The notes beneath the pieces are model-generated. The model was given only the letters and a program-made list of their open reading frames with translations, was not told the origin of the DNA and did not search any database. Position numbers and translations under genes: made by a program. From an uncultured delta proteobacterium (lineage in GTDB: Bacteria; Desulfobacterota; Binatia; UBA9968), in contig CAWDPO010000043.1 in assembly GCA_963804165.1 (NCBI GenBank), positions 224,001 to 288,000 of the forward strand: 64,000 bases of DNA. Direction: 5' to 3'. Below are positions 1 through 64,000 of the stretch, one piece after another (position 1 is the stretch's first letter; each line of letters opens with the position of its first letter).

Positions 1-1025
1 TCCCAGAGCTTGCGTTGCAAGATAATGATCTCATCGGTATCGCCGAGACATTCGCGGCGCTGCGCTAGCGAGCTCTGGCCGACCTGAACGACATAGTCCT
101 GGATCCAATGAATGTTGGACTTGTCTTCGATATCCGGAATTCGAACATCGCCGCGCAAAACCGCCTTCGCCAGCTCGTTGAGCCGTTCGGCCTGTGCGGT
201 GCGAGCAGCATGCCGTTCCTTATACAAACGCCCGCGTTCCCCCTCCATCACATGTTGGGCGTCCACTTGAAAACTTGCATGCTTCTCGTCATCGATGGGA
301 ACCCGCCAGGCCAAATGATCGCGATCGCCCTCCTTAAAACAAAGCACATTCGGCATGCCATGATGGCTGATGTGCACACGTCCACTCTGAAATCTGGATG
401 TCGTTAAAACTCCCCAGTCGCTCTCCTCGGGGACCACTTCCGGAATTTCGACGGGGCGTTTCAAATATTGCTGCGATTCACGGTGAGTGAAAGGAATATG
501 GAACGGTTCATTCTCCAGGTTGTTAAAAAAATTGCAGGGCCTGACATAAGTCTCCACCCAGACTTCCTTGTTTTCGAAGTCAGGGAAACGCGGCAACGGC
601 GGCGCTTCGCCCTCGCCCAGGTAGGCGAATATCAATCCAAGATATTCTTCGGTTGGATAGCTGGGGATCCGGACGCTCTCAGCGAATGATTTTTTCTCCG
701 CCGGCTGTTCGAGACATTGTCCGGCAGCGTCGTATTTCCAGCCATGAAAGCGGCAGCGAATGCAATCGTCCTCTACCCATCCAACGGACAATTGCGCGTC
801 TCTATGGGCACAGCGAAACCCCACCAAGTGCGGCTTACCCGACTCGCCGCGGTAAAGTGTGAAGTCCTCGCCCATGATGCGAATCGGTTTTGCCCAACCC
901 ACCTTCAGTTGCTCAGCCGCGTAAATGGGATGCCAGAACATTCTCATGAAACGGCCGGCGATGGTTCCCGGCCCCGTCCGGTAAAGATCATGATGAAGAG
1001 TTCCGCCATTACTGTTCGTAGTCAT
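1..1025 (-). CDS. Rieske non-heme iron oxygenase alpha subunit (LigX / phthalate 4,5-dioxygenase-like), runs off the left edge
   Basis: Not in ORF track. Manual translation from ATG 1025 (GGAGG RBS): MTTNSNGGTLHHDLYRTGPGTIAGRFMRMFWHPIY...FRCAHRDAQLSVGWVEDDCIRCRFHGWKYD, a Rieske CxH...CxxH motif. Confidence 0.88.
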   Translation of the reverse strand, partial: MTTNSNGGTLHHDLYRTGPGTIAGRFMRMFWHPIYAAEQLKVGWAKPIRIMGEDFTLYRGESGKPHLVGFRCAHRDAQLSVGWVEDDCIRCRFHGWKYDAAGQCLEQPAEKKSFAESVRIPSYPTEEYLGLIFAYLGEGEAPPLPRFPDFENKEVWVETYVRPCNFFNNLENEPFHIPFTHRESQQYLKRPVEIPEVVPEESDWGVLTTSRFQSGRVHISHHGMPNVLCFKEGDRDHLAWRVPIDDEKHASFQVDAQHVMEGERGRLYKERHAARTAQAERLNELAKAVLRGDVRIPDIEDKSNIHWIQDYVVQVGQSSLAQRRECLGDTDEIIILQRKLW

Positions 1026-1263
1026 GATTTTCCCTCCACGTCGCAAACATGACAGCGGCGTATCACGAGCGATTAAATCAAGTCAATCTCGCTGTCTGCG
1101 GCTTTATTCAGTCGATGCACCTGGGCGGACGCCGATGACGTGTCACTGTTCGTAGGCGTAGGCGAGCTTGATCCTATTGCCATGGTCGTATCACAGTCCA
1201 AAAAAATAACGGAATCGAAAGATTGTACTGATTGTTATTCGGGACCATGCCTACGTGAATCCA

Positions 1264-2265
1264 TTACACATCTTCAAAGCGATGATTGTGCCACCGTGTA
1301 ATCGTATGCGGCCCCGGTTCGAATCGCCCGTTGTGATTATCGCGGCTGAAACAACAAGCACCGCTGGCGCCGTCCAGCGTTATGCCTGATTCCAGATAAT
1401 CGATGGCGCGCAACGGATCGCTCCCGGCAGCCTTCAAGGCCGCAGCGCAATGTGCCAAGCCATCCCAGCCAAAGGCATGATTGGCGGTCGGTATTTTCAC
1501 GCCTTTCGCCGTCATCACTCGGAGAAACTCCCGTTGCGCCGGCGTCTGTTGGCCGTTTCGATGAAACATATCGACGAACCAGCACTCGCTGGTAGGATCG
1601 CCGAGCGACAGCAAAAAACTCTCTCTCAAGAGCGAGCGGCCGAAGAGAATAGGAATATCCATCGCGACGTTTCGGATCATCTGCACCACACGCAAAGCTT
1701 TTTGCTCGCTGGAAAAGATCGCGTAAATCAAATCAGGCTTCCACCCGGTTGATAGTTGAACCCCTTCTTCGAACAACACCGGCTGGGATCTCCCGTCCAT
1801 TCCGCGGGTTCTTAACGCACTCTCCATAGTCGAAGCCACACGGCTTTGGAACTCTGTCTGGTCATGGAGCAGAAGAATATGTCGTCGATTCGTTTTCGCG
1901 ATGAGCGCTGCCACAGCGGCGGTCGTCTGGCGGGTCGGCAGTCCGATGTGAAATACCTGCCGGCGACCCTGGCAAACCACAGGATTATTGTTGGCAACGA
2001 AGCACAGGAGATTCATCTTTGCGGCCAATTCGCCAAGGCGAGTTGACTCAGGAACGTTGGTTGCCCCGATCACGGCCGAAACCTTGCCATCTTGCCCGCG
2101 CGTGAGTTTTCTTTCGAGATCGGCGTCGTCATCGCGCTGGAAGATTTCTTCCGTAAGGACAATTTCGTCCCCATTGACTCGCATCTGCGCCGACAACCGG
2201 ACGCCAAGGGACTGATCTATCGGGGAAGGATCATCGCTTTCCGGCCGCAATAGAAGAATACGCAT
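1264..2265 (-). CDS. Branched-chain amino acid (LivK/PBP1-type) substrate-binding-like protein with no evident signal peptide
   Basis: VSAVIGAT, FHIGLPT and GASGACCFSRDNHNG segments typical of type I periplasmic binding proteins. Confidence 0.7.
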   Translation of the reverse strand: MRILLLRPESDDPSPIDQSLGVRLSAQMRVNGDEIVLTEEIFQRDDDADLERKLTRGQDGKVSAVIGATNVPESTRLGELAAKMNLLCFVANNNPVVCQGRRQVFHIGLPTRQTTAAVAALIAKTNRRHILLLHDQTEFQSRVASTMESALRTRGMDGRSQPVLFEEGVQLSTGWKPDLIYAIFSSEQKALRVVQMIRNVAMDIPILFGRSLLRESFLLSLGDPTSECWFVDMFHRNGQQTPAQREFLRVMTAKGVKIPTANHAFGWDGLAHCAAALKAAGSDPLRAIDYLESGITLDGASGACCFSRDNHNGRFEPGPHTITRWHNHRFEDV

Positions 2266-2283
2266 AGTCTCCCAAAGCCTCCT

Positions 2284-3370
2284 TCACCGCCCGAGCAGCT
2301 CTTTAAACCGGAGTCGGATTTTTTCTTTTTCCGTCACGGTAAATTGCCAATCGTAAGTGTCGAAGTATTTGATTCCTTCCTTGGGCCTTTCCTCGTCTGA
2401 GATGAAAGATTCGTCGGTATCCGTGCGCAACGCCGCCCGACCCTCGGCACGGGCATAGACCTCCAACCCCTCCTTTGAAACAATCCAATTCAAAAAGACC
2501 CGCGCCGCGTTCGGGTGCGGCGCTTTGTTCATAAGAGCCAGCAACCAAGGCGAGCCGGTCAAAGCCGGCGGCATGTCGGGAAACCCATAAACTTCCCTGA
2601 GCGGGAATCCCTCTTTGATCATCCTGCCCACGTCCGAACTTTGCGCGCCAAAGGCAATCGGGTAAGTTCCCCGCGCCAGCCAATCGGTGAGTTGACGCCG
2701 CTCTCGGGTAAGGACCACCTTCTGACCGAGGTAAAGTCTTTTGACGAAATCCTCTCCCATTTGAAGATAGATCCGCGCCGCCGTGTTGCTGCCGCTCCCT
2801 GCAACCGTCGGATCCTCGGTCGCAATCTTGCCGCGCCATTTGGTTTGCAGCAAATCGGTGGCATTGGTTAATTCATCCGCCTTCACATGATCCGCGTTTA
2901 TGTGCAGCAGGCCGGTGATCGTGCTGTAGACTCTCAGTACGTATCGTTCTTCCGGATCGACGAACCAAGGCTTTCCTCGCTTCCACCTTTTTTGATCCAC
3001 GACTTCTGGAAGGATCAATGCCGGCTTGAGCGGATCGAGCATCTTTTCCGCGTAAAGAATATTGGCCACCGTCTGGATACCGCCGAGAAAAACATCGACG
3101 GTACTTATCCCCGCCCGTCGCTCGATCCCTAACCGGTCGGCCAGTTTGCTCGACGACCCCGCCAAATGCTCCACGGTGACGCCATAACGCGCTTTAAACT
3201 TAGCGCGCGATCTCACGCATGACCGGGTCCGGCGACGTCGCGACCACCAACTTGCCTTCTTTCTTCGCGCCTTCCAGCGCATCGGTCCATTCCTTTTCCC
3301 ATCCCTTCGGCTGCCCATAGACTGAAAGAGGTAAAATCAAGAGTGCAATCATCACCAACGTTTGAATCAT
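2284..3370 (-). CDS. Fe(III)/AfuA-type ABC extracellular solute-binding protein, frameshift near 3205
   Basis: Signal peptide MIQTLVMIALLILPLSVYG plus AKKEGKLVV in one frame; KWRGKIA and APHPNAARVFLNW in the other. Confidence 0.8.
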
Positions 3371-3713
3371 TTCACGGCTCCTTGATGAATGAATCAGCGA
3401 GAAAATCAAAATACTATTGTCCGGTCCGTCGCACAATAATTTACACTATGCGGCCATCCTGAACGGGACCAGAGATATGCTGAAACTCGGCGCCGCTATG
3501 TCGACCGCTGCGCTCTAGCCGTTTGCCGGTAACGGAAACCCCACGACTAAACCCAATCCGCCGTTACATGTGCTCAATTACTTATCCTTCCTACAGACTA
3601 TCGCCAAGACTTTGCTAGCCGTTATTGCGCGGCGAGATGTGGATGTAAAAAACCGCGAAAAAGCATGATGTCATGAATATGCTGCACCCCTGCCGCGCCG
3701 ACCCCTTGGCTTC

Positions 3714-4026
3714 CTAAGTTTGCTTCCGAACTGTTTCGGCGATTTTTTGCAGGCCGTAGCCGGCGATCATGAACCGGTCACGCAGATTCGTGTCCTCGAT
3801 TCCCGGAGGCGGCGGCGCAACGGCGGCATCCTCGAGGGACATGGGCAGGATAGTATTCAGTCCCGGTTTGACTTGCGCGATCTGGAACTCCCCAAGCACC
3901 CGTTTCGACGCGTTCGCATTGCGCGACCAGAAGAGCAAGAAGACGTCGCGCGCCAGCAATCTCTTGCGCAAGCTGAGGTTTGAATGCGTCATTGGTTTTC
4001 AGGTCGAGACAATCCTGAAAGATGTT
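3714..4026 (-). pseudogene. 5'-truncated, frameshifted TIR (TIR_2-like) domain remnant
   Basis: Two frames join to IFQDCLDLKTNDAFKPQLAQEIA/ARDVFLLFWSRNANASKRVLGEFQIA...ILPMSLEDAAVAPPPPG. In-frame TAG TGA lie directly upstream and the N-terminal FxSY strand is missing. Confidence 0.65.
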
Positions 4027-4063
4027 TCACTAGAGACTCAACCGAAAGCCCAGCGGACCAGAT

Positions 4064-5869
4064 TTACACCGACTCCCTCGAGTTGGCAATTTCGGTTGGG
4101 ATCGTGACGGTGAAGATTGAGCCTTTTTCCGGCTTGCTTTCAACGGCAATTTGTCCGCCCAGTAGCGCGGAAAATTCCTTGACGATATACAGTCCGAGCC
4201 CGACGCCTTCGAAGGAGCGAGTCTGCGAGCTATCGACTTGGTGAAATCGCTCGAAGATGGACTGCGTCTCCTCAGGCGCGATGCCAATCCCCGTGTCCGC
4301 CACAACGAACTCCACTCTCTTGTCACTGGGAAAATAACGCACCGAAGTAGTGACGGTGCCCCTTTCGGTGAACTTGATGGCGTTGCTGATAATGTTTTGA
4401 AGAATTTGTTTCAGTTTCGCAGCGTCGGTTTCGATGGTTGGCAGTTCTGGAGGATAATCCCAAATAAGACTAAGCTCTTTTTTGGATTGAGCTCGATAAT
4501 CCGTCTTCAATTCGTCCACCAATTCTGTCAAGCTGACTTCGCCTGCTTCGAGCTTGGCGCCGTTGCCTTCCAGCGAAGTTGCATACAGCAAACTGTTGAT
4601 CATATTCAAAAGATCCTTCGACCGCGCGGCTATCGTATCGATCGCCGCGGCTTGTTGGGAATTGGTGTCGCCCAACATTCCGTCTTTCAGCAATTGGGCA
4701 TAGCCCATGACCACGTTGACCGGCGTGCGGAGCTCGTGCGACATGACGTTCAGGAACTCATCCTTAGCTTTGTTTGACCGGCGCATTTCCTCGTAGAGTT
4801 GGGAATTATGTATCGCTATCGCCGCTTGACTTGCCAGCGTGGTAAGAAACTTAACCTCCTCGGCGTTAAATGCGTGCTCCTCCTTGGTGAAGAACGTCAA
4901 AAACCCCGACACTTCGCCCTTGGCGACCAAGGGAACTCGCAGATAAGAGACTAAACTATTCCTGCGCAAAAACTCGGATTGTTGAGATCGCGGGTCGGTT
5001 TGCGCGTTGAGAATCATCACCGGCGCATGGTCATGCTCTGAAATCTTATCTAAACGCATGCGTCTCGCGATCACCGCTTTCCACTCGCTTTCGTCCAGGT
5101 TCCGGCAGGCGACGGGCTCCAACTCGCCGGTTTTTTTATTCACCAGGGTAACGGTAACGACGGCATAGGGAAGAAAGACATCGATCTTTTCGAGCAGCAC
5201 GTCCAAGACGGCGCGCAGATCCAGCGAAGAAGTGATAGCCATCTCAATTTCACGCAGGGCCTGAATGCGCTCTTCTCCGATCTTCTTCTCCTTGCCCACC
5301 TTTTCCGCGAGATAACCGTAAAACAGCGACACGATAAACATGAACGGGATCCGGACCAAGGATTGGGACGTCCAGATCGTCGTCCCGTCGCCGCCTGGGA
5401 GGATGAATAGAAAGAGGTCAATGGCACTCAACACAACGCTGGCGCAGATTATAAGGGAGAGGCTCTGTCCTACCCCGGCGAGAAACAGGATGAGGAAGTA
5501 AAGTAGGAACGTGCCGCTGCCGAAAACGCCTTCGTGCCAAAGTCCCAAAGTGATCCAGATTATATCGAAACAGATGACGGCTCCCACGCTTACTGGACGC
5601 ATTAGGCGATGCTGCGAAAACTGCGAGGCGATTACGTTGGAGAGGAGCGCCATGGCGATCAGGAGGATCGCCACCGTGGAGGCACCGAGCTCCCCACCGA
5701 AGAGGAACAGATAGGCCGCCGCGATGATCAGAACGTATCTGAGGAGCAGGAAGGTCGAGGCCTCGTCGTCGGTACGCAGCTTCTTGCCGCGCTTCGCCGG
5801 CGCCTCAGTCTTTGCAAGCAGCGGAGCTCCGCCCAGTACAGTTTCCATTTGAGGGCTATGAGAAGTCAA
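4064..5869 (-). CDS. Membrane-bound GAF sensor histidine kinase
   Basis: About 6 TM helices, GAF (YLRVPLVAKGEVSG), H-box SHELRTP, N-box NIISNAIKFT, G-boxes DTGIGI and GVGLGL. Confidence 0.92.
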   Translation of the reverse strand: MTSHSPQMETVLGGAPLLAKTEAPAKRGKKLRTDDEASTFLLLRYVLIIAAAYLFLFGGELGASTVAILLIAMALLSNVIASQFSQHRLMRPVSVGAVICFDIIWITLGLWHEGVFGSGTFLLYFLILFLAGVGQSLSLIICASVVLSAIDLFLFILPGGDGTTIWTSQSLVRIPFMFIVSLFYGYLAEKVGKEKKIGEERIQALREIEMAITSSLDLRAVLDVLLEKIDVFLPYAVVTVTLVNKKTGELEPVACRNLDESEWKAVIARRMRLDKISEHDHAPVMILNAQTDPRSQQSEFLRRNSLVSYLRVPLVAKGEVSGFLTFFTKEEHAFNAEEVKFLTTLASQAAIAIHNSQLYEEMRRSNKAKDEFLNVMSHELRTPVNVVMGYAQLLKDGMLGDTNSQQAAAIDTIAARSKDLLNMINSLLYATSLEGNGAKLEAGEVSLTELVDELKTDYRAQSKKELSLIWDYPPELPTIETDAAKLKQILQNIISNAIKFTERGTVTTSVRYFPSDKRVEFVVADTGIGIAPEETQSIFERFHQVDSSQTRSFEGVGLGLYIVKEFSALLGGQIAVESKPEKGSIFTVTIPTEIANSRESV

Positions 5870-6014
5870 ACCATGGGGTAAAAAGATCTTTGCCGGCGGG
5901 GTGCCCGCGATTTCTTAGGGGCTTTCAAACAAACCCGGCCTCGCCGGTCATAATGTAGCCAATGACACGAGCGCTCCAACGGAGTACCAAAAGCGCCATT
6001 ATTAGGTGACCTGA

Positions 6015-6029
6015 GCAATCTTTCTACCT
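6015..6029 (-). promoter_or_regulatory. Possible sigma54 -24/-12 promoter upstream of the kinase
   Basis: Minus strand AGGTAGAAAGATTGC fits GG-N10-GC but matches TGGCACG weakly. Confidence 0.3.
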
Positions 6030-6195
6030 CTCCTTCACTGCTCCGTTGAACGCATTCACACACACCCATCCCAGGTACAAAATTCTAAGCGATTTAGGTG
6101 CGCGCGCCAAGGAAGATTTCCGTAAGGCCGTGATCTTGGATACCGCACGCACTTAGCGCGCCGCTGGAACGTTTGCAATCGGCTTCCGTATTACT

Positions 6196-6224
6196 TTGAA
6201 CGATTGAACCTTGAACTTTGAACC
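6196..6224. repeat. TTGAAC-core short tandem repeat
   Basis: tttgaacga ttgaacc ttgaact ttgaacc; same core as at 41742, 43852 and 56530. Confidence 0.7.
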
Positions 6225-6315
6225 GCCGTTCAAGCGAAGAAACGACGACGCTCGCAAATGAAAACGCTGCAGGTGAGTGAGTCCGCAATGAGACAACAGG
6301 AAAGTAGCGATGAAT

Positions 6316-6567
6316 CTAGGCGCTGATAGAATCGATCGCTTTGGCGATGTCGGGGATCGCTTTGGGATAGACCCTACTCGCAAGGTTAAGAAGCATTTTC
6401 GCTTCGTCCAGTTGGCACAACAGTTTCGTTGTGCGCACGAAGTGATCGTCGGACAGGCCGGGTTCTATACTGGCATTCTGCATGATCTCGTAGACTCGCG
6501 AGAATTTGCTCACTTTCCACATCAACCGGTCATACCGATCGAGAGGCATCGTGATCAACAACGGCAT
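6316..6567 (-). CDS. Small hypothetical protein, paralog of 12033..12269
   Basis: Shares SRxY..N..I and CxLDEAKxL..AS with the 12033..12269 product. Confidence 0.65.
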   Translation of the reverse strand: MPLLITMPLDRYDRLMWKVSKFSRVYEIMQNASIEPGLSDDHFVRTTKLLCQLDEAKMLLNLASRVYPKAIPDIAKAIDSISA

Positions 6568-6724
6568 CTCGTAAGGCTAGCCCAACGAGCGCACAGACGC
6601 AATAATAAAACATCGCCGACTTAAATGCTTCAGTCCAACTTCCGGCAGTTTCTTCTGGGGCTTCTCGACCGCGCGTTTCGCCGGCTGACGGTTTTGCGTC
6701 AGACCGTCCCCTTTTTTTCAAAGA

Positions 6725-7699
6725 TTAGGGAGCGGGTTTCCACTTTCTCGTATCGAGATCGGCGCGAATTTTTCTCACCGGTGCGAAGTCATAGATTTTC
6801 TCCGCCATGGCAGGCTCCTTGATTCCCTGAACCTTAAACATAAATTCGAGAACTTTTTTTTGAAGGTCCGGAGTAATCGTCCCATCCGCCGTGAGTCCTG
6901 GCAGAACCAGGTCATAAATCTTTGCGGCCATGTCCTCCTGGATTTTCATGAGTCGCGCCAGGATCGGAATCGTGCCAGCGCGGTTCTGCCGGATGTGCAG
7001 CAAACCTTTCAGCGTCCCCCTGATCATCTTTTCCATCAGGAGCGGGTCGGACTGAAAAAGATTTTCCCTAACCACGATGGCTCCCGCAGGCTCTGTGAGA
7101 TAGTCCTGTTTGACGAAAGCGACAAGCTCGCGCAAGCCGGATTCCTGCGCTCTGAAATTAAAGGGGGGCGTAAGATTGGTCGCGTCAATAGTGCCGCTTT
7201 GCAACGCCGCGAAGCGGTTCGCCGTCGTTCCCACACCGAGGATAGTGACGTCGCGGGCGGAGTCCAGCCCGTGCCGCTTTAAAATCTCTTGAACGAGAAA
7301 TTGGGTGCTCGCGCCAATCGCGCTGACGCCGATCTTTTTTCCCTTGAGTCCTTTGACGTCTTTTATTTCCGGTTTCGCATATAGCCAATGCATGGGCCGG
7401 TTAAAGCAAAGGAAAACAAATTTAAGCGGAGCGCCGCGGGCAATGGCGCCAACGACACTGGGGCCGCTCGAGATGAAGTCGACGTTTCCCCCCAGCAACG
7501 CCATATTGGCCACCGCCGCGGTCATCAGAATAAGCTCCACGTCTAAATCTTCCTCTCGGAAGTAGCCTTTCTCCTGAGCGATCACCATGGGCAGCACAGA
7601 CTGGCTAAAAGTCGCAACCGCCATCTGCACCTTCCTAGCCTCTGCGACAGTCGCAAAACTAACCAGTAAAACAAAAATCGAGAAAATCTTAACTCCCAC
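6725..7699 (-). CDS. NitT/TauT (SsuA/THI5-like) ABC substrate-binding protein
   Basis: Signal peptide, KGYFREEDLDVE, LKGKKIGV, RFAALQSGTIDA. Confidence 0.9.
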   Translation of the reverse strand: MGVKIFSIFVLLVSFATVAEARKVQMAVATFSQSVLPMVIAQEKGYFREEDLDVELILMTAAVANMALLGGNVDFISSGPSVVGAIARGAPLKFVFLCFNRPMHWLYAKPEIKDVKGLKGKKIGVSAIGASTQFLVQEILKRHGLDSARDVTILGVGTTANRFAALQSGTIDATNLTPPFNFRAQESGLRELVAFVKQDYLTEPAGAIVVRENLFQSDPLLMEKMIRGTLKGLLHIRQNRAGTIPILARLMKIQEDMAAKIYDLVLPGLTADGTITPDLQKKVLEFMFKVQGIKEPAMAEKIYDFAPVRKIRADLDTRKWKPAP

Positions 7700-7972
7700 G
7701 AAGCGCTTCTAACATATGCGAAGACGCGAGCTCAACGGAAACTAGCCTGTCCCCCCTTTTCTTTCCCAAGCGAGAAAGATCGGAAGACCAGTCGTTCTAA
7801 CTTTTCCAGTCGGAAATTTCCGGACGGTTAGCTAGCTAATCCCCTACATAAATTGCGAACGTCACACCAAAAATCCTCGGTTAGACTCATTAAAAGCGTA
7901 TTGTCGCTCAGCGATCGAGGCAAAAGGCCCTGTTTGTGCCAATTTCCTGTAGTCATTCTCCTGACTACCCAG

Positions 7973-7987
7973 TGGTACGTGTTTTGC
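7973..7987 (+). promoter_or_regulatory. Sigma54 (-24/-12) promoter of the asmA-like gene
   Basis: TGGTACGTGTTTTGC, one mismatch to TGGCACG-N4-TTGC, ending 45 bp before the ATG. Confidence 0.7.
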
Positions 7988-8032
7988 CCTTGTAGATACT
8001 ATTGCTGAAGTATTCGGCGAACCGGGGGCACT

Positions 8033-10147
8033 ATGACAAAGCGAAAACGTCGCGCTTTGATCTGGACGGGGTCGATCTTTGGTGTTTTTGCGGTTCTTGC
8101 GATCGCGTTGCTGATCTTCATTTCGACTCTCGATCAGAACAAGGCAAAGAAATACATATCAGCAGGAGTCCACACAGCAACCGGCCGGCAACTGAGCATC
8201 AATGGGGATATCCGCTTAGATCTCGGCTGGGTCTCCAGACTGAGCGCCAGCGAAATACAATTTCAGAACGCGGGCTGGAGCAAACACCCGCAGATGGCCG
8301 AAATCGGACTCTTCGACGTCGAGATAGATCTCTGGCAACTCGTTCGACATTTTCGCGTGGTTCTCCCCACGGTCACCATATCCCAACCCAAGGTGGTGCT
8401 CGAAAAAAATGCTGAGGGCTCGGCAAACTGGGAGTTTCGCGCAGCGCCCGCAGTGACCGAACCCGTGGTACCGGAGAACCGCAGTAATTTTCCTGTCATC
8501 GAAAAAGTAATTATAAAAGACGGTACGCTCCTGTTTGATGACCAGGAAAGCAAAACCCAGATTGAATTGAAGGTAACTGCGGAAGGTGCGGGATTTTTAG
8601 AGGCGCCGGTCAAGCTCAAAGCGGAAGGGACCTATCAGAAACTGCCGCTGACTCTATCCTTGGATGGCGGTTCTTATCAAAACCTGAGAAGCTCAAAGGA
8701 GCCCTACCCTCTGCTTATCAACCTCGGCGCCGGTAAGCTGAAAGCAAAAATCAACGGTAATCTGACCGAGCCATTGGCGATGAAAGGGGAAGACGTCACG
8801 CTCGATATTCAAGGCGACGACATGGCGAATTTATACCCGCTCATCCGCCTCGTGTTTCCATCGACGCCGCCTTACCGCCTCAAAGGTCACTTAAAGCACG
8901 ACGGTAAAGTCTGGTCATTTTCAAATTTTTCCGGCCGCGTGGGTGATAGCGACCTATCGGGCAACATCCGGGTTGATACAGCGCCGAAGCGCCCGTTTAT
9001 GAAAGCCGATCTTGTTTCTAATTTACTCGACTTCGACGACTTGGCCGGTTTTATCGGGGGCAAGCCTGGAACAGCTCCGGGCGAGACGGCTTCAGAGGAG
9101 CAAAAAAAGCAAGCTGCCGCTGAAAAGGACGGTGATCGACTATTTCCGGATCAACGCTACGACTTGGAGCGTTTGCGAGCCATGGATGCGGACGTTCGGC
9201 TGCGCGCCAAAAAAATCCTCGCGCCCAAACTACCGATCGACGACCTCAACGCCACATTAAACTTAAACGACGGAGTTTTGCGCTTCGCGCCGGCGGCATT
9301 CGGCGTCGCCAATGGCCGCATGGAGATCTACAGCACCTTCGACGGATCGAAACGGCCCTCGGAAGTGAAGATCGACGCGCGGCTCCGGCACCTGGATTTG
9401 AAACGATTCCTCGGCGACAGTTCTTTCGCACAAAAAACCCTCAGTCCCATTGGGGGCCGAATCGTTCTTACGGGTGCCGGCGAATCCTTTCGCGACCTCA
9501 TGGCTACTGCCTCCGGCAATACTTTCTTCGCCATGTCGGGCGGAGAGATCAGCGAGTTGCTCGTTCGGTTGGCTGGACTCGACGTTGCTCGTGCGTTGGG
9601 CGTCGCTGTTCGGGGTGATAAGCCAATCCCTGTCCGCTGTGCCCTACTAAATCTCCAGGGACAGGACGGACAGATGGGCGTTCAAACGCTGGTATTCGAT
9701 ACCGCCAATTCCGTCATTTCCGGTGAAGGCAACATCGACCTCCGAGATGAGAAGGTCAATATTGTGGTATTGCCGGTGCCGAAAGGTTTCAGCCCGCTGA
9801 GCCTGCGTTCGTATATCCGCGTGACGGGCGCTTTTAAGAACATTTCTGTTTTTCCGGATCCGATCAAGACCGGGACGGATTCCCTGTTTAAAAAACTCTT
9901 CAATGTTCTGACGATGCTCGTAATGACTCCACTCCAACCCAGAGATCTCGGCCAGGGGAAGGACGTGGACTGCGATGCCCTGATCGCCCAGGTGCAGAGC
10001 CAAGATCCGCAGGGACTGGTCCTCAAAGACGTGCAAAAAACCAGCGGTGAAAAAACAGTTCCACCCAAGCGAGTTTCCACGGACCAACCTCCTGAAATTA
10101 CCCAGGCTGCTCCGGCCCGCAGCTTTGAGGACAACAGGACCGAGTGA
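8033..10147 (+). CDS. AsmA family protein (YhjG-like)
   Basis: N-terminal TM anchor, ATGRQLSINGD, LEKNAEGSANW, GRVGDSDLSG, C-terminal PVRCA...FDT. Confidence 0.88.
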   Translation: MTKRKRRALIWTGSIFGVFAVLAIALLIFISTLDQNKAKKYISAGVHTATGRQLSINGDIRLDLGWVSRLSASEIQFQNAGWSKHPQMAEIGLFDVEIDLWQLVRHFRVVLPTVTISQPKVVLEKNAEGSANWEFRAAPAVTEPVVPENRSNFPVIEKVIIKDGTLLFDDQESKTQIELKVTAEGAGFLEAPVKLKAEGTYQKLPLTLSLDGGSYQNLRSSKEPYPLLINLGAGKLKAKINGNLTEPLAMKGEDVTLDIQGDDMANLYPLIRLVFPSTPPYRLKGHLKHDGKVWSFSNFSGRVGDSDLSGNIRVDTAPKRPFMKADLVSNLLDFDDLAGFIGGKPGTAPGETASEEQKKQAAAEKDGDRLFPDQRYDLERLRAMDADVRLRAKKILAPKLPIDDLNATLNLNDGVLRFAPAAFGVANGRMEIYSTFDGSKRPSEVKIDARLRHLDLKRFLGDSSFAQKTLSPIGGRIVLTGAGESFRDLMATASGNTFFAMSGGEISELLVRLAGLDVARALGVAVRGDKPIPVRCALLNLQGQDGQMGVQTLVFDTANSVISGEGNIDLRDEKVNIVVLPVPKGFSPLSLRSYIRVTGAFKNISVFPDPIKTGTDSLFKKLFNVLTMLVMTPLQPRDLGQGKDVDCDALIAQVQSQDPQGLVLKDVQKTSGEKTVPPKRVSTDQPPEITQAAPARSFEDNRTE

Positions 10148-10170
10148 AAATACGTCTTGGGGTTGGCTTC

Positions 10171-10211
10171 CTAGTGCTTTCAATGCCGAACTTACTAACT
10201 TGAAAGACTAG
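10171..10211. repeat. CTAG-bounded inverted repeat (terminator or collapsed MITE)
   Basis: CTAGTGCTTTCAA ... TTGAAAGACTAG just after the asmA-like stop. Confidence 0.45.
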
Positions 10212-10464
10212 TCTAAGAGGACATCGGTAGGGGTAAAACCGCCATTTCCAATAAGTCAGAGTAGGAAAGTCGCTACATACGGGCTCGCTTCAAGCAGTTG
10301 TGGGTTGGGGATTATCATTCTCGCCTGGACAAAACTTTTTTCCCGCTGTACGGACCAATTTCATTAATTCATACACGATACCGCACACTTCGCGTTTGCA
10401 GTATGAGCCGTACCCCAGCGCCAAGGAATGACGCGGGCTGGTCAAGTCGATCGCAGGCGGAAAT

Positions 10465-10480
10465 AGGTATGGCCCTTGCA
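10465..10480 (+). promoter_or_regulatory. Probable sigma54 promoter of the mlaC-like gene
   Basis: AGGTATGGCCCTTGCA, GG-N10-GC with TTGC. Confidence 0.5.
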
Positions 10481-10608
10481 GTTCTTACTTACTACTTCGA
10501 ACCGGTAGGCAAAGTCATCCAGTATTAACTCCCCGTATTTGAGTGCCAGGGTTCATGGCTCGACCTCGTGTTTGTGCCTAGATCACGGACCATAGAGAGG
10601 GGAGACTT

Positions 10609-11203
10609 ATGAAAATCTTCAGATTTGGACTTGGTTTATGGATTTTTGTCTTTTTTATTGCCTTCGCTTCTCAGCGCAGGCGACGCCACCAAACAACTAA
10701 GCACGACGATTGATGGTTTTGTACCCATCATCAGCAACACCCCGCGCGAGGAATTGCAGGCAAATGGGATGCCTGAGAGCGCGCGTAAATTGGTGCTCGC
10801 TCGTTTCGATTTTTCTGAAATGACGAAGCGCTCGTTGGGTCAGCACTGGAAGTCGCTGAATCGGGGGGAACAGAAGCAATTTGTCGACGCCTTTACACAA
10901 TGGCAATTGATTTCTTATGGCAGAATCGTGCGCTCCTCTCGAGGCGATGAAGTTCAATTCAACCGTGAACTTCAGGATGGTAAGGATGTGAGCGTCGAGA
11001 CCAAGGTCGTGCGCCGCTACAGTGAGGATTTACCGATCGACTACTGGCTGCATAACGTCAACGGGCAGTGGAAAGTATACAATATGGTGATCGATCATGT
11101 GGATATCGTTAAAAATGTTCGCGCTCAATTTGAACGTGTAGTTGCCAAATCGTCACTTCAAGAGCTGCTCCAAAGGGTCAAAGATCAGAACCCGCGTTCA
11201 TGA
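10609..11203 (+). CDS. MlaC/Ttg2D-family phospholipid-binding protein; indel in T-run near 10655
   Basis: RBS GGAG plus ATG 10609 (MKIFRFGLGLWIFVF) joins the frame with FDFSEMTKRSLGQHWK, IDYWL, WKVYNMVID. Confidence 0.85.
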
Positions 11204-11510
11204 ATGCTGGAGTCGACTCTACGACAATCGCTCCGCATGGCGCTATCGGTACAGAGATCGTTATGACGACTAAGAATAGCGCGTCTTAAGCTGAAACATT
11301 TTTGATGCCCAAGGAGCAGGAGGCACCTTGATCCGACAATAATGGCAGCCTGGATCTAAATCCCAGAAAAAGAAGCCGAAGAAACCGAAGAAGCGCTAAC
11401 TTCATATCCTCCGCGCCTCCTTGCGCGTACAGTGCGTCGGGCGAGTGAACCAACGCGGGTAAGGTGCGCCCGCCGAGGCGAGATCCTGATCCGCGACCAC
11501 TGAGGAGAAC

Positions 11511-11738
11511 ATGAATAACAACGAGATAGGGCGGATTTGGGCGGAATATTACCCGAAGTCGGGGGACAACAGAGATGCTCTTCAATTATGCGGGATGATC
11601 TGTCGCCTGATCCGAGCCGAGACCAGACGCGGTTTTGTTCTTACTAGGTCCGGTAGACTACAGCGTGTTCTAGATACCTGTGGCATTCCCAAAGCCGACT
11701 TTGACCAGGTCGAAAAATGGTTGTTTAAGGAGATGTGA
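11511..11738 (+). CDS. Small hypothetical protein (75 aa)
   Basis: GAGGAG RBS 3 nt before ATG; protein-like composition. Confidence 0.55.
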   Translation: MNNNEIGRIWAEYYPKSGDNRDALQLCGMICRLIRAETRRGFVLTRSGRLQRVLDTCGIPKADFDQVEKWLFKEM

Positions 11739-12032
11739 GTAAGCGCCCGCCTCAAGCGCCGGTCGACGTAGTAAGTGATGTCGCAGCGCAAGACCTGACC
11801 ATCGAGGTCTTGTGACGCTACACGCTCCGATTGTTCTCCCCTCTTGTGCTCCTCGATACAAGCAGCCATTAGAATACCAAACTCGGCAGATCCCTTTCGC
11901 ACGCGCGGAGCAATCGATCATACTGATCCGCCGGCATCTCGATCCGGATCTTCATGATACGCTCGGGACGGTGACTTTCACCCGGCGACGCTATCCCTCG
12001 ACGTAGTCGAACACAAGAACGAAACCGCACTC

Positions 12033-12269
12033 TCAGAAGGGACCGGCGGAGGTCATGATTTCTAGAGCGGCTTGACGATCAATCGGGCTCGCAAAGTCGT
12101 GCAGCTGTTTTGCCTCGTCCAGCTCGCAGACGATCTGAACGCAAGAACCGCCGCTCTGCTGGCGAACAATGCAGCCATTGCTGAGGACGGCGTACAGGCG
12201 AGACGACGTCGGACATCTATTGCTCAATCGAATGTAGCTGACAGGAGACAGTTCGATCGTCACCTTCAT
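12033..12269 (-). CDS. Small hypothetical protein, paralog of 6316..6567
   Basis: MKVTIELSPVSYIRL...SRLYAVLSNGCI...IVCELDEAKQLHDFAS aligns with 6316..6567. Confidence 0.65.
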   Translation of the reverse strand: MKVTIELSPVSYIRLSNRCPTSSRLYAVLSNGCIVRQQSGGSCVQIVCELDEAKQLHDFASPIDRQAALEIMTSAGPF

Positions 12270-12319
12270 TGGGGGTGCCAAGATATTCCGGCGTTTCGAA
12301 AAAAACAAATGGCCTAACA

Positions 12320-12590
12320 ATGGCTGACGTAACCATGTTCCAACTCCGGTCCGACGTCTGGGAGTTTCTCCTGGAGGCGCTTCCCAACGGTTCCAGCGAG
12401 TACTTTTTAATACGGACCGTCACGGTCGTCGTAGCAGTCTCGGCGCATTTCCTCGTCGATCTGAGCGTGGCGCCGGTTATTAAACCCGACTGCAAGTACC
12501 GCGGTGGATGTTTCTGGTGATTGGCTAGGCTACGTTTCGGAGTCGTCGCAGCGATCATTCACGACGCATTCGTTGCAGAGAGCAGCGGCA
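12320..12590 (+). pseudogene. Possible third, degenerate member of the same small family, divergent from 12269
   Basis: WEFLLEALPNGSSEYFLIR ... ARLRFGVVAAIIHDAF loosely parallels the family; broken by indels or a stop near 12518. Confidence 0.3.
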
Positions 12591-12599
12591 CTTTACCAG

Positions 12600-12774
12600 C
12601 CACGCCTATGACTCAACGTTCGTTACAGAAGCCGATCGTCATTTCGGGCACGCTGGCGATAACTAGCGCGACCCGGAATCTAGGAATTTCAGTTACCTCT
12701 GGATACCGGCTTCGCCGGTATGACGGCAAAGAGGCGCACGAGATATTTAACGAACTTCGGATACAGGACACTAG
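12600..12774. mobile_element. MITE-like element with a GTCAT...ATGAC REP-type core and a CTAG-ended terminus
   Basis: Right end GAACTTCGGATACAGGACACTAG resembles the ends at 18289 and 59320; core hairpin ATACCGGC-TTC-GCCGGTAT; left end degenerate. Confidence 0.6.
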
Positions 12775-12832
12775 CGAGAGTCGCGAAACCACTGCAGCTA
12801 CTTTATTAGCGAGTGAGAATATCCGCCGGTCT

Positions 12833-13282
12833 TCACGCCGCCGTGTCGCCGCCCCTTCTTCCAGTTGGAAACATCGACTCCAGATATTCACCGAGGATCC
12901 GGCAGACGTCGATCGCGGATAAAATGCCCGCGAGTTTGCCCTGGCGTTGCACGATGACCGAGCCGATGCGCCGCTTGGCCATTTCAAACACGACCTCGTT
13001 CAACGGCGTGCGAAACGGCACGATGTAAGGATCGGGGATCATGATGCGGCGCGCCTGGATCGTCTCTTTCTCCGCCTCCGGGGCGTCGCGCTTGACGTAG
13101 TGATGCAGGTCCCGCTCGGACACGATGCCGACAACCTTGCCCTTGTTTTGGACAGGCAAATGACGGATACCGTGCTCGTCCATCATGCGTTCCAACTTAC
13201 TCGCCGTGTCGTCGGCCTCGACGAAGTAGGGAAAGGACGTCATCACCGCGCCCACGACCGGCATCTTTACGCTTTTCTTCAT
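12833..13282 (-). CDS. CBS-pair domain protein
   Basis: IRHLPVQNKGKVVGIVSERDL and IGSVIV...GKLAGILSAID. Confidence 0.9.
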   Translation of the reverse strand: MKKSVKMPVVGAVMTSFPYFVEADDTASKLERMMDEHGIRHLPVQNKGKVVGIVSERDLHHYVKRDAPEAEKETIQARRIMIPDPYIVPFRTPLNEVVFEMAKRRIGSVIVQRQGKLAGILSAIDVCRILGEYLESMFPTGRRGGDTAA

Positions 13283-13324
13283 CTACACTGCTCCCGCGTC
13301 TCTTTCTCCCGCCAAACCAAATCT

Positions 13325-15695
13325 TTACAAATTCGTCCAGCGCCAATCGCGAATCTCCGGCAAATCATCGCCGTGCTTCGTGATGTATTCCTTGTGCTCG
13401 ATCAGCTTGTCGCGAATCGCTTGCTTGGCGTAGGCCGCGTGATAGCCGAGCTTCGGCACGCGGTCGATCACGTCCGCGACCAGATGAAACCGGTCCATGT
13501 CATTGCGCACGACCATGTCGAACGGCGTCGTCGTCGTGCCCTCTTCTTTGTAGCCGCGCACGTGCAGATTGTTATGATTGGTCCGGCGATACGTCAGGCG
13601 GTGAATCAGCCAGGGATAGCCATGGTAGGCGAAGATAATCGGCTTGTCGGTGGTAAACAGCGCATCGAAATCCTTCGAAGACAAGCCGTGCGGGTGCTCT
13701 TCCGCCGGTTGCAGCGTCATCAGATCGACGACGTTGATGAAGCGAATTTTCAAGTCGGGCATGGTTCGGCGCAGCAGGTGCACCGCCGCGAGCGTTTCCA
13801 ATGTCGGAATATCGCCGGCGCAGGCCATCACTACGTCGGGCTCCCCGTCCTTGTCGTTGCTCGCCCACTCCCAAATGCCGATACCGGCGGTGCAATGCTT
13901 GATCGCGGCTTCCATGTCTAGATATTGCAATGCCGGCTGTTTTCCCGCGACGATGATGTTGATGAAGTTGCGGCTGCGCAAACAGTGATCGGTGACTGAA
14001 AGCAAGCAGTTTGCATCGGGCGGCAGATAGACGCGGATGATGTCCGCTTTCTTGTTGCAGGCATGATCGATGAAGCCGGGATCCTGGTGCGAAAAGCCGT
14101 TGTGGTCTTGGCGCCAGACATGGGAGGACAGCAGATAATTGAGCGAGGCGATGGGCGCGCGCCAGGGAATTTCCTTGCTCGTGGTCTTGAGCCATTTGGC
14201 GTGCTGGTTGAACATCGAGTCGACGATGTGAATGAAGGCTTCGTAGGAGGAAAACAGGCCATGGCGTGCCGGTGAGCAGATAGCCTTCGAGCCAGCCCTG
14301 ACAGGTATGCTCGCTCAAAATTTCCATCACCCGCCCGTGCGGCGATAGCGTGATATCGTCCGGCGGCCGTATCGGCGAGCCAGGTTTTGTCGGTCACTTC
14401 GAACAGCGCATCGAGGCGGTTGGAGCTGGTTTCGTCGGGACCGAAGACGCGGAAATTTCGCGCGTCCAGGTTGAGCTTCATCACGTCGCGGAGCAGTTTG
14501 CCCATGACGCGCGTCGCTTCGGCAAATACTACGCCGGGTTCTTTAACCTCCACCGCGTAGGCGCGAAAGTCGGGCATGCGCAAATCTTGAAGCAACAGAC
14601 CGCCGTTGGCTACGGGATTGGCGCCCATGCGGCGCTGCGCCCTTGGGCGCCAACGTCTTTGCAGCTCGCGGCACCAGCGCGCCGCCTTGTCGAAAAGCTC
14701 TTCGGGCCTGTAACTTTTCATCCAGTCTTCGAGAATCTTGAGATGCTCCGCCGATTCCATGTTCCCCATCGGTACTTGATGCGAGCGCCAGGTTCCTTCA
14801 ATCTTCTCGCCGTCGACTTCCTTCGGGCCCGGTCCAACCTTTGGGCGTGCGCAGGACGATCATCGGCCAGCGCGGCCGCTGAGCGATGCCGTTGTTGCGC
14901 GCGTCTGTCGTGGATCGTCTTGATCTCGCCGATGACCGTATCGAGCGTCGCCGCCATCGCCTCGTGCATCGGATCGGCTCGTGCGCCTTCGACGAAATAA
15001 GGATGATAGCCGTAGCCGCTGAAACAGGCTCTCCAGCTCTTCTTTACTGATCCGCGCCAGCACCGTCGGATTGGCGATCTTGTAGCCGTTTAAATGCAGG
15101 ATCGGCAGTACCGCGCCGTCACTCGCCGGGTTGAGAAACTTATTCGAGTGCCACGCCGTCGCCAGCGGGCCGGTCTCCGCTTCGCCGTCGCCGATGACGC
15201 AGGCGACGACCAGGTCGGGGTTGTCGAAGGCCGCGCCGTAGGCATGGGAGAGCGCGTAGCCCAACTCTCCGCCTTCATGGATCGATCCGGGAGTCTCCGG
15301 CGCGACGTGGCTCGGAATCCCTCCGGGAAAAGAGAATTGTTTGAAGAGATTTCTGATGCCTTCTTCGTCCTGCGAGATATTGGGATAGACTTCGCTATAG
15401 GTTCCTTCCAGATAGACGTTGGCGACGATGCCCGGGCCGCCGTGGCCGGGACCGGCGATGTAGATCATGTTCAAATCGTTTTTGCCGATCACGCGGTTTA
15501 GGTGGACGTAAATAAAGTTCAATCCCGGCGTCGTGCCCCAGTGGCCGAGCAGCCGCGGTTTGATATGCGCGGTTTCAGCGGTTCTTTGAGCAGCGGATTA
15601 TCGAGCAAATAAATTTGTCCGACGGAGAGATAATTGGCGGCGCGCCAATAAGCGTCGAGGACTGGTGATTTCGTTTTCCGATAAACGTTCGCCAT
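13325..15695 (-). CDS. xfp: Xylulose-5-P/fructose-6-P phosphoketolase, several frameshifts
   Basis: [56 protein letters not shown] spread over several frames; AAGGAGGAGG RBS. Confidence 0.93.
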
Positions 15696-15714
15696 GGCAT
15701 CCTCCTCCTTGTCG

Positions 15715-16947
15715 GTATAACCCGCCGCGGATTGAAACAAACTTGTCGTCTCGCGCGCAATGATCGCTTCTTCATCGCTCGGGATCACATAGACGTGAAT
15801 GCCGCGTCCACAGCCGAGAAATAAGACTTTCCGCGCCGACTGCGATGGAATTATTCTTGTCCTGATCCAGCCGCAAGCCGCACCACTCCATGCCCGCGCA
15901 GATTTTTCCCGGACCACCGGCGCGTTCTCGCCGATACCGCCGCTGAAGACCACGGCTCGGCGCCGCCGAGCGCGCCAGGTAGCGCCCAAATATTTGCGCG
16001 CCCGATAGCAGAACACATCGACGGCCAGCCGTGCCCGCGCATCGGAATCGTAAGCGGAGATCAGTTCGCGCATGTCGTTGGAGCGCCCGGACAAGCCGAG
16101 CAGGCCGGAACGATGGTTGAGCCAGCGTTCGACCTCGGCCGCACTCGACCTTTTCCTTGCGCGCAAGATAGTTCACCAGCGCCGGATCGAGATCCCCGGA
16201 GCGCGTGCCCATCACCAAACCTTCGAGCGGCGTGAAGCCCATCGATGTGTCCACCGAGCGGCCGGCGCGGATCGCACACGCGGAACAGCCATTGCCCAGA
16301 TGCAGCGTCACGATATCGATCTCGCGCCCGGCCGGCCAGTCAGCTCGCCATAGCGCAGCAGCGAATATCGATGCGCCATACCGTGAAAGCCGTAGCGGCG
16401 AATATGGCGTGTTTTTTGGCAAGCTCGACAGTCGATGGCATAGGTCGCCGCGGTCGCGGAGATCGTGTGCGTGAAAAGCGGTATCGAATACCGCCGCCAT
16501 CGGCAGTGCCGGACCGAAAATTTTCCGCGCCGCGTGAATGCCGTCTACCGCCGCCGGATTATGCAGTGGCGCCAAGTCGTTCAACGATTCGATGCGCGCG
16601 AGCACATCATCGTTGATTGCCACCGCCGAGGTGAAAAGATCTCCGCCGTGTACCACGCGGTGGCCGACGGCGTCGACCTGCCGCTCGCCGGCGCCACTGG
16701 ACGTCGTCAAACCAAGGCGCTCGATGATCGCGCGCACTGCGATTTCGTGGTCCGCTGCGGCGAGCTTTTCTTCCGGTGGTGAAATCTTATCCCCGGCTTT
16801 CAGTTTGAAGACGGCAGCATCGCCGAGACGGTCGATCAGTCCCACCACGAGCTTGCGGTCTCGAATCGTCGCGGCTGAATCCTCGGCAGCTTCTATGAGT
16901 TGAAACTTCACCGAAGAGCTGCCGCAGTTCAGCACCAGAACATTCAT
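15715..16947 (-). CDS. ackA: Acetate kinase, several frameshifts, exact stop uncertain
   Basis: [63 protein letters not shown]. Confidence 0.92.
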
Positions 16948-17030
16948 AAGATTATTTTACGAGAAATCGCGTGGAAATCGACCTCGGGCAACGAATCGTC
17001 GCGAGTCAATTCGATAGCAACGGGGAATTT

Positions 17031-17057
17031 GTAGGGGCAGACCCCTGTGTCTGCCCT
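17031..17057 (+). repeat. GTAG-type REP palindrome
   Basis: GTAG followed by the stem GGGCAGAC...GTCTGCCC. Confidence 0.65.
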
Positions 17058-17236
17058 CTTCGAATATATTGCTGTCTATTGGCGGAGCAATCGATATGCC
17101 ACGAACCCAGCCGTGAGAAATTGTAAATATCTGAAGTTCCCGACACCTTTCGCGGCGAGACCTAGTTTGAGATTGCGTGCAAGCTGTGCAGGGCGACGTT
17201 TTTATGCAGCCCTTTGATGAATGGTTGAGAGAGACC

Positions 17237-17959
17237 TTACGGTCCTACGGGCGATGTTTCGAGAAACTCCACCGGCAACGGCACCTCCTGCACCGAACCG
17301 TAGACCGCGCGCATGCTGTAGGCCCGTGGCCCCCGCTTCGACGTGATGACTTTATGAATTTCCGTGCCGATGAAATGCACGCCGGTCCAGTCCTCGATCG
17401 CGACCCCGGCGGCGAGTTCCCCCGAGGCCAAAAGCCGATGATACGAAGGCCGGCGCTGCGCCTCGCCGTCATAGTGCGGGCAGCAACTGCCCGGGAGAAA
17501 GCCCAGACAATCGAGCGGACGCAGCGCATCCGAAAAAGAATCCGTCAAGCCTTGCTCGAACCAGCAGATCGCACCCGCGCTCACGCCCGTGAGCACGACG
17601 CCCGATTGCCAGGCCTCGCGGAGGATTTCCACAACACCCCAATCGCGCCATAGGGCGAGCAAACTCTTGGTATTGCCGCCGCCCACATAGATCACGTCTT
17701 GATTGAGCAGGAACGAGCGCAGATCCGGCGTGCGCTTGAAAAAAGTGAGCACCGACGGTCGGCAGCCGAGCTTCAGAAACGCCGAGTAAAAACTGGCAAC
17801 GTAATGATCCGGCTCGCCGCTTGCCGTCGGCACGAAGGCGACGCGCCCATTTTCCGCGCCGCTTTGGCGAATGATGTATTTCTCAAGCTCAAGATTTTCC
17901 GGGTCACGATAAAATCCGCCGCCGCCGATGGGAATGATCTGTTGAGGTCGGTCCGCCAT
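17237..17959 (-). CDS. pepE: Peptidase E (S51 family)
   Basis: FVPTASGE, VIYVGGGNT, GVSAGAICW nucleophile, CPHY. Confidence 0.88.
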   Translation of the reverse strand: MADRPQQIIPIGGGGFYRDPENLELEKYIIRQSGAENGRVAFVPTASGEPDHYVASFYSAFLKLGCRPSVLTFFKRTPDLRSFLLNQDVIYVGGGNTKSLLALWRDWGVVEILREAWQSGVVLTGVSAGAICWFEQGLTDSFSDALRPLDCLGFLPGSCCPHYDGEAQRRPSYHRLLASGELAAGVAIEDWTGVHFIGTEIHKVITSKRGPRAYSMRAVYGSVQEVPLPVEFLETSPVGP

Positions 17960-18046
17960 TGTTCTGCCCGTCTCGTTGATGATTCGCGAACATAAAGCAG
18001 TGTTGTCATCAACACAAGACTATTTAATCGCTCAGGGCTTCCCAAA

Positions 18047-18080
18047 ACCCTCGCCCCCTGGGAGAGGGTTTGGGTGAGGG
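18047..18080 (+). repeat. CCCTCTCCC/GGGAGAGGG-type palindromic repeat
   Basis: ACCCTCGCCCCCTGGGAGAGGGTTTGGGTGAGGG; related copy at 54541..54576. Confidence 0.65.
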
Positions 18081-18086
18081 TACAGA

Positions 18087-18289
18087 CTGGTAATTTGTTT
18101 TACGGAAGTTCATTTAGGAAGTCATAGCGATGGCAGCGCTAAAGTCGAATTCAAATCCCCCTTTGTCCCCCTTTTTCAAAGGGGGATTTTTCTCCGTGGA
18201 ATTCTAACCCCTCTTTGGAAAAGAGGGGAAGGGGAGATTTTCGGACGGGATGACGGGAATTATGCGAAAACTTCTGAGACAGGAACTAG
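18087..18289. mobile_element. MITE, about 200 bp, homologous to 59088..59320
   Basis: Colinear with the 59088 copy; hairpins CCCCCTTT..AAAGGGGG and CCCCTCTTT..AAAGAGGGG; ends in CTAG. Confidence 0.8.
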
Positions 18290-18321
18290 TACATGGTTTC
18301 CCGTGTCAACAGAAAAACAAA

Positions 18322-21300
18322 CTAGCGCCTGCGGCGCGGCGACCGACCGCGCGCACTCGGTTTTTTCGACGGAGGTTTCTGCTCAGCTCTTTTTGGCCTC
18401 GAATTATTCGCCGCCGTGCAACTTCCCGGTCGAATCGTATCCGCCAGCCGGCGCAATCGTTGCGCGATCGCCGTATCCGCCTTCACTCGGCTTGTCCCGA
18501 TTCGAGTCGCAGCCTTGGCATCGAATAAAAGGGCCAGCAGACACAACTGCTGAGTGACGGAGTCGAGATCCTTGGGCACGATTTGAATATGGGCGAGCGC
18601 CTCCGTGTAGTGTCGGCTCACTTCCTCGAAGGCTTTCTCGCTTTTCCCGTCCTCGTTAGCCAATGCTCCGGTACACAACGATTCAACTAGATACGCGTCT
18701 GCTGCCATGACCGCGTTCCAAACATCGGGTGACTGCTTGAATCTGTCGTTCGCTTTGCCGGCGCACACAGCGCACTCCTGAACGCCTTCTTTATAAATTC
18801 CTTCGAGTGCCCTCAGCGCCAACCCGTTGAGCGCCGGATAAGGATCGAAGCGCTCGTCGGTCGCTTTCCCCGACCCGATCTCGTAGGCCTCGATGCTCGC
18901 CTGCACCGCGTCGTTGAACTCTTTCACCGTGGCTGCGGCGGTGTCGCCGGCGATGATCCTGTTTGCAAAGATTGCCGCTTTGCGTTTGTATGCGCTGCCG
19001 ATAACGGCTGCGCGCTCGACGTTCGCCGACAAACCCGCTTTGTCCGTTTTTGCAGAGCCGTCATCCGCCGGCCCGGCGGCAATGTGATTTAGATTTTTCA
19101 GGCGCGCGAGCGCGCGCTCGGCCAATTCGGCATCTCCGCTGCTTTCCGCAAGCCGAGATTCCAAGTTAGCCAATTGCTCGATGGCGGCGATCGGCACACG
19201 GCCGACTTTGTCCTCCGCGGCGATAGCAAATCTATAAAACTTGCGCGCATCTTCAAAATGTTCGACGCCGAGCAACGCGTAGGTCTGCGCCAGCTCGAAA
19301 TTCACGGCGGGTTTGCCCAGCCAATTTCTTGGACAACGGCTGAGAAGCTGTTTAAGTTCTGCGCCGATGCTCTTGGCGTCCGAGGGGGTCATCGACTCGC
19401 GGCGCCGGTAGATGTGAATGCGCAGCCGTTCGATTTGATCGATCAATTCTTCTGGCGCGATAAATCTACCGACATCCTCGCCACCGCCGTTGGACTCGGC
19501 GCGCGGATCCACGCGCCATCCCGGATCGCCGTAGGCTTGATAGGCGCCCCACGTGATGCTGCTGCCGTGTTTGCGGTAAGTCTCTCTGCGAGCTTCGAAT
19601 ATGGCGTCGCCGAACTGCAATTTGTCCTGCAGAATGCAGCGATAAAAAGTATCGGCGAAGCTGAGCGCAGCATCGTCGTCGACCGCCCATCCTGCCGCGA
19701 TCACACAGCGCACGCCGATCTCGATCAACTCGCGCGAGATGCTGTAAGCCAAACGATTGTATGCGATGGGCGTAGGATTCGCTTTTGCCAGATGACAGCA
19801 ATTGAGAAATACCAGGTCCGGAACGATCTCCATTTGGCCGATCTCGGCGGCTCCCAGCAACAGTCCATCGGACAGCACGACGCCGGTGCGAGTCACGCCG
19901 TCTGCCGCCGGCTGTTCGAAAAGGCCGTGCGCCGCGATGTGCACGATACGATACGGTTTTTGGTAAAGCGGCGTGATCACGTCTAGCGCCTTGCGCCCTT
20001 GGCCGATCGATGACTCGACCTGATAACCGTGGCGATTCAAGGCTTCCACGACCGCGCCCGCTTCTTCTTCCGCGCCGGCCAACGAATCCAATCCCTCGGT
20101 GGGTTGTCGATTCGGAAACGGAAACATCTTGAAGAAGTTTTCCGTTGACGGGTTCCCGATCACGTAGGCGAGAGGCTGCAGCGACTGGCGCACTTGGCGC
20201 CGAAAACGGCTGGATGAGAGTTGCCTGATCATGTGCGCGCCCACGGCGAGCGGTTCTTGATCCGCGAGCATCAGCTCCCAAGGCAAATTAGCGGTGTAGC
20301 CGTCGAGCACGAGCACGATGCGGTCGAGCTGGCGCGCCGCGTCTTTGAAATCCTGCGGCACCATCAGTTGAAACAGCGTCCGGCAAAACTCCGGTTGATA
20401 GCTCTGCGCACGAATCTGTTGTGCTATCAGCGACTCCACCAAACCGGGCTGGCGCTGCTGTACGATGGTTTCAGCGCGGGCGCGCTGGCCGACGTGCACG
20501 AAGCGCAAGCGCTCGGCGATCTTCGTCGGTTGCTTCGATCGATCCCCTTCGGCTCGCGGCGACTCGTCGACAGTCGGCTGGGACGAACCGTCTTCATCGC
20601 CGTCGGCGTTCGTGATGATCATGCGCGGCCAGTGGGCAACAGCCCGGCTATCGTCGAGTCGTTGCCGAACACCGATGCCTCGATCCAGTTCCTCGGGCAC
20701 TTCCAGGCGCACGCCGAGCTGACGGATGTCCGCGTTCATCTCTGCCGCAAAATCCGTCAATGAGTGCATCGCCGAGATTGCGCTATCGAGATACAACTCG
20801 ACGATTTCCAATGAGGATATCCTTAAAGAGCCGGCAGTCGCCTCGTTAAATTTAAGATTGCCCTCGACGACGCCGCGGATCAGCGCTTCAATGGAGGCAG
20901 CGACTGTAAGGTTTGCCGTGGAATTATAGCCCAATATCAGAGTGGACAGAGCGATTTCACCGCTGCGCCCGCCGCTGCAGTCGGCGTACTGGAGAAGGTA
21001 GCGAACGGCGCCTGTCCGCACCGCTTCGGTCAGCGTATTCGCTGACAGCGTGCCATCGTATTGCCCTAACCCCGTGACCACTGCCCCGCAAAAACTCCCG
21101 CGCAACCGCTCGGCGTCGTTGGGCAAGCGCAACACGACCACCGCGGTGCCGACCGGGCCGGCGTAAAGGCCCATGTTGTAGCGCTCGCTCAAGGCGCGGT
21201 CGACCACATCACGATCGATAATCGATTCCGCGCCGGAAATGGCGTCCTGTTCATAGTGGCCGACCATGATCGGCTGGGTCACGAAACGAAGATCCATCGC

Positions 21301-24267
21301 CTTGACCTTGACCCTCAGCGTCTCCACTTGCCGCGTTTTCATACGTTTGCGCTTCGATTTACCCATGAGCGGATGAGCGGCCTCTTCGGGCAACGGATAG
21401 CGCGGCGGCCCGGCCTCGTAGGACATCGGCTTCGCCGCTCTCACGTCCCGCACTGCGGGCGGCTTATCCGTCAAAACTCCAGTCACGCCGCTGCGAAGCA
21501 ATTCGGTCACGGCGCTGAAATATTCATCGGTGTTCGCCAGATCGCCGTGCACCGCCGGCATGTAGTAGCGCCTGCCGATTCCGCCGATCGCACCCGACTT
21601 CCACGTGACCGTGCCATCCCCTTCGGCGGTACCGATCATTTTCCAGCGGCCCCCAACTTTCTCGATACCGCAAGCCGTAACGGGAGCGCAGCCATGCACG
21701 TAAATGGTTTTTTCTTTGTGCGATTCCGGCAAAGCCGGCGTCAAACCATCGCGATCCCACAGCCATTTGCCTTGATTGAGCGCTGCATCGCTCGGCACCG
21801 CTGCGACCTTGTCGCCAAACCAGAAATCTTTCATGTCCTGTTTAAACGCTGTCCATCGGCCAGCGCTAAAATAATCATCGAACTGCGCGCCGCCGATGTC
21901 TTGAAAGCCCGGTTTCGGTAACAGCTGCAATGCACCGCGAAATTCACCGATGATATCGAGAATGGTTTGCAAGTCTTGCGCGATATCCAGGCGTGCGAGA
22001 GTGCGCAGCGTGTCGGATTTGCCGATCAGCGCTTCGACCATCGAGTGTGCGCCCTGGTTCGGCGTGCCGAGCATGATGAAGCGCGCGCCGTCGCGAGCCA
22101 TCAGCTGATCCCAGAGCTGAGGATTTTTGTGAACCAGCGAGCGCACGACCAAACCGCCCATGCTATGAGCGAGAATGCGAATCGGGCGCTCGGGATCCTT
22201 CGTAGCGTCGGCCAATCCGCGTAAAAACTTCTCTAGTTGTTCGGCTAGAATATCGAGAGGCAAGCGCCAGTCGTAAGGAAACCGTTCGACCCGGTGCGAG
22301 TCCATGAGATGCTCGCACAAATCGCCGTACGACATATCGAAGAGCTTTTCCGCGGCGATGCCGTCGCCCGCCGCTGATCCTGTGGCCACAGTCCAGCGCA
22401 GATCGTCGAGTCCGCCGGCCGCGATATCGGGAACGTCGAACCAGACACGGTCACTGTTATTTTTCCACAGATGGGAGCCCATGATTCCCGGCAACACGAC
22501 AACGACGGGCAGTGTGGCTTCCGCCGCCTCGCCGCCGCGGCTTCGGCGCAGAGCTGCGGTCCGGCTTATCTCTTCGGCCAGACTGGGTTCTTGCAAATCG
22601 CCGGGCAAGGTTTTGAAAAGCTCGAGGCGCTCGACCGCGTCCGAAAGCAGCCATTCGCGCAGCGCCGCGCGCGTGCTGTCATTCTGAAAATAGTGAAAAT
22701 GCGACGTCGCCGGTCCTTGATCGAGCAGCGCGCGCCCGCCGGCCTGACGTGCAATGCCGGCATACATCGAATCGGTATCGACGACCAGATCGTTGTCGAT
22801 GCCGCTGAAAAGAGCATAGTCCGTGAACAACACCCCCAACCTTTTGAGCAGGCCGCCACCTTCGATGTCACCGGCGATAACGGCCATTTGCGTGGACTCT
22901 TGCGGCTCGGCAACGGCTAAAAAACGCGCCATCGGCGAATCCGGCAGCATCGCCTCAATACCGGGAATGAGCTTGGCGTCCGTGCGGTTCTTGGCGATCT
23001 CAAGGACGATGCGCTTGAACGCGTAGTAAAGCGGGTTGCCGTAAAGATAGGGCACGCGACCGATCAACGTGAGTAAAGCCGAGAGGAAGATGTCGAGATT
23101 TCCCGAAGCGAGCAGCGTGCCGCGCGCCGGGCAGCCCACACGCACGTAACGTTGCATGACGAATTGCTTTTCCTGCAGCAGAGCGCGCAAATCGCGTAGT
23201 CTTGCTCGGAGTTCCGCGTGGGCATTGGCGACTTCGCTCTTTATGCGTTCCCGCTCCTCTTCGGAAACATCGCCGGGCTCCGGCAGATCGCTCTTGAACC
23301 CCTCGATCAGGTCGTCGCTAAAATTCTCCAGGCACAACAGATCGCCGATCAATCCGCCGCGCGAATGCGCGACCAGATTAATTTGCGCACCTTTGGGCAA
23401 CTTGGCCGCGAGCTCGATGGCGTTCTGAATCGGGCTCTCCGACAAGGTAGGATGTTCGAAGCCGTAGATCCGATCGTCGAACTTGGTTTCCAGCGCCTGC
23501 CAATCGCCTGAGGAACTTTTTTGCAAGTCGCCGAAGCTTCCGCACGTGGACGAACCGGTACCGTGAATAAAAACCAGCAGCGGCCCTTCCCTGGCATCCT
23601 TCGCCAGCGCCTCGTCGTCGATATTCACCAGATCGACCGCTTGTCCCGTGCCGCGCGGCCAGCGATATAGCCCCGGCTTTCGGTCGAGGCGATTTTCGAT
23701 CGCCCACATGAGCGCCTTGGTGCCGAGCCATGTGACACCCAGTCCGGCGTATCCCCGGATTTTTTCCTCCGCCTTCTCGCCCAGCCACTCTGCTGCTTTG
23801 CGTTTGGCCGCATCGATGATCGGATCGGCGACATCGCCCACCGTCAAGGTAAACACACGTGCAACAAGGTCACTGACCGCGTCGCCGATGATACCGCGGC
23901 TCTCCTCGGCGCGCTCATGCAGCGCATCGAGCTTTAACGTCCCGTCCGCTTCCACCGCCTCGGGATTGACCCGCTTCAGCGACTCTCGAAGCTTCGCCGC
24001 GCTGGTGATAACGGTCACGCCATCGGACATTTCCAAGACGACGACTTCGTCGTCGGCCGCTTGGATCGTTTTCTCGATAACGCCTTCGGCGCTTGAACGG
24101 GACCGCCGTCCGACTTCGAAAGCCGAGTTAATTTTCAAGTAGCCGTCTGGAAAAAACTCATCTGGCCTGGCGTCACCGGACGCGCGCGTCGCCCGACGCA
24201 AAGCATTGGGCAAAGCAGGATTGGCGATCGGAGTACCGGTAAGTTTAAGCGAAATGCTAACAGTCAT
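18322..24267 (-). CDS. Giant tandem-lipase + CHAT caspase-like protease + TPR-like protein (about 1980 aa)
   Basis: Hydrolase 1: FIHGTGS, AHSRGG, DLVV, SHF. Hydrolase 2: LPGIMGS, YDWR, AHSMGG, GDGTV, HGDL. CHAT: LPWELM, VHIAAHG, VFLNCC, WGAYQAYGDP. RBS AAGGAGAGG favours ATG 24267 (track start 24291). Confidence 0.9.
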   Translation of the reverse strand: MTVSISLKLTGTPIANPALPNALRRATRASGDARPDEFFPDGYLKINSAFEVGRRSRSSAEGVIEKTIQAADDEVVVLEMSDGVTVITSAAKLRESLKRVNPEAVEADGTLKLDALHERAEESRGIIGDAVSDLVARVFTLTVGDVADPIIDAAKRKAAEWLGEKAEEKIRGYAGLGVTWLGTKALMWAIENRLDRKPGLYRWPRGTGQAVDLVNIDDEALAKDAREGPLLVFIHGTGSSTCGSFGDLQKSSSGDWQALETKFDDRIYGFEHPTLSESPIQNAIELAAKLPKGAQINLVAHSRGGLIGDLLCLENFSDDLIEGFKSDLPEPGDVSEEERERIKSEVANAHAELRARLRDLRALLQEKQFVMQRYVRVGCPARGTLLASGNLDIFLSALLTLIGRVPYLYGNPLYYAFKRIVLEIAKNRTDAKLIPGIEAMLPDSPMARFLAVAEPQESTQMAVIAGDIEGGGLLKRLGVLFTDYALFSGIDNDLVVDTDSMYAGIARQAGGRALLDQGPATSHFHYFQNDSTRAALREWLLSDAVERLELFKTLPGDLQEPSLAEEISRTAALRRSRGGEAAEATLPVVVVLPGIMGSHLWKNNSDRVWFDVPDIAAGGLDDLRWTVATGSAAGDGIAAEKLFDMSYGDLCEHLMDSHRVERFPYDWRLPLDILAEQLEKFLRGLADATKDPERPIRILAHSMGGLVVRSLVHKNPQLWDQLMARDGARFIMLGTPNQGAHSMVEALIGKSDTLRTLARLDIAQDLQTILDIIGEFRGALQLLPKPGFQDIGGAQFDDYFSAGRWTAFKQDMKDFWFGDKVAAVPSDAALNQGKWLWDRDGLTPALPESHKEKTIYVHGCAPVTACGIEKVGGRWKMIGTAEGDGTVTWKSGAIGGIGRRYYMPAVHGDLANTDEYFSAVTELLRSGVTGVLTDKPPAVRDVRAAKPMSYEAGPPRYPLPEEAAHPLMGKSKRKRMKTRQVETLRVKVKAMDLRFVTQPIMVGHYEQDAISGAESIIDRDVVDRALSERYNMGLYAGPVGTAVVVLRLPNDAERLRGSFCGAVVTGLGQYDGTLSANTLTEAVRTGAVRYLLQYADCSGGRSGEIALSTLILGYNSTANLTVAASIEALIRGVVEGNLKFNEATAGSLRISSLEIVELYLDSAISAMHSLTDFAAEMNADIRQLGVRLEVPEELDRGIGVRQRLDDSRAVAHWPRMIITNADGDEDGSSQPTVDESPRAEGDRSKQPTKIAERLRFVHVGQRARAETIVQQRQPGLVESLIAQQIRAQSYQPEFCRTLFQLMVPQDFKDAARQLDRIVLVLDGYTANLPWELMLADQEPLAVGAHMIRQLSSSRFRRQVRQSLQPLAYVIGNPSTENFFKMFPFPNRQPTEGLDSLAGAEEEAGAVVEALNRHGYQVESSIGQGRKALDVITPLYQKPYRIVHIAAHGLFEQPAADGVTRTGVVLSDGLLLGAAEIGQMEIVPDLVFLNCCHLAKANPTPIAYNRLAYSISRELIEIGVRCVIAAGWAVDDDAALSFADTFYRCILQDKLQFGDAIFEARRETYRKHGSSITWGAYQAYGDPGWRVDPRAESNGGGEDVGRFIAPEELIDQIERLRIHIYRRRESMTPSDAKSIGAELKQLLSRCPRNWLGKPAVNFELAQTYALLGVEHFEDARKFYRFAIAAEDKVGRVPIAAIEQLANLESRLAESSGDAELAERALARLKNLNHIAAGPADDGSAKTDKAGLSANVERAAVIGSAYKRKAAIFANRIIAGDTAAATVKEFNDAVQASIEAYEIGSGKATDERFDPYPALNGLALRALEGIYKEGVQECAVCAGKANDRFKQSPDVWNAVMAADAYLVESLCTGALANEDGKSEKAFEEVSRHYTEALAHIQIVPKDLDSVTQQLCLLALLFDAKAATRIGTSRVKADTAIAQRLRRLADTIRPGSCTAANNSRPKRAEQKPPSKKPSARGRSPRRRR

Positions 24268-24675
24268 CTGCCTCTCCTTAGGTATCGGCATGGCTAGACT
24301 GAACGCAGACTGCGCGGCGACACGCTTTTACGCTATGATTCAAAACACATCCTGCAATAAAATAGTCAACGCGAAGTATTATAAATGAAGACTGGCGCTT
24401 ACGGGTACAAAGATTTTTACGGTCCGTGAGAGCCGGTCGTGCAGCAGGACGCAGCATTGGCTCTGCGGTAATTTTCTCGGAGCAATACGAATGCCAAGAA
24501 CTTCAGTCAACCGCCGTCGTGAGCAAGCTATCGAAGTTACGTGACTAGCCGCCCGGATCCTGATTTTACTGTTGAGATAGCCGGGGATTCGCCTCCGGGC
24601 TTGAGTGCTGTGTGAGTCCTGCCCGGTGTTGGAAATAAATTCGCGCGAGATCCGTTTCCTGATTCAGAGCCAATT

Positions 24676-25026
24676 TCAAAGCGGTAAGAAGCTGACCCGA
24701 TTCACCCATTCTTCAGCCTCGGTTGCTACCCAAATCAACCGCAGATCATCTACCACAGTCGCAACCGCAAGGTGCTGGGGAACAATCAGCAATCCCGGGG
24801 AAGTAGTTCCAGAAATAAATTCCGAGAAATGCCACGGCATGGTCTTGTGATCGTGTGTTACAAGTACCCGTCCCTCGCGAGCGGCCATTTCTAATACTTC
24901 TCGATCGTCTAATGACTTCAGACTGGCAGCGGCTGCCGTCTGGAAATCTATAGACGGTTCACGCCGCACTGTTGCCAACACAATTATCTGGTTCAGGTCG
25001 GCATCCGCCTGAAACCGAATTTTCAT
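24676..25026 (-). CDS. DUF5615 PIN-like toxin
   Basis: RFQADADL, DREVLEMAAREGRVLVTHD. Confidence 0.85.
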   Translation of the reverse strand: MKIRFQADADLNQIIVLATVRREPSIDFQTAAAASLKSLDDREVLEMAAREGRVLVTHDHKTMPWHFSEFISGTTSPGLLIVPQHLAVATVVDDLRLIWVATEAEEWVNRVSFLPL

Positions 25027-25340
25027 GGGTGTGAGATTTGAATCGTTCGGCGTGCGTCGGCTAGTTTCACATAGAACATCGGATCAGCGTCGCGGGCGGC
25101 TTGCCTCGCGATTTCATAATCCGCTTGAGCTTGAACGAGGTAGGCATCGATATCCGCCCGGTTGGATAGATAGAAAGCGACAGCGCCGTAAACTTGTTCC
25201 AATGTGAGCGCCGGAAAGGACTGTGCGATACTTTCAGCAGACTGGCCACTGAGAAAAGCGTAGACGACCGAGTCTAGCGAAACGCGAGTGTTGGAGATCC
25301 AATATCCTCCGTCTCGCTTTTCAACATATTCTTTGTTCAT
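25023..25340 (-). CDS. DUF433 antitoxin
   Basis: TRVSLDSVV...GQSAESIAQSFPALTLEQVYGAVAFY; ATGA overlap with the toxin. Confidence 0.88.
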   Translation of the reverse strand: MNKEYVEKRDGGYWISNTRVSLDSVVYAFLSGQSAESIAQSFPALTLEQVYGAVAFYLSNRADIDAYLVQAQADYEIARQAARDADPMFYVKLADARRTIQISHP

Positions 25341-25551
25341 AGGTGTACGTCTCTCCCAACCAACGCCCAATTATTAACCATGGCGCACACCAGATCAAGT
25401 CGCCGAGTGCATGCCATATGAGTCTTACTTAACGCGAGCAAAAATCCATCTAACCCTTTGGCTTGAACAGAGTTCAACTATATTAGATTGTGACGGCAGT
25501 GGATTCTTCAAATAAGGATTCGCAAAACTCTTGACGTCGATTGATCTGACC

Positions 25552-26613
25552 ATGAAACACTCACCGCCGTGGCTGATTTTCCTATGTCTATTGATCGCTT
25601 TCAGTTCGCTGCTGGTGCACGCACAAGACCCACGTCCCCGGCCGGAAGTGGAAACTCAGGAGCCGCATCTGCAGAACCTTAAGCAGTTAACTTCTGGTGG
25701 ACAGAACGCCGAAGCATACTTTTCGTATGACGGCACGAAAATCATCTTCCAATCCACTCGTCCGCCTTACCAGTGCGATCAGATCTTTAGCATGAACGTG
25801 GACGGCAGCGACGTGAAACTTTTAAACAGCGGCAAAGGCCGTACGACCTGTGGGTTCTTTTTCCCTGACGGCAAACGGGTCATTTATGCCTCGACCCACG
25901 TGGCAGGCGATGCCTGTCCGCCGGCGCCGGATCGAAGCCAGGGTTACGTCTGGCCGACTTATCCCTCGTATGAAATCTTCAGCGCCAATGTCGACGGCTC
26001 CGGATTGAAGCGCTTGACCCAGAACCCCGGGTACGACGCCGAGGGAACCATTGCGCCGGATGGGAAGAAAATCGTTTTCACCTCGATGCGCTCCGGCGAT
26101 CTCGACATCTACACGATGAACGCCGACGGCAGCGGCACAAAGAGACTTACAAGCGAAAAAGGCTATGACGGCGGCCCATTCTTCTCGTGGGACGGGAAAA
26201 CCATCGTCTATCGAGCATACCATCCTAAAACCAAGGACGAAGTAAAGGAGTACGAAACGCTCCTCAAGCAAAATCTGATCAAACCGACGCGCGCGGAAAT
26301 TTTTCTCATGTCGGCCGACGGCTCGAACAAGCGGCAACTCACCGACAACGGTGCGGCCAACTGGGCGCCGTTTTTACATCCCAACAATCGGCAGATAATT
26401 TTCTCCTCCAACCTGCACGATCCCGAACGGCGCAGTTTTTCACTTTACATGATTAACCTCGATGGCACCGGTCTGGTGCGCGTTACCTACGGCGCGCGTT
26501 TCGATAGCTTTCCGATGTTCTCGCGGGACGGCAAGAAACTCGTCTTCGCGTCGACGAGAGCTGAGAAAGAGGCGCGAGAGTTCAATATCTTTGTCGCTGA
26601 TTGGGCGCCGTAG
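25552..26613 (+). CDS. Secreted TolB-like PD40 beta-propeller protein
   Basis: Signal peptide; repeated FSxDGxxIxF units (AYFSYDGTKIIF, FFSWDGKTIVY, MFSRDGKKLVF). Confidence 0.88.
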   Translation: MKHSPPWLIFLCLLIAFSSLLVHAQDPRPRPEVETQEPHLQNLKQLTSGGQNAEAYFSYDGTKIIFQSTRPPYQCDQIFSMNVDGSDVKLLNSGKGRTTCGFFFPDGKRVIYASTHVAGDACPPAPDRSQGYVWPTYPSYEIFSANVDGSGLKRLTQNPGYDAEGTIAPDGKKIVFTSMRSGDLDIYTMNADGSGTKRLTSEKGYDGGPFFSWDGKTIVYRAYHPKTKDEVKEYETLLKQNLIKPTRAEIFLMSADGSNKRQLTDNGAANWAPFLHPNNRQIIFSSNLHDPERRSFSLYMINLDGTGLVRVTYGARFDSFPMFSRDGKKLVFASTRAEKEAREFNIFVADWAP

Positions 26614-26757
26614 AAGCGCATCACTATTGCTGCATTTCGTTCAAGAACCGGCGCAACGTTAGGTGGTGACATCCACCGCCTTTTTGAGTAGAGTCCTAGA
26701 GTCGGCCAAGCCCCATAATACTAATCGCGGGCGCGTCGACAATCGGAGGTAACTCTC

Positions 26758-28035
26758 TTGGAAACTGCGGCGCGCGAATTTCAGATCATGGTGAAAACGA
26801 TCGGGGCGATATGCAACCTCGATTGTCACTACTGCTATTACTTAGAGAAAGAGAATCTTTACCCCAAGGGCTCCAATTTTCGCCTCGACGACGAAACCCT
26901 CGAACGTTACGTCCAGCAGCATATCCGGGCGACCCCCGGCGAGATCGTCAGTTTTTCCTGGCACGGCGGCGAACCGACGTTGCTCGGCGTCGATTTTTTT
27001 CGAAAAGCGGTGGCGCTGCAGGAGAAGCATTTGCCGGACGACAAAAAGATCATCAACGGCATTCAAACCAACGGCACCACCATTGATGACGAATGGTGCG
27101 ATTTTCTCGCCAAGGAGAATTTCTACATCGGCCTCAGTCTCGACGGGCCGCGCGAACTGCACGATCACTATCGCGTCACCAAGGGACAGAAAACCACCCA
27201 CAAACAAGTCGTGCAGGCGTTCCAGATGCTCCGGCGCGCCAAAGTGCACGTCGATCTCCTCTGCGTCGTCCACGACGTCAACGTCAAGTATCCCACGCAG
27301 GTATATCGCTACTTCAAAGAAATCGGCGGGCAGTACTTACAATTCCTTCCACTGGTCGAGAAAACCGGCGAGCCGAACAACCCGGTGCACCAGCGCTCGG
27401 TGCCGGCGGCGGCTTACGGAAAATTTCTCAATACTATTTTCGACGAATGGATGCGCAACGACATAGGGAAGATTTTTATTCAACTTTTTGACGAGTCCGT
27501 GCGGCCGTTTCTCGGCATGGAGCACGCGCTCTGTATTTACCGTGAGACCTGCGGCGACGTGCCGGTGGTCGAACACAACGGCGATTTCTACTCCTGCGAT
27601 CACTATGTGTTGCCGGAATACAAGATCGGCAATATTCACGACCGGCCGCTGGCGGAGATGGTCGAGGACCCGAAACAACGCGAGTTCGGCCAGAAGAAGT
27701 GGACGAGCCTGCCCAAGTACTGCCGTGAGTGCGAAGTGCTCAGCATGTGCAACGGTGGCTGCCCCAAAGACCGCATCGTCAAAACCCCGGACGGCGAAGA
27801 AGGCCTAAATTATCTTTGCGCCGGATTAAAGGGTTTCTTCACGCACAGCAAGCCGTATTTTCAAAAATTCGCCGAGTTGGTCGGCGCCGGTGAGCCGGCG
27901 GAAAAGCTGATGGAAATCGTCCGCGCCGCCGACGCCAAGACCTCGGTTCGCCAGGCCGGTCGCAACGACCCTTGCCCCTGCGGCAGCGGCAAAAAATACA
28001 AACGCTGCTGCGGCGGCGCCCGTCCCGGAGTCTAG
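26758..28035 (+). CDS. Anaerobic sulfatase maturase-like radical SAM/SPASM enzyme with C-terminal SEC-C motif
   Basis: CNLDCHYCY, WHGGEPTL, YSCDHY, CRECEVLSMCNGGCPK, RNDPCPCGSGKKYKRCC. Confidence 0.9.
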   Translation: METAAREFQIMVKTIGAICNLDCHYCYYLEKENLYPKGSNFRLDDETLERYVQQHIRATPGEIVSFSWHGGEPTLLGVDFFRKAVALQEKHLPDDKKIINGIQTNGTTIDDEWCDFLAKENFYIGLSLDGPRELHDHYRVTKGQKTTHKQVVQAFQMLRRAKVHVDLLCVVHDVNVKYPTQVYRYFKEIGGQYLQFLPLVEKTGEPNNPVHQRSVPAAAYGKFLNTIFDEWMRNDIGKIFIQLFDESVRPFLGMEHALCIYRETCGDVPVVEHNGDFYSCDHYVLPEYKIGNIHDRPLAEMVEDPKQREFGQKKWTSLPKYCRECEVLSMCNGGCPKDRIVKTPDGEEGLNYLCAGLKGFFTHSKPYFQKFAELVGAGEPAEKLMEIVRAADAKTSVRQAGRNDPCPCGSGKKYKRCCGGARPGV

Positions 28036-28165
28036 GGCAAATCGTGCTCGTTTGACGTGTTCGTGAGCGGAAAACACGCATCACGATCACGCCCACGCGT
28101 CTTACCCTTGCGTCCCTTGCGTTCGCTGCGGTAAATCTCTTTCGTCTTAATCTACCGAGGAGCAA

Positions 28166-29059
28166 ATGATGACCCTGTACGACGACATGATGGAAGGCGT
28201 CATCGACGTCCACTGCCACATCGACTTCGAATTTTCCGCCAAGGAGCGTAAGCGTGAACCGGAGTTTCTCTGGTTTCCCAAGGCTGAGGCGATGGGCATG
28301 CGCGGCGTCGTGCTGAAATCACACTGGTGGCCGACCACCAACGTCGTTCCGTATATTCTCGCTTCGGTAGAGACCAAAGTCGCGGTCTGGTCGAGCGTCG
28401 CGCTCAACATCACCGCCGGCGGACCGAATCCTTGCATCGTCGAAGCCTGCGCCGAGCTCGGCGGCAGGATGATTTTTCTACCGACCTGGAGCGCGCGCAA
28501 CGACGTGGAGCGCAAGGGCTTCAGCAGCCGAATCAAATCTTACTACAGGAGCCACGCCAAGCTGGAGAACCCGAATTACTATTTCCTTGATGACAAGGGA
28601 AAACTGATTCCGCGCGGATATGAAATCATCGAAGCGTGCAAGTCCCACGATTTGACGCTCGGCATGGGTCACGTCTCTTGGCAGGAATCTCTAGCCTTCA
28701 TCGAAGCGGCGCGCGACATGGGCTACAGCCACAGAATCGTCGTCAACCACGTGCAGAGCCACATGATCGCCATGCCGGTCGACGCGATGAAGCGCGCCGC
28801 GGAAATGGGTGCGTTTCTCGAAGCGTGCTGGAATGCGCTGGCTCCCGGCCGGATGGATTCGCCGGATCTCGTCAAACAGTTTCGCGAAGTGGGTCTCAGA
28901 CAGATTATCGCGAGCACGGACTATTTCCGCCCCTACAGTCCAAATCCCGCTGAACTTTTTCGCATGTATCTCGGCATGCTGCACGAAGGCGGCCTGAGCA
29001 AAGGCGAAGTGAATCAAGTCGCGGCGATCAATCCGGCGCGTCTGATGGGCATGGCGTGA
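28166..29059 (+). CDS. Amidohydrolase-like TIM-barrel metalloprotein (DUF6282-like)
   Basis: IDVHCH, VLKSH, MGHVS, VNH, STD, NPARL; GAGGAG RBS. Confidence 0.75.
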   Translation: MMTLYDDMMEGVIDVHCHIDFEFSAKERKREPEFLWFPKAEAMGMRGVVLKSHWWPTTNVVPYILASVETKVAVWSSVALNITAGGPNPCIVEACAELGGRMIFLPTWSARNDVERKGFSSRIKSYYRSHAKLENPNYYFLDDKGKLIPRGYEIIEACKSHDLTLGMGHVSWQESLAFIEAARDMGYSHRIVVNHVQSHMIAMPVDAMKRAAEMGAFLEACWNALAPGRMDSPDLVKQFREVGLRQIIASTDYFRPYSPNPAELFRMYLGMLHEGGLSKGEVNQVAAINPARLMGMA

Positions 29060-29075
29060 GAGATTGGCGGACGAA

Positions 29076-29955
29076 TCAGGCCGCCCGAAATAGCGAGCTT
29101 TCTTCGGTGAAAGCGTCACGCAGCTCCTGCACCAACTGCGTCAGCGCTTCTTCATCTTCGCAGCCGGAAGCACGGATCATGGCGATGCCGGGATCGGGAC
29201 ATTCACTGAAAAAACCGATGTCCGCGCGCGCACACAGGTAATCGGCCATGTCGATGATCGCCGCCAACGATCCGGGCGCGTTGGCGCTACCTTTTATGAT
29301 GGATCAGTACCGCCTCGCTCACTTCCTCTTCGATGTTCCAGAAATCCAAGAGCGCGACGCCGACCGCAGCGTGATCGAAGCCGTAGCGCTTTGCTTCTCC
29401 AGCTACGATCACCTCCTGCGCTTGCTGCGCTTCGTCGACGAGCTGCTCGAAGCCGCGCGGATCACTGTTGAAAAGAACCATTTCACCTATATCGTGCAAG
29501 AGCCCCGCTAGGAACGCCATTTCCCCGTCCGCAAAGCCGACCCGTTTCGCAAGCATGCGCGCGGCAAGGGCCGCCCCGAGCGAGTGACTCCACAGTTTTT
29601 CGGAAATTTTGTTCTTGCGCGATAGAAAGCTTTCGGCCGCCGCCGCAACCACGATGCTGCGAAGCGTCTGCAGCCCCAGCACGAGGATCGCTTGATGGAC
29701 CGATTGAGGCTGAAAACGCTGCGCGTAGCGCGGCGAGCGGGACATCGACAGAGTCTTCGACGCCAAGGAGGGATCGTCGGCGATCACCCTCGACAGCTCG
29801 CGGACGTTAAAATTCGGGTCTTTCAGGATGTTTAGCACCTTGGTCACCACCGCCGGGGGAGACCGCAATTTGTGGCGTTCCTTGATTTCACGGATGTGCA
29901 GCCGAAGTGTTTCCTGATTGGGTCTGCTTGGGGCCACTCCTTGAGACGTTTTCAC
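29076..29955 (-). CDS. HDOD domain protein, frameshift near 29290
   Basis: DPSLASKTL, AILVLG, WSHS, AGLLHDIG, FDHAAVG; GTG start after GGAGG; C-terminus in ORF 29076..29267. Confidence 0.85.
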
Positions 29956-30139
29956 GGGAATTCCTCCGAGGTACATTATCGGCGAAAATACTGAATTCTT
30001 TACCGCTGCGTCCGGCGCCGAATCCCGCCAATTTCCTCTGGAACGGGACGACTCCACTCGGCTAAGCTAACAATCGAATTGGGACAGCGCGGCTCATCGC
30101 CTCATCGGCCCTGCCAGACTCGGGCCGTTGACATCCTTC

Positions 30140-31020
30140 TTATGCCGGCTTAAAAAGCTCGCTCTCGGCTTGGTACGCTTGCTGAATCTCTTCGATGGCC
30201 TGGCTCGTCGCATCGTCATCGGCACACTTGCACATGGCGAGCGCTTCAGCGGCAGGCGGCGCGGGCTCTGTGAAAAAACCCAGGTCGCACTTCGAACACA
30301 GATAGTCGGCCACCGTTAAAATCGCGCTCAATCTGTTGCCGCCGTCCATCTGTAAATCGCTATGGTGATTGAGAGCCGCCTGGGCGATCTGCGAGTCCAG
30401 GTTCCAGGAGTTAAGTAACGTAAACCCCATCAGCGTATGATCGAGCCCGTAACTCGCCTGTTCTTTATCGACAATCGCGCAAGGCGCCTGTTGTAATTCG
30501 CGGCCGAGTTTTTCATACGCCGCGGGATCGCCCTGAACCAGGATCATCTGTCCGACGTCGTGCATCAGCCCGGTGAGAAAGCCCAGCTCGCCGTCCCGCA
30601 CCCCGGCGCGCTCGCATAGATTTCGCATCGCCAATGCAACACCGAGCGAATGCTTCCATAGTCGCTCCGAAGTTTCATTGCCCTTAGTACAGAGACTGTG
30701 CGTCGCTTGCATCACGACAATACTTCTCAAGGTTCGCAAGCCGAGGACCTGCACGGCACTCAATAGAGTCGTCGGGAGATTACGCTGGGCATATTGGGGC
30801 GAGCGGGAAACGGTCAATACCCTAGCCGAAAGCCAACGTCGTCGGCCAACACACGGCTAAGTTTTTGGATGCTGATACCCGGATCCTGGATCATCTCCAA
30901 AACTTTGCTCGCCACCACCGGCAGTGACGGGAGCTTATGATTGTCGAGAACTTCCCGGTAATAATTCCGCACATTTTGTTCACCCGAAGCAGCCGTATCG
31001 GACACCATGTTGGACGCCAT
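30140..31020 (-). CDS. HDOD domain protein, frameshift near 30820
   Basis: LPSLPVVA, WKHS, GLMHDVG, LDHTLMG, NHH; GGAGG RBS. Confidence 0.85.
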
Positions 31021-31122
31021 ATCTACATCCTCCAATTCAGGAGATCGGCGAAACAATACAGAGCTTTAGCGTCTATTTCCGGCAAAAAAGCTCCCGCGGC
31101 GGGAGTCGGCGGGTGAGTAAGC

Positions 31123-31542
31123 TTACTTCTTCGCGCGCGATGTGACGTTTACGTCAGGCATGCCGGGCAGGCGACAGGCGCGCGAGATCCGATGACGATT
31201 ATTGGCAAAGGCACGGTAACCGGCATCGAACAATTGTCGCAAGATCGGCAGGATCGAAAGATAATACAGCGGCGTCGCCCACCAGACGCGTCGCATCAAG
31301 TATCGATAGACGTCCGCGCCGGCCAGTCTGTCGCCGTCGGCAAGCAGCAGGCGAAAATCGGAGGCTAGTTCTCGCTCGGTCAGAGCGAACTTGCCCGCCA
31401 CCCAATCGGCCTGCAGTGGCGCGATACGAAATCCGCGCTTGTGAAGCGTGTTCTCCCAAAATGGCACCCAGCGGCTGCAGAAACCGCAGGTTCCATCGTA
31501 AAGCACCCAACCCTTTATGGGCGGGTTTTCGGGGTCCATCAT
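31123..31542 (-). CDS. DCC1/DUF393 thiol-disulfide oxidoreductase-like protein
   Basis: VLYDGTCGFC (DxxCxxC) and YRAFANNR. Confidence 0.85.
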   Translation of the reverse strand: MMDPENPPIKGWVLYDGTCGFCSRWVPFWENTLHKRGFRIAPLQADWVAGKFALTERELASDFRLLLADGDRLAGADVYRYLMRRVWWATPLYYLSILPILRQLFDAGYRAFANNRHRISRACRLPGMPDVNVTSRAKK

Positions 31543-31548
31543 AACAAA

Positions 31549-32288
31549 TTATTCAATTCTTTTGCCGCGATATACAGTCACTTCCGACCCTTCCGCGAGA
31601 AACGCCGATGAAGGCGCCCCACTCAGCGCTCGCGTGAATTGCTTGCCATAAAATTCTTCCACATCGCAGTCGAGACGGCAACTTCGCGCTTGCCACACAC
31701 GCCAAAGCGGATGCTCGACGCGATACTCGACGGTGCCACCGTCTTTTTGAACAGAATACCCCCAATAATGCTGCGCGATAAACTCTTCTTCGGTTCCCGC
31801 GGCAATGGGAATCGGCACGCCGCGCGTCACCAGCTCGATGAAGTGACCTCGGTTACGAAAGGTCCAATAGTATTTCACCGATTCGACTTGGGTAGAGTTG
31901 TCCGGCGATCGAAGAATCTCATTGCTAGTCGGCAAAGTCACGTAGTTTTCATTGTATAGCCAGCGCGCGGTCAAAGCGATCGCCGCCCGCGGCACAATCT
32001 CTTTTATGAAAACGACCCCCGTCGCCAACCATCATCGGCTTTGCGTCGCACGTAGAAACGCAGATTGATTTCTTCGAAATTTTGATGAAACGGAAGTGAC
32101 AATCCCATCACCCGCGTGTTGAGAAAAAGAAACCCGACCATGCTGGCAAATGTCTTACCGCTCCAGGAATCCAATTCAGTGCCTTTCGGCACGAATGGCA
32201 CCAGAACCGCCGGCTCGATCTCATAATTGAGCATGGCGAGATAGCGCCATTTAGCTGTGAGGAACGGTTTGCCGAAATTATCAGCCAT
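31549..32288 (-). CDS. YqjF/DUF2071 family protein, frameshift near 32020
   Basis: FLTAKWRYLAMLNY, FEEINLRFYV, HYWGY, YRVEHPLW. Confidence 0.82.
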
Positions 32289-32311
32289 GACCGTCGAGGA
32301 CGATACCCGAA

Positions 32312-32665
32312 CTATTTTTTAGCTCTGCTCCAACCGTGGCTCAGGACATTCACGACCAATGGAATGAGGAAGATGCCGATAAAATGTAGCGTTTTCAGTG
32401 GCAGGTCGATCCAATAGAACTTGACTGTCAGCAGCACAAGAACAGCCGCGGACGACAATGTTACGCCGGTGGCAATAAACCTTTGCTCCCTGTCAAAGGT
32501 CAAGAACAATTTGACAGTAACGAAGCCCAGGAAGAGTGTCAGGAGCAGCGAGCCTAAAATCGCCCGCGGGACACCGAACGGATTTTCGAAACTGAGCGCG
32601 CCAACGGCAACGATAATCCAGACAACGACCTGAAACAGGAATTCCTTTACGTTGAGTGCAGACAT
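32312..32665 (-). CDS. Small 4-TM membrane protein
   Basis: Four hydrophobic segments; co-oriented and tightly packed in the operon. Confidence 0.6.
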   Translation of the reverse strand: MSALNVKEFLFQVVVWIIVAVGALSFENPFGVPRAILGSLLLTLFLGFVTVKLFLTFDREQRFIATGVTLSSAAVLVLLTVKFYWIDLPLKTLHFIGIFLIPLVVNVLSHGWSRAKK

Positions 32666-32689
32666 GAAATATTTGGGGATTAGCGGCCT

Positions 32690-33031
32690 TTAGACTTTTT
32701 CATCTTCCGGAACTGAATCCGTTACCAAGTCCCGAATCAGCGGTCGCTTCGGTAACGGCTCTACCGTGATCAATTCCGGCGTCAGTTTGGCGATGCAGGT
32801 GTACTCCACCTCGCCGTTAACCAGCGCCATGCAGGTTTTGCAGGCGTTGGCATTGATGCAGCTGTAGCGGATCGCCAGCGTGCTATCCAGGTTCGCGCGA
32901 ATCCAACGCAACGCGTCGAGCACGGACATACCGTCTTCATAGGGCACGTCGAAGTCGTCGTAATAACGCTTCCCCTCCGGCATGCCGCGGCTGATGCGCA
33001 GACGCGCCGTTTTGTTCTTTCGCTCAACCAT
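32690..33031 (-). CDS. Stand-alone 2Fe-2S domain related to the SdhB/FrdB N-terminus
   Basis: SVLDALRWI...RYSCINANACKTC...TC...VEPL...IRDLVTD; ends before any 4Fe-4S domain. Confidence 0.82.
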   Translation of the reverse strand: MVERKNKTARLRISRGMPEGKRYYDDFDVPYEDGMSVLDALRWIRANLDSTLAIRYSCINANACKTCMALVNGEVEYTCIAKLTPELITVEPLPKRPLIRDLVTDSVPEDEKV

Positions 33032-34730
33032 GAATTGCTTGACTGCGATCGAGTCGGCTGGGGACGATCCATCGAGTTGCCATTTCGCCGTCTTTGATCT
33101 CCATCACCTGGTTTTTGAGGAAGCGATAATCCGCGATCGGAAAATCTTCTCTTTGATGAGCGCCGCGGCTCTCCGGTCGCGCTAACGCCGAACGGACGAC
33201 CGTCTCAGCGGTCGTGAGCATCGCGCGTAGCTCGAACCAGTCGTGCAAGTCCGGATTGAAGCGATGTTCGCTGCCGACTTTACACTCCGTCAACTCTTTC
33301 TTCTGCATCTCTTCGATCCGTGACAACGCCGCCGTCAGTTTATCGCCGGTCCGAAACGGCCCGGCTTGCTCCCACATCAGCTTCTGCAGTTCAACTTGCA
33401 GCGCAATCGGCGCCATACCGTTTTCTGCGGACATTTCGCGGAGTGATTTCAAACACTCGATCGTTTCGTCGGCAAATTTCTCGTCCCAATCGGCGCGCGC
33501 TCGCCGCGCCGCGTCGGCGGCATTCGTACCCGCGCGCTCGCCGAAGACGAACGCTTCGGTGATCGCGTTGCCGGACAGCCGATTCGCCCCGTTGGAACCG
33601 CCGACCGCTTCGCCGGCGGCGTACAATCCATCGACCCGAGTTTTCATATTCACGTCGACGCGAATTCCGCCCATGTGATAGTGCGCCATCGGACCGACTT
33701 CCACGGGCGTTTTCGTGAGATCGATGCCGTTGACAAGCAAGCGGTCGATCACGGGTCCAAAGGCGGCGCGAAGATGCGCTTCAGGAATGTGGCGGAAGTC
33801 GAGATAAGCCCCGCCATGCGGCGTGCCTCGGCCGGCTTCGACTTCTTTCAGGATCGCATATGCGGCGACGTCGCGGGTGGCATTGTATTGACCGAAATCC
33901 GTGCTGCCATAGCGGTCGATGAACTCTTCGAATTGTCCGTTGAGCAGTTTGCCGCCGAGCTTGTAGCGAAACGGGTCCCACATGATCGGATCCATGCCGA
34001 CGAGCCGTGGCGCGAGATGGCCGATGGGGAAAAATTGTACGAACTCCATGTCGACGAGCTCCGCGCCAGCCCACAACGCCAGCGCGTACGCTTCGCCGCC
34101 CATATTCGCCGAAGCGCTGTTACGCTCAAAAAGTTTCGTCAGCCCGCCCGCGGCGAGAACCACGGATTTGGCATGAATCGCAATCAACTCGCCATCGACG
34201 AGATCGAGCACAACCGCGCCGATCGCACTCCCATCGCGCACGATAATTTCAACCGCCGCAAGATTGCTGATGCGTCGAATAGCCGAAGACTCGCTCACCT
34301 TGCGTCTAAGAGTGGCGGCGACGGCGGGGCCGGTATTGAGAAAGTCGACGTAACAGCAGCGCTTGACGCTGTGGCCCGGTGCCATTTCTTGTTTGATGCG
34401 GTCGTTTTCCCGCGCCCAACGCGTGCCCCACTGCTCCATCTCGCGGATGCGTTTCGGCGCTTCCACGCATACGAGCGCGGCCAGCTCTTCGTTGCACAGA
34501 CCGCGTCCAGCCTTCAGGGTGTCTTCGAGATGCAGTTCGACGGAGTCCGGCTCCTGTTCGCCCAGAGCCACGGCGACGGTCATCTGCGCCATGATCGTCG
34601 CCCCACCGCGGCCGACCTGGCCTTTGTCGAGGAGCAGCACCGACGCGCCGTGTTGCGCTGCGGCGATCGCCGCGTACATGCCGGCGCCGCCGGCGCCGAT
34701 CACCAGCACATCTGTGGAGAGATGGGGCAT
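33024..34730 (-). CDS. SdhA/FrdA/NadB-superfamily flavoprotein with a divergent active site
   Basis: IGAGGAG, LAAGG, DMEFVQF, AHYHMGG, GANRLSGN, ESRGAH. Confidence 0.88.
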   Translation of the reverse strand: MPHLSTDVLVIGAGGAGMYAAIAAAQHGASVLLLDKGQVGRGGATIMAQMTVAVALGEQEPDSVELHLEDTLKAGRGLCNEELAALVCVEAPKRIREMEQWGTRWARENDRIKQEMAPGHSVKRCCYVDFLNTGPAVAATLRRKVSESSAIRRISNLAAVEIIVRDGSAIGAVVLDLVDGELIAIHAKSVVLAAGGLTKLFERNSASANMGGEAYALALWAGAELVDMEFVQFFPIGHLAPRLVGMDPIMWDPFRYKLGGKLLNGQFEEFIDRYGSTDFGQYNATRDVAAYAILKEVEAGRGTPHGGAYLDFRHIPEAHLRAAFGPVIDRLLVNGIDLTKTPVEVGPMAHYHMGGIRVDVNMKTRVDGLYAAGEAVGGSNGANRLSGNAITEAFVFGERAGTNAADAARRARADWDEKFADETIECLKSLREMSAENGMAPIALQVELQKLMWEQAGPFRTGDKLTAALSRIEEMQKKELTECKVGSEHRFNPDLHDWFELRAMLTTAETVVRSALARPESRGAHQREDFPIADYRFLKNQVMEIKDGEMATRWIVPSRLDRSQAIHG

Positions 34731-34769
34731 AGCGGATTCGTTACCCCGTGGATAATGTGAAAGTTCCGC

Positions 34770-35507
34770 TCAGTCCGCTGCGGGTTGCTCGCCGCTCTTC
34801 TGCAATTCGCCGAGAGCTCGCTTCGCGGCTTCCTGTTCGGATTGTTTTTTGCTCTTGCCCTCGCCGATTCCCAAGACTCTGCCGCCGACAGCGATCTCGG
34901 TGACGAATCGCTTCTCGTGATCCGGTCCGGTCTCGGCAACGATACGATAAACGGGCGGAGCGTGAAACAGCATCTGGCTGATTTCCTGAAGTCTCGTCTT
35001 GTAGTCGTGTTGACCGAGCTTCTTCGCCGATACATCGTCGACGAAAAATCGCTGCACCACCGCGCGGGCAGCTTCATAACCGCCATCCTGATAGACGCCG
35101 CCCAGGATCGCCTCGAAGGCGCCGGCGAGGATCGAGGGTTTGCTGCGGCCACCGCTCCATTCCTCGCCTTTGCCGATGCGCAACAACGGACCAAAATTGA
35201 GCATTGCCGCTTTTTCCGCGAGCACGGCAGAGTTCACCAGTGCCGCGCGCATTTTTGACAGAACGCCTTCGCTCTTATCAGGATTGCCCCGAATCAATAA
35301 ATCGCTCACCGCCAGATCGAGCACCGCGTCGCCGAGGAATTCCAACACTTCGTTGTGCCCCTCGCTCTTTTTTCGTTCGTAGGAGACATGGGTCAGGCAG
35401 CGCAGCAATAACACGGGATCCTTAAAGTGATATCCCAGCTCTTTTTGCAAAACACCGAGTTGAGTTTCGTTCTTCAATCCAAGCCTATTGTGAAACTTTG
35501 GCGGCAA
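34770..35507 (-). CDS. rnc: Ribonuclease III
   Basis: NEVLEFLGDAVL, AFEAILG, dsRBD DYKTRLQE...GKSKKQSEQEAA. Confidence 0.95.
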   Translation of the reverse strand: MPPKFHNRLGLKNETQLGVLQKELGYHFKDPVLLLRCLTHVSYERKKSEGHNEVLEFLGDAVLDLAVSDLLIRGNPDKSEGVLSKMRAALVNSAVLAEKAAMLNFGPLLRIGKGEEWSGGRSKPSILAGAFEAILGGVYQDGGYEAARAVVQRFFVDDVSAKKLGQHDYKTRLQEISQMLFHAPPVYRIVAETGPDHEKRFVTEIAVGGRVLGIGEGKSKKQSEQEAAKRALGELQKSGEQPAAD

Positions 35508-36834
35508 GTGCGGCGTGCACGGGAATATCGGAACCCATCTCGCAAATTGTTCCCGTCAGCCAGCCGTTGCTGAGTCCATCGAGTTCGACGCTCACTTCCC
35601 GATTTGATAAATCGCCTCCCGCCGGCAAAATAACCGGTAGATAATTTCGGCTGAAGCCGCGCCGAAACCCCGTCGAGCCATCGACTTGTTCTTCGACCAA
35701 CACCGAAACTCGACGGCCGAGAAAACTCGAACAAAAGTCAAGTTTCTTGCGCGCGCCTAATTGGCGCATGCGCCGCGCGCGCGCTTTTTTTACCGCTCCG
35801 GGCACATGATTTGCCAGGGACGCCGCGGCCGTTCCGCGGCGCGACGAGTAAGGAAAAACGTGAAAATAAGTGAGCGGCAATGATTCGAAAAAATTGACGG
35901 AGCTTTCGAACTGAGCATCGCTCTCGCCCGGAAACCCAACGATGATATCGCTGCCCAGAGCGGCCTCGGGCAAACGCTCACGTACCCGCGCCAGCAGGTC
36001 GCGATAGTAGTTTGTGTCATAGTTGCGCCGCATTTGTTTAAGAATCTCGTCGTCGCCGGCCTGCGCGCAGATATGCAAATGGGGACAAACAACCTCTGAG
36101 CCGCCGATTAAGTTTAGCAATCGGTCCGGCACCTCGCGCGGATCCAGGGAGCTCAATCGCAGCCGGGAGATCAGTCCGCTATCGGCGATCATTTCGACGA
36201 GAGCCGTAAGATCGATCCTCGGATGCAAATCTTGGCCGTAACCGCCGAGATGAATGCCGGTAAGAACGATTTCTTTGTATCCATTGCCGGCCAACTGGCG
36301 CACCTGATCCATCACCTCGCGCGGTGGCACGCTACGGCTTATCCCGCGCGCCGTCGGAATGATGCAATAGGTGCAGGAATAATTACAGCCCTCCTGAATT
36401 TTTAGAAATGCCCGCGTGTGGCCCGGCAACGCTCGAGTGCCGAGCATGGGCACGCCGCGCTCCCGCTTCACGTCGCTGACGGCAATCTGTGCCGCGCCCG
36501 CCGGAGCAGTCTCCACGAAGCGAAGTAAATCATCCAGCCGGTTCAGACCGACAACGTAGTCGACGCCGGGAACTTCGGCGACCTCCCGCGAATTCACTTG
36601 CGCATAGCAGCCTGTAACGAGTACTTTCGCCGCGGGATTTCGGCGTTTCGCCCGACGCACGAGCTGGCGCGCTTCCCAGTCCGCTCTGTCAGTCACGGTG
36701 CAGGTATTGATCAGGTAGCAATCCGCAAACTCATCGAACGGTACGAACAAATGCTTCTCTTCCAAACGATTTTGAATCACCGCGGAATCGTATTGGTTGA
36801 TCTTGCAGCCGAGTGTTGTGATGGCGATACGCAT
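35485..36834 (-). CDS. mtaB: tRNA t6A37 methylthiotransferase
   Basis: TLGCKIN, NTCTVT, LKIQEGCNYSCTYCIIP, HVFPYS. Confidence 0.92.
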   Translation of the reverse strand: MRIAITTLGCKINQYDSAVIQNRLEEKHLFVPFDEFADCYLINTCTVTDRADWEARQLVRRAKRRNPAAKVLVTGCYAQVNSREVAEVPGVDYVVGLNRLDDLLRFVETAPAGAAQIAVSDVKRERGVPMLGTRALPGHTRAFLKIQEGCNYSCTYCIIPTARGISRSVPPREVMDQVRQLAGNGYKEIVLTGIHLGGYGQDLHPRIDLTALVEMIADSGLISRLRLSSLDPREVPDRLLNLIGGSEVVCPHLHICAQAGDDEILKQMRRNYDTNYYRDLLARVRERLPEAALGSDIIVGFPGESDAQFESSVNFFESLPLTYFHVFPYSSRRGTAAASLANHVPGAVKKARARRMRQLGARKKLDFCSSFLGRRVSVLVEEQVDGSTGFRRGFSRNYLPVILPAGGDLSNREVSVELDGLSNGWLTGTICEMGSDIPVHAALAAKVSQ

Positions 36835-36849
36835 GCCTTCGCTTGGCTC

Positions 36850-36922
36850 AGAATTTCAAATTTCAGGTTCCAGATCGCTAAGGTTTCAGTATCCGAGATT
36901 TGGAATGTGAAATCTCGAATTT
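36850..36922. repeat. Inverted pair of 7-mer tandem repeats at the mnmA/mtaB junction
   Basis: atttcaa atttcag gttccag ... ccgagat ttggaat gtgaaat ctcgaat. Confidence 0.6.
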
Positions 36923-36941
36923 TGTAATTGCGCGCGCTGCT

Positions 36942-38012
36942 CTAGGAGTGCAGCGCGCACTCGATCCATCCTCCGCCGAGCAATTGATCACCGCGATAAA
37001 ATACCGCCGCTTGTCCCGGCGTCACTGCCATAGCAGGCGCTTCGAATCGAACCTCGCAGTCGTTGGCACCGCTCGGTCGAATGCGGCAGGGAATGGCAGT
37101 AGAACGATAGCGAATCTGCACTTCGGCCTCGATGTCCGTATCCATTGGCGCCTCGATCCAGTTCACCGAACGTGCGAGCAATCCGGCGCAGCTCAGTTCG
37201 TGCTTCTTACCGACCACGACGCGCTTTGACTCGTCATCGATCTCCACGACATAGAGCGGTTCGTTCGCCGCTATCCCCAAACCTCGGCGCTGCCCAACCG
37301 TAAGCGTATGAACGCCGCCGTGCCGGCCGAGTAGTTTGCCCGACCGATCGACCACGTCACCCCCGTCAAGCTCACTTTCCTTGGCATAAGCCGCCACCAG
37401 CTCCTTGTAGTCGCCGAAGCAAATATCCTGGCTCTCCGGCCGCTCAGCCGCGGGCAAATTCAACGCACGCGCCTTTTCGCGCACTTGTGTCTTTTGCATG
37501 TCGCCGAGCGGAAAAACAGTGTGCGCGAGCTGATCTTGTGATAGCGCGAATAAAAAATAAGACTGATCCTTGCCACGGTCGGCGCCGCGCAGCAACGACG
37601 TGCATCGGGATAGATCGTCGCGCACCACTCTCGCGTAATGTCCGGTGGCGACACAATCAGCGCCCTGCTCCTTGGCCCATCGAAGCAGCGTGCCCAGCTT
37701 GAAGTCTCGGTTGCAGGCCACGCACGGGTTGGGCGTGCGGCCGTGGAGATAATCCCGAGCAAACGGTTTTACCACCGTCTCGGCAAACTGTCCGCGCAGA
37801 TCAAGCAGTGTGTGCGGAATGCCAAGATGCTCGGCGACTTCCTTGGCGCCGCGGTGATCCGAACATACCCGCGGCCCCTGCTCTCCTTCCCACATGCGCA
37901 GAGAAACGCCCAGCACATCGTAGCCCTGCTCAACGAGCAACGCCGCCGTCACCGAGCTATCGACGCCGCCGCTCATGGCGACGACGACCTTATGCTTTTG
38001 CGCATTCATCAA
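36942..38012 (-). CDS. mnmA: tRNA 2-thiouridylase
   Basis: AMSGGVDSS, TPNPCVACN, ATGHY, KDQSYFL, ESQDICF, TPGQAAV. Confidence 0.96.
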   Translation of the reverse strand: MMNAQKHKVVVAMSGGVDSSVTAALLVEQGYDVLGVSLRMWEGEQGPRVCSDHRGAKEVAEHLGIPHTLLDLRGQFAETVVKPFARDYLHGRTPNPCVACNRDFKLGTLLRWAKEQGADCVATGHYARVVRDDLSRCTSLLRGADRGKDQSYFLFALSQDQLAHTVFPLGDMQKTQVREKARALNLPAAERPESQDICFGDYKELVAAYAKESELDGGDVVDRSGKLLGRHGGVHTLTVGQRRGLGIAANEPLYVVEIDDESKRVVVGKKHELSCAGLLARSVNWIEAPMDTDIEAEVQIRYRSTAIPCRIRPSGANDCEVRFEAPAMAVTPGQAAVFYRGDQLLGGGWIECALHS

Positions 38013-38050
38013 ACGATTGGAACTTTTGGAACCGCTGGAACGATTGGAAC
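38012..38050. repeat. 9-mer tandem repeat (TGGAAC core, 4 copies) at the cysE/mnmA junction
   Basis: gattggaac ttttggaac cgctggaac gattggaac. Confidence 0.7.
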
Positions 38051-38072
38051 ATCCTTCCGACTAATGCCTTCT

Positions 38073-38807
38073 TCAGCTTCCGGTATTTTTCAACAGCTCT
38101 TTAATCTTGTTGAGCTCTTCGCTTTCCTCGGCGGTTTTTTCTTCCAGTCCGCCTTGCCGATCAGTCAACTCGTCGACGCGCTTTTCCAATTTTTCGATAT
38201 AGTCGGCTAGCCCACCGATCGCTTTGGCGACAAGGTCGGGCAGATCCGCTGAGTTAAGATCGATGATCGCCGTGCCTGCCTCGGTGTGTCTTGCCTCCGC
38301 CCTCACGATCCTCCCGGGGATGCCGACCACCGTCGAATGCGCCGGCACCGAGGTCACCAGCACCGAACCGGCGCCCACGCGGCTATGGCGGCCAACCGTC
38401 ACCGGTCCAAGTACCGCTGCGCCGCTGAAGATCGTCACCGAATCCTCGATCGTCGGGTGGCGTTTGATCGGCTTCGTCGAGGTGCCGCCGAGTGTAACTC
38501 CCTGGTAGAGCGTCACGTCGTCGCCAATCTCGCTCGTCTCGCCGATCACCACGCCCATGCCGTGATCGATAAAAAAGCGCCGGCCGATTTTCGCTCCGGG
38601 ATGAATCTCTATCCCGGTGAGAAAGCGGCCAACATGGCTTATGAAGCGCGCGAGAGTGGTGAGATTCCGTTGCCAGAGCCAATGCGCCAGCCGGTGCAGC
38701 AAGACCGCATGAAAACCGGGATAGGCGAGCGCGATCTCCCACCTGGAGCGCAAGGCCGGGTCGCGCTGGGAAATGACCTGGATATCTTCTTTAATTCTTT
38801 CCCACAT
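38073..38807 (-). CDS. cysE: Serine O-acetyltransferase
   Basis: [34 protein letters not shown]. Confidence 0.95.
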
Positions 38808-38821
38808 GACCGAAGACCCGG

Positions 38822-38904
38822 GGAGTTGGAGTGGTGGAGTATTGGAGTAATGGGTCGAAATGCCAAGCCCAATACCCCATCACTCCACCACTCCATTACT
38901 CCAG
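38822..38904. repeat. Inverted pair of 8-mer TGGAGTNN tandem repeats at the cimA/cysE junction
   Basis: tggagtgg tggagtat tggagtaa tggg ... caatacccc atcactcc accactcc attactcc. Confidence 0.75.
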
Positions 38905-38908
38905 TGCC

Positions 38909-40489
38909 TCAATTCGCTCGATGCCTTGCGTCCTTATAAAGTTTGTAGTCGATGCTGTCGACCAACGCCTGCCAACTCGCTTCGATCACATTGTGCGACA
39001 CTCCCACCGTGCCCCAACGCTCTTTACCGTCGCCGGACTCGATCAAGACGCGGACGATCGCGCCGGTGCCCTCTCCCGAAGAGAGCACGCGGACCTTGTA
39101 ATCTAACAGCTCCACTTGATCGAGCGACGGATAGAACTTGGTGAGCGCGCGGCGCAGCGCCTGATCGAGGGCATTGACCGGGCCGTTGCCCATCGCCGCA
39201 GCGTGTTCCATCACGCCATCCACTCGCACCATGATCGTCGCTTCGGAGATCGGCGCCTCGCCCTCGTTGCGCTTTTCGTCGATCACCCGAAAGCCGACCA
39301 GGTTGAAATTCTTTTTTTTCCTGCCGAGCGCTTCCTGGATCAAAAGCTCGAACGAAGCCTCCGCGGCTTGGAACTCGTATCCCTGGCCTTCCAGCTCTTT
39401 GGTGCGCCGCAGAATATCCCTGACGGCGTCGCCTTTGTCTTTGAGGTCGATGCCGTACTCTTTGCCTTTGTAAACGACGTTGCTCCTGCCCGATAAATCC
39501 GAAACGAGGACCCGCTGGCGATTGCCGACAAGTTCCGGATCGATGTGCTCGTAGGTCTCGCGGTTCTTGAGCACGCCCGAAACATGCAGCCCTCCCTTAT
39601 GCGCGAATGCGCTGTCGCCGACATACGCTTGGCGCTTGTTCGGTTGAATATTTGCCAGCTCGTAGAAAAGCTGCGAGACTTCGCGGAGCTTTTTGAGCTG
39701 CGCCGGTGTCACGCATTTCTTGGCCATTTTCAATTGCAAATTGGCAATCACGGAAATCAAGTTCACGTTGCCGCAGCGCTCGCCGAAGCCGTTGATCGTT
39801 CCCTGAACTTGGGTCGCGCCCATTTCCACCGCGGCGAGCGTGTTGGCGACAGCCAATTCGCCGTCGTTGTGGCAGTGTATGCCCAGAGGCGTCTTGATGA
39901 CTCGATTGACGTGCGCGAGCGCTTCGCGAATGTCGCCCGGCAGCCGCCCGCCGTTGGTTTCGCAAAGCACGACCCAATCCGCGCCGCCGTCCTGCGCCGC
40001 TTTGAGGCACTCTACGGCATAGTCGGGATTGGCGCGAAAGCCGTCGAAAAAATGCTCGGCGTCGAAAATGACTTCATCGACCCGTTTCTTCATGAAAGCG
40101 ATGGAGTCGGCGATGACGTCCAGATTTGCCTTCTGGCTGATGCGCAAATCGTCGCGCACATGCATATCCCAAGTCTTGCCCACCAGCGTGACCACCGAAG
40201 TGTCGGCGCCAAGCAGCGCCTTGAGATTGGTATCCTGCGACGGCTTGACGCCGAATTTTCTTGTCGTGCCGAAGGCGGCGATCCTGGCGTTTTTGAGCTT
40301 GAGTTTTTCAACTTCCTTGAAAAAATCCGCGTCGCGCTCATTGGAGCCCGGATAGCCGCCCTCGATGTAGTCGATACCCATCTCGTCCAGCTTCGCGGCG
40401 ATGCGAAGCTTATCCTCCAGCGTAAATGAGACATCCTCCGCCTGGCAACCGTCCCTGAGCGTCGTGTCGTAGAGTAAAACGTCCTTCAT
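38909..40489 (-). CDS. cimA: Citramalate synthase
   Basis: YDTTLRDG, FDAEHFFDG, HCHND, AFAHKGG, WGTVGVSHNVIEASW. Confidence 0.9.
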   Translation of the reverse strand: MKDVLLYDTTLRDGCQAEDVSFTLEDKLRIAAKLDEMGIDYIEGGYPGSNERDADFFKEVEKLKLKNARIAAFGTTRKFGVKPSQDTNLKALLGADTSVVTLVGKTWDMHVRDDLRISQKANLDVIADSIAFMKKRVDEVIFDAEHFFDGFRANPDYAVECLKAAQDGGADWVVLCETNGGRLPGDIREALAHVNRVIKTPLGIHCHNDGELAVANTLAAVEMGATQVQGTINGFGERCGNVNLISVIANLQLKMAKKCVTPAQLKKLREVSQLFYELANIQPNKRQAYVGDSAFAHKGGLHVSGVLKNRETYEHIDPELVGNRQRVLVSDLSGRSNVVYKGKEYGIDLKDKGDAVRDILRRTKELEGQGYEFQAAEASFELLIQEALGRKKKNFNLVGFRVIDEKRNEGEAPISEATIMVRVDGVMEHAAAMGNGPVNALDQALRRALTKFYPSLDQVELLDYKVRVLSSGEGTGAIVRVLIESGDGKERWGTVGVSHNVIEASWQALVDSIDYKLYKDARHRAN

Positions 40490-41710
40490 GCTGTTCCCTG
40501 CTTCCCGATAAACGCCTCGTGCAGCACCCTCACTGCGAGTTCCGTATACTTAGCATCGATCACCACCGAGATTTTAATCTCTGAGGTCGATATCATCTCG
40601 ATGTTAATTCCTTCGGCGGCCAATACCTGGAACATCTTAGCCGCGACTCCGGCGTGCGTGCGCATGCCCACGCCGACCACGGAAACTTTGGCGATATCGG
40701 TGTCGACTTTGATGCCTTTGGCATGCACAGCCGGCAAAGTCTTTTCCATAATGCTAAGCGCCTTTTTGTGATCAGCCTTAGGTACGGTAAAAGTCAAATC
40801 CGTGGTGCCGTCTTCGCTGGCATTTTGTATGATCATATCAACGACGATGTGAGCGTCCGCTATCGGCCCGAAAATCTGCGCCGCCAGGCCCGGCTGATCG
40901 GGGACGCGGACCAAGGTAATCTTGGCTTCATTCTTCTCTGAGGCCACGCCCGACACTAACACGTCGTTCATACTCGCCTCCTCGTTAACCAACCACGTTC
41001 CGTCGACATCCGAAAACGTCGAGCGGACGTGCACCGGCACGGAATAATTCTTGGCAAACTCCACCGCGCGGATTTCCAGAACTTTGGCGCCGGTGCTCGC
41101 CAGCTCGATCATCTCGTCGTAAGAAATACGCGCGAGCTTTCTCGCCTGTGGGACAAATCCCCGGATCCGCCGTAAAAACCCCGTCGACGTCGGTGTAAAT
41201 CTCGCACGCTTCGGCATTGAGAAACGCCGCCAACGCCACCGCGCTGGTGTCCGATCCGCCGCGTCCAAGGGTCGTGATATTATCGTCTTCGTCCACCCCC
41301 TGAAAGCCCGCGACGACCACGACATCGCCGGCTTTCATCGCCTGCACAATCTTGCTCGAATCGATGCTCAAAATTCGCGCCTTGCCGTAAGCGTTGTCGG
41401 TCTCGATTCGCACTTGATGTCCTAAATAGGAGCGCGCCGCCTGGCCGAGCTCTTTGAGCGCAAGAGTCAACAACGCCACGGAAACTTGCTCGCCCGACGC
41501 CAGCAGCACGTCTTTTTCACGCTCATCGGGCGTTTCGGCAATCTCATGGGCAAGCCCCAGCAAACGATTGGTCTCTCCCGCCATGGCGGAAACAACGACA
41601 ACCACATCGTGCCCCACCCGCTTCGCGCGGACGACTTTTGCCGCCACCTGCTTGATGCGCTCAATCGAACCGACCGATGTCCCGCCGTATTTCTGAACCA
41701 GTAACGACAC
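40486..41710 (-). CDS. lysC: Aspartate kinase, frameshift near 41150
   Basis: [26 protein letters not shown] domains ISTSEIKIS. Confidence 0.95.
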
Positions 41711-41714
41711 TCGC

Positions 41715-42251
41715 CTAATCCCCTGTGCCTGAAGCCCGCCGTTGAACCTTTGAACTTTTGAACTTTTGAACGCCCGATTTCTTAATCATCTGTTCGACAA
41801 TATTCTCATATCGCTCGCCATGAGCGATGAATGTTATCTCCCGTCTCGATCCGCCGGCATGAGCGAGCCGCAATTCGAGGTGCTCGCCAACCTCATCCGA
41901 CGGCAGATACTCGAACCATTCGATCAGACTCACACCATCCGCGTACAGATACTCCCGAAGATTTAGCGACTCGATCTCGTCCAGCGTACCCACCCGGTAA
42001 AGATCGATGTGATACACCGGCAAGCGGCCTTGGTACTCATTGATCAAGGTAAACGTCGGACTGCGCACCCAAGCCGTTTTACTAACTTTGATCCCGTCGC
42101 AGAAACCACGCACAAGACAGGTTTTCCCCGTCCCCAATTCACCCGTCAAGCCGACAATCTCACCGCCTTGAACCAGCTTTGCCAATTTCCGGCCCAGGCT
42201 TATGGTCATGCGGACGGAAGTCGAGATTACAGTCCACGAACCCATCGCCAT
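41715..42251 (-). CDS. tsaE: t6A biosynthesis ATPase
   Basis: [27 protein letters not shown]. Confidence 0.93.
41742..41771. repeat. 8-mer TTGAAC-core tandem repeat inside the tsaE 3' end
   Basis: ttgaacct ttgaactt ttgaactt ttgaac, read as [10 protein letters not shown] on the minus strand. Confidence 0.7.
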
Positions 42252-42297
42252 CGGAGCCCCCAGGTATAACTAGTATAATTTTAAGGCGAATTCGAGC

Positions 42298-43850
42298 CTA
42301 GGGGAGCGGCGACGCAAGCGTGCGTAAGCCCTCGGGCAAAGCTTGAATGATATCCGACGCAATCAGTCCGATCGTGCCGCGCTCCCCGGCTACGTGGTCA
42401 CCGACGAAACCGTGCAGGTACACACCGAGCTTCATGGCATCTTCAGGAGAAAGTCCTTGTCCCAATAAGGCACCAAGCATTCCGGCCAGCACGTCGCCCA
42501 TGCCACCGCTCGCCATACCGGGGTTACCGGTTGGGTTGATAAATACCTTCCCTTCAGCCGTGGCGATCACCGTCCGCGCGCCTTTGAGAACCAAATGACA
42601 GTGGCGCTCGACGGCAAACGATCGGGCGACTTCCACCCGATCGGCATTGACGGTCGCCGTGCTTTTTCCCGTCAGCCGCGCCATCTCGCCGGGATGCGGC
42701 GTGAGCACAGGCGCAGTCTTCGCATGCTGCAACCGGTCGATCTCGAGCGCCAAATTATTGAGCCCGTCGGCATCGATGACCCACGGCATGTCTAAATTTC
42801 TGAGCAGCCAGCGCAAATTGCTTTGGGTGGCTTCATTGACACCGATGCCCGGACCGAAGAGCACGGCATTTTTCCGCTCCAATATGTGGCGCCAATCGTC
42901 GTCGCTCAGCGGCTCCATTTGCTCCGCGTCATTGTCCCGCAAAGGTTCGGTCATGACTTCGACCAACGAGCTGGCGAAAATATCATTCAGCGAACACGGT
43001 GCGGCCAGCGTCACCAATCCGGCGCCAGTGCGCATGGCGGCGCGGCAAGCAAGAATCGCCGCGCCGGTCTTGCCGCGCAAGCCCGCGACGACTAGCACAT
43101 GGCCGTAGGTTCCTTTGTGAGTATCCGCTTCACGCCGTGGTACCAGCCTGCGAATAATTTCGCGATCTAAAAGCTCGGTCTTAGGCGCAACTTCCGCGAC
43201 AGCTCCATCCGCAATACCTATGTCGGCAACCACGAGTTCGCCGACAAAATTCAATCCCGGATAAATCACTTCGCCGAGCTTAGGAAAGCCCAGGGCCACC
43301 GTCATTTCTGACTGAACTGCGACGCCGAGGGGCGTTCCTCTGTCCGTATCGAGTCCCGAGGGAATATCGACGGCGACGATCGGCAAACCGGACGCGTTGA
43401 TCAACGTGATCGCGTCGACGAACAACCCGCGTACTTCGTTTTTCACTCCCGTGCCGAGGATCGCGTCGACGATCAGACCCTTCTCAGTCGTTGACGGAGC
43501 AAATCGATTTCATTGGCGGAAATCTCCGTCACCTTGCCCTTGAGCTTGAGAAAGGCGCGCAGATTGTGCGCCGCATCGGTCGAAAGCTCTTCCTTGCGTG
43601 CGAGCAGCGCAACCTCACAAGGAATCCTCTTCTTCTTAAGCAAGCGCGCGACAACCAAGCCATCGCCGCCGTTGTTGCCTTTGCCGGCGACGATCAACAC
43701 ACCTTTCTTGGCGTGACGTGGAAAGCTTTTTAAGATCGCCTGCGCAATGGCTTCGCCGGCGCGCTCCATCAGCGTCAGGCTGGGCACGCCGTACTTTTGG
43801 ATCGTCAGGCGATCCATCTCGCGCATCTGTTCGGCGGTGACGACGATCAT
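42298..43850 (-). CDS. nnr: Bifunctional NAD(P)HX epimerase/dehydratase, frameshift near 43475
   Basis: [48 protein letters not shown]. Confidence 0.93.
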
Positions 43851-43851
43851 C

Positions 43852-43939
43852 GTTCAAGGTTCCGAGTTCAAAGTTCCAAGTTCACGGCCAAATTGTTCAA
43901 AATCTTCGACATTGAACCTTGAACGTTGAACCTTGAACC
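43852..43939. repeat. Inverted pair of 7-mer GTTCAAG/TTGAACC tandem repeats at the pdxJ/nnr junction
   Basis: gttcaag gttccga gttcaaa gttccaa gttcacg ... ttgaacc ttgaacg ttgaacc ttgaacc. Confidence 0.78.
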
Positions 43940-43942
43940 GAG

Positions 43943-44665
43943 CTAGCGCCGGGCGCGAAGCAGCAGTTCCTTCATCTCGCTAACGGCTTGGCTAATGCCG
44001 ACGATCACCGCGCGCGCGATAATGCTGTGGCCGATATTAAGCTCGATAATCTCGGGGATATCAGCGATCGGCAGGACGTTTTCGTAGTCGAGGCCGTGGC
44101 CAGCGTGAACGTCGAGTCCTAACTTTTGGGCCAAAGACGCCCCGCGAACGATCACTTCGCGCTCGTTCTCCCGCGCCGTTCCGTTGACGTTGCAGTACGT
44201 ACCCGTATGAAGTTCGATGGCGTAGGCGCCCACTTCCTTCGCCGCTTCGATTTGCGCTTGCACCGGATCAATGAAGAGGCTGACGTGAATGCCGCGATCT
44301 TGGAGTTTCTTCACCGCATCTTTTACTTTGAGTCTATGCGAGACCACGTCGAGACCCCCCTCGGTGGTCAGCTCCTCGCGTTTCTCTGGAACGAAGCACG
44401 CATCGTTGGGGCGAATTCTTTCCGCATACGCCACCATCGCCGGCGTCACGGCCATTTCCAAATTGACTTTGGTGGCGGCTTGTTCGCGCAGCCGCTCGAC
44501 GTCGCGTTCTTGGATATGCCGGCGGTCTTCGCGCAGGTGCACGGTGATGCCGTCGGCGCCGGCCTTCTCCGCAAGCAGCGCAGCCGCCACCGGATCGGGC
44601 ACCTCGGCTTGGCGCGCTTGGCGCACCGTCGCCACGTGATCGACATTCACTCCTAAACGAATCAC
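43943..44665 (-). CDS. pdxJ: Pyridoxine 5'-phosphate synthase
   Basis: LGVNVDHVATVRQAR, HLREDRRHI, TTEGGLD, HAGHGL. Confidence 0.97.
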   Translation of the reverse strand: MIRLGVNVDHVATVRQARQAEVPDPVAAALLAEKAGADGITVHLREDRRHIQERDVERLREQAATKVNLEMAVTPAMVAYAERIRPNDACFVPEKREELTTEGGLDVVSHRLKVKDAVKKLQDRGIHVSLFIDPVQAQIEAAKEVGAYAIELHTGTYCNVNGTARENEREVIVRGASLAQKLGLDVHAGHGLDYENVLPIADIPEIIELNIGHSIIARAVIVGISQAVSEMKELLLRARR

Positions 44666-44668
44666 GGC

Positions 44669-46114
44669 CTACCCGCCGACCTCCGCGTGAATCTCGTCGG
44701 CGATGGCTTGCGCCATCGCACGAATTGTTTTCTCGTCCTCACCTTCTAACATCACCCGCGCCAGCAACTCGGTGCCCGAGTAGCGCACCAGGACGCGCCC
44801 GCGTCCCGCCATGACGCGTTCGACCTCGGCGATCTTCTGGCTCACTTTGGGCATGGCGGTTAAATCCTTTCTTTCTTTGACGCGAATGTTAAGCAAGATC
44901 TGCGGCAAGCGCGTCATAACACGTTTGAGCTCGCTCAAACGTTTGCGTTTCTCCACCATCAACGCGAGCATCTGCAAACAGGTGATTCCGCCGTCGCCGG
45001 TCGTGTTATGATCCAAAAACAAAATGTGTCCTGACTGCTCGCCGCCTAGATTAAAATTGTCCGCCACCATCTTCTCGACCACGTAGCGATCGCCGACTTG
45101 GGTGCGCACCACGTCCAATCCAGCATTGCGCATGGCCAGTTCGAGCCCCAGATTGCTCATCACCGTAGCCACCACGCCGGCGCCCTTGAGGGTGCCTTTT
45201 TGTTGCATGTCTAACGCTGAGATGGCCATGACCTGATCGCCGTCGAGAATATCGCCGGTTTCATCGATGAAGATCGCTCGGTCTGCATCGCCGTCTAACG
45301 ACACCGCGAAATCAGCGCCCTCGTGCAGTAGGACTTCGCGCGCGGTTTCCGGATAAAGCGCGCCGCAGCGGCGGTTGATATTTTCGCCGTCCGGTTGCAC
45401 CCCAATCGGCAGAACCTCCGCGCCGAGCTCGGATAGGACTTCGGGAACGACTCTGTACGCTGCACCGTGGCCGCAATCGACGATGATTTTCAATCCCTCC
45501 AAAGTCGAGTGGCGCGGAAAACTATTCTTGAGAAAAACATTATAGCGACCCACGGCATCGGATATACGAAAGGCCTTACCGATCTCCGAAGCGGTCGGTC
45601 GCGACTCCTCGGTCACGCCGCTATAAATCATTTCTTCCATGCGCGCTTCGACTTCGTCCGGCAGTTTAAACCCGTCGCCGGAAAAAAATTTAATGCCGTT
45701 GTCTTGATAGGGATTGTGCGACGCGGAGATGACTACCCCGGCGTCCGCCCGCATGCTTCGCGTTAGAAAGGCGACCCCGGGCGTCGGCAGCGGCCCGACC
45801 AGCAGAACATCGGCGCCCATCGAGACGATGCCGGAGGCCAGTGCGGTCTCGAGCATGTAGCCGGAGAGGCGAGTGTCCTTGCCGATCAGGATCTTGTAGC
45901 GGTGCTTGCCGTCTTCGCCGTTTTTGCGCAAAACCGACGGCGCCAAAGCGTGGCCGGCTGGGTCGGCGGCCGCAGATTCGTGCAACACTTTGGCGATCGC
46001 GCGCCCTAGTTTCAGCGCCATCTCCGACGTCATCGGCTCTTGATTGGCGACGCCGCGGACCCCGTCAGTGCCAAAGAGGTGACGCGTGGGCTGTTTATCT
46101 TTTCCTTGGCTCAT
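44669..46114 (-). CDS. glmM: Phosphoglucosamine mutase
   Basis: [34 protein letters not shown]. Confidence 0.96.
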
Positions 46115-46138
46115 CGCGCTGAACTCCTTTGTCAGAAA

Positions 46139-47071
46139 TCATTCGGACGGTTTGGTGACCCGCACTCGAAAACGTTGCGGCTTTTGTTCGACCACTTTAA
46201 CCTCCAGCGGTAAATTGAACAATAACGCCAGGCTATGTTCACCTGCAGATACGCCTTTCAGGTTTAGATAGACGTTTTCCGAAGTCAACTGCAATTTTTC
46301 AACCATGCTCTTAGGGCCGGAAACCCTTATGGCCACCGACTGCGGCGAAACGGTATATACGCCTTTAAAATCTTTAGCGCGCACTTCGACCTGATCAAAC
46401 TGTCGCGTGATTTGCTCTTCCTCGAGCATGACGACGACCTCCACCTGATCAGGTGCAATGGTGAGGGGCTTGCCATCGTTGGATAGCCTAACTTTGCGCC
46501 TGATACCGCCACGGCTGTCCTCCACGTCCACTGGTACGGTTTCAATCGACGGCAAGCGCCTTACTTCCTCGGCTGGTCCCTGCACCGAAACACTCTCCGG
46601 CCGCGCGGTAGTCTGAGCAATGCGAAAGCCCGCGGCCGGTTTCCCGGAGAGCCGCACGGTCACCGGTAAGGTTCGCGTAATCACCGGCTCGAGCCGCAGA
46701 TGGATGACCGGAGGAGTTATCCGGCCGACGGTGACGCCGCGCGGAACATTAAAATTATTCGCCGATAGCGGATAGCTCAACGAGCCTGACTTGGCGCCGT
46801 CAAGATCTAAGGAAAGCTTCAAGTTGTCAGCGTCTAGCGTTGAAACCAACGTGCGCGGACCCATCAGGCGCAAAACCACGTAATCGACTCGGTTGTCCAT
46901 AACCATCAAATCGGACGGAATGCTGCGAAACTCCACCGGGACTTCGATCGCCCGCTCGGTATCGCGATGGCCCGCCAACCAAAGTCCTACCGCGATCGTC
47001 AACGCCAGCGCCTTCAGGCCAAAATTGCTCCCGGCCAGCGAAACGATTTTTTCCCAGAGCCGTTTTATCAC
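46139..47071 (-). CDS. cdaR: CdaR/YbbR-like regulator of diadenylate cyclase
   Basis: N-terminal TM followed by YbbR-type repeats; GTG overlaps the cdaA stop. Confidence 0.8.
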   Translation of the reverse strand: MIKRLWEKIVSLAGSNFGLKALALTIAVGLWLAGHRDTERAIEVPVEFRSIPSDLMVMDNRVDYVVLRLMGPRTLVSTLDADNLKLSLDLDGAKSGSLSYPLSANNFNVPRGVTVGRITPPVIHLRLEPVITRTLPVTVRLSGKPAAGFRIAQTTARPESVSVQGPAEEVRRLPSIETVPVDVEDSRGGIRRKVRLSNDGKPLTIAPDQVEVVVMLEEEQITRQFDQVEVRAKDFKGVYTVSPQSVAIRVSGPKSMVEKLQLTSENVYLNLKGVSAGEHSLALLFNLPLEVKVVEQKPQRFRVRVTKPSE

Positions 47072-47823
47072 GTCACCAGATCCTGCAGTGCGGAGCGCAG
47101 CCTTGCGACGTCGACGTTCTCGGTTACGTTTCCACCGACCACGAGGGCCACGGTCCCCTCCTGTTCGGAGATGATAATCGCAACGGCATCCGTTTCTTCG
47201 GTCACACCGAGCGCAGCACGATGCCGGGTGCCCCAAGATTTCCGCAAGTTGGGATTGGTGCTGAGCGGCAACAGACAGCGCACCGCGGTAACCCGCCCCT
47301 TTTGGATGACGAGCGCACCGTCATGGATCGGTGAATGCGGCAGAAAAACGCTTTCGACGAGCTCCCGGCTTACCCGGGCATCGAGGCGTGTGCCGATTTC
47401 CATATACTCGTTCAATCCCACCTCGCGCTCGAGGACGATTAGACCGCCCACGTGTCTCGCGGCCAACGATGCCGCTGCGTGAACGATTTCCTCGATGATG
47501 TCCTCGCGCGGCTGCACCGTGCGTTCGCTGGCGCCAAAAAGCGGTGCGCTGCCGACCTGCGTGAGGGCGCGGCGGATGTCGCTTTGGAAAATCACGATGA
47601 TGACCAAGATGATCGAGCCGAGAAAGTTGTCGAGAATCCAGTTCAGCGTGAAGAGTCCGAGCGCGCGGGACGACACATAGGCGACGAGAATCACCGCCAA
47701 GCCGATGATCATTTGCATGGCGCGGCTGCCGCGGACGATCTGTAGCGAGCGATAGACGAGGAATGTGATAATGCCGATGTCGACAAAGTCCTGCCAACGA
47801 ATCTGTCGGATCAACTCGAACAT
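47068..47823 (-). CDS. cdaA: Diadenylate cyclase CdaA/DacA
   Basis: 3 TM helices, IFQSDIRRAL, HDGA and GTRHRAALG motifs. Confidence 0.94.
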   Translation of the reverse strand: MFELIRQIRWQDFVDIGIITFLVYRSLQIVRGSRAMQMIIGLAVILVAYVSSRALGLFTLNWILDNFLGSIILVIIVIFQSDIRRALTQVGSAPLFGASERTVQPREDIIEEIVHAAASLAARHVGGLIVLEREVGLNEYMEIGTRLDARVSRELVESVFLPHSPIHDGALVIQKGRVTAVRCLLPLSTNPNLRKSWGTRHRAALGVTEETDAVAIIISEQEGTVALVVGGNVTENVDVARLRSALQDLVT

Positions 47824-47827
47824 GGGG

Positions 47828-48760
47828 TCATTTCCGCGACTGCATAGATCCCGCTCGGATGGCGTCCGCAATCCGCACGGCTTTACAAGTTTCGACGACG
47901 TCATGGACGCGGACGATATTCGCTCCCGCCAAAGCCGCCGCCACCGCCGCCGCGAGGCTCCCCTCGAGACGATCAGCGGGTTCGACATTCAAAATCTTGC
48001 CGATAAAAGCTTTGCGCGAGACGCCCACCAAGACGGGTTGTCCCAAGGCGGCAAGCACCGGCAGCGCGCGCAGCAACTGCAAATTGTGCTCGACAGTTTT
48101 ACCAAAACCGATTCCAGGATCGATGATGATCATATCCTGTGCGACCCCCGCATCCATTGCTTCGTAAAGCTGCGCTGCGAGAAAATCTCGCACCTCGCGC
48201 ACGACGTCGTTATATTGTGGCTCGCGCTGCATGGTCCGCGGCGTGCCCTGCATGTGCATCAACACCACGGGCACCTTCTCCGCGGCGACGAGTGACGCCA
48301 TCGCCGGGTCGTAGCGCAACGCGCTGATGTCGTTCACGATATCCGCCCCTGCGTCCAACGCCGCCCGGGCGATGGCAGACTTGTAGGTATCGACGGAAAT
48401 GGGCACGCTGACCTCACGGCGCAAGCCTCGTACCACCGGCAGCACGCGCGCCAACTCTTCGTCCTCCGAAACCGGCTGCGCCCCCGGGCGAGTTGATTCG
48501 CCGCCGACGTCGAGAATATCCGCGCCCGCCGCCGCCATTTCGATACCGTCGGCGATCGCCTTCGCCGGATCTCGGTGCCGCCCGCCGTCGAAAAACGAAT
48601 CAGGCGTCACGTTAATTATGCCCATGACGAGCGTGCGCCGGGAAAAATCGAGCTTGCCCCGGCGCGTGACTAAATACCCGTAGTCGCGTGCCACAGCCGG
48701 GTTTAGCGGTGTCAATTGTGACAACGCCGTGTTTAGATCACGTGACTTTTGATCAGACAT
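47828..48760 (-). CDS. folP: Dihydropteroate synthase
   Basis: MGIINVTPDSF, GGESTRPG, DPGIGFGK, GVSRK, RVHDV. Confidence 0.96.
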   Translation of the reverse strand: MSDQKSRDLNTALSQLTPLNPAVARDYGYLVTRRGKLDFSRRTLVMGIINVTPDSFFDGGRHRDPAKAIADGIEMAAAGADILDVGGESTRPGAQPVSEDEELARVLPVVRGLRREVSVPISVDTYKSAIARAALDAGADIVNDISALRYDPAMASLVAAEKVPVVLMHMQGTPRTMQREPQYNDVVREVRDFLAAQLYEAMDAGVAQDMIIIDPGIGFGKTVEHNLQLLRALPVLAALGQPVLVGVSRKAFIGKILNVEPADRLEGSLAAAVAAALAGANIVRVHDVVETCKAVRIADAIRAGSMQSRK

Positions 48761-48916
48761 CAGATTTTCATCCAAGGTCGTCCGAGGAACTTCGACTAAG
48801 CGGTAGCGAAACTGCGAGACACTACCTCAGAGCCGAAACGGATCGGCTATCGGGGGAGAACGATCGTGAATTGAAACACGGAGTTTGGGAGCCGATGGCC
48901 CCGGCAAGAAACAGCG

Positions 48917-50758
48917 TCAGGCGATAGCCGCGGCGGCCGACGAAGCAAGCGGGTCTCCACCGTTCCCGCCGAACTCTCTAACGATGGCATCGATCTCGGA
49001 TCCGTCCAGTACTTCTTTTTCGAGCAGCGATTCGGCAACTTTATGGAGTAGCCGCAAATTCGTTTTCAAGAGGTCCTTGGCTTTGTGGTAGCTATCTTGA
49101 ATGATCCGCCGGACCTCGGCATCGATTTCGATCGCCGTGTTCTCGGAATAGTCCACTTTCTGCGTAAAATCTCTTCCTAAAAAGATCTCTTCCTCTTTCT
49201 TACCAAACGTCATCGGACCGAGCTTCTCGCTCATGCCCCACTCGCAGACCATGCGGCGCGCGAGATCCGTTGCTTTCTCAATATCGTTGCCCGCCCCGGT
49301 CGTCATATGATTGAGCACGAGCTCTTCCGCGACCCGGCCACCAAACAGGATCACCAAGTTGTTGAGCAGATACTCTCGCGGATAGGTATGCTTCTCGTCC
49401 ATCGGCAGCTGCTGGGTCAAGCCGAGGGCCATGCCGCGCGGGATGATGGTCACTTTGTGAATCGGATCAGCTCCCGGCAATAGCTTGGCCACCAGCGCGT
49501 GGCCCGCTTCGTGATACGCTGTGTTGCGCTTCTCTTCATCGCTGATAATCATGCTGCGCCGCTCGGCGCCCATCATGACCTTGTCTTTGGCGAGCTCGAA
49601 GTCACGCATGTCGACTTTTTCTTTATTATTCCGCGCCGCCAGCAGCGCCGCTTCATTGACCAGGTTTTCCAGGTCCGCCCCGGCAAAGCCCGGCGTCGAA
49701 CGCGCGAGAACACTGATATCGACGTCCGCTGCAACCGGAACCTTGCGGGTATGCACTTGCAGGATCCCCTCGCGGCCTTTGATATCGGGTCGCGGGACAA
49801 CGACGCGGCGATCAAATCGGCCGGGTCTAAGCAGCGCCGGATCTAACACGTCAGGACGGTTGGTCGCAGCGATGAGAATGACGCCTTCGTTTGCCTCGAA
49901 GCCGTCCATCTCCACCAGCAATTGATTCAAAGTCTGCTCGCGCTCATCATGGCCACCGCCAAGCCCGGCACCGCGATGGCGTCCGACAGCATCGATTTCG
50001 TCGATGAAAATAATGCACGGCGCGTTCTTTTTTCCCTGGACGAATAGATCGCGGACCCGTGAAGCACCGACGCCGACGAACATTTCGACGAAGTCTGACC
50101 CGCTGATGCTAAAGAACGGGACGCCTGCTTCGCCCGCGATGGCCCGAGCCAGAAGAGTCTTCCCCGTTCCCGGAGGGCCGACCAACAGGCAACCCTTGGG
50201 AATCCGGCCACCGAGCTTGGTAAACTTTTTTGGGTCCTTAAGAAACGCAATGATTTCCTGGAGGTCGTCTTTCGCTTCATCCACTCCGGCGACGTCGCTG
50301 AAAGTTACGCGGTGTTGGTTTTCGGTGAGCAATTTTGCCCGGCTTTTGCCAAATGACATCGCCTTGCCGCCGCCAACCTGCATCTGGCGCATAAAAAATA
50401 TCCAGACGCCGATGAGCAACAGCATCGGAAACCAATTGAGCAAAAGAACCATGTACCAAGGAGAATCCTCCTCGGGCTTAGCTGCGATAACGACCTTTTT
50501 GTCGCGCAGCAACTTTACCAACTCCGGATCGTTGGGCGCGAAAGTGCGAAAGCGCTCGCCGTTGGATTTGTATTCGCCTTGGATGTTATGACCCTGGATC
50601 GTAACTTTGCGCACATCTCCGCGCTCGACCGAAGCCATGAACTCGCTAAAAACGATCTCCGGTTCGCGCCCGTGCTGTTTATTAAATACGCTGAATATGG
50701 CTAAGAAAATAAGTGCCAGGACCAGCCAAAGAGCGATATGTTTTGATGACTGACTCAA
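48917..50758 (-). CDS. ftsH: ATP-dependent zinc metalloprotease FtsH
   Basis: [26 protein letters not shown]; TTG start after GGAGG. Confidence 0.97.
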
Positions 50759-50833
50759 CCGTTCCTCCAAAGTCTAAGAACGAAAAAAGTGTAACACACG
50801 CGACTACTTCGATCAATAATAACCCAATGGAAT

Positions 50834-52264
50834 TTAAGTCTCGATAGGTGTTGCTTTAAGATAAATCGCAGAACCGGTAGTTTTCTCCACACGACCGGCT
50901 TCGCTCCTGCCGTAACCGGGAATCCAGAGAATCTCTTCGCCCATAGTCAAAAGCGGCCATTTAGCCCTAACTGGCCACGGGACCCTGTTTTCGATGAATA
51001 GATCTTTTACTTTCTTGTGGCCGGTCATCCCTAACGGTTGAAATCGGTCGCCACGTCGGAAGTTTCGCACCCGCAGCGGCCCTGTCAAGTACGAGTCATC
51101 GAAAATGGCCTCCGTGAGATCCGCTTGGAGCGTAATTTGCGGCCGCGAGATGCGCTCGCTTCGGAATTCGACGGCGGCTTCATGGATACACAATGCTGTG
51201 CCGATTTCTAAAGGGTAATCATAGCAAATCTTCTTCAGCCCTCCGGAGCGCTTCTCCAACCTCAGACTTTCATACTCCCGGACCAATTCCCATCCCCCGG
51301 CAATCGCGAGCCTCCCTTGCACCGGGCCCTCCTCGATTAGACGCAATAGCGCGTCAATGTGAACGAAATCGACGCCGCGCAGATGTCCGCGTGCTTGCTC
51401 GATCCACAGGCGCAAAATCCTTCTTTGCAATGCTTTCGGCTCTCCAAGCAGACCTGGTCGCCCTAAACCCTTCGCGTCATGGATCGCGTCCAATCCCATG
51501 CGCGCCAACGCTTCCAAGTAGGTATCCTCATCGCGGAGCAACTCAGCCTGCTGGCTGAGCCGAGCGGGAAATCTGTCGTCGACCCGCTCTTGAATCTTTG
51601 GTATCAGCTCTGAGCGAATCCAGTTGCGCAGATACACCGGGTCCTGATTGCTCCGATCGACCCTGTAAGTGAGACTCTTTTCCGCCAAATATTCCATAAT
51701 CTCAGATTTTGAAATGTCGATCAGCGGACGAATGACGGCAAGAATTTCTGTCGAATCGCCGATGGCGATCCGAAGTTGTTGCCGCGGCGACATGCCACCC
51801 AAACCTCTCGTGCCGGCGCCACGCAAAAACCACATCAACACCGTTTCCGCCTGATCGTCCTGCGTATGCGCCGTAGCGACTTTGGCGAGTCCGCGCTGCT
51901 TTGCCGTCTCGGCAAAAAAACGATAGCGCTCAGCGCGCGCCAGCGCTTCGAGATTGCCCTTCCCGGCTTTGGACTTCATCGACGGAAGTTCAATCTCTTT
52001 CAGGTGGAACGGGAGCTTGAGTTTCTCCGCCAATTCGGCGACGAATCGCGCGTCCTCCTTCGCCTCCTCGCCGCGAATCCCATGCTGCAAATGGGCAACT
52101 TCCAGAAACAGCTGAAATTCTTCTCGAAGCTCGTGCAGCAAATGCAGTAGCGCCACCGAATCCGGCCCGCCGGAGACGGCGATCAGGATACGATCGCCGG
52201 AGGACAGAAGACCGTGCCGCTGATTTGTCGCTTTAACCTTTTGTTCGATGAACATTATCGACAA
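50834..52264 (-). CDS. tilS: tRNA(Ile)-lysidine synthase
   Basis: AVSGGPDS, AHTQDDQAET, IRPL, RNWIR, KKVKDLF. Confidence 0.95.
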   Translation of the reverse strand: MSIMFIEQKVKATNQRHGLLSSGDRILIAVSGGPDSVALLHLLHELREEFQLFLEVAHLQHGIRGEEAKEDARFVAELAEKLKLPFHLKEIELPSMKSKAGKGNLEALARAERYRFFAETAKQRGLAKVATAHTQDDQAETVLMWFLRGAGTRGLGGMSPRQQLRIAIGDSTEILAVIRPLIDISKSEIMEYLAEKSLTYRVDRSNQDPVYLRNWIRSELIPKIQERVDDRFPARLSQQAELLRDEDTYLEALARMGLDAIHDAKGLGRPGLLGEPKALQRRILRLWIEQARGHLRGVDFVHIDALLRLIEEGPVQGRLAIAGGWELVREYESLRLEKRSGGLKKICYDYPLEIGTALCIHEAAVEFRSERISRPQITLQADLTEAIFDDSYLTGPLRVRNFRRGDRFQPLGMTGHKKVKDLFIENRVPWPVRAKWPLLTMGEEILWIPGYGRSEAGRVEKTTGSAIYLKATPIET

Positions 52265-52400
52265 AAGGAGCTTCCGGGTTTCTCATGGACAAATCAAGAA
52301 GCTAGGTCCGCGTGGTAAGGCGTAACGGGGTTGCCCGTCATGTGAGAACAAGCGATACCAGCCATTGGTTAACATTGCTTATAGTCTGGGTTTTGATCTT

Positions 52401-52620
52401 TTACTATTCGACGTAGCCATGACCCGCAATTGGCTTGTTTTTGAACGTGCCACCGACACCCACAACACCCTCCCAAATACGTAGCGTGTATGCTGCGATT
52501 TGTAATCAGTTCCTGATCGTGAAAACGGGGGATTTCCAAGTCAACTTGCTGGCTGAGAATCGTGATTTTCATTTCGAGGGAGCTTGCGTCGCTCGTGGGG
52601 CTTTTCCAACGATTTAGTTA
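52401..52620 (-). pseudogene. Decayed duplicate of the 3' end of the attH-like gene
   Basis: Encodes RWKSPTSDAS...DQELITNRS...WEG...GHGYVE*, matching 53529..53744; for example tcgacgtagccatgacccg versus tcgacgtagccgtgacccg. Confidence 0.85.
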
Positions 52621-52713
52621 CTCACCCTGGTCGTGCTGTTGACGAAGGAGCCAGAGAGTTACCGAATAATTTCACTCCCCAGAGCCTTAATCAGCCAATA
52701 TTTCGTGAATGGA

Positions 52714-53145
52714 CTATTGGAAGGGATTGACGATTTTGAGCGATTTAAATCGCAGGAAGTCACGGTCAGCGGAAATTAATTCCGTCACGCCGTGTTCCAC
52801 GCAGAGGGCTGCGATATGCGCGTCATGGATTAAATTCCCCGTGACGCCAGATTCCTTCACGATTGAAGTCATCAATTCCGAGTGTCTGTCCGTCTCGCTC
52901 AACAACAAGATCGAAGGTGACTCCGTGATCGCTTTGAGATCAGTTAGAGCAATCTCCAACGGCACTGGCGGATGAAAGACTCGCGGGTGAGTGACCACGC
53001 GCAAGAACTCGTAAATGCACGGCCAAGGCAGCGCCCAGGGAACCGCGCCCTCGGCCAGTTGCGTCAGCACCTGGCGCGCCTGACGATGATGCTGGCTCGA
53101 CGTGATCTCTGCATAGATAAGGACGTTGGTGTCGATCGCCTGCAA
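52714..53145 (-). CDS. vapC: VapC PIN-domain toxin
   Basis: IDTNVLIYA, EFLRVVTHP, GNLIHDAHIAAL, SADRDF. Confidence 0.9.
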   Translation of the reverse strand: MQAIDTNVLIYAEITSSQHHRQARQVLTQLAEGAVPWALPWPCIYEFLRVVTHPRVFHPPVPLEIALTDLKAITESPSILLLSETDRHSELMTSIVKESGVTGNLIHDAHIAALCVEHGVTELISADRDFLRFKSLKIVNPFQ

Positions 53146-53148
53146 CTC

Positions 53149-53382
53149 TTATCGCCCGTCCATCAGGTCAAACAATTTATCGCGGTCCAGCAGGTCGACG
53201 CCCGGCTGCTCTTTGGCCTCCCAGCCGTGCAGCTGGAGGCTGAATCGACCGCGAGAACGCGCATGGAGCGCTTGGCGCAACAAATCGTTGGCCACATCCT
53301 GAAGGGTACGTCCCTCGGCCGCCGCTTTCTTTTTGATCTGACGCAGCAACGCATCGTCAATCATCAAAGTGGTTCGGCTCAT
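53149..53382 (-). CDS. vapB: VapB-type ribbon-helix-helix antitoxin
   Basis: RTTLMIDDALL..IKKKAA.EGRTL..V...LR and PGVDLLD. Confidence 0.88.
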   Translation of the reverse strand: MSRTTLMIDDALLRQIKKKAAAEGRTLQDVANDLLRQALHARSRGRFSLQLHGWEAKEQPGVDLLDRDKLFDLMDGR

Positions 53383-53383
53383 G

Positions 53384-53418
53384 CATCAAAGTGTATTGCT
53401 GATCCATTTTGATGTCAA
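53384..53418 (-). promoter_or_regulatory. Sigma70 promoter of vapBC with an overlapping operator palindrome
   Basis: TTGACA (53418-53413), 17 bp spacer, TACACT (53395-53390), 7 nt, then ATG; inverted repeat CATCAAA...TTTGATG. Confidence 0.75.
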
Positions 53419-53494
53419 CACTGTGGTTCCGTGTATCCAATTCTATGATAAACATGATCCGGTGGTTTGGCTGAGTTTGGAAACGCCTCTTGAT

Positions 53495-54642
53495 TTAGAG
53501 CGTCAGTTTACCTGCATACCCTGTCATCTCGACGTAGCCGTGACCCGATACCGGTTTATTTCCATACCATCCGTTGATCGAAACCGCACCCTCCCAGTAG
53601 GTCACCCGCGTGCTCCGGTTGGTGATCAGCTCTTGATCGGCAAACGCCGGTGTGATTTCCAACTCGACCTCCTCGGCTAGGGATCGTGACCTTCCATTTC
53701 ATAGGATAGCTTGCGTCACTTTTAGGACTCTTCCAACGATCTAAGACGTCGACACGGTAATCGCCAAGTGCCAGATGCGCGGTGGTTCCGTCTGCTTTCA
53801 CCAGTGTGCCGCTGGAAAAGCGGATCCACCGACCCGTCTTTGCGGCGCATGAGATAGAGCATCAATTCCGTCTGGTTATCGAGTTGAATGCTGAACCAGT
53901 CCCAGCCGACCTGGTCTTCGCGCAATTGGTTGCTGCCGAACTCGTGATCCATCCAACTGAGTCCGCGCACTTTCTCCTTCTTACCGTCAACTATCAAATC
54001 ACCTTCGGTCTGCATGCGCGTCAGCGAATAATAATAGGATGCTCTGCCCTCCCCTTCGCCTTTTTGACTCAAGCCGTTCTGACCGTGGAGCGTCGGCGCT
54101 TTGAATGACTTGAGAGAAAGCCGGAGTCCAGTTCCGCGGTCGTTGACCTGAATCGAATGAGTCTTCTCATCGCCTTCGACTTTCCAGTCTTCGTTCCAAA
54201 CCAAATAACGGTCCGTGGCTGCGCCCGCTTTGTTGCTGTAGCCGCGGTTGATGCGCTCGCGAAAGCGAAATTTCTTCGCGGCGATATCCGAGAGCGCAAA
54301 ATGCGCCATGTACAACTCGGTGAACAGGGCTGGCTCTTTTGTTTCCTTCTGCCGGTCGCGCACACCGAAACGAAAAAAAGTAACCTGATAACCGTATTTT
54401 TTGCCACTCTCGGTTTCTAAATGACCTGTGTAGTACCACCATTCGGTTTTGAAGTCGGGATGGGAATAGTGATCGGCGGGAAATGTCATTTTTCGTCCGG
54501 GCACGGCGAGTTTATAAGTGAAAGTGGAAGCGAGTTTCTGGCTCTCACCCCCCCCTCTCCCAGGACGGGAGAGGGTAAGAATTAGAAAAAGGGAAATCCA
54601 TGCACAAAGCAAAATTACCTTGAGATTATTGCCGCATTGCAT
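53495..54642 (-). CDS. AttH/CrtC-like lipocalin-fold protein, two frameshifts near 53815 and 53670
   Basis: FPADHYSHPDFKTEWWYYTG, SYYYS, WMDHEFG, GWDWFS, YWEG, GYVEMTGY. Confidence 0.88.
54541..54576 (-). repeat. CCCTCTCCC/GGGAGAGGG palindrome inside the attH-like signal region
   Basis: Reverse complement ACCCTCTCCCGTCCTGGGAGAGGGGGGGGTGAGAGC matches the 18047 element. Confidence 0.65.
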
Positions 54643-54680
54643 GATTGCAGTATCTTTTCGACTAGTGTTATAGGGACGCT

Positions 54681-55512
54681 ATGAAAGAATATACGCGCGA
54701 AACACTCCTCACAACAGTTGCGGAGTTGCAAAGCAAGCTCGGCTCGTCGAATCTTTGCATTATTGACGTGCGCCCCGCGGAAGATTACGCCAAAGGCCAT
54801 ATTCCCGGCGCCACGCATTTCGATCTCTTCGGTCTGAGCTTGATCGATACCAGCGACGCGCCGCTCAAAGCTTTTATGTTTATGATCCATCATGTGCTCG
54901 AGTTGCGCGGGCGTGAGCGAATCGAAAGAAGTTGTTTTTTACGAAGACAATTCCGGCATGCGAGCGGCGCGCGGCCTGTGGTTTCTCGAATATTACGGGC
55001 ATCCGAACGTAAAGATGCTCGACGGCGGGTTTCAAGCCTGGAAAGCCGCCGGCGGGCCGGTTACGTCGGACGCGACGCCGCCCAAAGCCGCGACGTTTAG
55101 AATCAACGAACGCCGAGAGGTGCTAGCCACAGCGGATGACGTGCTCCAGTCGCTCGACAAGAATGAAAAGGCGATCCTCGATACGCGCAGCGAAGGCGAA
55201 TACTTGGGCACTCATGTGCGCGCCGTGCGCGGCGGCGCGATCCCCGGAGCGATACATATCGAATGGACCGACAACATCGCTCCCGACGGCAAATTCAAAT
55301 CCAACGACGACCTTAAAGCGATGTACGATAAAGCCGGTATCACGCCCGACAAGGAAGTGGTGTCCTACTGCCAGGGCGGTTATCGCGCCGCTCATAGCTA
55401 CGTCGCTTTGCGCTTGCTCGGTTTTCCGAAAGTCCGCAACTACATCGGCTCGTGGAAAGAGTGGGGCGACCGCACCGATCTGCCGATCGAAATTCCCAAG
55501 CCGTCGAAATGA
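54681..55512 (+). CDS. Tandem rhodanese sulfurtransferase, frameshift near 54910
   Basis: IDVRP..DY..GHIPGA, LDGGFQAW, active-site loop CQGGYR, YIGSWKEW. Confidence 0.92.
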
Positions 55513-56478
55513 TTTCACCCGCGCGCATTTATTTTGTTCCGCTGATCGTGACGCTGTCAGTTTTGCCGTATACCAGGCTGACTGCAGCGGGTGATCTCCG
55601 AAAAGTAACGCTTCTCCTATTCCGCCGTGAGCATGACCTGGTTTCCCGTAAAAGTCGCGCTCGAAAACGGCTTCTTCCGCGACGAAGGTCTCGAACCGCA
55701 GCTGATACAAATGAACGGCAACGTGGCAACTGTGGCGCTCGCCAACGGGCACATCGATTTCTCGTTGAATATTTCGCCCGTGCTCAACGGCGCGATGCAG
55801 GGCCTGGGTACGAAACTCGTCGCTGCGCTGAATTCCCGCCCGCTGTTCGCGCTCGTGGTGCGCCCGGAGATCGCTTCGGCGGCTGATCTAAAAGGCAAGA
55901 TTTTCGCGGTAAGCTCCTTTGGCAACACCCAGGCGATCCTCACGGAAAAACATCTTCAGCACCTAGGTTTGAAAAAGGGCGAATACCAGTTGCTGGCGAT
56001 GGGCGCGACACCGGCGCGGATCGCCGCCATGGAGAAAAACATCGCGCAGGGTAGTTTGATGCCATTGCCTACCAACGTGCAGCTCGAGAACAAAGGCTAT
56101 CGCCTTCTCGGCAACACGGCGGAAATTGTAATCAACCCGATCGCCGGGCTCGGCGTCCACGAAGACACGATCAAGAAAGAACCCGACCTGATCAAGCGCG
56201 CGATCCGCGCGTCGCTGCGCAGCCTGCGACTCTTGCAAACAAACACCAAAGACACGGTTAAAATTTTGATGGCCTGGACCCGCGCCACGGAAAAAGACGC
56301 GCTCCGCTCGCTAGAGCTGGCCAAGCCGGGCTTCAGCAAGAACGGTTTTGTCACCGACGAGGATCTGAGCATCGAGTGGGGTTTCATTCAGCAACAGACC
56401 AAGAAGACCAACGTCCCGGTTTCCATCGCGCACGACATGAGTCTGCTGCGCGAAGCGCAGCGCGAGTTGGGAATGTGA
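55509..56478 (+). CDS. NitT/TauT substrate-binding protein, frameshift near 55615
   Basis: ATGA overlap with rhodanese; signal peptide; GFFRDEGLE, DLKGK, RIAAM. Confidence 0.82.
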
Positions 56479-56529
56479 CGGCGAAAATGGCACTTCAACA
56501 CGTGCCCGCCGGTGCGTTCGTTCCAACGG

Positions 56530-56576
56530 TTTGAACGGACCCCGGACTCGATCCGGGGGGTTGAACGACTTGAACG
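56530..56576. repeat. TTGAAC repeats interrupted by a CCCCGGA-CTCGA-TCCGGGG hairpin
   Basis: ttgaacgga ccccggactcgatccgggg ggttgaacgacttgaacg. Confidence 0.6.
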
Positions 56577-56615
56577 TAAAAATCAACTTCAATCAATGAG
56601 TAAAGGAGACAAATC

Positions 56616-57563
56616 ATGCGTACATTAGATCTTTTGGCCAGTGACTCATCGCACCTGCCGTTTCTCTATGTTTTCAAGGAATCCAAGGTGATGGAAAAGT
56701 ACGGCTATGAAATCGATCTGCATATTGTCGGCGGCGCCAAGGCGCCGACCATGGCGCACCGCGCCAAGCTCGCGCTCGCCGGCGAAATCGATTTCTTAAG
56801 CGGGCTCCATCATGAAACCTACCGCGAGCGCGCCAAAGGGGAAAAGCGCCTGACCTACCTGGCGCAGGCGCAGAACAATTGGGACGACCGGTTGGTGGCG
56901 CTGCCGGAAATCAAGAGTGTGGACGATCTAAAAGGCCGCAAGATTGTCTGCCACTCCAAGGCGCCCTGCGTCTCCGGCAATCTCCGCGCGGTGCTGGAAA
57001 CCTGCGGGCTCAAGCCCAACGAGATTAATATGGACGTGATCGACGACACATCTGGCAAATTCTTGGAGTTCGTCGACGAGATCACTTCAGGCAAAGCCGT
57101 CGCGGCGCTTGTCGATATGCCTTTCGATCTTTACGGCATCAAGAAAGGCTTGCATATCGTCGATCTGCCGGATCGCCCGGTGATTCACAACACGACACTC
57201 CTGGCGACCAGCGATTACATCAAAGCCAATGAGGAAACGGTGAACGCTTTCATCAAGGGCTTCATCGAAGCGCTGCATTTTTTCAAAACGAGACCGGCCG
57301 AAGTCGTGCCTATTTTGAAAAAAAATCTAGCCAAGCGCTTCGGTTTGGAAGACGACGAGTATTATGTTCATTTGCAGCGCGAATGGGCGAAGCTGCTCAA
57401 CAAAAAACCCTACCCGCTGCCGGCGGCGATCCAAAACGTCTACGATCTCGACGTCGGCAAAGATCCGAAGATGCGCGACATCGGTCCGATGGAACCGTGG
57501 GACCTGCACTATCTCAGAAAGATCGACGACAGCGGCTTTATCGATCGGCTCTACGCACAATAA
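56616..57563 (+). CDS. NitT/TauT-fold binding protein lacking a signal peptide
   Basis: AAGGAG RBS; EKYGYEID, IKSVDDLKGRKI, FIKGFIEALHFFKT, IDDSGFIDRLY. Confidence 0.78.
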   Translation: MRTLDLLASDSSHLPFLYVFKESKVMEKYGYEIDLHIVGGAKAPTMAHRAKLALAGEIDFLSGLHHETYRERAKGEKRLTYLAQAQNNWDDRLVALPEIKSVDDLKGRKIVCHSKAPCVSGNLRAVLETCGLKPNEINMDVIDDTSGKFLEFVDEITSGKAVAALVDMPFDLYGIKKGLHIVDLPDRPVIHNTTLLATSDYIKANEETVNAFIKGFIEALHFFKTRPAEVVPILKKNLAKRFGLEDDEYYVHLQREWAKLLNKKPYPLPAAIQNVYDLDVGKDPKMRDIGPMEPWDLHYLRKIDDSGFIDRLYAQ

Positions 57564-57568
57564 GAAGA

Positions 57569-58948
57569 ATGCCGACCCTCGATCTCCGCCACTTTCTCGG
57601 CCTGCTGCAAAAGAACGGCGAGTTGCTGAGCGTCAGCGACGAAGTCGACCTGCGTTATGAGCTGAGCGAATTTCTGCATCAAGCCGATCGCGCGCACGGG
57701 CCCGCCCTCATGTTCGAGAATATCAAGGGCCACTCGATGACAGTCGTCGGCAATCTCGTCGGCACGAAAAAGCGCTTGGCGCTCGCCTTCGGTCTGAGAA
57801 GCGAAGAGAAACTGCTGGAGACTTACCGTAGGAGACGCGGCGCGGTCGGCAAACCGCGGCGCGTCAAGGACGGGCCGGTGAAGGAGGTCGTCTTGCGAAC
57901 CAGCAAGCAAGTCGATCTAAATGCCCTGCCGATTCCGATCTACCATGAGGAAGACGCCGGCCCATATATCACCTGCGGCATACTCACCGCCAAAGATCCG
58001 CAGACGGGTGTAAGGAGCATGGGCTTGCATCGGCTCCAGGTAAAAGACAACCGGCGCTTAGGCATTCACCTGGCGAATCCGCCGATCTCGCGCTTCGCCG
58101 CCAAGGCGGAAGAAAACAATCAACCGCTCGACGTCGCGATCAGTCTGGGTGTCCATCCGATTCTCTTACTCGCCTCCATCGTCAGCTCGCCGACCGAGGA
58201 CAAAGTTGCGATCGCCGGCAGCTTGCTCGGCAGTCCGCTGGCACTCACTAAATGCGAGACTTCGGACGTCGACGTTCCGGCGCATGCTGAAATCGTTATC
58301 GAGGGAAAAGTATTACCTAAACTACGAGAGCCCGAAGGCCCGTTCGGCGAGACGTCGGGATACTATTTCAGCGATCAGAGTCATGTGATCGAAGTCACAG
58401 CGATCAGCCATCGCAAGAATCCGATACTCCAGTCTCTCCATCCGACGTCCCAGGAAGTCGCACTGCTCTGCGGACCCGCCGGAGAGGCGGAGATCGTGCA
58501 GATGCTGCGCGAAAAGGGATTTGCCGTCGAGGATCTGGCACTGAGCGCGGCCAGCGGCCGGACCCACGTCGCCGTGTCGCTGAAGAAACGTCACGACTCG
58601 GACCCGAAACAATTGCTGCACTTTTTGCTTGCCGGCGTTTCCTACATCAAGCATGGGGTCGTCGTGGACGACGATGTCAACGTGCAAGATCCGCGCGATG
58701 TCGATTGGGCGATCGCCACGCGCGTGCAAGGCGATGATGATCTCATCGTGATTCCAAACCTACGAGCCAGGAGCATCGATCCCTCCAAGAGGCAAGGTAT
58801 GTTCACCGCCAAGGTCGGCATCGACGCGACCGTGCCAATGAGTGAACGGCAGCGTTTCAAAAGGATCGGCGTGCCTTTGGAAGTGAAGCAAAGCGTGGCG
58901 ACGCGCGTGGCGGAGATCATGAGTTCGAACACCAAGATCAAAGATTAA
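57569..58948 (+). CDS. UbiD-family prFMN-dependent (de)carboxylase
   Basis: DLRHFL, DAGPYIT, HRLQV, AEIVIEG, EGPFGE, VVDDDV, WAIATR. Confidence 0.93.
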   Translation: MPTLDLRHFLGLLQKNGELLSVSDEVDLRYELSEFLHQADRAHGPALMFENIKGHSMTVVGNLVGTKKRLALAFGLRSEEKLLETYRRRRGAVGKPRRVKDGPVKEVVLRTSKQVDLNALPIPIYHEEDAGPYITCGILTAKDPQTGVRSMGLHRLQVKDNRRLGIHLANPPISRFAAKAEENNQPLDVAISLGVHPILLLASIVSSPTEDKVAIAGSLLGSPLALTKCETSDVDVPAHAEIVIEGKVLPKLREPEGPFGETSGYYFSDQSHVIEVTAISHRKNPILQSLHPTSQEVALLCGPAGEAEIVQMLREKGFAVEDLALSAASGRTHVAVSLKKRHDSDPKQLLHFLLAGVSYIKHGVVVDDDVNVQDPRDVDWAIATRVQGDDDLIVIPNLRARSIDPSKRQGMFTAKVGIDATVPMSERQRFKRIGVPLEVKQSVATRVAEIMSSNTKIKD

Positions 58949-58955
58949 ATTCCAC

Positions 58956-59091
58956 CTAGCAGCTGCTGAAACCCCTCTCGGAGTCCTTCGACGCGGCTCA
59001 GGACGAACGGAGTGAATTTGAAATCGTTGATGAATTTCCGTTCATGCTGAGGGTCTCGAAGCATTCCGAGTCCTTTTCAGCAATCCACTAG
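58956..59091. mobile_element. CTAG-bounded MITE with a CTTCGAC..CTCAG..GAACGG palindromic core
   Basis: CTAGCAGCTGCTGAAA ... TTTCAGCAATCCACTAG; core CTTCGACGCGGCTCAGGACGAACGG / CCGTTCATGCTGAGGGTCTCGAAG. Confidence 0.7.
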
Positions 59092-59320
59092 TCTGGCGTC
59101 TCAGAAGTTCATTTAAAAAGTCCAAACGATGGCAGTCGCTGAAGTTGAACTCAAATCCCCCTTTGTCCCCTTACTCTTGTCCCCAGTCCGTACACCCCTT
59201 TTTCAAAGGGGGAATTTTCTCCGTGCGATTCTCACCCCTCTTTGCCAAAGAGGGGAAGGGGAGATTTTCCGACGGAATGACGCGAGAATTATGTCGCGAA
59301 CTTCTGGGACAGGGTACTAG
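59088..59320. mobile_element. CTAG-bounded MITE, 233 bp
   Basis: Terminal inverted repeats CTAGTCTGGCGTCTCAGAAGTTC / GAACTTCTGGGACAGGGTACTAG (17 of 23 match); homologous to 18087..18289. Confidence 0.82.
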
Positions 59321-59492
59321 ATCATTGGCGCTTATCGCCGATGACCCGGGCGAGACTTGGGTGCATTGGATAATCTATGATTTGGCTACCGCGACCAAGC
59401 TCAAAGCGCGCGCGACGAAACAGCAACTGCTCGAAGCAATCAAAGGGCATAGCTCGGCCGAAGGCGAGCTTGTGGGACGCTACAAACGATAG
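59321..59492 (+). pseudogene. YbhB/YbcL (PEBP) remnant, 5'-truncated and internally deleted
   Basis: SLALIADDP..TWVHWIIYDL joined to ATKQQLLEAIKGH..AEGELVGRYKR. Confidence 0.75.
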
Positions 59493-59529
59493 GTTGCGCG
59501 CTCGCGGCCATCGCTTCACTCGGCAATGA

Positions 59530-60579
59530 TTATCTGACTTCGATAATGAGCGGACCGCTGCGATTCGGTTGCGGCCGTAGCATCTCCGAACGGTTGTCGC
59601 TGAAGACCATTGGCTCGCCAACCGGCCAGAGATACAAATCGTGTGAGTTGCCTTCCGAGTCGCGGAAAGTTTCGGCAATTTTCGGCTGCCAGTCGCCCAT
59701 GTCGAAAGTGTAAGACACGATCCTCGCCTCGGGCTTGAGCTGCCGCATCAGTTGCGGCCGAACTGCAAGGTTGCCGTCGTAGGAAAGATATAACGTCACC
59801 ACCGACGCCGGGGATAAATCCGCCGTGAGGAAGTCTTGTTGACGGATTTCCACTAGTTTGTCCACTCCGGCGCGCCGCGCATTTTCCCGCGCTAACTTCG
59901 CCAGTCCCGGATCTATCTCGAAACCTACGGCATGGACGCCGTATTTCTTTGCCGCGGCAATCAGGATCCGTCCGTCGCCCGATCCCAAATCGTAAACCAC
60001 GTCGCCTTTTTTTACTCTCGCAAGAGCGAGCATTCGCTCGACGACTTCCTGCGGAGTCGGATCGAACGGCGCCACTTGATCGGGGCCGCGAGTTCGCGTT
60101 TCGTTGGAGGAATCGTCGGCGTAGGGGCGCTCAGCCTGTATGACGCCCGGTGCGACCTGCGTGATGACCGTGCTGCCGAAACCGTCAGTGACATCGACAA
60201 TCACCACCCCGGGACGGTGGTGAAAAAAGCGTCGGCGATGCGGCTGATGCGGCGGTTTGCTCAAGATGAACGGCGACGGTTGGTTTGCTTTCGGTGACGG
60301 CCCAAGCACTGCGCCCTTGTGCTGGGACTGTTGCGTCGGGGCATGAGGAAGCGCGGTTGCCGGTGGGTTTTGAGCCGAAAAGTTCGGGCTCGCAAAATTT
60401 GGCCTCGATGTCGTGAAGCCTTGCGGTGCCGACGGCGCTTGAGGCGCCGAAATAACCGGTCCTGCGCCTTGGCCGGATGTGCCTTGACGTCCTCCCGCTC
60501 CCGCGAAACCACGCATGCCTTGAGCTTGGGCGACACTCGCGCTCAAGAGTAAGATCAAGATAAGAGCCACCGGTTTCAT
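59530..60579 (-). CDS. Class I SAM methyltransferase with signal peptide and Pro/Gln/His-rich leader
   Basis: GGAGG RBS, MKPVALILILLLSASVAQA; PTPQEVVERML, VYDLGSGDGRI, VVTLYL. Confidence 0.85.
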   Translation of the reverse strand: MKPVALILILLLSASVAQAQGMRGFAGAGGRQGTSGQGAGPVISAPQAPSAPQGFTTSRPNFASPNFSAQNPPATALPHAPTQQSQHKGAVLGPSPKANQPSPFILSKPPHQPHRRRFFHHRPGVVIVDVTDGFGSTVITQVAPGVIQAERPYADDSSNETRTRGPDQVAPFDPTPQEVVERMLALARVKKGDVVYDLGSGDGRILIAAAKKYGVHAVGFEIDPGLAKLARENARRAGVDKLVEIRQQDFLTADLSPASVVTLYLSYDGNLAVRPQLMRQLKPEARIVSYTFDMGDWQPKIAETFRDSEGNSHDLYLWPVGEPMVFSDNRSEMLRPQPNRSGPLIIEVR

Positions 60580-60635
60580 AACGCCTCCTAGTGAGGCCAT
60601 GATGATAGGAAGTTCAAAGACACTAATCAACTCTC

Positions 60636-61961
60636 TCACGAGACGCCAAGATCGCGCACGACCGGCGCACGCCAGGCCACCAAGCCGGCCATCAATATCA
60701 CTGCGATCCCCATGTAGCTCACCGTCGCCGGGGCGCCGATCCAGTGGGCGCTGAATCCAGCCGTCAGAGCGCCGATCGGCATCAAGCCGCGGTCGAGCGC
60801 ATAGATGCTCATCACGCGTCCACGCAAATGATCCGGCACGATCACCTGGAGCATGGTATTGGTCGTCGCCATATAAAATATCTGAAATGCGCCGATGGTC
60901 ACCAACGACAAGACCGCCAAAGGAAAGGAGGTCGTCCAAGCAAACATATTCATGGCGACCCCCAGCGCCGCCAAACTCGCGAGCATCAAGACACCCTGGC
61001 GTCGGACGCGATTGGCCAGCCCGGCCAGCAGCAGCCCCGCCAACATCGCCCCCAATCCCGGCGCCGCGAGCATGATTCCCAAGCCTTCCGGCCCCACCTT
61101 GAGCACGTCTTTTTGAAAAACCGGCATCAACGTTTGATACGGCATCGCACAGATGCGCGGCACAAGCGCGGCGGTGAGCAGCGCGAACACCGTGGGGTTG
61201 GACCAGATGTAGAGCAGACCTTCTTTCAGGTTCGCCAGCGCCGACGAACGCACGGCCTCCGTCGGCGCCGGCGGGATAACCATCCAATGGATCGAGATCA
61301 ATACGGCGGCATACGCCGCGCCCTGAACGAAAAAATTTCCCGCGGCGCCGAATGCCACGATCAGCAACCCGCCGATCGAGGGACCGATGACCTTGGTCAT
61401 ATTGAAAGCGGCCGAGTTGAGCGCCACGGCGTTGATCAAATCCTCCTTGGGCACGAGCGTCGGCACCATGCTCTGACGCACCGGGTCGGTGAACGCCCAC
61501 GCAATCGCCGTGATCAAGGTGAAGGCGAATAGGTGCCAGACCGTCCCTATGCCCACGGCGACGAGCACGCCCATTCCCAAGGTCGCCGTCATCAACACGT
61601 ACTGTGCAGCCGTGAGAATTTTTTTGCGGTCGGCGCGATCTGCGACGACACCAGCGATCGGGCTGGCGATCAAAAAAGGCAGAGCCCGCAAACCATTGAG
61701 CGCGCCGAGCAGCACGGCAGAGCCGGTCAGATCGTAAAGCAACCAGCCCAGGGTTACCTGCTGGATCCATTGTCCGGCGCTCATGAATACGGTACCGAAC
61801 CAGAGGTAGCGGTAGTTGGCGTGGCGCAATGAGGAAAAAGTTTTGCCGAGTATGCTTTGGGTCACGGTTGCTGTCTCGGCCGGTTCGAGAGTCACTGGAT
61901 CTTTCAACGAGGGAACTTTCTTTCTTGCGGGGCTCGTCCACATGCGCATGAGCCAGCGCAC
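60636..61961 (-). CDS. MFS transporter (MFS_3-like)
   Basis: About 12 TM helices, GVVADRADRKK, NAVALNS, RGRVMS. Confidence 0.92.
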   Translation of the reverse strand: MRWLMRMWTSPARKKVPSLKDPVTLEPAETATVTQSILGKTFSSLRHANYRYLWFGTVFMSAGQWIQQVTLGWLLYDLTGSAVLLGALNGLRALPFLIASPIAGVVADRADRKKILTAAQYVLMTATLGMGVLVAVGIGTVWHLFAFTLITAIAWAFTDPVRQSMVPTLVPKEDLINAVALNSAAFNMTKVIGPSIGGLLIVAFGAAGNFFVQGAAYAAVLISIHWMVIPPAPTEAVRSSALANLKEGLLYIWSNPTVFALLTAALVPRICAMPYQTLMPVFQKDVLKVGPEGLGIMLAAPGLGAMLAGLLLAGLANRVRRQGVLMLASLAALGVAMNMFAWTTSFPLAVLSLVTIGAFQIFYMATTNTMLQVIVPDHLRGRVMSIYALDRGLMPIGALTAGFSAHWIGAPATVSYMGIAVILMAGLVAWRAPVVRDLGVS

Positions 61962-62164
61962 GGCGCGCGGCAGAATTCGTGGGCGCGATCGACAATTGAT
62001 TTGACGCTACCAGATAGCAGTTGCCGTCGTCTACTAAAGCGCGGCCAATGAAGTGTTTGTTTCATTCGATGCCCGTCATGGAAGGCCCGGGCGCGCACGG
62101 AAACGTGCCAGTGGGGAACGCGTCGAACGCTGAGACCAAACGGACTAATTCAGGTCAGAGTTTA

Positions 62165-62953
62165 CTAGTTGGATCTAGCGGCGAGAGCTGCATCATCGGC
62201 GCGGATATAACCCGGCGGGTTGCCGTGCTTTGAGCGGATCTCTAACCAATCGCCGACCGAGCGCACCACTGTCACCTGAGTTCCCTTGGCGATCTGATTC
62301 ACTATCCGGGCAGAGCCCGCCGGCTCCTCGTAAACCGAGGTCGCCCGCATCGTCTCATAGAGTCCCGGTTCGGCGGCCCGGCGCGCGCGCGGAGAAGAAG
62401 CCGAGGCGGACGCAAGCGGCGGATCAGGCGCACGCGGCGCCGTGCGTTGCGCCGTGGCTCCGCGGTTCGACGCCGAGCGGTCAATCTCGCGATTGGCGCC
62501 GCTCAACCGCGCCCGCGCCGTATTCAAGTCCTTTTCGCTCTCTTGCAATTTCGCCTTGAGCTCTTCGATCTGTCCCGTGCTGTTCTGATGTTCTTGGCGT
62601 AGTTGCGCCAGCTGCGCTTCGAGCGTCTGGATTCTTTCGTCTTTCTCCTGGAGCCCCCTTTGCTGCTCGGCCAAAACCGGCCCTAAGTCACTCCGTTCCA
62701 GGTTTCCGCCGACCAGATACACACCGAGCGCAAAAACGAGCAATCCAAAAACCAAGATCGCCTTCGATTTGACCGTAAGTTTTTCCTTCTCGGCAGGGAC
62801 AGGATGCAGCGCCGTATCTTCATCCTGCTTCGGCCATTCGGGCTCGCTCGACTGGATCAGATCTGACTTGCAGTACGGACAGATCAAAGCATCCAGCGCA
62901 ATGCTATTGGCGCAGTGCGGACAGAGTCGAGTTTGAATGGTTGCGTACGCCAT
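62165..62953 (-). CDS. Zinc-ribbon + TM + coiled-coil + SH3b protein
   Basis: CPHC...CPYC, one TM, heptad-rich stretch, GTQVTVV...GDWLEI...GYI. Confidence 0.75.
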   Translation of the reverse strand: MAYATIQTRLCPHCANSIALDALICPYCKSDLIQSSEPEWPKQDEDTALHPVPAEKEKLTVKSKAILVFGLLVFALGVYLVGGNLERSDLGPVLAEQQRGLQEKDERIQTLEAQLAQLRQEHQNSTGQIEELKAKLQESEKDLNTARARLSGANREIDRSASNRGATAQRTAPRAPDPPLASASASSPRARRAAEPGLYETMRATSVYEEPAGSARIVNQIAKGTQVTVVRSVGDWLEIRSKHGNPPGYIRADDAALAARSN

Positions 62954-63119
62954 TACTAAGGTTCCGCCATTTGGCTAACGTCGCCCGAGTGTCCCTATTC
63001 TGAATGCAATGAAACCACCGGTCAAGCCTGTTGATAACTTAGACGTTTGGGTTAGAGATTTTTAGCGCCTTGCCCGGGAAAAACCCTTGAGCTATAGAAC
63101 GAATGGAGGATTTACAAGC

Positions 63120-64000
63120 ATGGCGTTGATCATCAGCGAACCGCAGACCCGAAAACTCGTCGACATGGCCGCGGCCGTGACCCTGCTCGACAAAATGTTT
63201 CGCGATCGCGCAGCCGGCAAAATGCGCAGCGTGCCGCGCCGCCGGCTCAAAGGCAGCGAGAAACAGCTCAACATGATGGCCGCATGGCATCAAGACTCGG
63301 ATCTCATCTGCTTGCGCTCCTACGCCGCGGACGCCAATACCATCACGCTTTACCACGGTCGCAAGGGTGGCATCCAAGCGATCGTCAACATGGGCTTCTT
63401 GAGCAGCCTGCGCACCGGCGCTGCCACCGGCGTCGCCGCCAAATATCTCGCGCCGGTAAACCGCAAAGTGCTGGGCATCATCGGCCCGGGATGGCAAGCA
63501 ACTTTTCAGGTCGAAGCCGTCGCCAAGACTTGTCCCATAGAGCAAGTAGTCGTTTGGGGCCGCACGCCCAAGCGGCGGAAAGATTTCATCAAGCAGATGA
63601 GCAAGGTCGTGAAGGCCGATTGGAAAGAAGCCGACACGGTCGACGACGTCGAAGCCGTGTCCGACATCTTGATCGTCTCCACGGACTCCACGACGCCGGT
63701 GGCCACGGGCCAAAGCTTGAAAGACGAAGTGCTCATCGCATCCATCGGCGCCAACGCGACGGTCAAACACGAAGTGTCGGGTAATCTTATTCGGCGCATG
63801 GATTTGATCGTGGTCGACGACCTCGCCGCGGCCAAAGCCGACAGCGGCGATCTGGTCGAAGCCTGTCAAACCCGCATCGCGCGATGGGAAGACATCCTGC
63901 CCCTGGAAAAGATGGTCGCCGAAGGCGCGCCCCAGCCGCGGCCGAAGAGAATATTCTTTCAATCCAACGGCATTGCCGACGAAGACTTAGCCGTTGGGAA
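63120..64000 (+). CDS. Ornithine cyclodeaminase / mu-crystallin family protein, runs off the right edge
   Basis: Not in ORF track. GGAGG RBS; MALIISE...LRTGAATGVAAKYLAP...GIIGPGWQA...SIGAN...FQSNGIADEDLA. Confidence 0.9.
   Translation, partial: MALIISEPQTRKLVDMAAAVTLLDKMFRDRAAGKMRSVPRRRLKGSEKQLNMMAAWHQDSDLICLRSYAADANTITLYHGRKGGIQAIVNMGFLSSLRTGAATGVAAKYLAPVNRKVLGIIGPGWQATFQVEAVAKTCPIEQVVVWGRTPKRRKDFIKQMSKVVKADWKEADTVDDVEAVSDILIVSTDSTTPVATGQSLKDEVLIASIGANATVKHEVSGNLIRRMDLIVVDDLAAAKADSGDLVEACQTRIARWEDILPLEKMVAEGAPQPRPKRIFFQSNGIADEDLAVG

Follow-up and report, generated by a model that had tools for sequence, protein, structure and literature searches.

A giant bacterial protein that joins two lipase-like hydrolases, a macro-like fold and a CHAT protease, with a possible role in conflict or cell death

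We found that one gene in the window (the whole 64-kb stretch of DNA analyzed) encodes a giant protein with two lipase-like hydrolases, a macro-like domain, a caspase-like CHAT protease and a TPR-like tail (Table 1). The open reading frame, 18322..24291 in the ORF listing, is on the reverse strand, is 1989 amino acids long and is uninterrupted, as held by an earlier note on this DNA that had described a single 6-kb gene free of frameshifts. The likelier start is the ATG at 24267, which is Met9 of this frame, because AAGGAG sits 7 nt 5' of it and homologs begin at Met9 in the alignment consensus. That is, the protein is likely to have 1981 residues. Residue numbers used here are those of the 1989-aa frame, with the probable start Met as residue 9.

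Table 1. Parts of the giant-protein gene, with positions in the window and residues in the 1989-aa frame.
Feature	Residues	Positions	Strand	Basis or remark
Whole coding sequence		18322..24267	-	ORF listing; open up to 24291
N-terminal leader	9 to ~204	23680..24267	-	folded alpha/beta domain, conserved within family
Alpha/beta hydrolase 1 (Pfam DUF7379)	~205-553	22633..23679	-	Pfam and structure comparison
Linker 1	554-593	22513..22632	-	conserved R-R-S-R-G motif
Alpha/beta hydrolase 2, LCAT / lysosomal-phospholipase-A2-like	594-938	21478..22512	-	Pfam, Foldseek and structure
Linker 2	939-988	21328..21477	-	basic (GKSKRKRMKTR), low model confidence
Macro / leucine-aminopeptidase-N-like domain	989-1191	20719..21327	-	structure comparison
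CHAT caspase-like protease with N-terminal sub-domain	1192-1599	19495..20718	-	Pfam and structure
Helical TPR-like tail with Pfam TPR-S	1609-1959	18415..19467	-	Pfam and structure
Basic disordered C-terminal end	1960-1989	18325..18414	-	poorly conserved
Stop codon		18322-18324	-	

The protein belongs to a large family and is far above chance level. Of 8000 candidates scored, 905 were homologs at E<=1e-3, and the best 120 listed all had an E value of 0. Conservation counts given below refer to 116 full-length sequences, the query among them. We saw no signal peptide or hydrophobic N-terminus and no clear transmembrane segment in a Kyte-Doolittle 19-mer scan, in which the maximum was only 1.68 (residues 393-411). 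The absence of a signal peptide had been claimed before, and the scan supports a cytoplasmic location.

The leader is predicted to be folded (pLDDT mostly 80-90), with strands at residues 12-18, 52-59 and 73-97 and helices in 98-199. It had no Pfam match at E<=10, and its best ESM Atlas score, 0.79, was uninformative. Paralogs in the same genus, 36-38% identical, match from residue 234 onward, leaving the leader uncovered.

Both hydrolases that follow have intact catalytic residues in the protein from the window. Hydrolase 1 matched Pfam DUF7379 (PF24096) well above the cut-off (110.9 bits vs 33; E 9.4e-32; best stretch residues 239-319) and has a G/A-x-S-x-G nucleophile motif, AHSRG at residue 308. 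Its nucleophile, Ser310, is present in 116/116 sequences, as is each of the triad candidates D475, D491, D501 and H531. Structures that it matched include lipase CTL (8yye_B, Z 15.4, 258 residues aligned, rmsd 4.1), lin2722 (Z 14.5) and a monoacylglycerol lipase (6qe2_B, Z 14.4). The most hydrophobic segment of the protein, residues 393-411, is a conserved helix in this domain that may be an interfacial lid.

Hydrolase 2 matched the LCAT profile (PF02450) at residues 669-756 (E 5.4e-8; 32.9 bits vs a cut-off of 21) and has the fold of lysosomal phospholipase A2 (LPLA2; Foldseek 4x92, E 1.1e-9; 4x90_A, Z 27.0, 308 aligned, rmsd 3.1). It also resembles the phospholipases Tle4 of type VI secretion systems (4r1d_A, Z 20.9) and PlaB (6zth_A, Z 17.9). 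The triad is Ser710 (AHSMG, motif at 708), Asp892 (GDGTV) and His915. Asp892 and His915 are in all 116 sequences. Ser710 is in 109 and is replaced by Gly in the other 7, and activity of hydrolase 2 therefore seems dispensable in some relatives. Judged from these model comparisons, both hydrolases are probably lipase-like, in agreement with what had been proposed. LCAT/LPLA2, Tle4 and PlaB stand alone and are either secreted, lysosomal or injected. In contrast, hydrolase 2 lies inside a giant cytoplasmic protein and has another lipase-like domain beside it.

The linkers on the two sides of hydrolase 2 are variable, yet each has a conserved arginine motif. R585 in linker 1 was found in 104/116 sequences. 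In linker 2, G977 is invariant (116/116), and R981, R983 and R987 are present in 80, 84 and 80 of the 116, respectively. Linker 1 is a candidate Arg-type cleavage site and linker 2 is also a candidate cleavage site. Conservation of these residues is the sole pointer, and a hint at most, to putative self-cleavage.

The domain between linker 2 and the protease, left unassigned in the earlier note, could be assigned a macro/LAP-N fold. Residues 989-1191 matched a leucine aminopeptidase (LAP; 7y1s_A, Z 15.2, 164 aligned), the macro domain of CHIKV (3gpg_A, Z 14.5, 155/162 aligned, rmsd 2.9) and Af1521 (7wr6_B, Z 14.0), and in the ESM Atlas the domain clusters with Peptidase_M17_N. By fold, macro and LAP N-domains are tied. 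Although the fold is common to canonical macro domains (PF01661) and the N-domain of M17 leucine aminopeptidases, sequence and profile similarity to them is lacking. There was no Pfam match to residues 965-1296 at E<=10, and a genome-wide search with the Macro profile found two other genes of this genome and not the giant gene. Comparison with canonical macro proteins by hhalign gave a probability of 0.11. The canonical signatures NAAN...GGGG and STGxYG, and with them the glycine-rich ADP-ribose-binding signature, are absent; in their place are invariant motifs of the family's own (AMDL, VGHYExDxIxGAE, LGLYAG, GAVVTGLG and LLLGYNS). In all 8 variants sampled, the macro-like domain was followed by CHAT, and the N-termini differed.

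The protease has the sequence profile, the His-Cys dyad and the caspase/separase-type fold of CHAT proteases (clan CD). The CHAT profile (PF12770) matched residues 1302-1589 over positions 3-289 of 289 (E 3.3e-31; 109.3 bits vs a cut-off of 24). Both His1455 (AAHG at 1453) and Cys1498 (LNCCH, with LNCC at 1496) are present in 116/116 sequences. Structural matches were to separase (5fc2_B, Z 22.7, 291 aligned, rmsd 3.6), the anti-sigma factor DdvA (8rot_B, Z 19.3), Csx29 (7y9x_B, Z 18.8), gingipain (4ief_B, Z 18.3) and the solved filament of SAVED-CHAT (8tl0_A, Z 17.8). As modeled, then, this part resembles regulated, signal-activated clan-CD proteases, namely separase, Csx29, SAVED-CHAT and DdvA.

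The tail passed the cut-off for TPR-S (PF20308) marginally (residues 1679-1826, E 3e-6, 28.2 bits vs 27.6; 32 bits when the tail was scanned alone), and 4 of the 8 variants scanned also passed. It matched the TPR region of ASK1 (5ulm_B, Z 18.1), Pins (4a1s_A, Z 15.2) and Rap proteins (Z about 15), values close to what is quoted as noise for helical repeats. Conservation of the protein is lowest here, with a column mean of 0.43-0.63 vs 0.7-0.8 in the catalytic cores. The C-terminal end that follows has pLDDT <50 (model residues 1002-1024), a conservation of 0.26 and 29% gaps. The earlier description of the protein, made from the DNA alone, thus fared well. The CHAT protease and the TPR-like tail were both recovered, the domain order and boundaries agree with the fold-based limits (205-553, 594-938, 989-1191), and the His-Cys dyad that had been called intact is kept across the full-length sequences, as are the catalytic Ser/Asp/His residues.

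We found that the giant gene frequently has a partner. Of the 74 relatives' loci with enough upstream DNA, 55 have a co-directional gene for a Peptidase_C14 caspase immediately upstream. That is, the family is usually a two-gene operon of an orthocaspase and the giant gene. The catalytic dyad of the partner (SGHG/DSCHSG) is intact, and the linker between its subunits contains a conserved PR-PRFMP motif; in PADLOC-DB, partner caspases matched only the generic 'caspase' model PDLC02987 (E 1.8e-18 to 2.9e-8). There was neither a C14 gene nor any other partner within the 64-kb window. The earlier statement that there is no partner gene was therefore right for the window and wrong for the family. 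The genome of the window has exactly one C14 gene, which is unlinked (G000:C46:88304-89179). Its score against the partner HMM was 246 bits, whereas other C14 fusions scored about 140 bits, and it is 52% identical to the operonic partner at another locus (L019). Over their N-terminal halves, the giant proteins of L019 and the window share about 53% identity. Carriers can lack the partner: C14 was absent at E<=1e-10 from 2 of 5 genomes with partner-less loci, and a close C14 was missing in 3 of 6 same-genus genomes with orthologs, one of them rated 100% complete.

The family is widespread, with at least 515 of the scanned species genomes confirmed as carriers, and 1,506 representatives of clusters at 50% identity contain the macro-like domain. 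Carriers include Binatia-labelled MAGs, Burkholderiales, Cyanobium, Verrucomicrobiae, Desulfobacterales and Polyangiaceae, a range that suggests horizontal spread. Distribution within genera varied. There were 6 orthologs in 25 genomes of the genus of the window, and the genus of a Variovorax record had the gene in 7 of its 41 genomes; both patterns are patchy. In contrast, the genus of a Paucibacter record had it in 22 of its 28 species genomes, a near-universal pattern that is core-like rather than the fast turnover typical of defense genes. In the genus of the window the gene is accessory, an indel of this one gene that always falls at one position among metabolic genes, and in relatives without it the same slot holds glycine-reductase-like, NMT1 and DHDPS genes and no defense genes. 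Seven related loci have neighbors in common (conserved synteny). A relative that is 32% identical is on a mobilizable plasmid of Azotobacter, next to a type I restriction-modification (R-M) system, a PD-(D/E)XK nuclease, Fic proteins, a recombinase and IS elements.

The label 'defense system' in the earlier note was not borne out by the genomic context. No model in PADLOC-DB 2.0.0 matched the giant protein (best, BovA, E 0.034). Among the 129 nearest neighbor ORFs of about 50 relatives, matches to defense models were scattered, with no family in more than 2 members, and Pfam families were mostly housekeeping (DPBB_1 in 5, SPOR in 4, SDR in 3, LysR in 2). We saw no TIR, cyclase, CRISPR or gasdermin genes adjoining the giant gene. 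TIR was also absent from the 25 Pfam families most common among the 129 neighbors. One of these neighbors matched a ThsA model and there was one Cas6 among them; there were no Cas families among the window neighbors scanned. The earlier note had held that homologs in stable housekeeping contexts would speak against defense. Presence in 22 of 28 species in the genus of the Paucibacter record goes part of the way toward such a context. Its statement that no functional study was known agrees with the literature searched, in which we found none.

We compared the protein to known systems. In SAVED-CHAT/PCaspase, a hybrid of type III-B CRISPR and CBASS, the CHAT protease cleaves and activates a second caspase that cuts many proteins, and CHAT has a regulatory domain fused N-terminally (Steens et al., bioRxiv 10.1101/2023.06.23.546230). 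The giant protein is similar in having a regulatory domain N-terminal to CHAT and, in most loci, a separate small caspase encoded alongside. It differs in several ways. By Pfam it has no SAVED, and a macro/LAP-N fold takes the place of the N-terminal regulatory domain; its CHAT is fused to two lipase domains and a TPR-S tail; there are no adjacent CRISPR or cyclase genes; and the giant gene of the window does not have the second caspase beside it. Craspase is similar in that TPR and CHAT are in one chain of Csx29 (type III-E CRISPR; Foldseek 8eex_B, E 1.1e-4). In Csx29, however, an N-terminal TPR region does the docking on Cas7-11, whereas here the TPR-S is C-terminal with no Cas genes nearby, and Csx29 lacks effector enzymes in cis. 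Neither Cas7-11/gRAMP nor Csx30 was found among the window neighbors scanned.

The CBASS effector CapV is a patatin-like phospholipase activated by direct binding of a nucleotide. If our proposal holds, the concept would be the same, a signal-activated phospholipase as executioner of abortive infection, whereas the fold (alpha/beta hydrolase vs patatin) and the route of activation (proposed protease vs nucleotide) differ. The last comparison is to type IV Thoeris. Its caspase-like effector is signal-activated and kills by proteolysis (Rousset et al., 10.1101/2024.10.24.620036), and a reporter peptide of this effector ends in Arg (10.64898/2025.12.03.692087). The terminal Arg agrees with the Arg-rich linkers of the giant protein. 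Type IV Thoeris depends on a TIR gene next to the effector, in which a C-terminal domain senses N7-cADPR; in contrast, we saw no TIR gene beside the giant gene, and the architecture differs.

The reading that we prefer, tentatively and a little short of calling it probable, is that a sensor-gated cascade of CHAT and orthocaspase sets phospholipases free as part of a system for conflict or cell death. The giant protein would be a cytoplasmic, self-contained sensor, protease and executioner of the caspase type. At rest, both phospholipase-type hydrolases would be kept inactive in a compact unit with the leader. The variable TPR-S tail would recognize a protein or peptide cue, and the macro/LAP-N-fold domain, always before CHAT, would pass the signal on, through assembly or the binding of a small ligand, and turn on the protease. 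CHAT would then cut after basic residues in its own Arg-rich linkers, in the linker of the companion orthocaspase, or in both. Phospholipases so freed or activated would break down the cell's own membrane lipids, and the orthocaspase would carry out wider proteolysis. The outcome would be growth arrest or cell death, most plausibly aborting phage infection, or serving in another conflict. The C14 partner mirrors the published cascade from SAVED-CHAT to PCaspase (10.1101/2023.06.23.546230). Other points in favor are the established architecture and active sites, the predicted closeness of hydrolase 2 to phospholipases that attack membranes (LPLA2, Tle4 and PlaB), the likeness of CHAT to signal-activated proteases, the single partner-like C14 gene in the genome of the window, the conserved Arg motifs of the linkers, the modular core with its variable tail, the patchy distribution and indel status, and the R-M/IS setting of the Azotobacter plasmid. 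Points against it are the lack of a PADLOC match, the housekeeping neighbors, the non-obligatory C14, near-universal presence in one genus, the lack of adjacent TIR, cyclase, CRISPR or gasdermin genes, and a macro-like domain without the canonical ADP-ribose signature.

It is also conceivable, if rather unlikely, that the protein is part of an endogenous module for regulated proteolysis and lipolysis that is not aimed at invaders. Stress, starvation or development would trigger cell death or membrane remodeling, and the cue recognized by the tail would be a protein or metabolite of the host. Comparators are the programmed cell death that is linked to orthocaspases in cyanobacteria and regulatory CHAT proteins of the HetF/DdvA type. 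The core-like genus, the synteny kept over seven loci, the mostly housekeeping neighbors, the absence of a PADLOC match and the structural match to DdvA all fit such a module; the weak match to HetF (E 0.0072, far below the cut-off) serves as a reminder that regulatory CHAT proteins exist. However, the gene is patchy in two other genera, is a single-gene indel in the genus of the window, and has a relative on a plasmid in an R-M/IS context. In addition, the broad taxon range suggests horizontal spread, and two intact lipases with two proteases are a heavy load for pure regulation.

An enzyme of independent parts, with a pair of lipid- or ester-metabolizing domains on a CHAT-TPR scaffold for assembly or turnover and neither proteolytic gating nor killing, seems improbable. 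Such an enzyme would account for the match of hydrolase 1 to generic alpha/beta hydrolases only (Z 14-15), the metabolic neighbors in the genus of the window, and the loss of Ser710 in some relatives. It does not sit well with the invariant His-Cys dyad and macro-like-CHAT pairing or with the recurrence of a second caspase gene in the operon, and its surroundings have no metabolic pathway genes that recur from lineage to lineage. Least likely by far is an exported polymorphic toxin that carries lipases into competitor or host cells and processes itself after delivery by its built-in clan-CD protease, as MARTX toxins do with a cysteine-protease domain. The likeness of hydrolase 2 to Tle4 and to PlaB of Legionella, and the multi-effector, polyprotein-like layout with conserved linker motifs, are what such a toxin might show. 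Yet the protein lacks a signal peptide or transmembrane segment, and PAAR, VgrG, Rhs, RTX and secretion-system families, including those of type VI secretion, were absent from its own Pfam matches and from the 25 commonest families of the neighbors. There is no conserved small, immunity-like gene downstream, and in those solved systems that were matched, TPR-S/CHAT modules act as sensors in the cytoplasm.

Caspase-type proteases run bacterial immunity in Craspase, SAVED-CHAT/PCaspase, type IV Thoeris and the activation of gasdermins. To our knowledge, every bacterial immune protease of this type that has been studied cuts separate target proteins. If the preferred cascade is correct, the executioner enzymes, two phospholipases, would be built into the protease's own chain, unlike in the studied cases. 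A second caspase would usually be in the same operon, and a divergent macro-fold domain would stand where SAVED or other ligand sensors sit elsewhere. A bolder form of this proposal, which we regard as doubtful, is that the protein is the founding member of a widespread, 'apoptosis-like' family of abortive infection or cell suicide in at least 500 species. In this form, a TPR-sensed and macro-fold-gated CHAT initiator would fire the orthocaspase in a two-step cascade and free the twin phospholipases at the Arg-rich linkers, dissolving the cell's own membrane, with the macro-fold domain reading a nucleotide-derived or peptide signal. The family is directly testable, since it is present in cultured and harmless strains of Variovorax, Paucibacter, Roseateles, Aromatoleum and Azohydromonas. 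Its mixed distribution, core-like in one genus but patchy in others, makes it a useful case for asking whether such proteins serve immunity, stress-induced suicide or both.

The big gene proved to be genuine and intact, and the family to which it belongs is large and conserved. The listing of open reading frames in the window contains a single frame for it (see table). Its ninth codon, an ATG at 24267, was the upper coordinate in the earlier note. It has AAGGAG 7 nt upstream and the alignment consensus of the homologs starts there, and we therefore took it as the start (residue numbers are those of the whole frame). Other genes of this genome, which is in 46 contigs, are interrupted. The phosphoketolase (XFP) gene of the window is broken into two or more ORFs, the acetate kinase ORF beside it covers only profile positions 2-256 of 392, and a PolX gene on another contig is likewise split. 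Either the assembly has indel errors at these places or the genes are pseudogenes. There was no such break in the 6 kb of the big gene.

Locations of the big gene, its neighbors and the other loci discussed (window coordinates unless a contig or locus is named)
Feature	Position	Strand	Remarks
Big gene	18322..24291	-	uninterrupted, 1989 aa
Hydrophobic helix in hydrolase 1	about 23058-23114		LLASGNLDIFLSALLTLIG, residues 393-411
DUF5615 ORF	24676-25026	-	E 9.9e-8; overlaps DUF433 ORF; directly upstream of big gene
DUF433 ORF	25023-25370	-	E 2.2e-9
PD40 beta-propeller, radical-SAM/SPASM with C-terminal SEC-C, DUF6282, in a row	25531-29059	+	
AsmA-family and MlaC genes	8033-11203	+	outer-membrane lipid transport; about 7-10 kb from big gene
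Phosphoketolase (XFP) and acetate kinase ORFs	13918-16947	-	
Split PolX gene, contig C46	L091 6728-8468		
C14 gene of the window's own genome (G000)	G000:C46:88304-89179		
Shorter family member	G003:C5:133997-138229	-	open frame of 1144 aa
Second C14 protein, Cyanobium record	L047 7485-9437		
Second C14 protein, Cyanobium record	L050 16199-18208		
Hypothetical protein, Paracoccus yeei plasmid pTT13-4	L111 5262-8546		1094 aa
Open frame, Verrucomicrobiae record	L077 2652-10016	-	2455 aa

Four Pfam families matched over their curated cut-offs: DUF7379 (E 9.4e-32), LCAT (E 5.4e-8), CHAT (E 3.3e-31) and TPR-S (E 3e-6; 32 bits when the tail was scanned alone). By these matches the giant protein is a member of all four. 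The earlier note had read the anatomy as lipase-lipase-CHAT-TPR, and this was right: the ORF is intact, the domain boundaries are accurate, and the motifs it named are present (AHSRG at residue 308, AHSMG at 708, AAHG at 1453 and LNCC at 1496). We measured conservation in 116 full-length sequences, query included, that is, all of the 121 collected proteins measuring 1900-2150 aa. S310, D475, D491, D501, H531, D892, H915, H1455 and C1498 were invariant. Position 710, the nucleophile of hydrolase 2, was Ser in 109 of the 116 sequences and Gly in 7. The homologs with Gly (P0056, P0114, P0116, P0118-P0121) keep D892, H915 and Ser310 of hydrolase 1; hydrolase 2 may be non-catalytic in this one sub-clade. 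No hydrophobic leader or clear membrane segment was found in the giant protein. A nearly invariant hydrophobic helix inside hydrolase 1 has the highest Kyte-Doolittle 19-mer score of the protein (1.68); it is a candidate interfacial lid or membrane-binding element.

We folded the protein in two halves with 63-row alignments. The model of residues 1-975 had a pLDDT of 85.3 and a pTM of 0.80, and that of residues 960-1989 had a pLDDT of 82.0 and a pTM of 0.71. Hydrolase 2 (594-938) matched lysosomal phospholipase A2 (Z 27.0, 308 residues aligned, rmsd 3.1), in agreement with Foldseek, and also the T6SS phospholipase Tle4 (Z 20.9) and the Legionella phospholipase PlaB (Z 17.9). Hydrolase 1 (about 205-553) matched lipases, monoacylglycerol lipases and generic alpha/beta hydrolases (Z 13-15.4). 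Judged by their residues, both are catalytically intact lipase-type hydrolases, and one is clearly phospholipase-like. Residues about 1192-1599 matched separase (Z 22.7), the CHAT anti-sigma factor DdvA (19.3), Csx29 (18.8), gingipain (18.3) and SAVED-CHAT (17.8); by its residues, again, this is an intact CHAT protease of the regulated separase/Csx29/SAVED-CHAT kind. The tail (1609-1959), the most variable region of the protein, matched TPR-like helical repeats with Z 15-18, near the background quoted for helical repeats; its assignment is supported because Pfam TPR-S also matches. For the leader (residues 9 to about 204) the fold prediction is confident, and hit lists for its half were dominated by hydrolases. 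Pfam was uninformative for the leader, and the best ESM Atlas score for residues 1-236 (0.79) was in the range of shuffled controls. Searched as a whole, the protein matched only LCAT among PDB chain sequences (E 0.022) and only HetF in NCBIfam (E 0.0072; 14.6 bits, where the cut-off is 1200).

The alpha/beta domain that the earlier note had left unassigned could be given a fold. In the model, residues 989-1191 have the fold of macro domains and of the leucine-aminopeptidase N-domain (Z 15.2 with the latter). The Chikungunya macro domain, of 162 residues, aligned over 155 of them (Z 14.5), and the matches to Af1521, PARP14 and macroH2A had Z 13-14; Foldseek also supported this fold. Independently, ESM Atlas placed these residues with Peptidase_M17_N clusters. 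The domain has invariant motifs of its own. It matched no Pfam family at E<=10, and a search of the window's own genome with PF01661 found two other genes and not the big gene. The profile of the domain (A4) found nothing better than E 0.87 among PDB sequences. Profile-profile comparison with hhalign against 17 canonical macro proteins from the same taxonomic order (A6, which excludes the canonical macro locus L116 of an unpublished genome, G005) gave a probability of 0.11. We therefore dropped membership in the canonical macro domains, and with it a role as ADP-ribose sensor, and kept the fold alone. That is, the giant protein is outside Pfam Macro, though a macro fold is present in the predicted structure.

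The family is large and widely distributed. A word-index search gave 905 homologs at E<=1e-3 among 8000 candidates scored. Nearly all of the best 120 homologs listed were 1,930-2,110 aa long and had CHAT and DUF7379 in their precomputed Pfam annotation, most also had LCAT and TPR-S, and any name given was only 'CHAT domain-containing protein'. A scan of one genome per species found at least 598 matching stretches, at least 515 of them confirmed. Among the 80 loci that we kept, those of MAGs labelled Candidatus Binatia were closest (76-77%). Many were from Burkholderiales and Rhodocyclales, including cultured Variovorax, Paucibacter, Roseateles, Azohydromonas and Aromatoleum, and further groups were Cyanobium, Verrucomicrobiae, Desulfobacterales, Polyangiaceae and Devosia. 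At E<=1e-3, the macro-like domain's profile matched 1,506 cluster representatives, of which 1,278 also reached E<=1e-10. This conserved macro-fold domain is always coupled to the protease: CHAT followed it in eight of eight length variants scanned. The N-terminus of these variants had two lipases, one LCAT-like lipase or stretches without a Pfam family (some variants are maybe truncated metagenomic genes). Thus, as far as the domain matches go, the stable core is macro-like domain, CHAT and TPR, and the N-terminal payloads are exchangeable. Word shares in soil and rhizosphere metagenome contigs were at most 0.12, and there was no RNA dataset among the sequencing runs listed for the big gene.

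Many members of the family have a partner, a Peptidase_C14 orthocaspase (C14). We clustered the flanking ORFs of 64 loci with a gene of at least 1700 aa. An upstream ORF of 260-420 aa on the same strand was present in 41 of them and ended 4-243 nt before the start of the big gene. It encodes a Peptidase_C14 caspase (E 1.3e-17 to 3.9e-27 in four examples). With an HMM built from these ORFs, the caspase was directly upstream in 55 of the 80 loci; it was absent from 19 that had at least 1.3 kb of upstream DNA, and the DNA was too short in 6. A second caspase is usually in an operon with the big gene. The partner caspases keep SGHG and DSCHSG, and a PR-PRFMP motif is conserved in the inter-subunit linker. 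The partner was not found at the locus in the window or in its closest relatives (L002-L010, L076). The earlier claim of a single gene with no partner thus holds for the window and fails for the family.

The only C14 gene of the window's own genome is on a different contig, among unrelated genes. It scored 246 bits with the partner HMM, compared to 286-465 for true partners and about 140 for other C14 fusions. With the operonic partner at locus L019 it shares 52% identity, and the matching big proteins share about 53% over the N-terminal half. Close orthologs of this C14 (>=71% identity) were present in 7 of 10 genomes of the genus with the big gene or its 36-38% paralog, and in 3 of the 15 other genomes. 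This co-occurrence is only suggestive, since related genomes are not independent. Three genomes of the genus with an ortholog of the big gene lack a close C14, and one of these, the unpublished G005, was rated 100% complete. We also searched five genomes with partner-less loci. Three had a partner-like C14 elsewhere, and the other two, cultured Variovorax and Aromatoleum isolates, had none at E<=1e-10. An obligatory partner was therefore rejected; the partner is frequent but facultative. A predicted complex of the macro-like and CHAT part with the unlinked C14 scored 0.00 (mark 0.32), which speaks neither way.

A shorter member in the window's genus (genome G003) has LCAT-like, macro-like and CHAT domains and a C14 match directly upstream that is more distant than the close C14 orthologs; the two-gene theme thus recurs in another length variant. 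In two Cyanobium records, a second protein of 650-670 aa with an N-terminal Peptidase_C14 is encoded downstream of the big gene. One of these loci (L050) also has the upstream C14, and the upstream DNA of the other (L047) is too short to tell. On the Paracoccus plasmid, the hypothetical protein is encoded directly upstream, on the same strand, of a 31.5%-identical CHAT-domain relative and is, for that branch, a possible alternative partner. In a Verrucomicrobiae record, a frame on the opposite strand ends at the start of the family member; it may be a genuine giant gene or an artefactual antisense frame due to high G+C.

The big gene is an indel of one gene, and its site is fixed and lies among metabolic genes. 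In the window, a Peptidase_S51 gene is downstream on the same strand, followed by the fragments of acetate kinase and phosphoketolase and then MlaC and AsmA; there was no sign of a link between AsmA/MlaC and the lipase domains. Upstream are the DUF5615/DUF433 pair, which looks like a toxin-antitoxin pair, and then PD40, radical-SAM, and DUF6282 genes. Relatives have a glycine-reductase-like gene in place of DUF5615/DUF433. In the same genus, S51 adjoins the big gene wherever the locus extends to the 3' end (including a 76%-identical ortholog at L002 in G005), and either the glycine-reductase-like gene or PD40 is on the upstream side. The site was compared in two relatives without the big gene. 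One (G015) has S51, the glycine-reductase-like gene, DHDPS and the radical-SAM gene, and S51 and radical-SAM are only 2.4 kb apart; in the other (G004), the same interval is 9.4 kb of NMT1, GRDB and glycine-reductase-like genes. We conclude that this is an indel because the S51 adjacency is constant and metabolic genes fill the slot. A defence island was rejected on the same grounds. The radical-SAM protein matches the PADLOC pVip model (E 6.9e-16). We set aside a viperin: the protein has SPASM and SEC-C domains, the radical-SAM gene, like DUF6282, keeps its synteny in relatives without the big gene, and the match is probably generic radical-SAM similarity.

The role in defence proposed in the earlier note is only partly supported. 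In its favor, a 32%-identical relative on a mobilizable Azotobacter plasmid adjoins a type I R-M system, a PD-(D/E)XK nuclease, two Fic genes, a recombinase and three IS elements. Against it are the metabolic surroundings of the indel and the results with PADLOC. No system model of PADLOC-DB 2.0.0 matched the giant protein (only BovA, E 0.034). Among 129 neighbors (loci outside the Binatia-labelled group, up to two flanking ORFs per side, <=560 aa kept), no PADLOC family was found in more than two: mad2 was found in two, and Cas6 models, mad3, mad8, ThsA, LmuA, PtuB, PycC and two PDC models in one each. Pfam families of these neighbors were mostly housekeeping, and the Paracoccus plasmid copy sits among sugar-utilisation genes. 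These contexts favor use of the same machine for endogenous stress, death or membrane remodelling, as does core-like presence in one genus. The big gene was in at least 22 of 28 genomes of the genus of the Paucibacter record (with a stricter filter), in 7 of 41 of that of the Variovorax record, and in the window's genus, 25 genomes had 6 orthologs, 4 paralogs and 2 short forms. We consider this endogenous use rather unlikely overall. It is improbable that the enzymes act independently on a scaffold, and we would be surprised by an exported self-processing lipase toxin. A secreted T6SS toxin was set aside, as no secretion features were found in the protein or among the 25 commonest Pfam families of the 129 neighbors. 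Our tentative preference is for a protease-gated executioner in a conflict or abortive-infection role.

The closest working likeness is the SAVED-CHAT/PCaspase cascade, but the giant protein has no SAVED domain, which defines that family, and no CRISPR or CBASS linkage. Craspase shares TPR and CHAT but no Cas partner adjoins the big gene; type IV Thoeris shares a caspase effector but no TIR gene is adjacent. We found no study of this architecture in the literature covered; supplementary tables of these papers might list the family. Literature searches gave nothing for DUF7379, nothing relevant by title for TPR-S with CHAT, and, by title and start of abstract, nothing on this architecture for CHAT domain, phospholipase and anti-phage. 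Passages of Kaur et al. 2021 (PMC8195603) on conflict systems name macro domains, along with effectors of the alpha/beta-hydrolase and caspase types, and do not mention the architecture. What this analysis mainly adds to the earlier note is the macro-fold domain and the recurrent orthocaspase partner.

As a protease-gated executioner, the protein might work as follows. The sensor of a cue would be the TPR-S tail, perhaps together with the macro-fold domain, and CHAT would be turned on, probably by assembly, as reported for SAVED-CHAT filaments. Active CHAT would cut after basic residues. Candidate sites are the conserved Arg motifs in both inter-domain linkers (R585 in 104 of 116 sequences, and R981/R983/R987 in 80-84, near G977, which is in all 116) and the PR-PR motif in the C14 linker. 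The opposite direction is also possible, with C14 cutting the giant protein. The freed or activated phospholipases would then harm the cell's own membrane.
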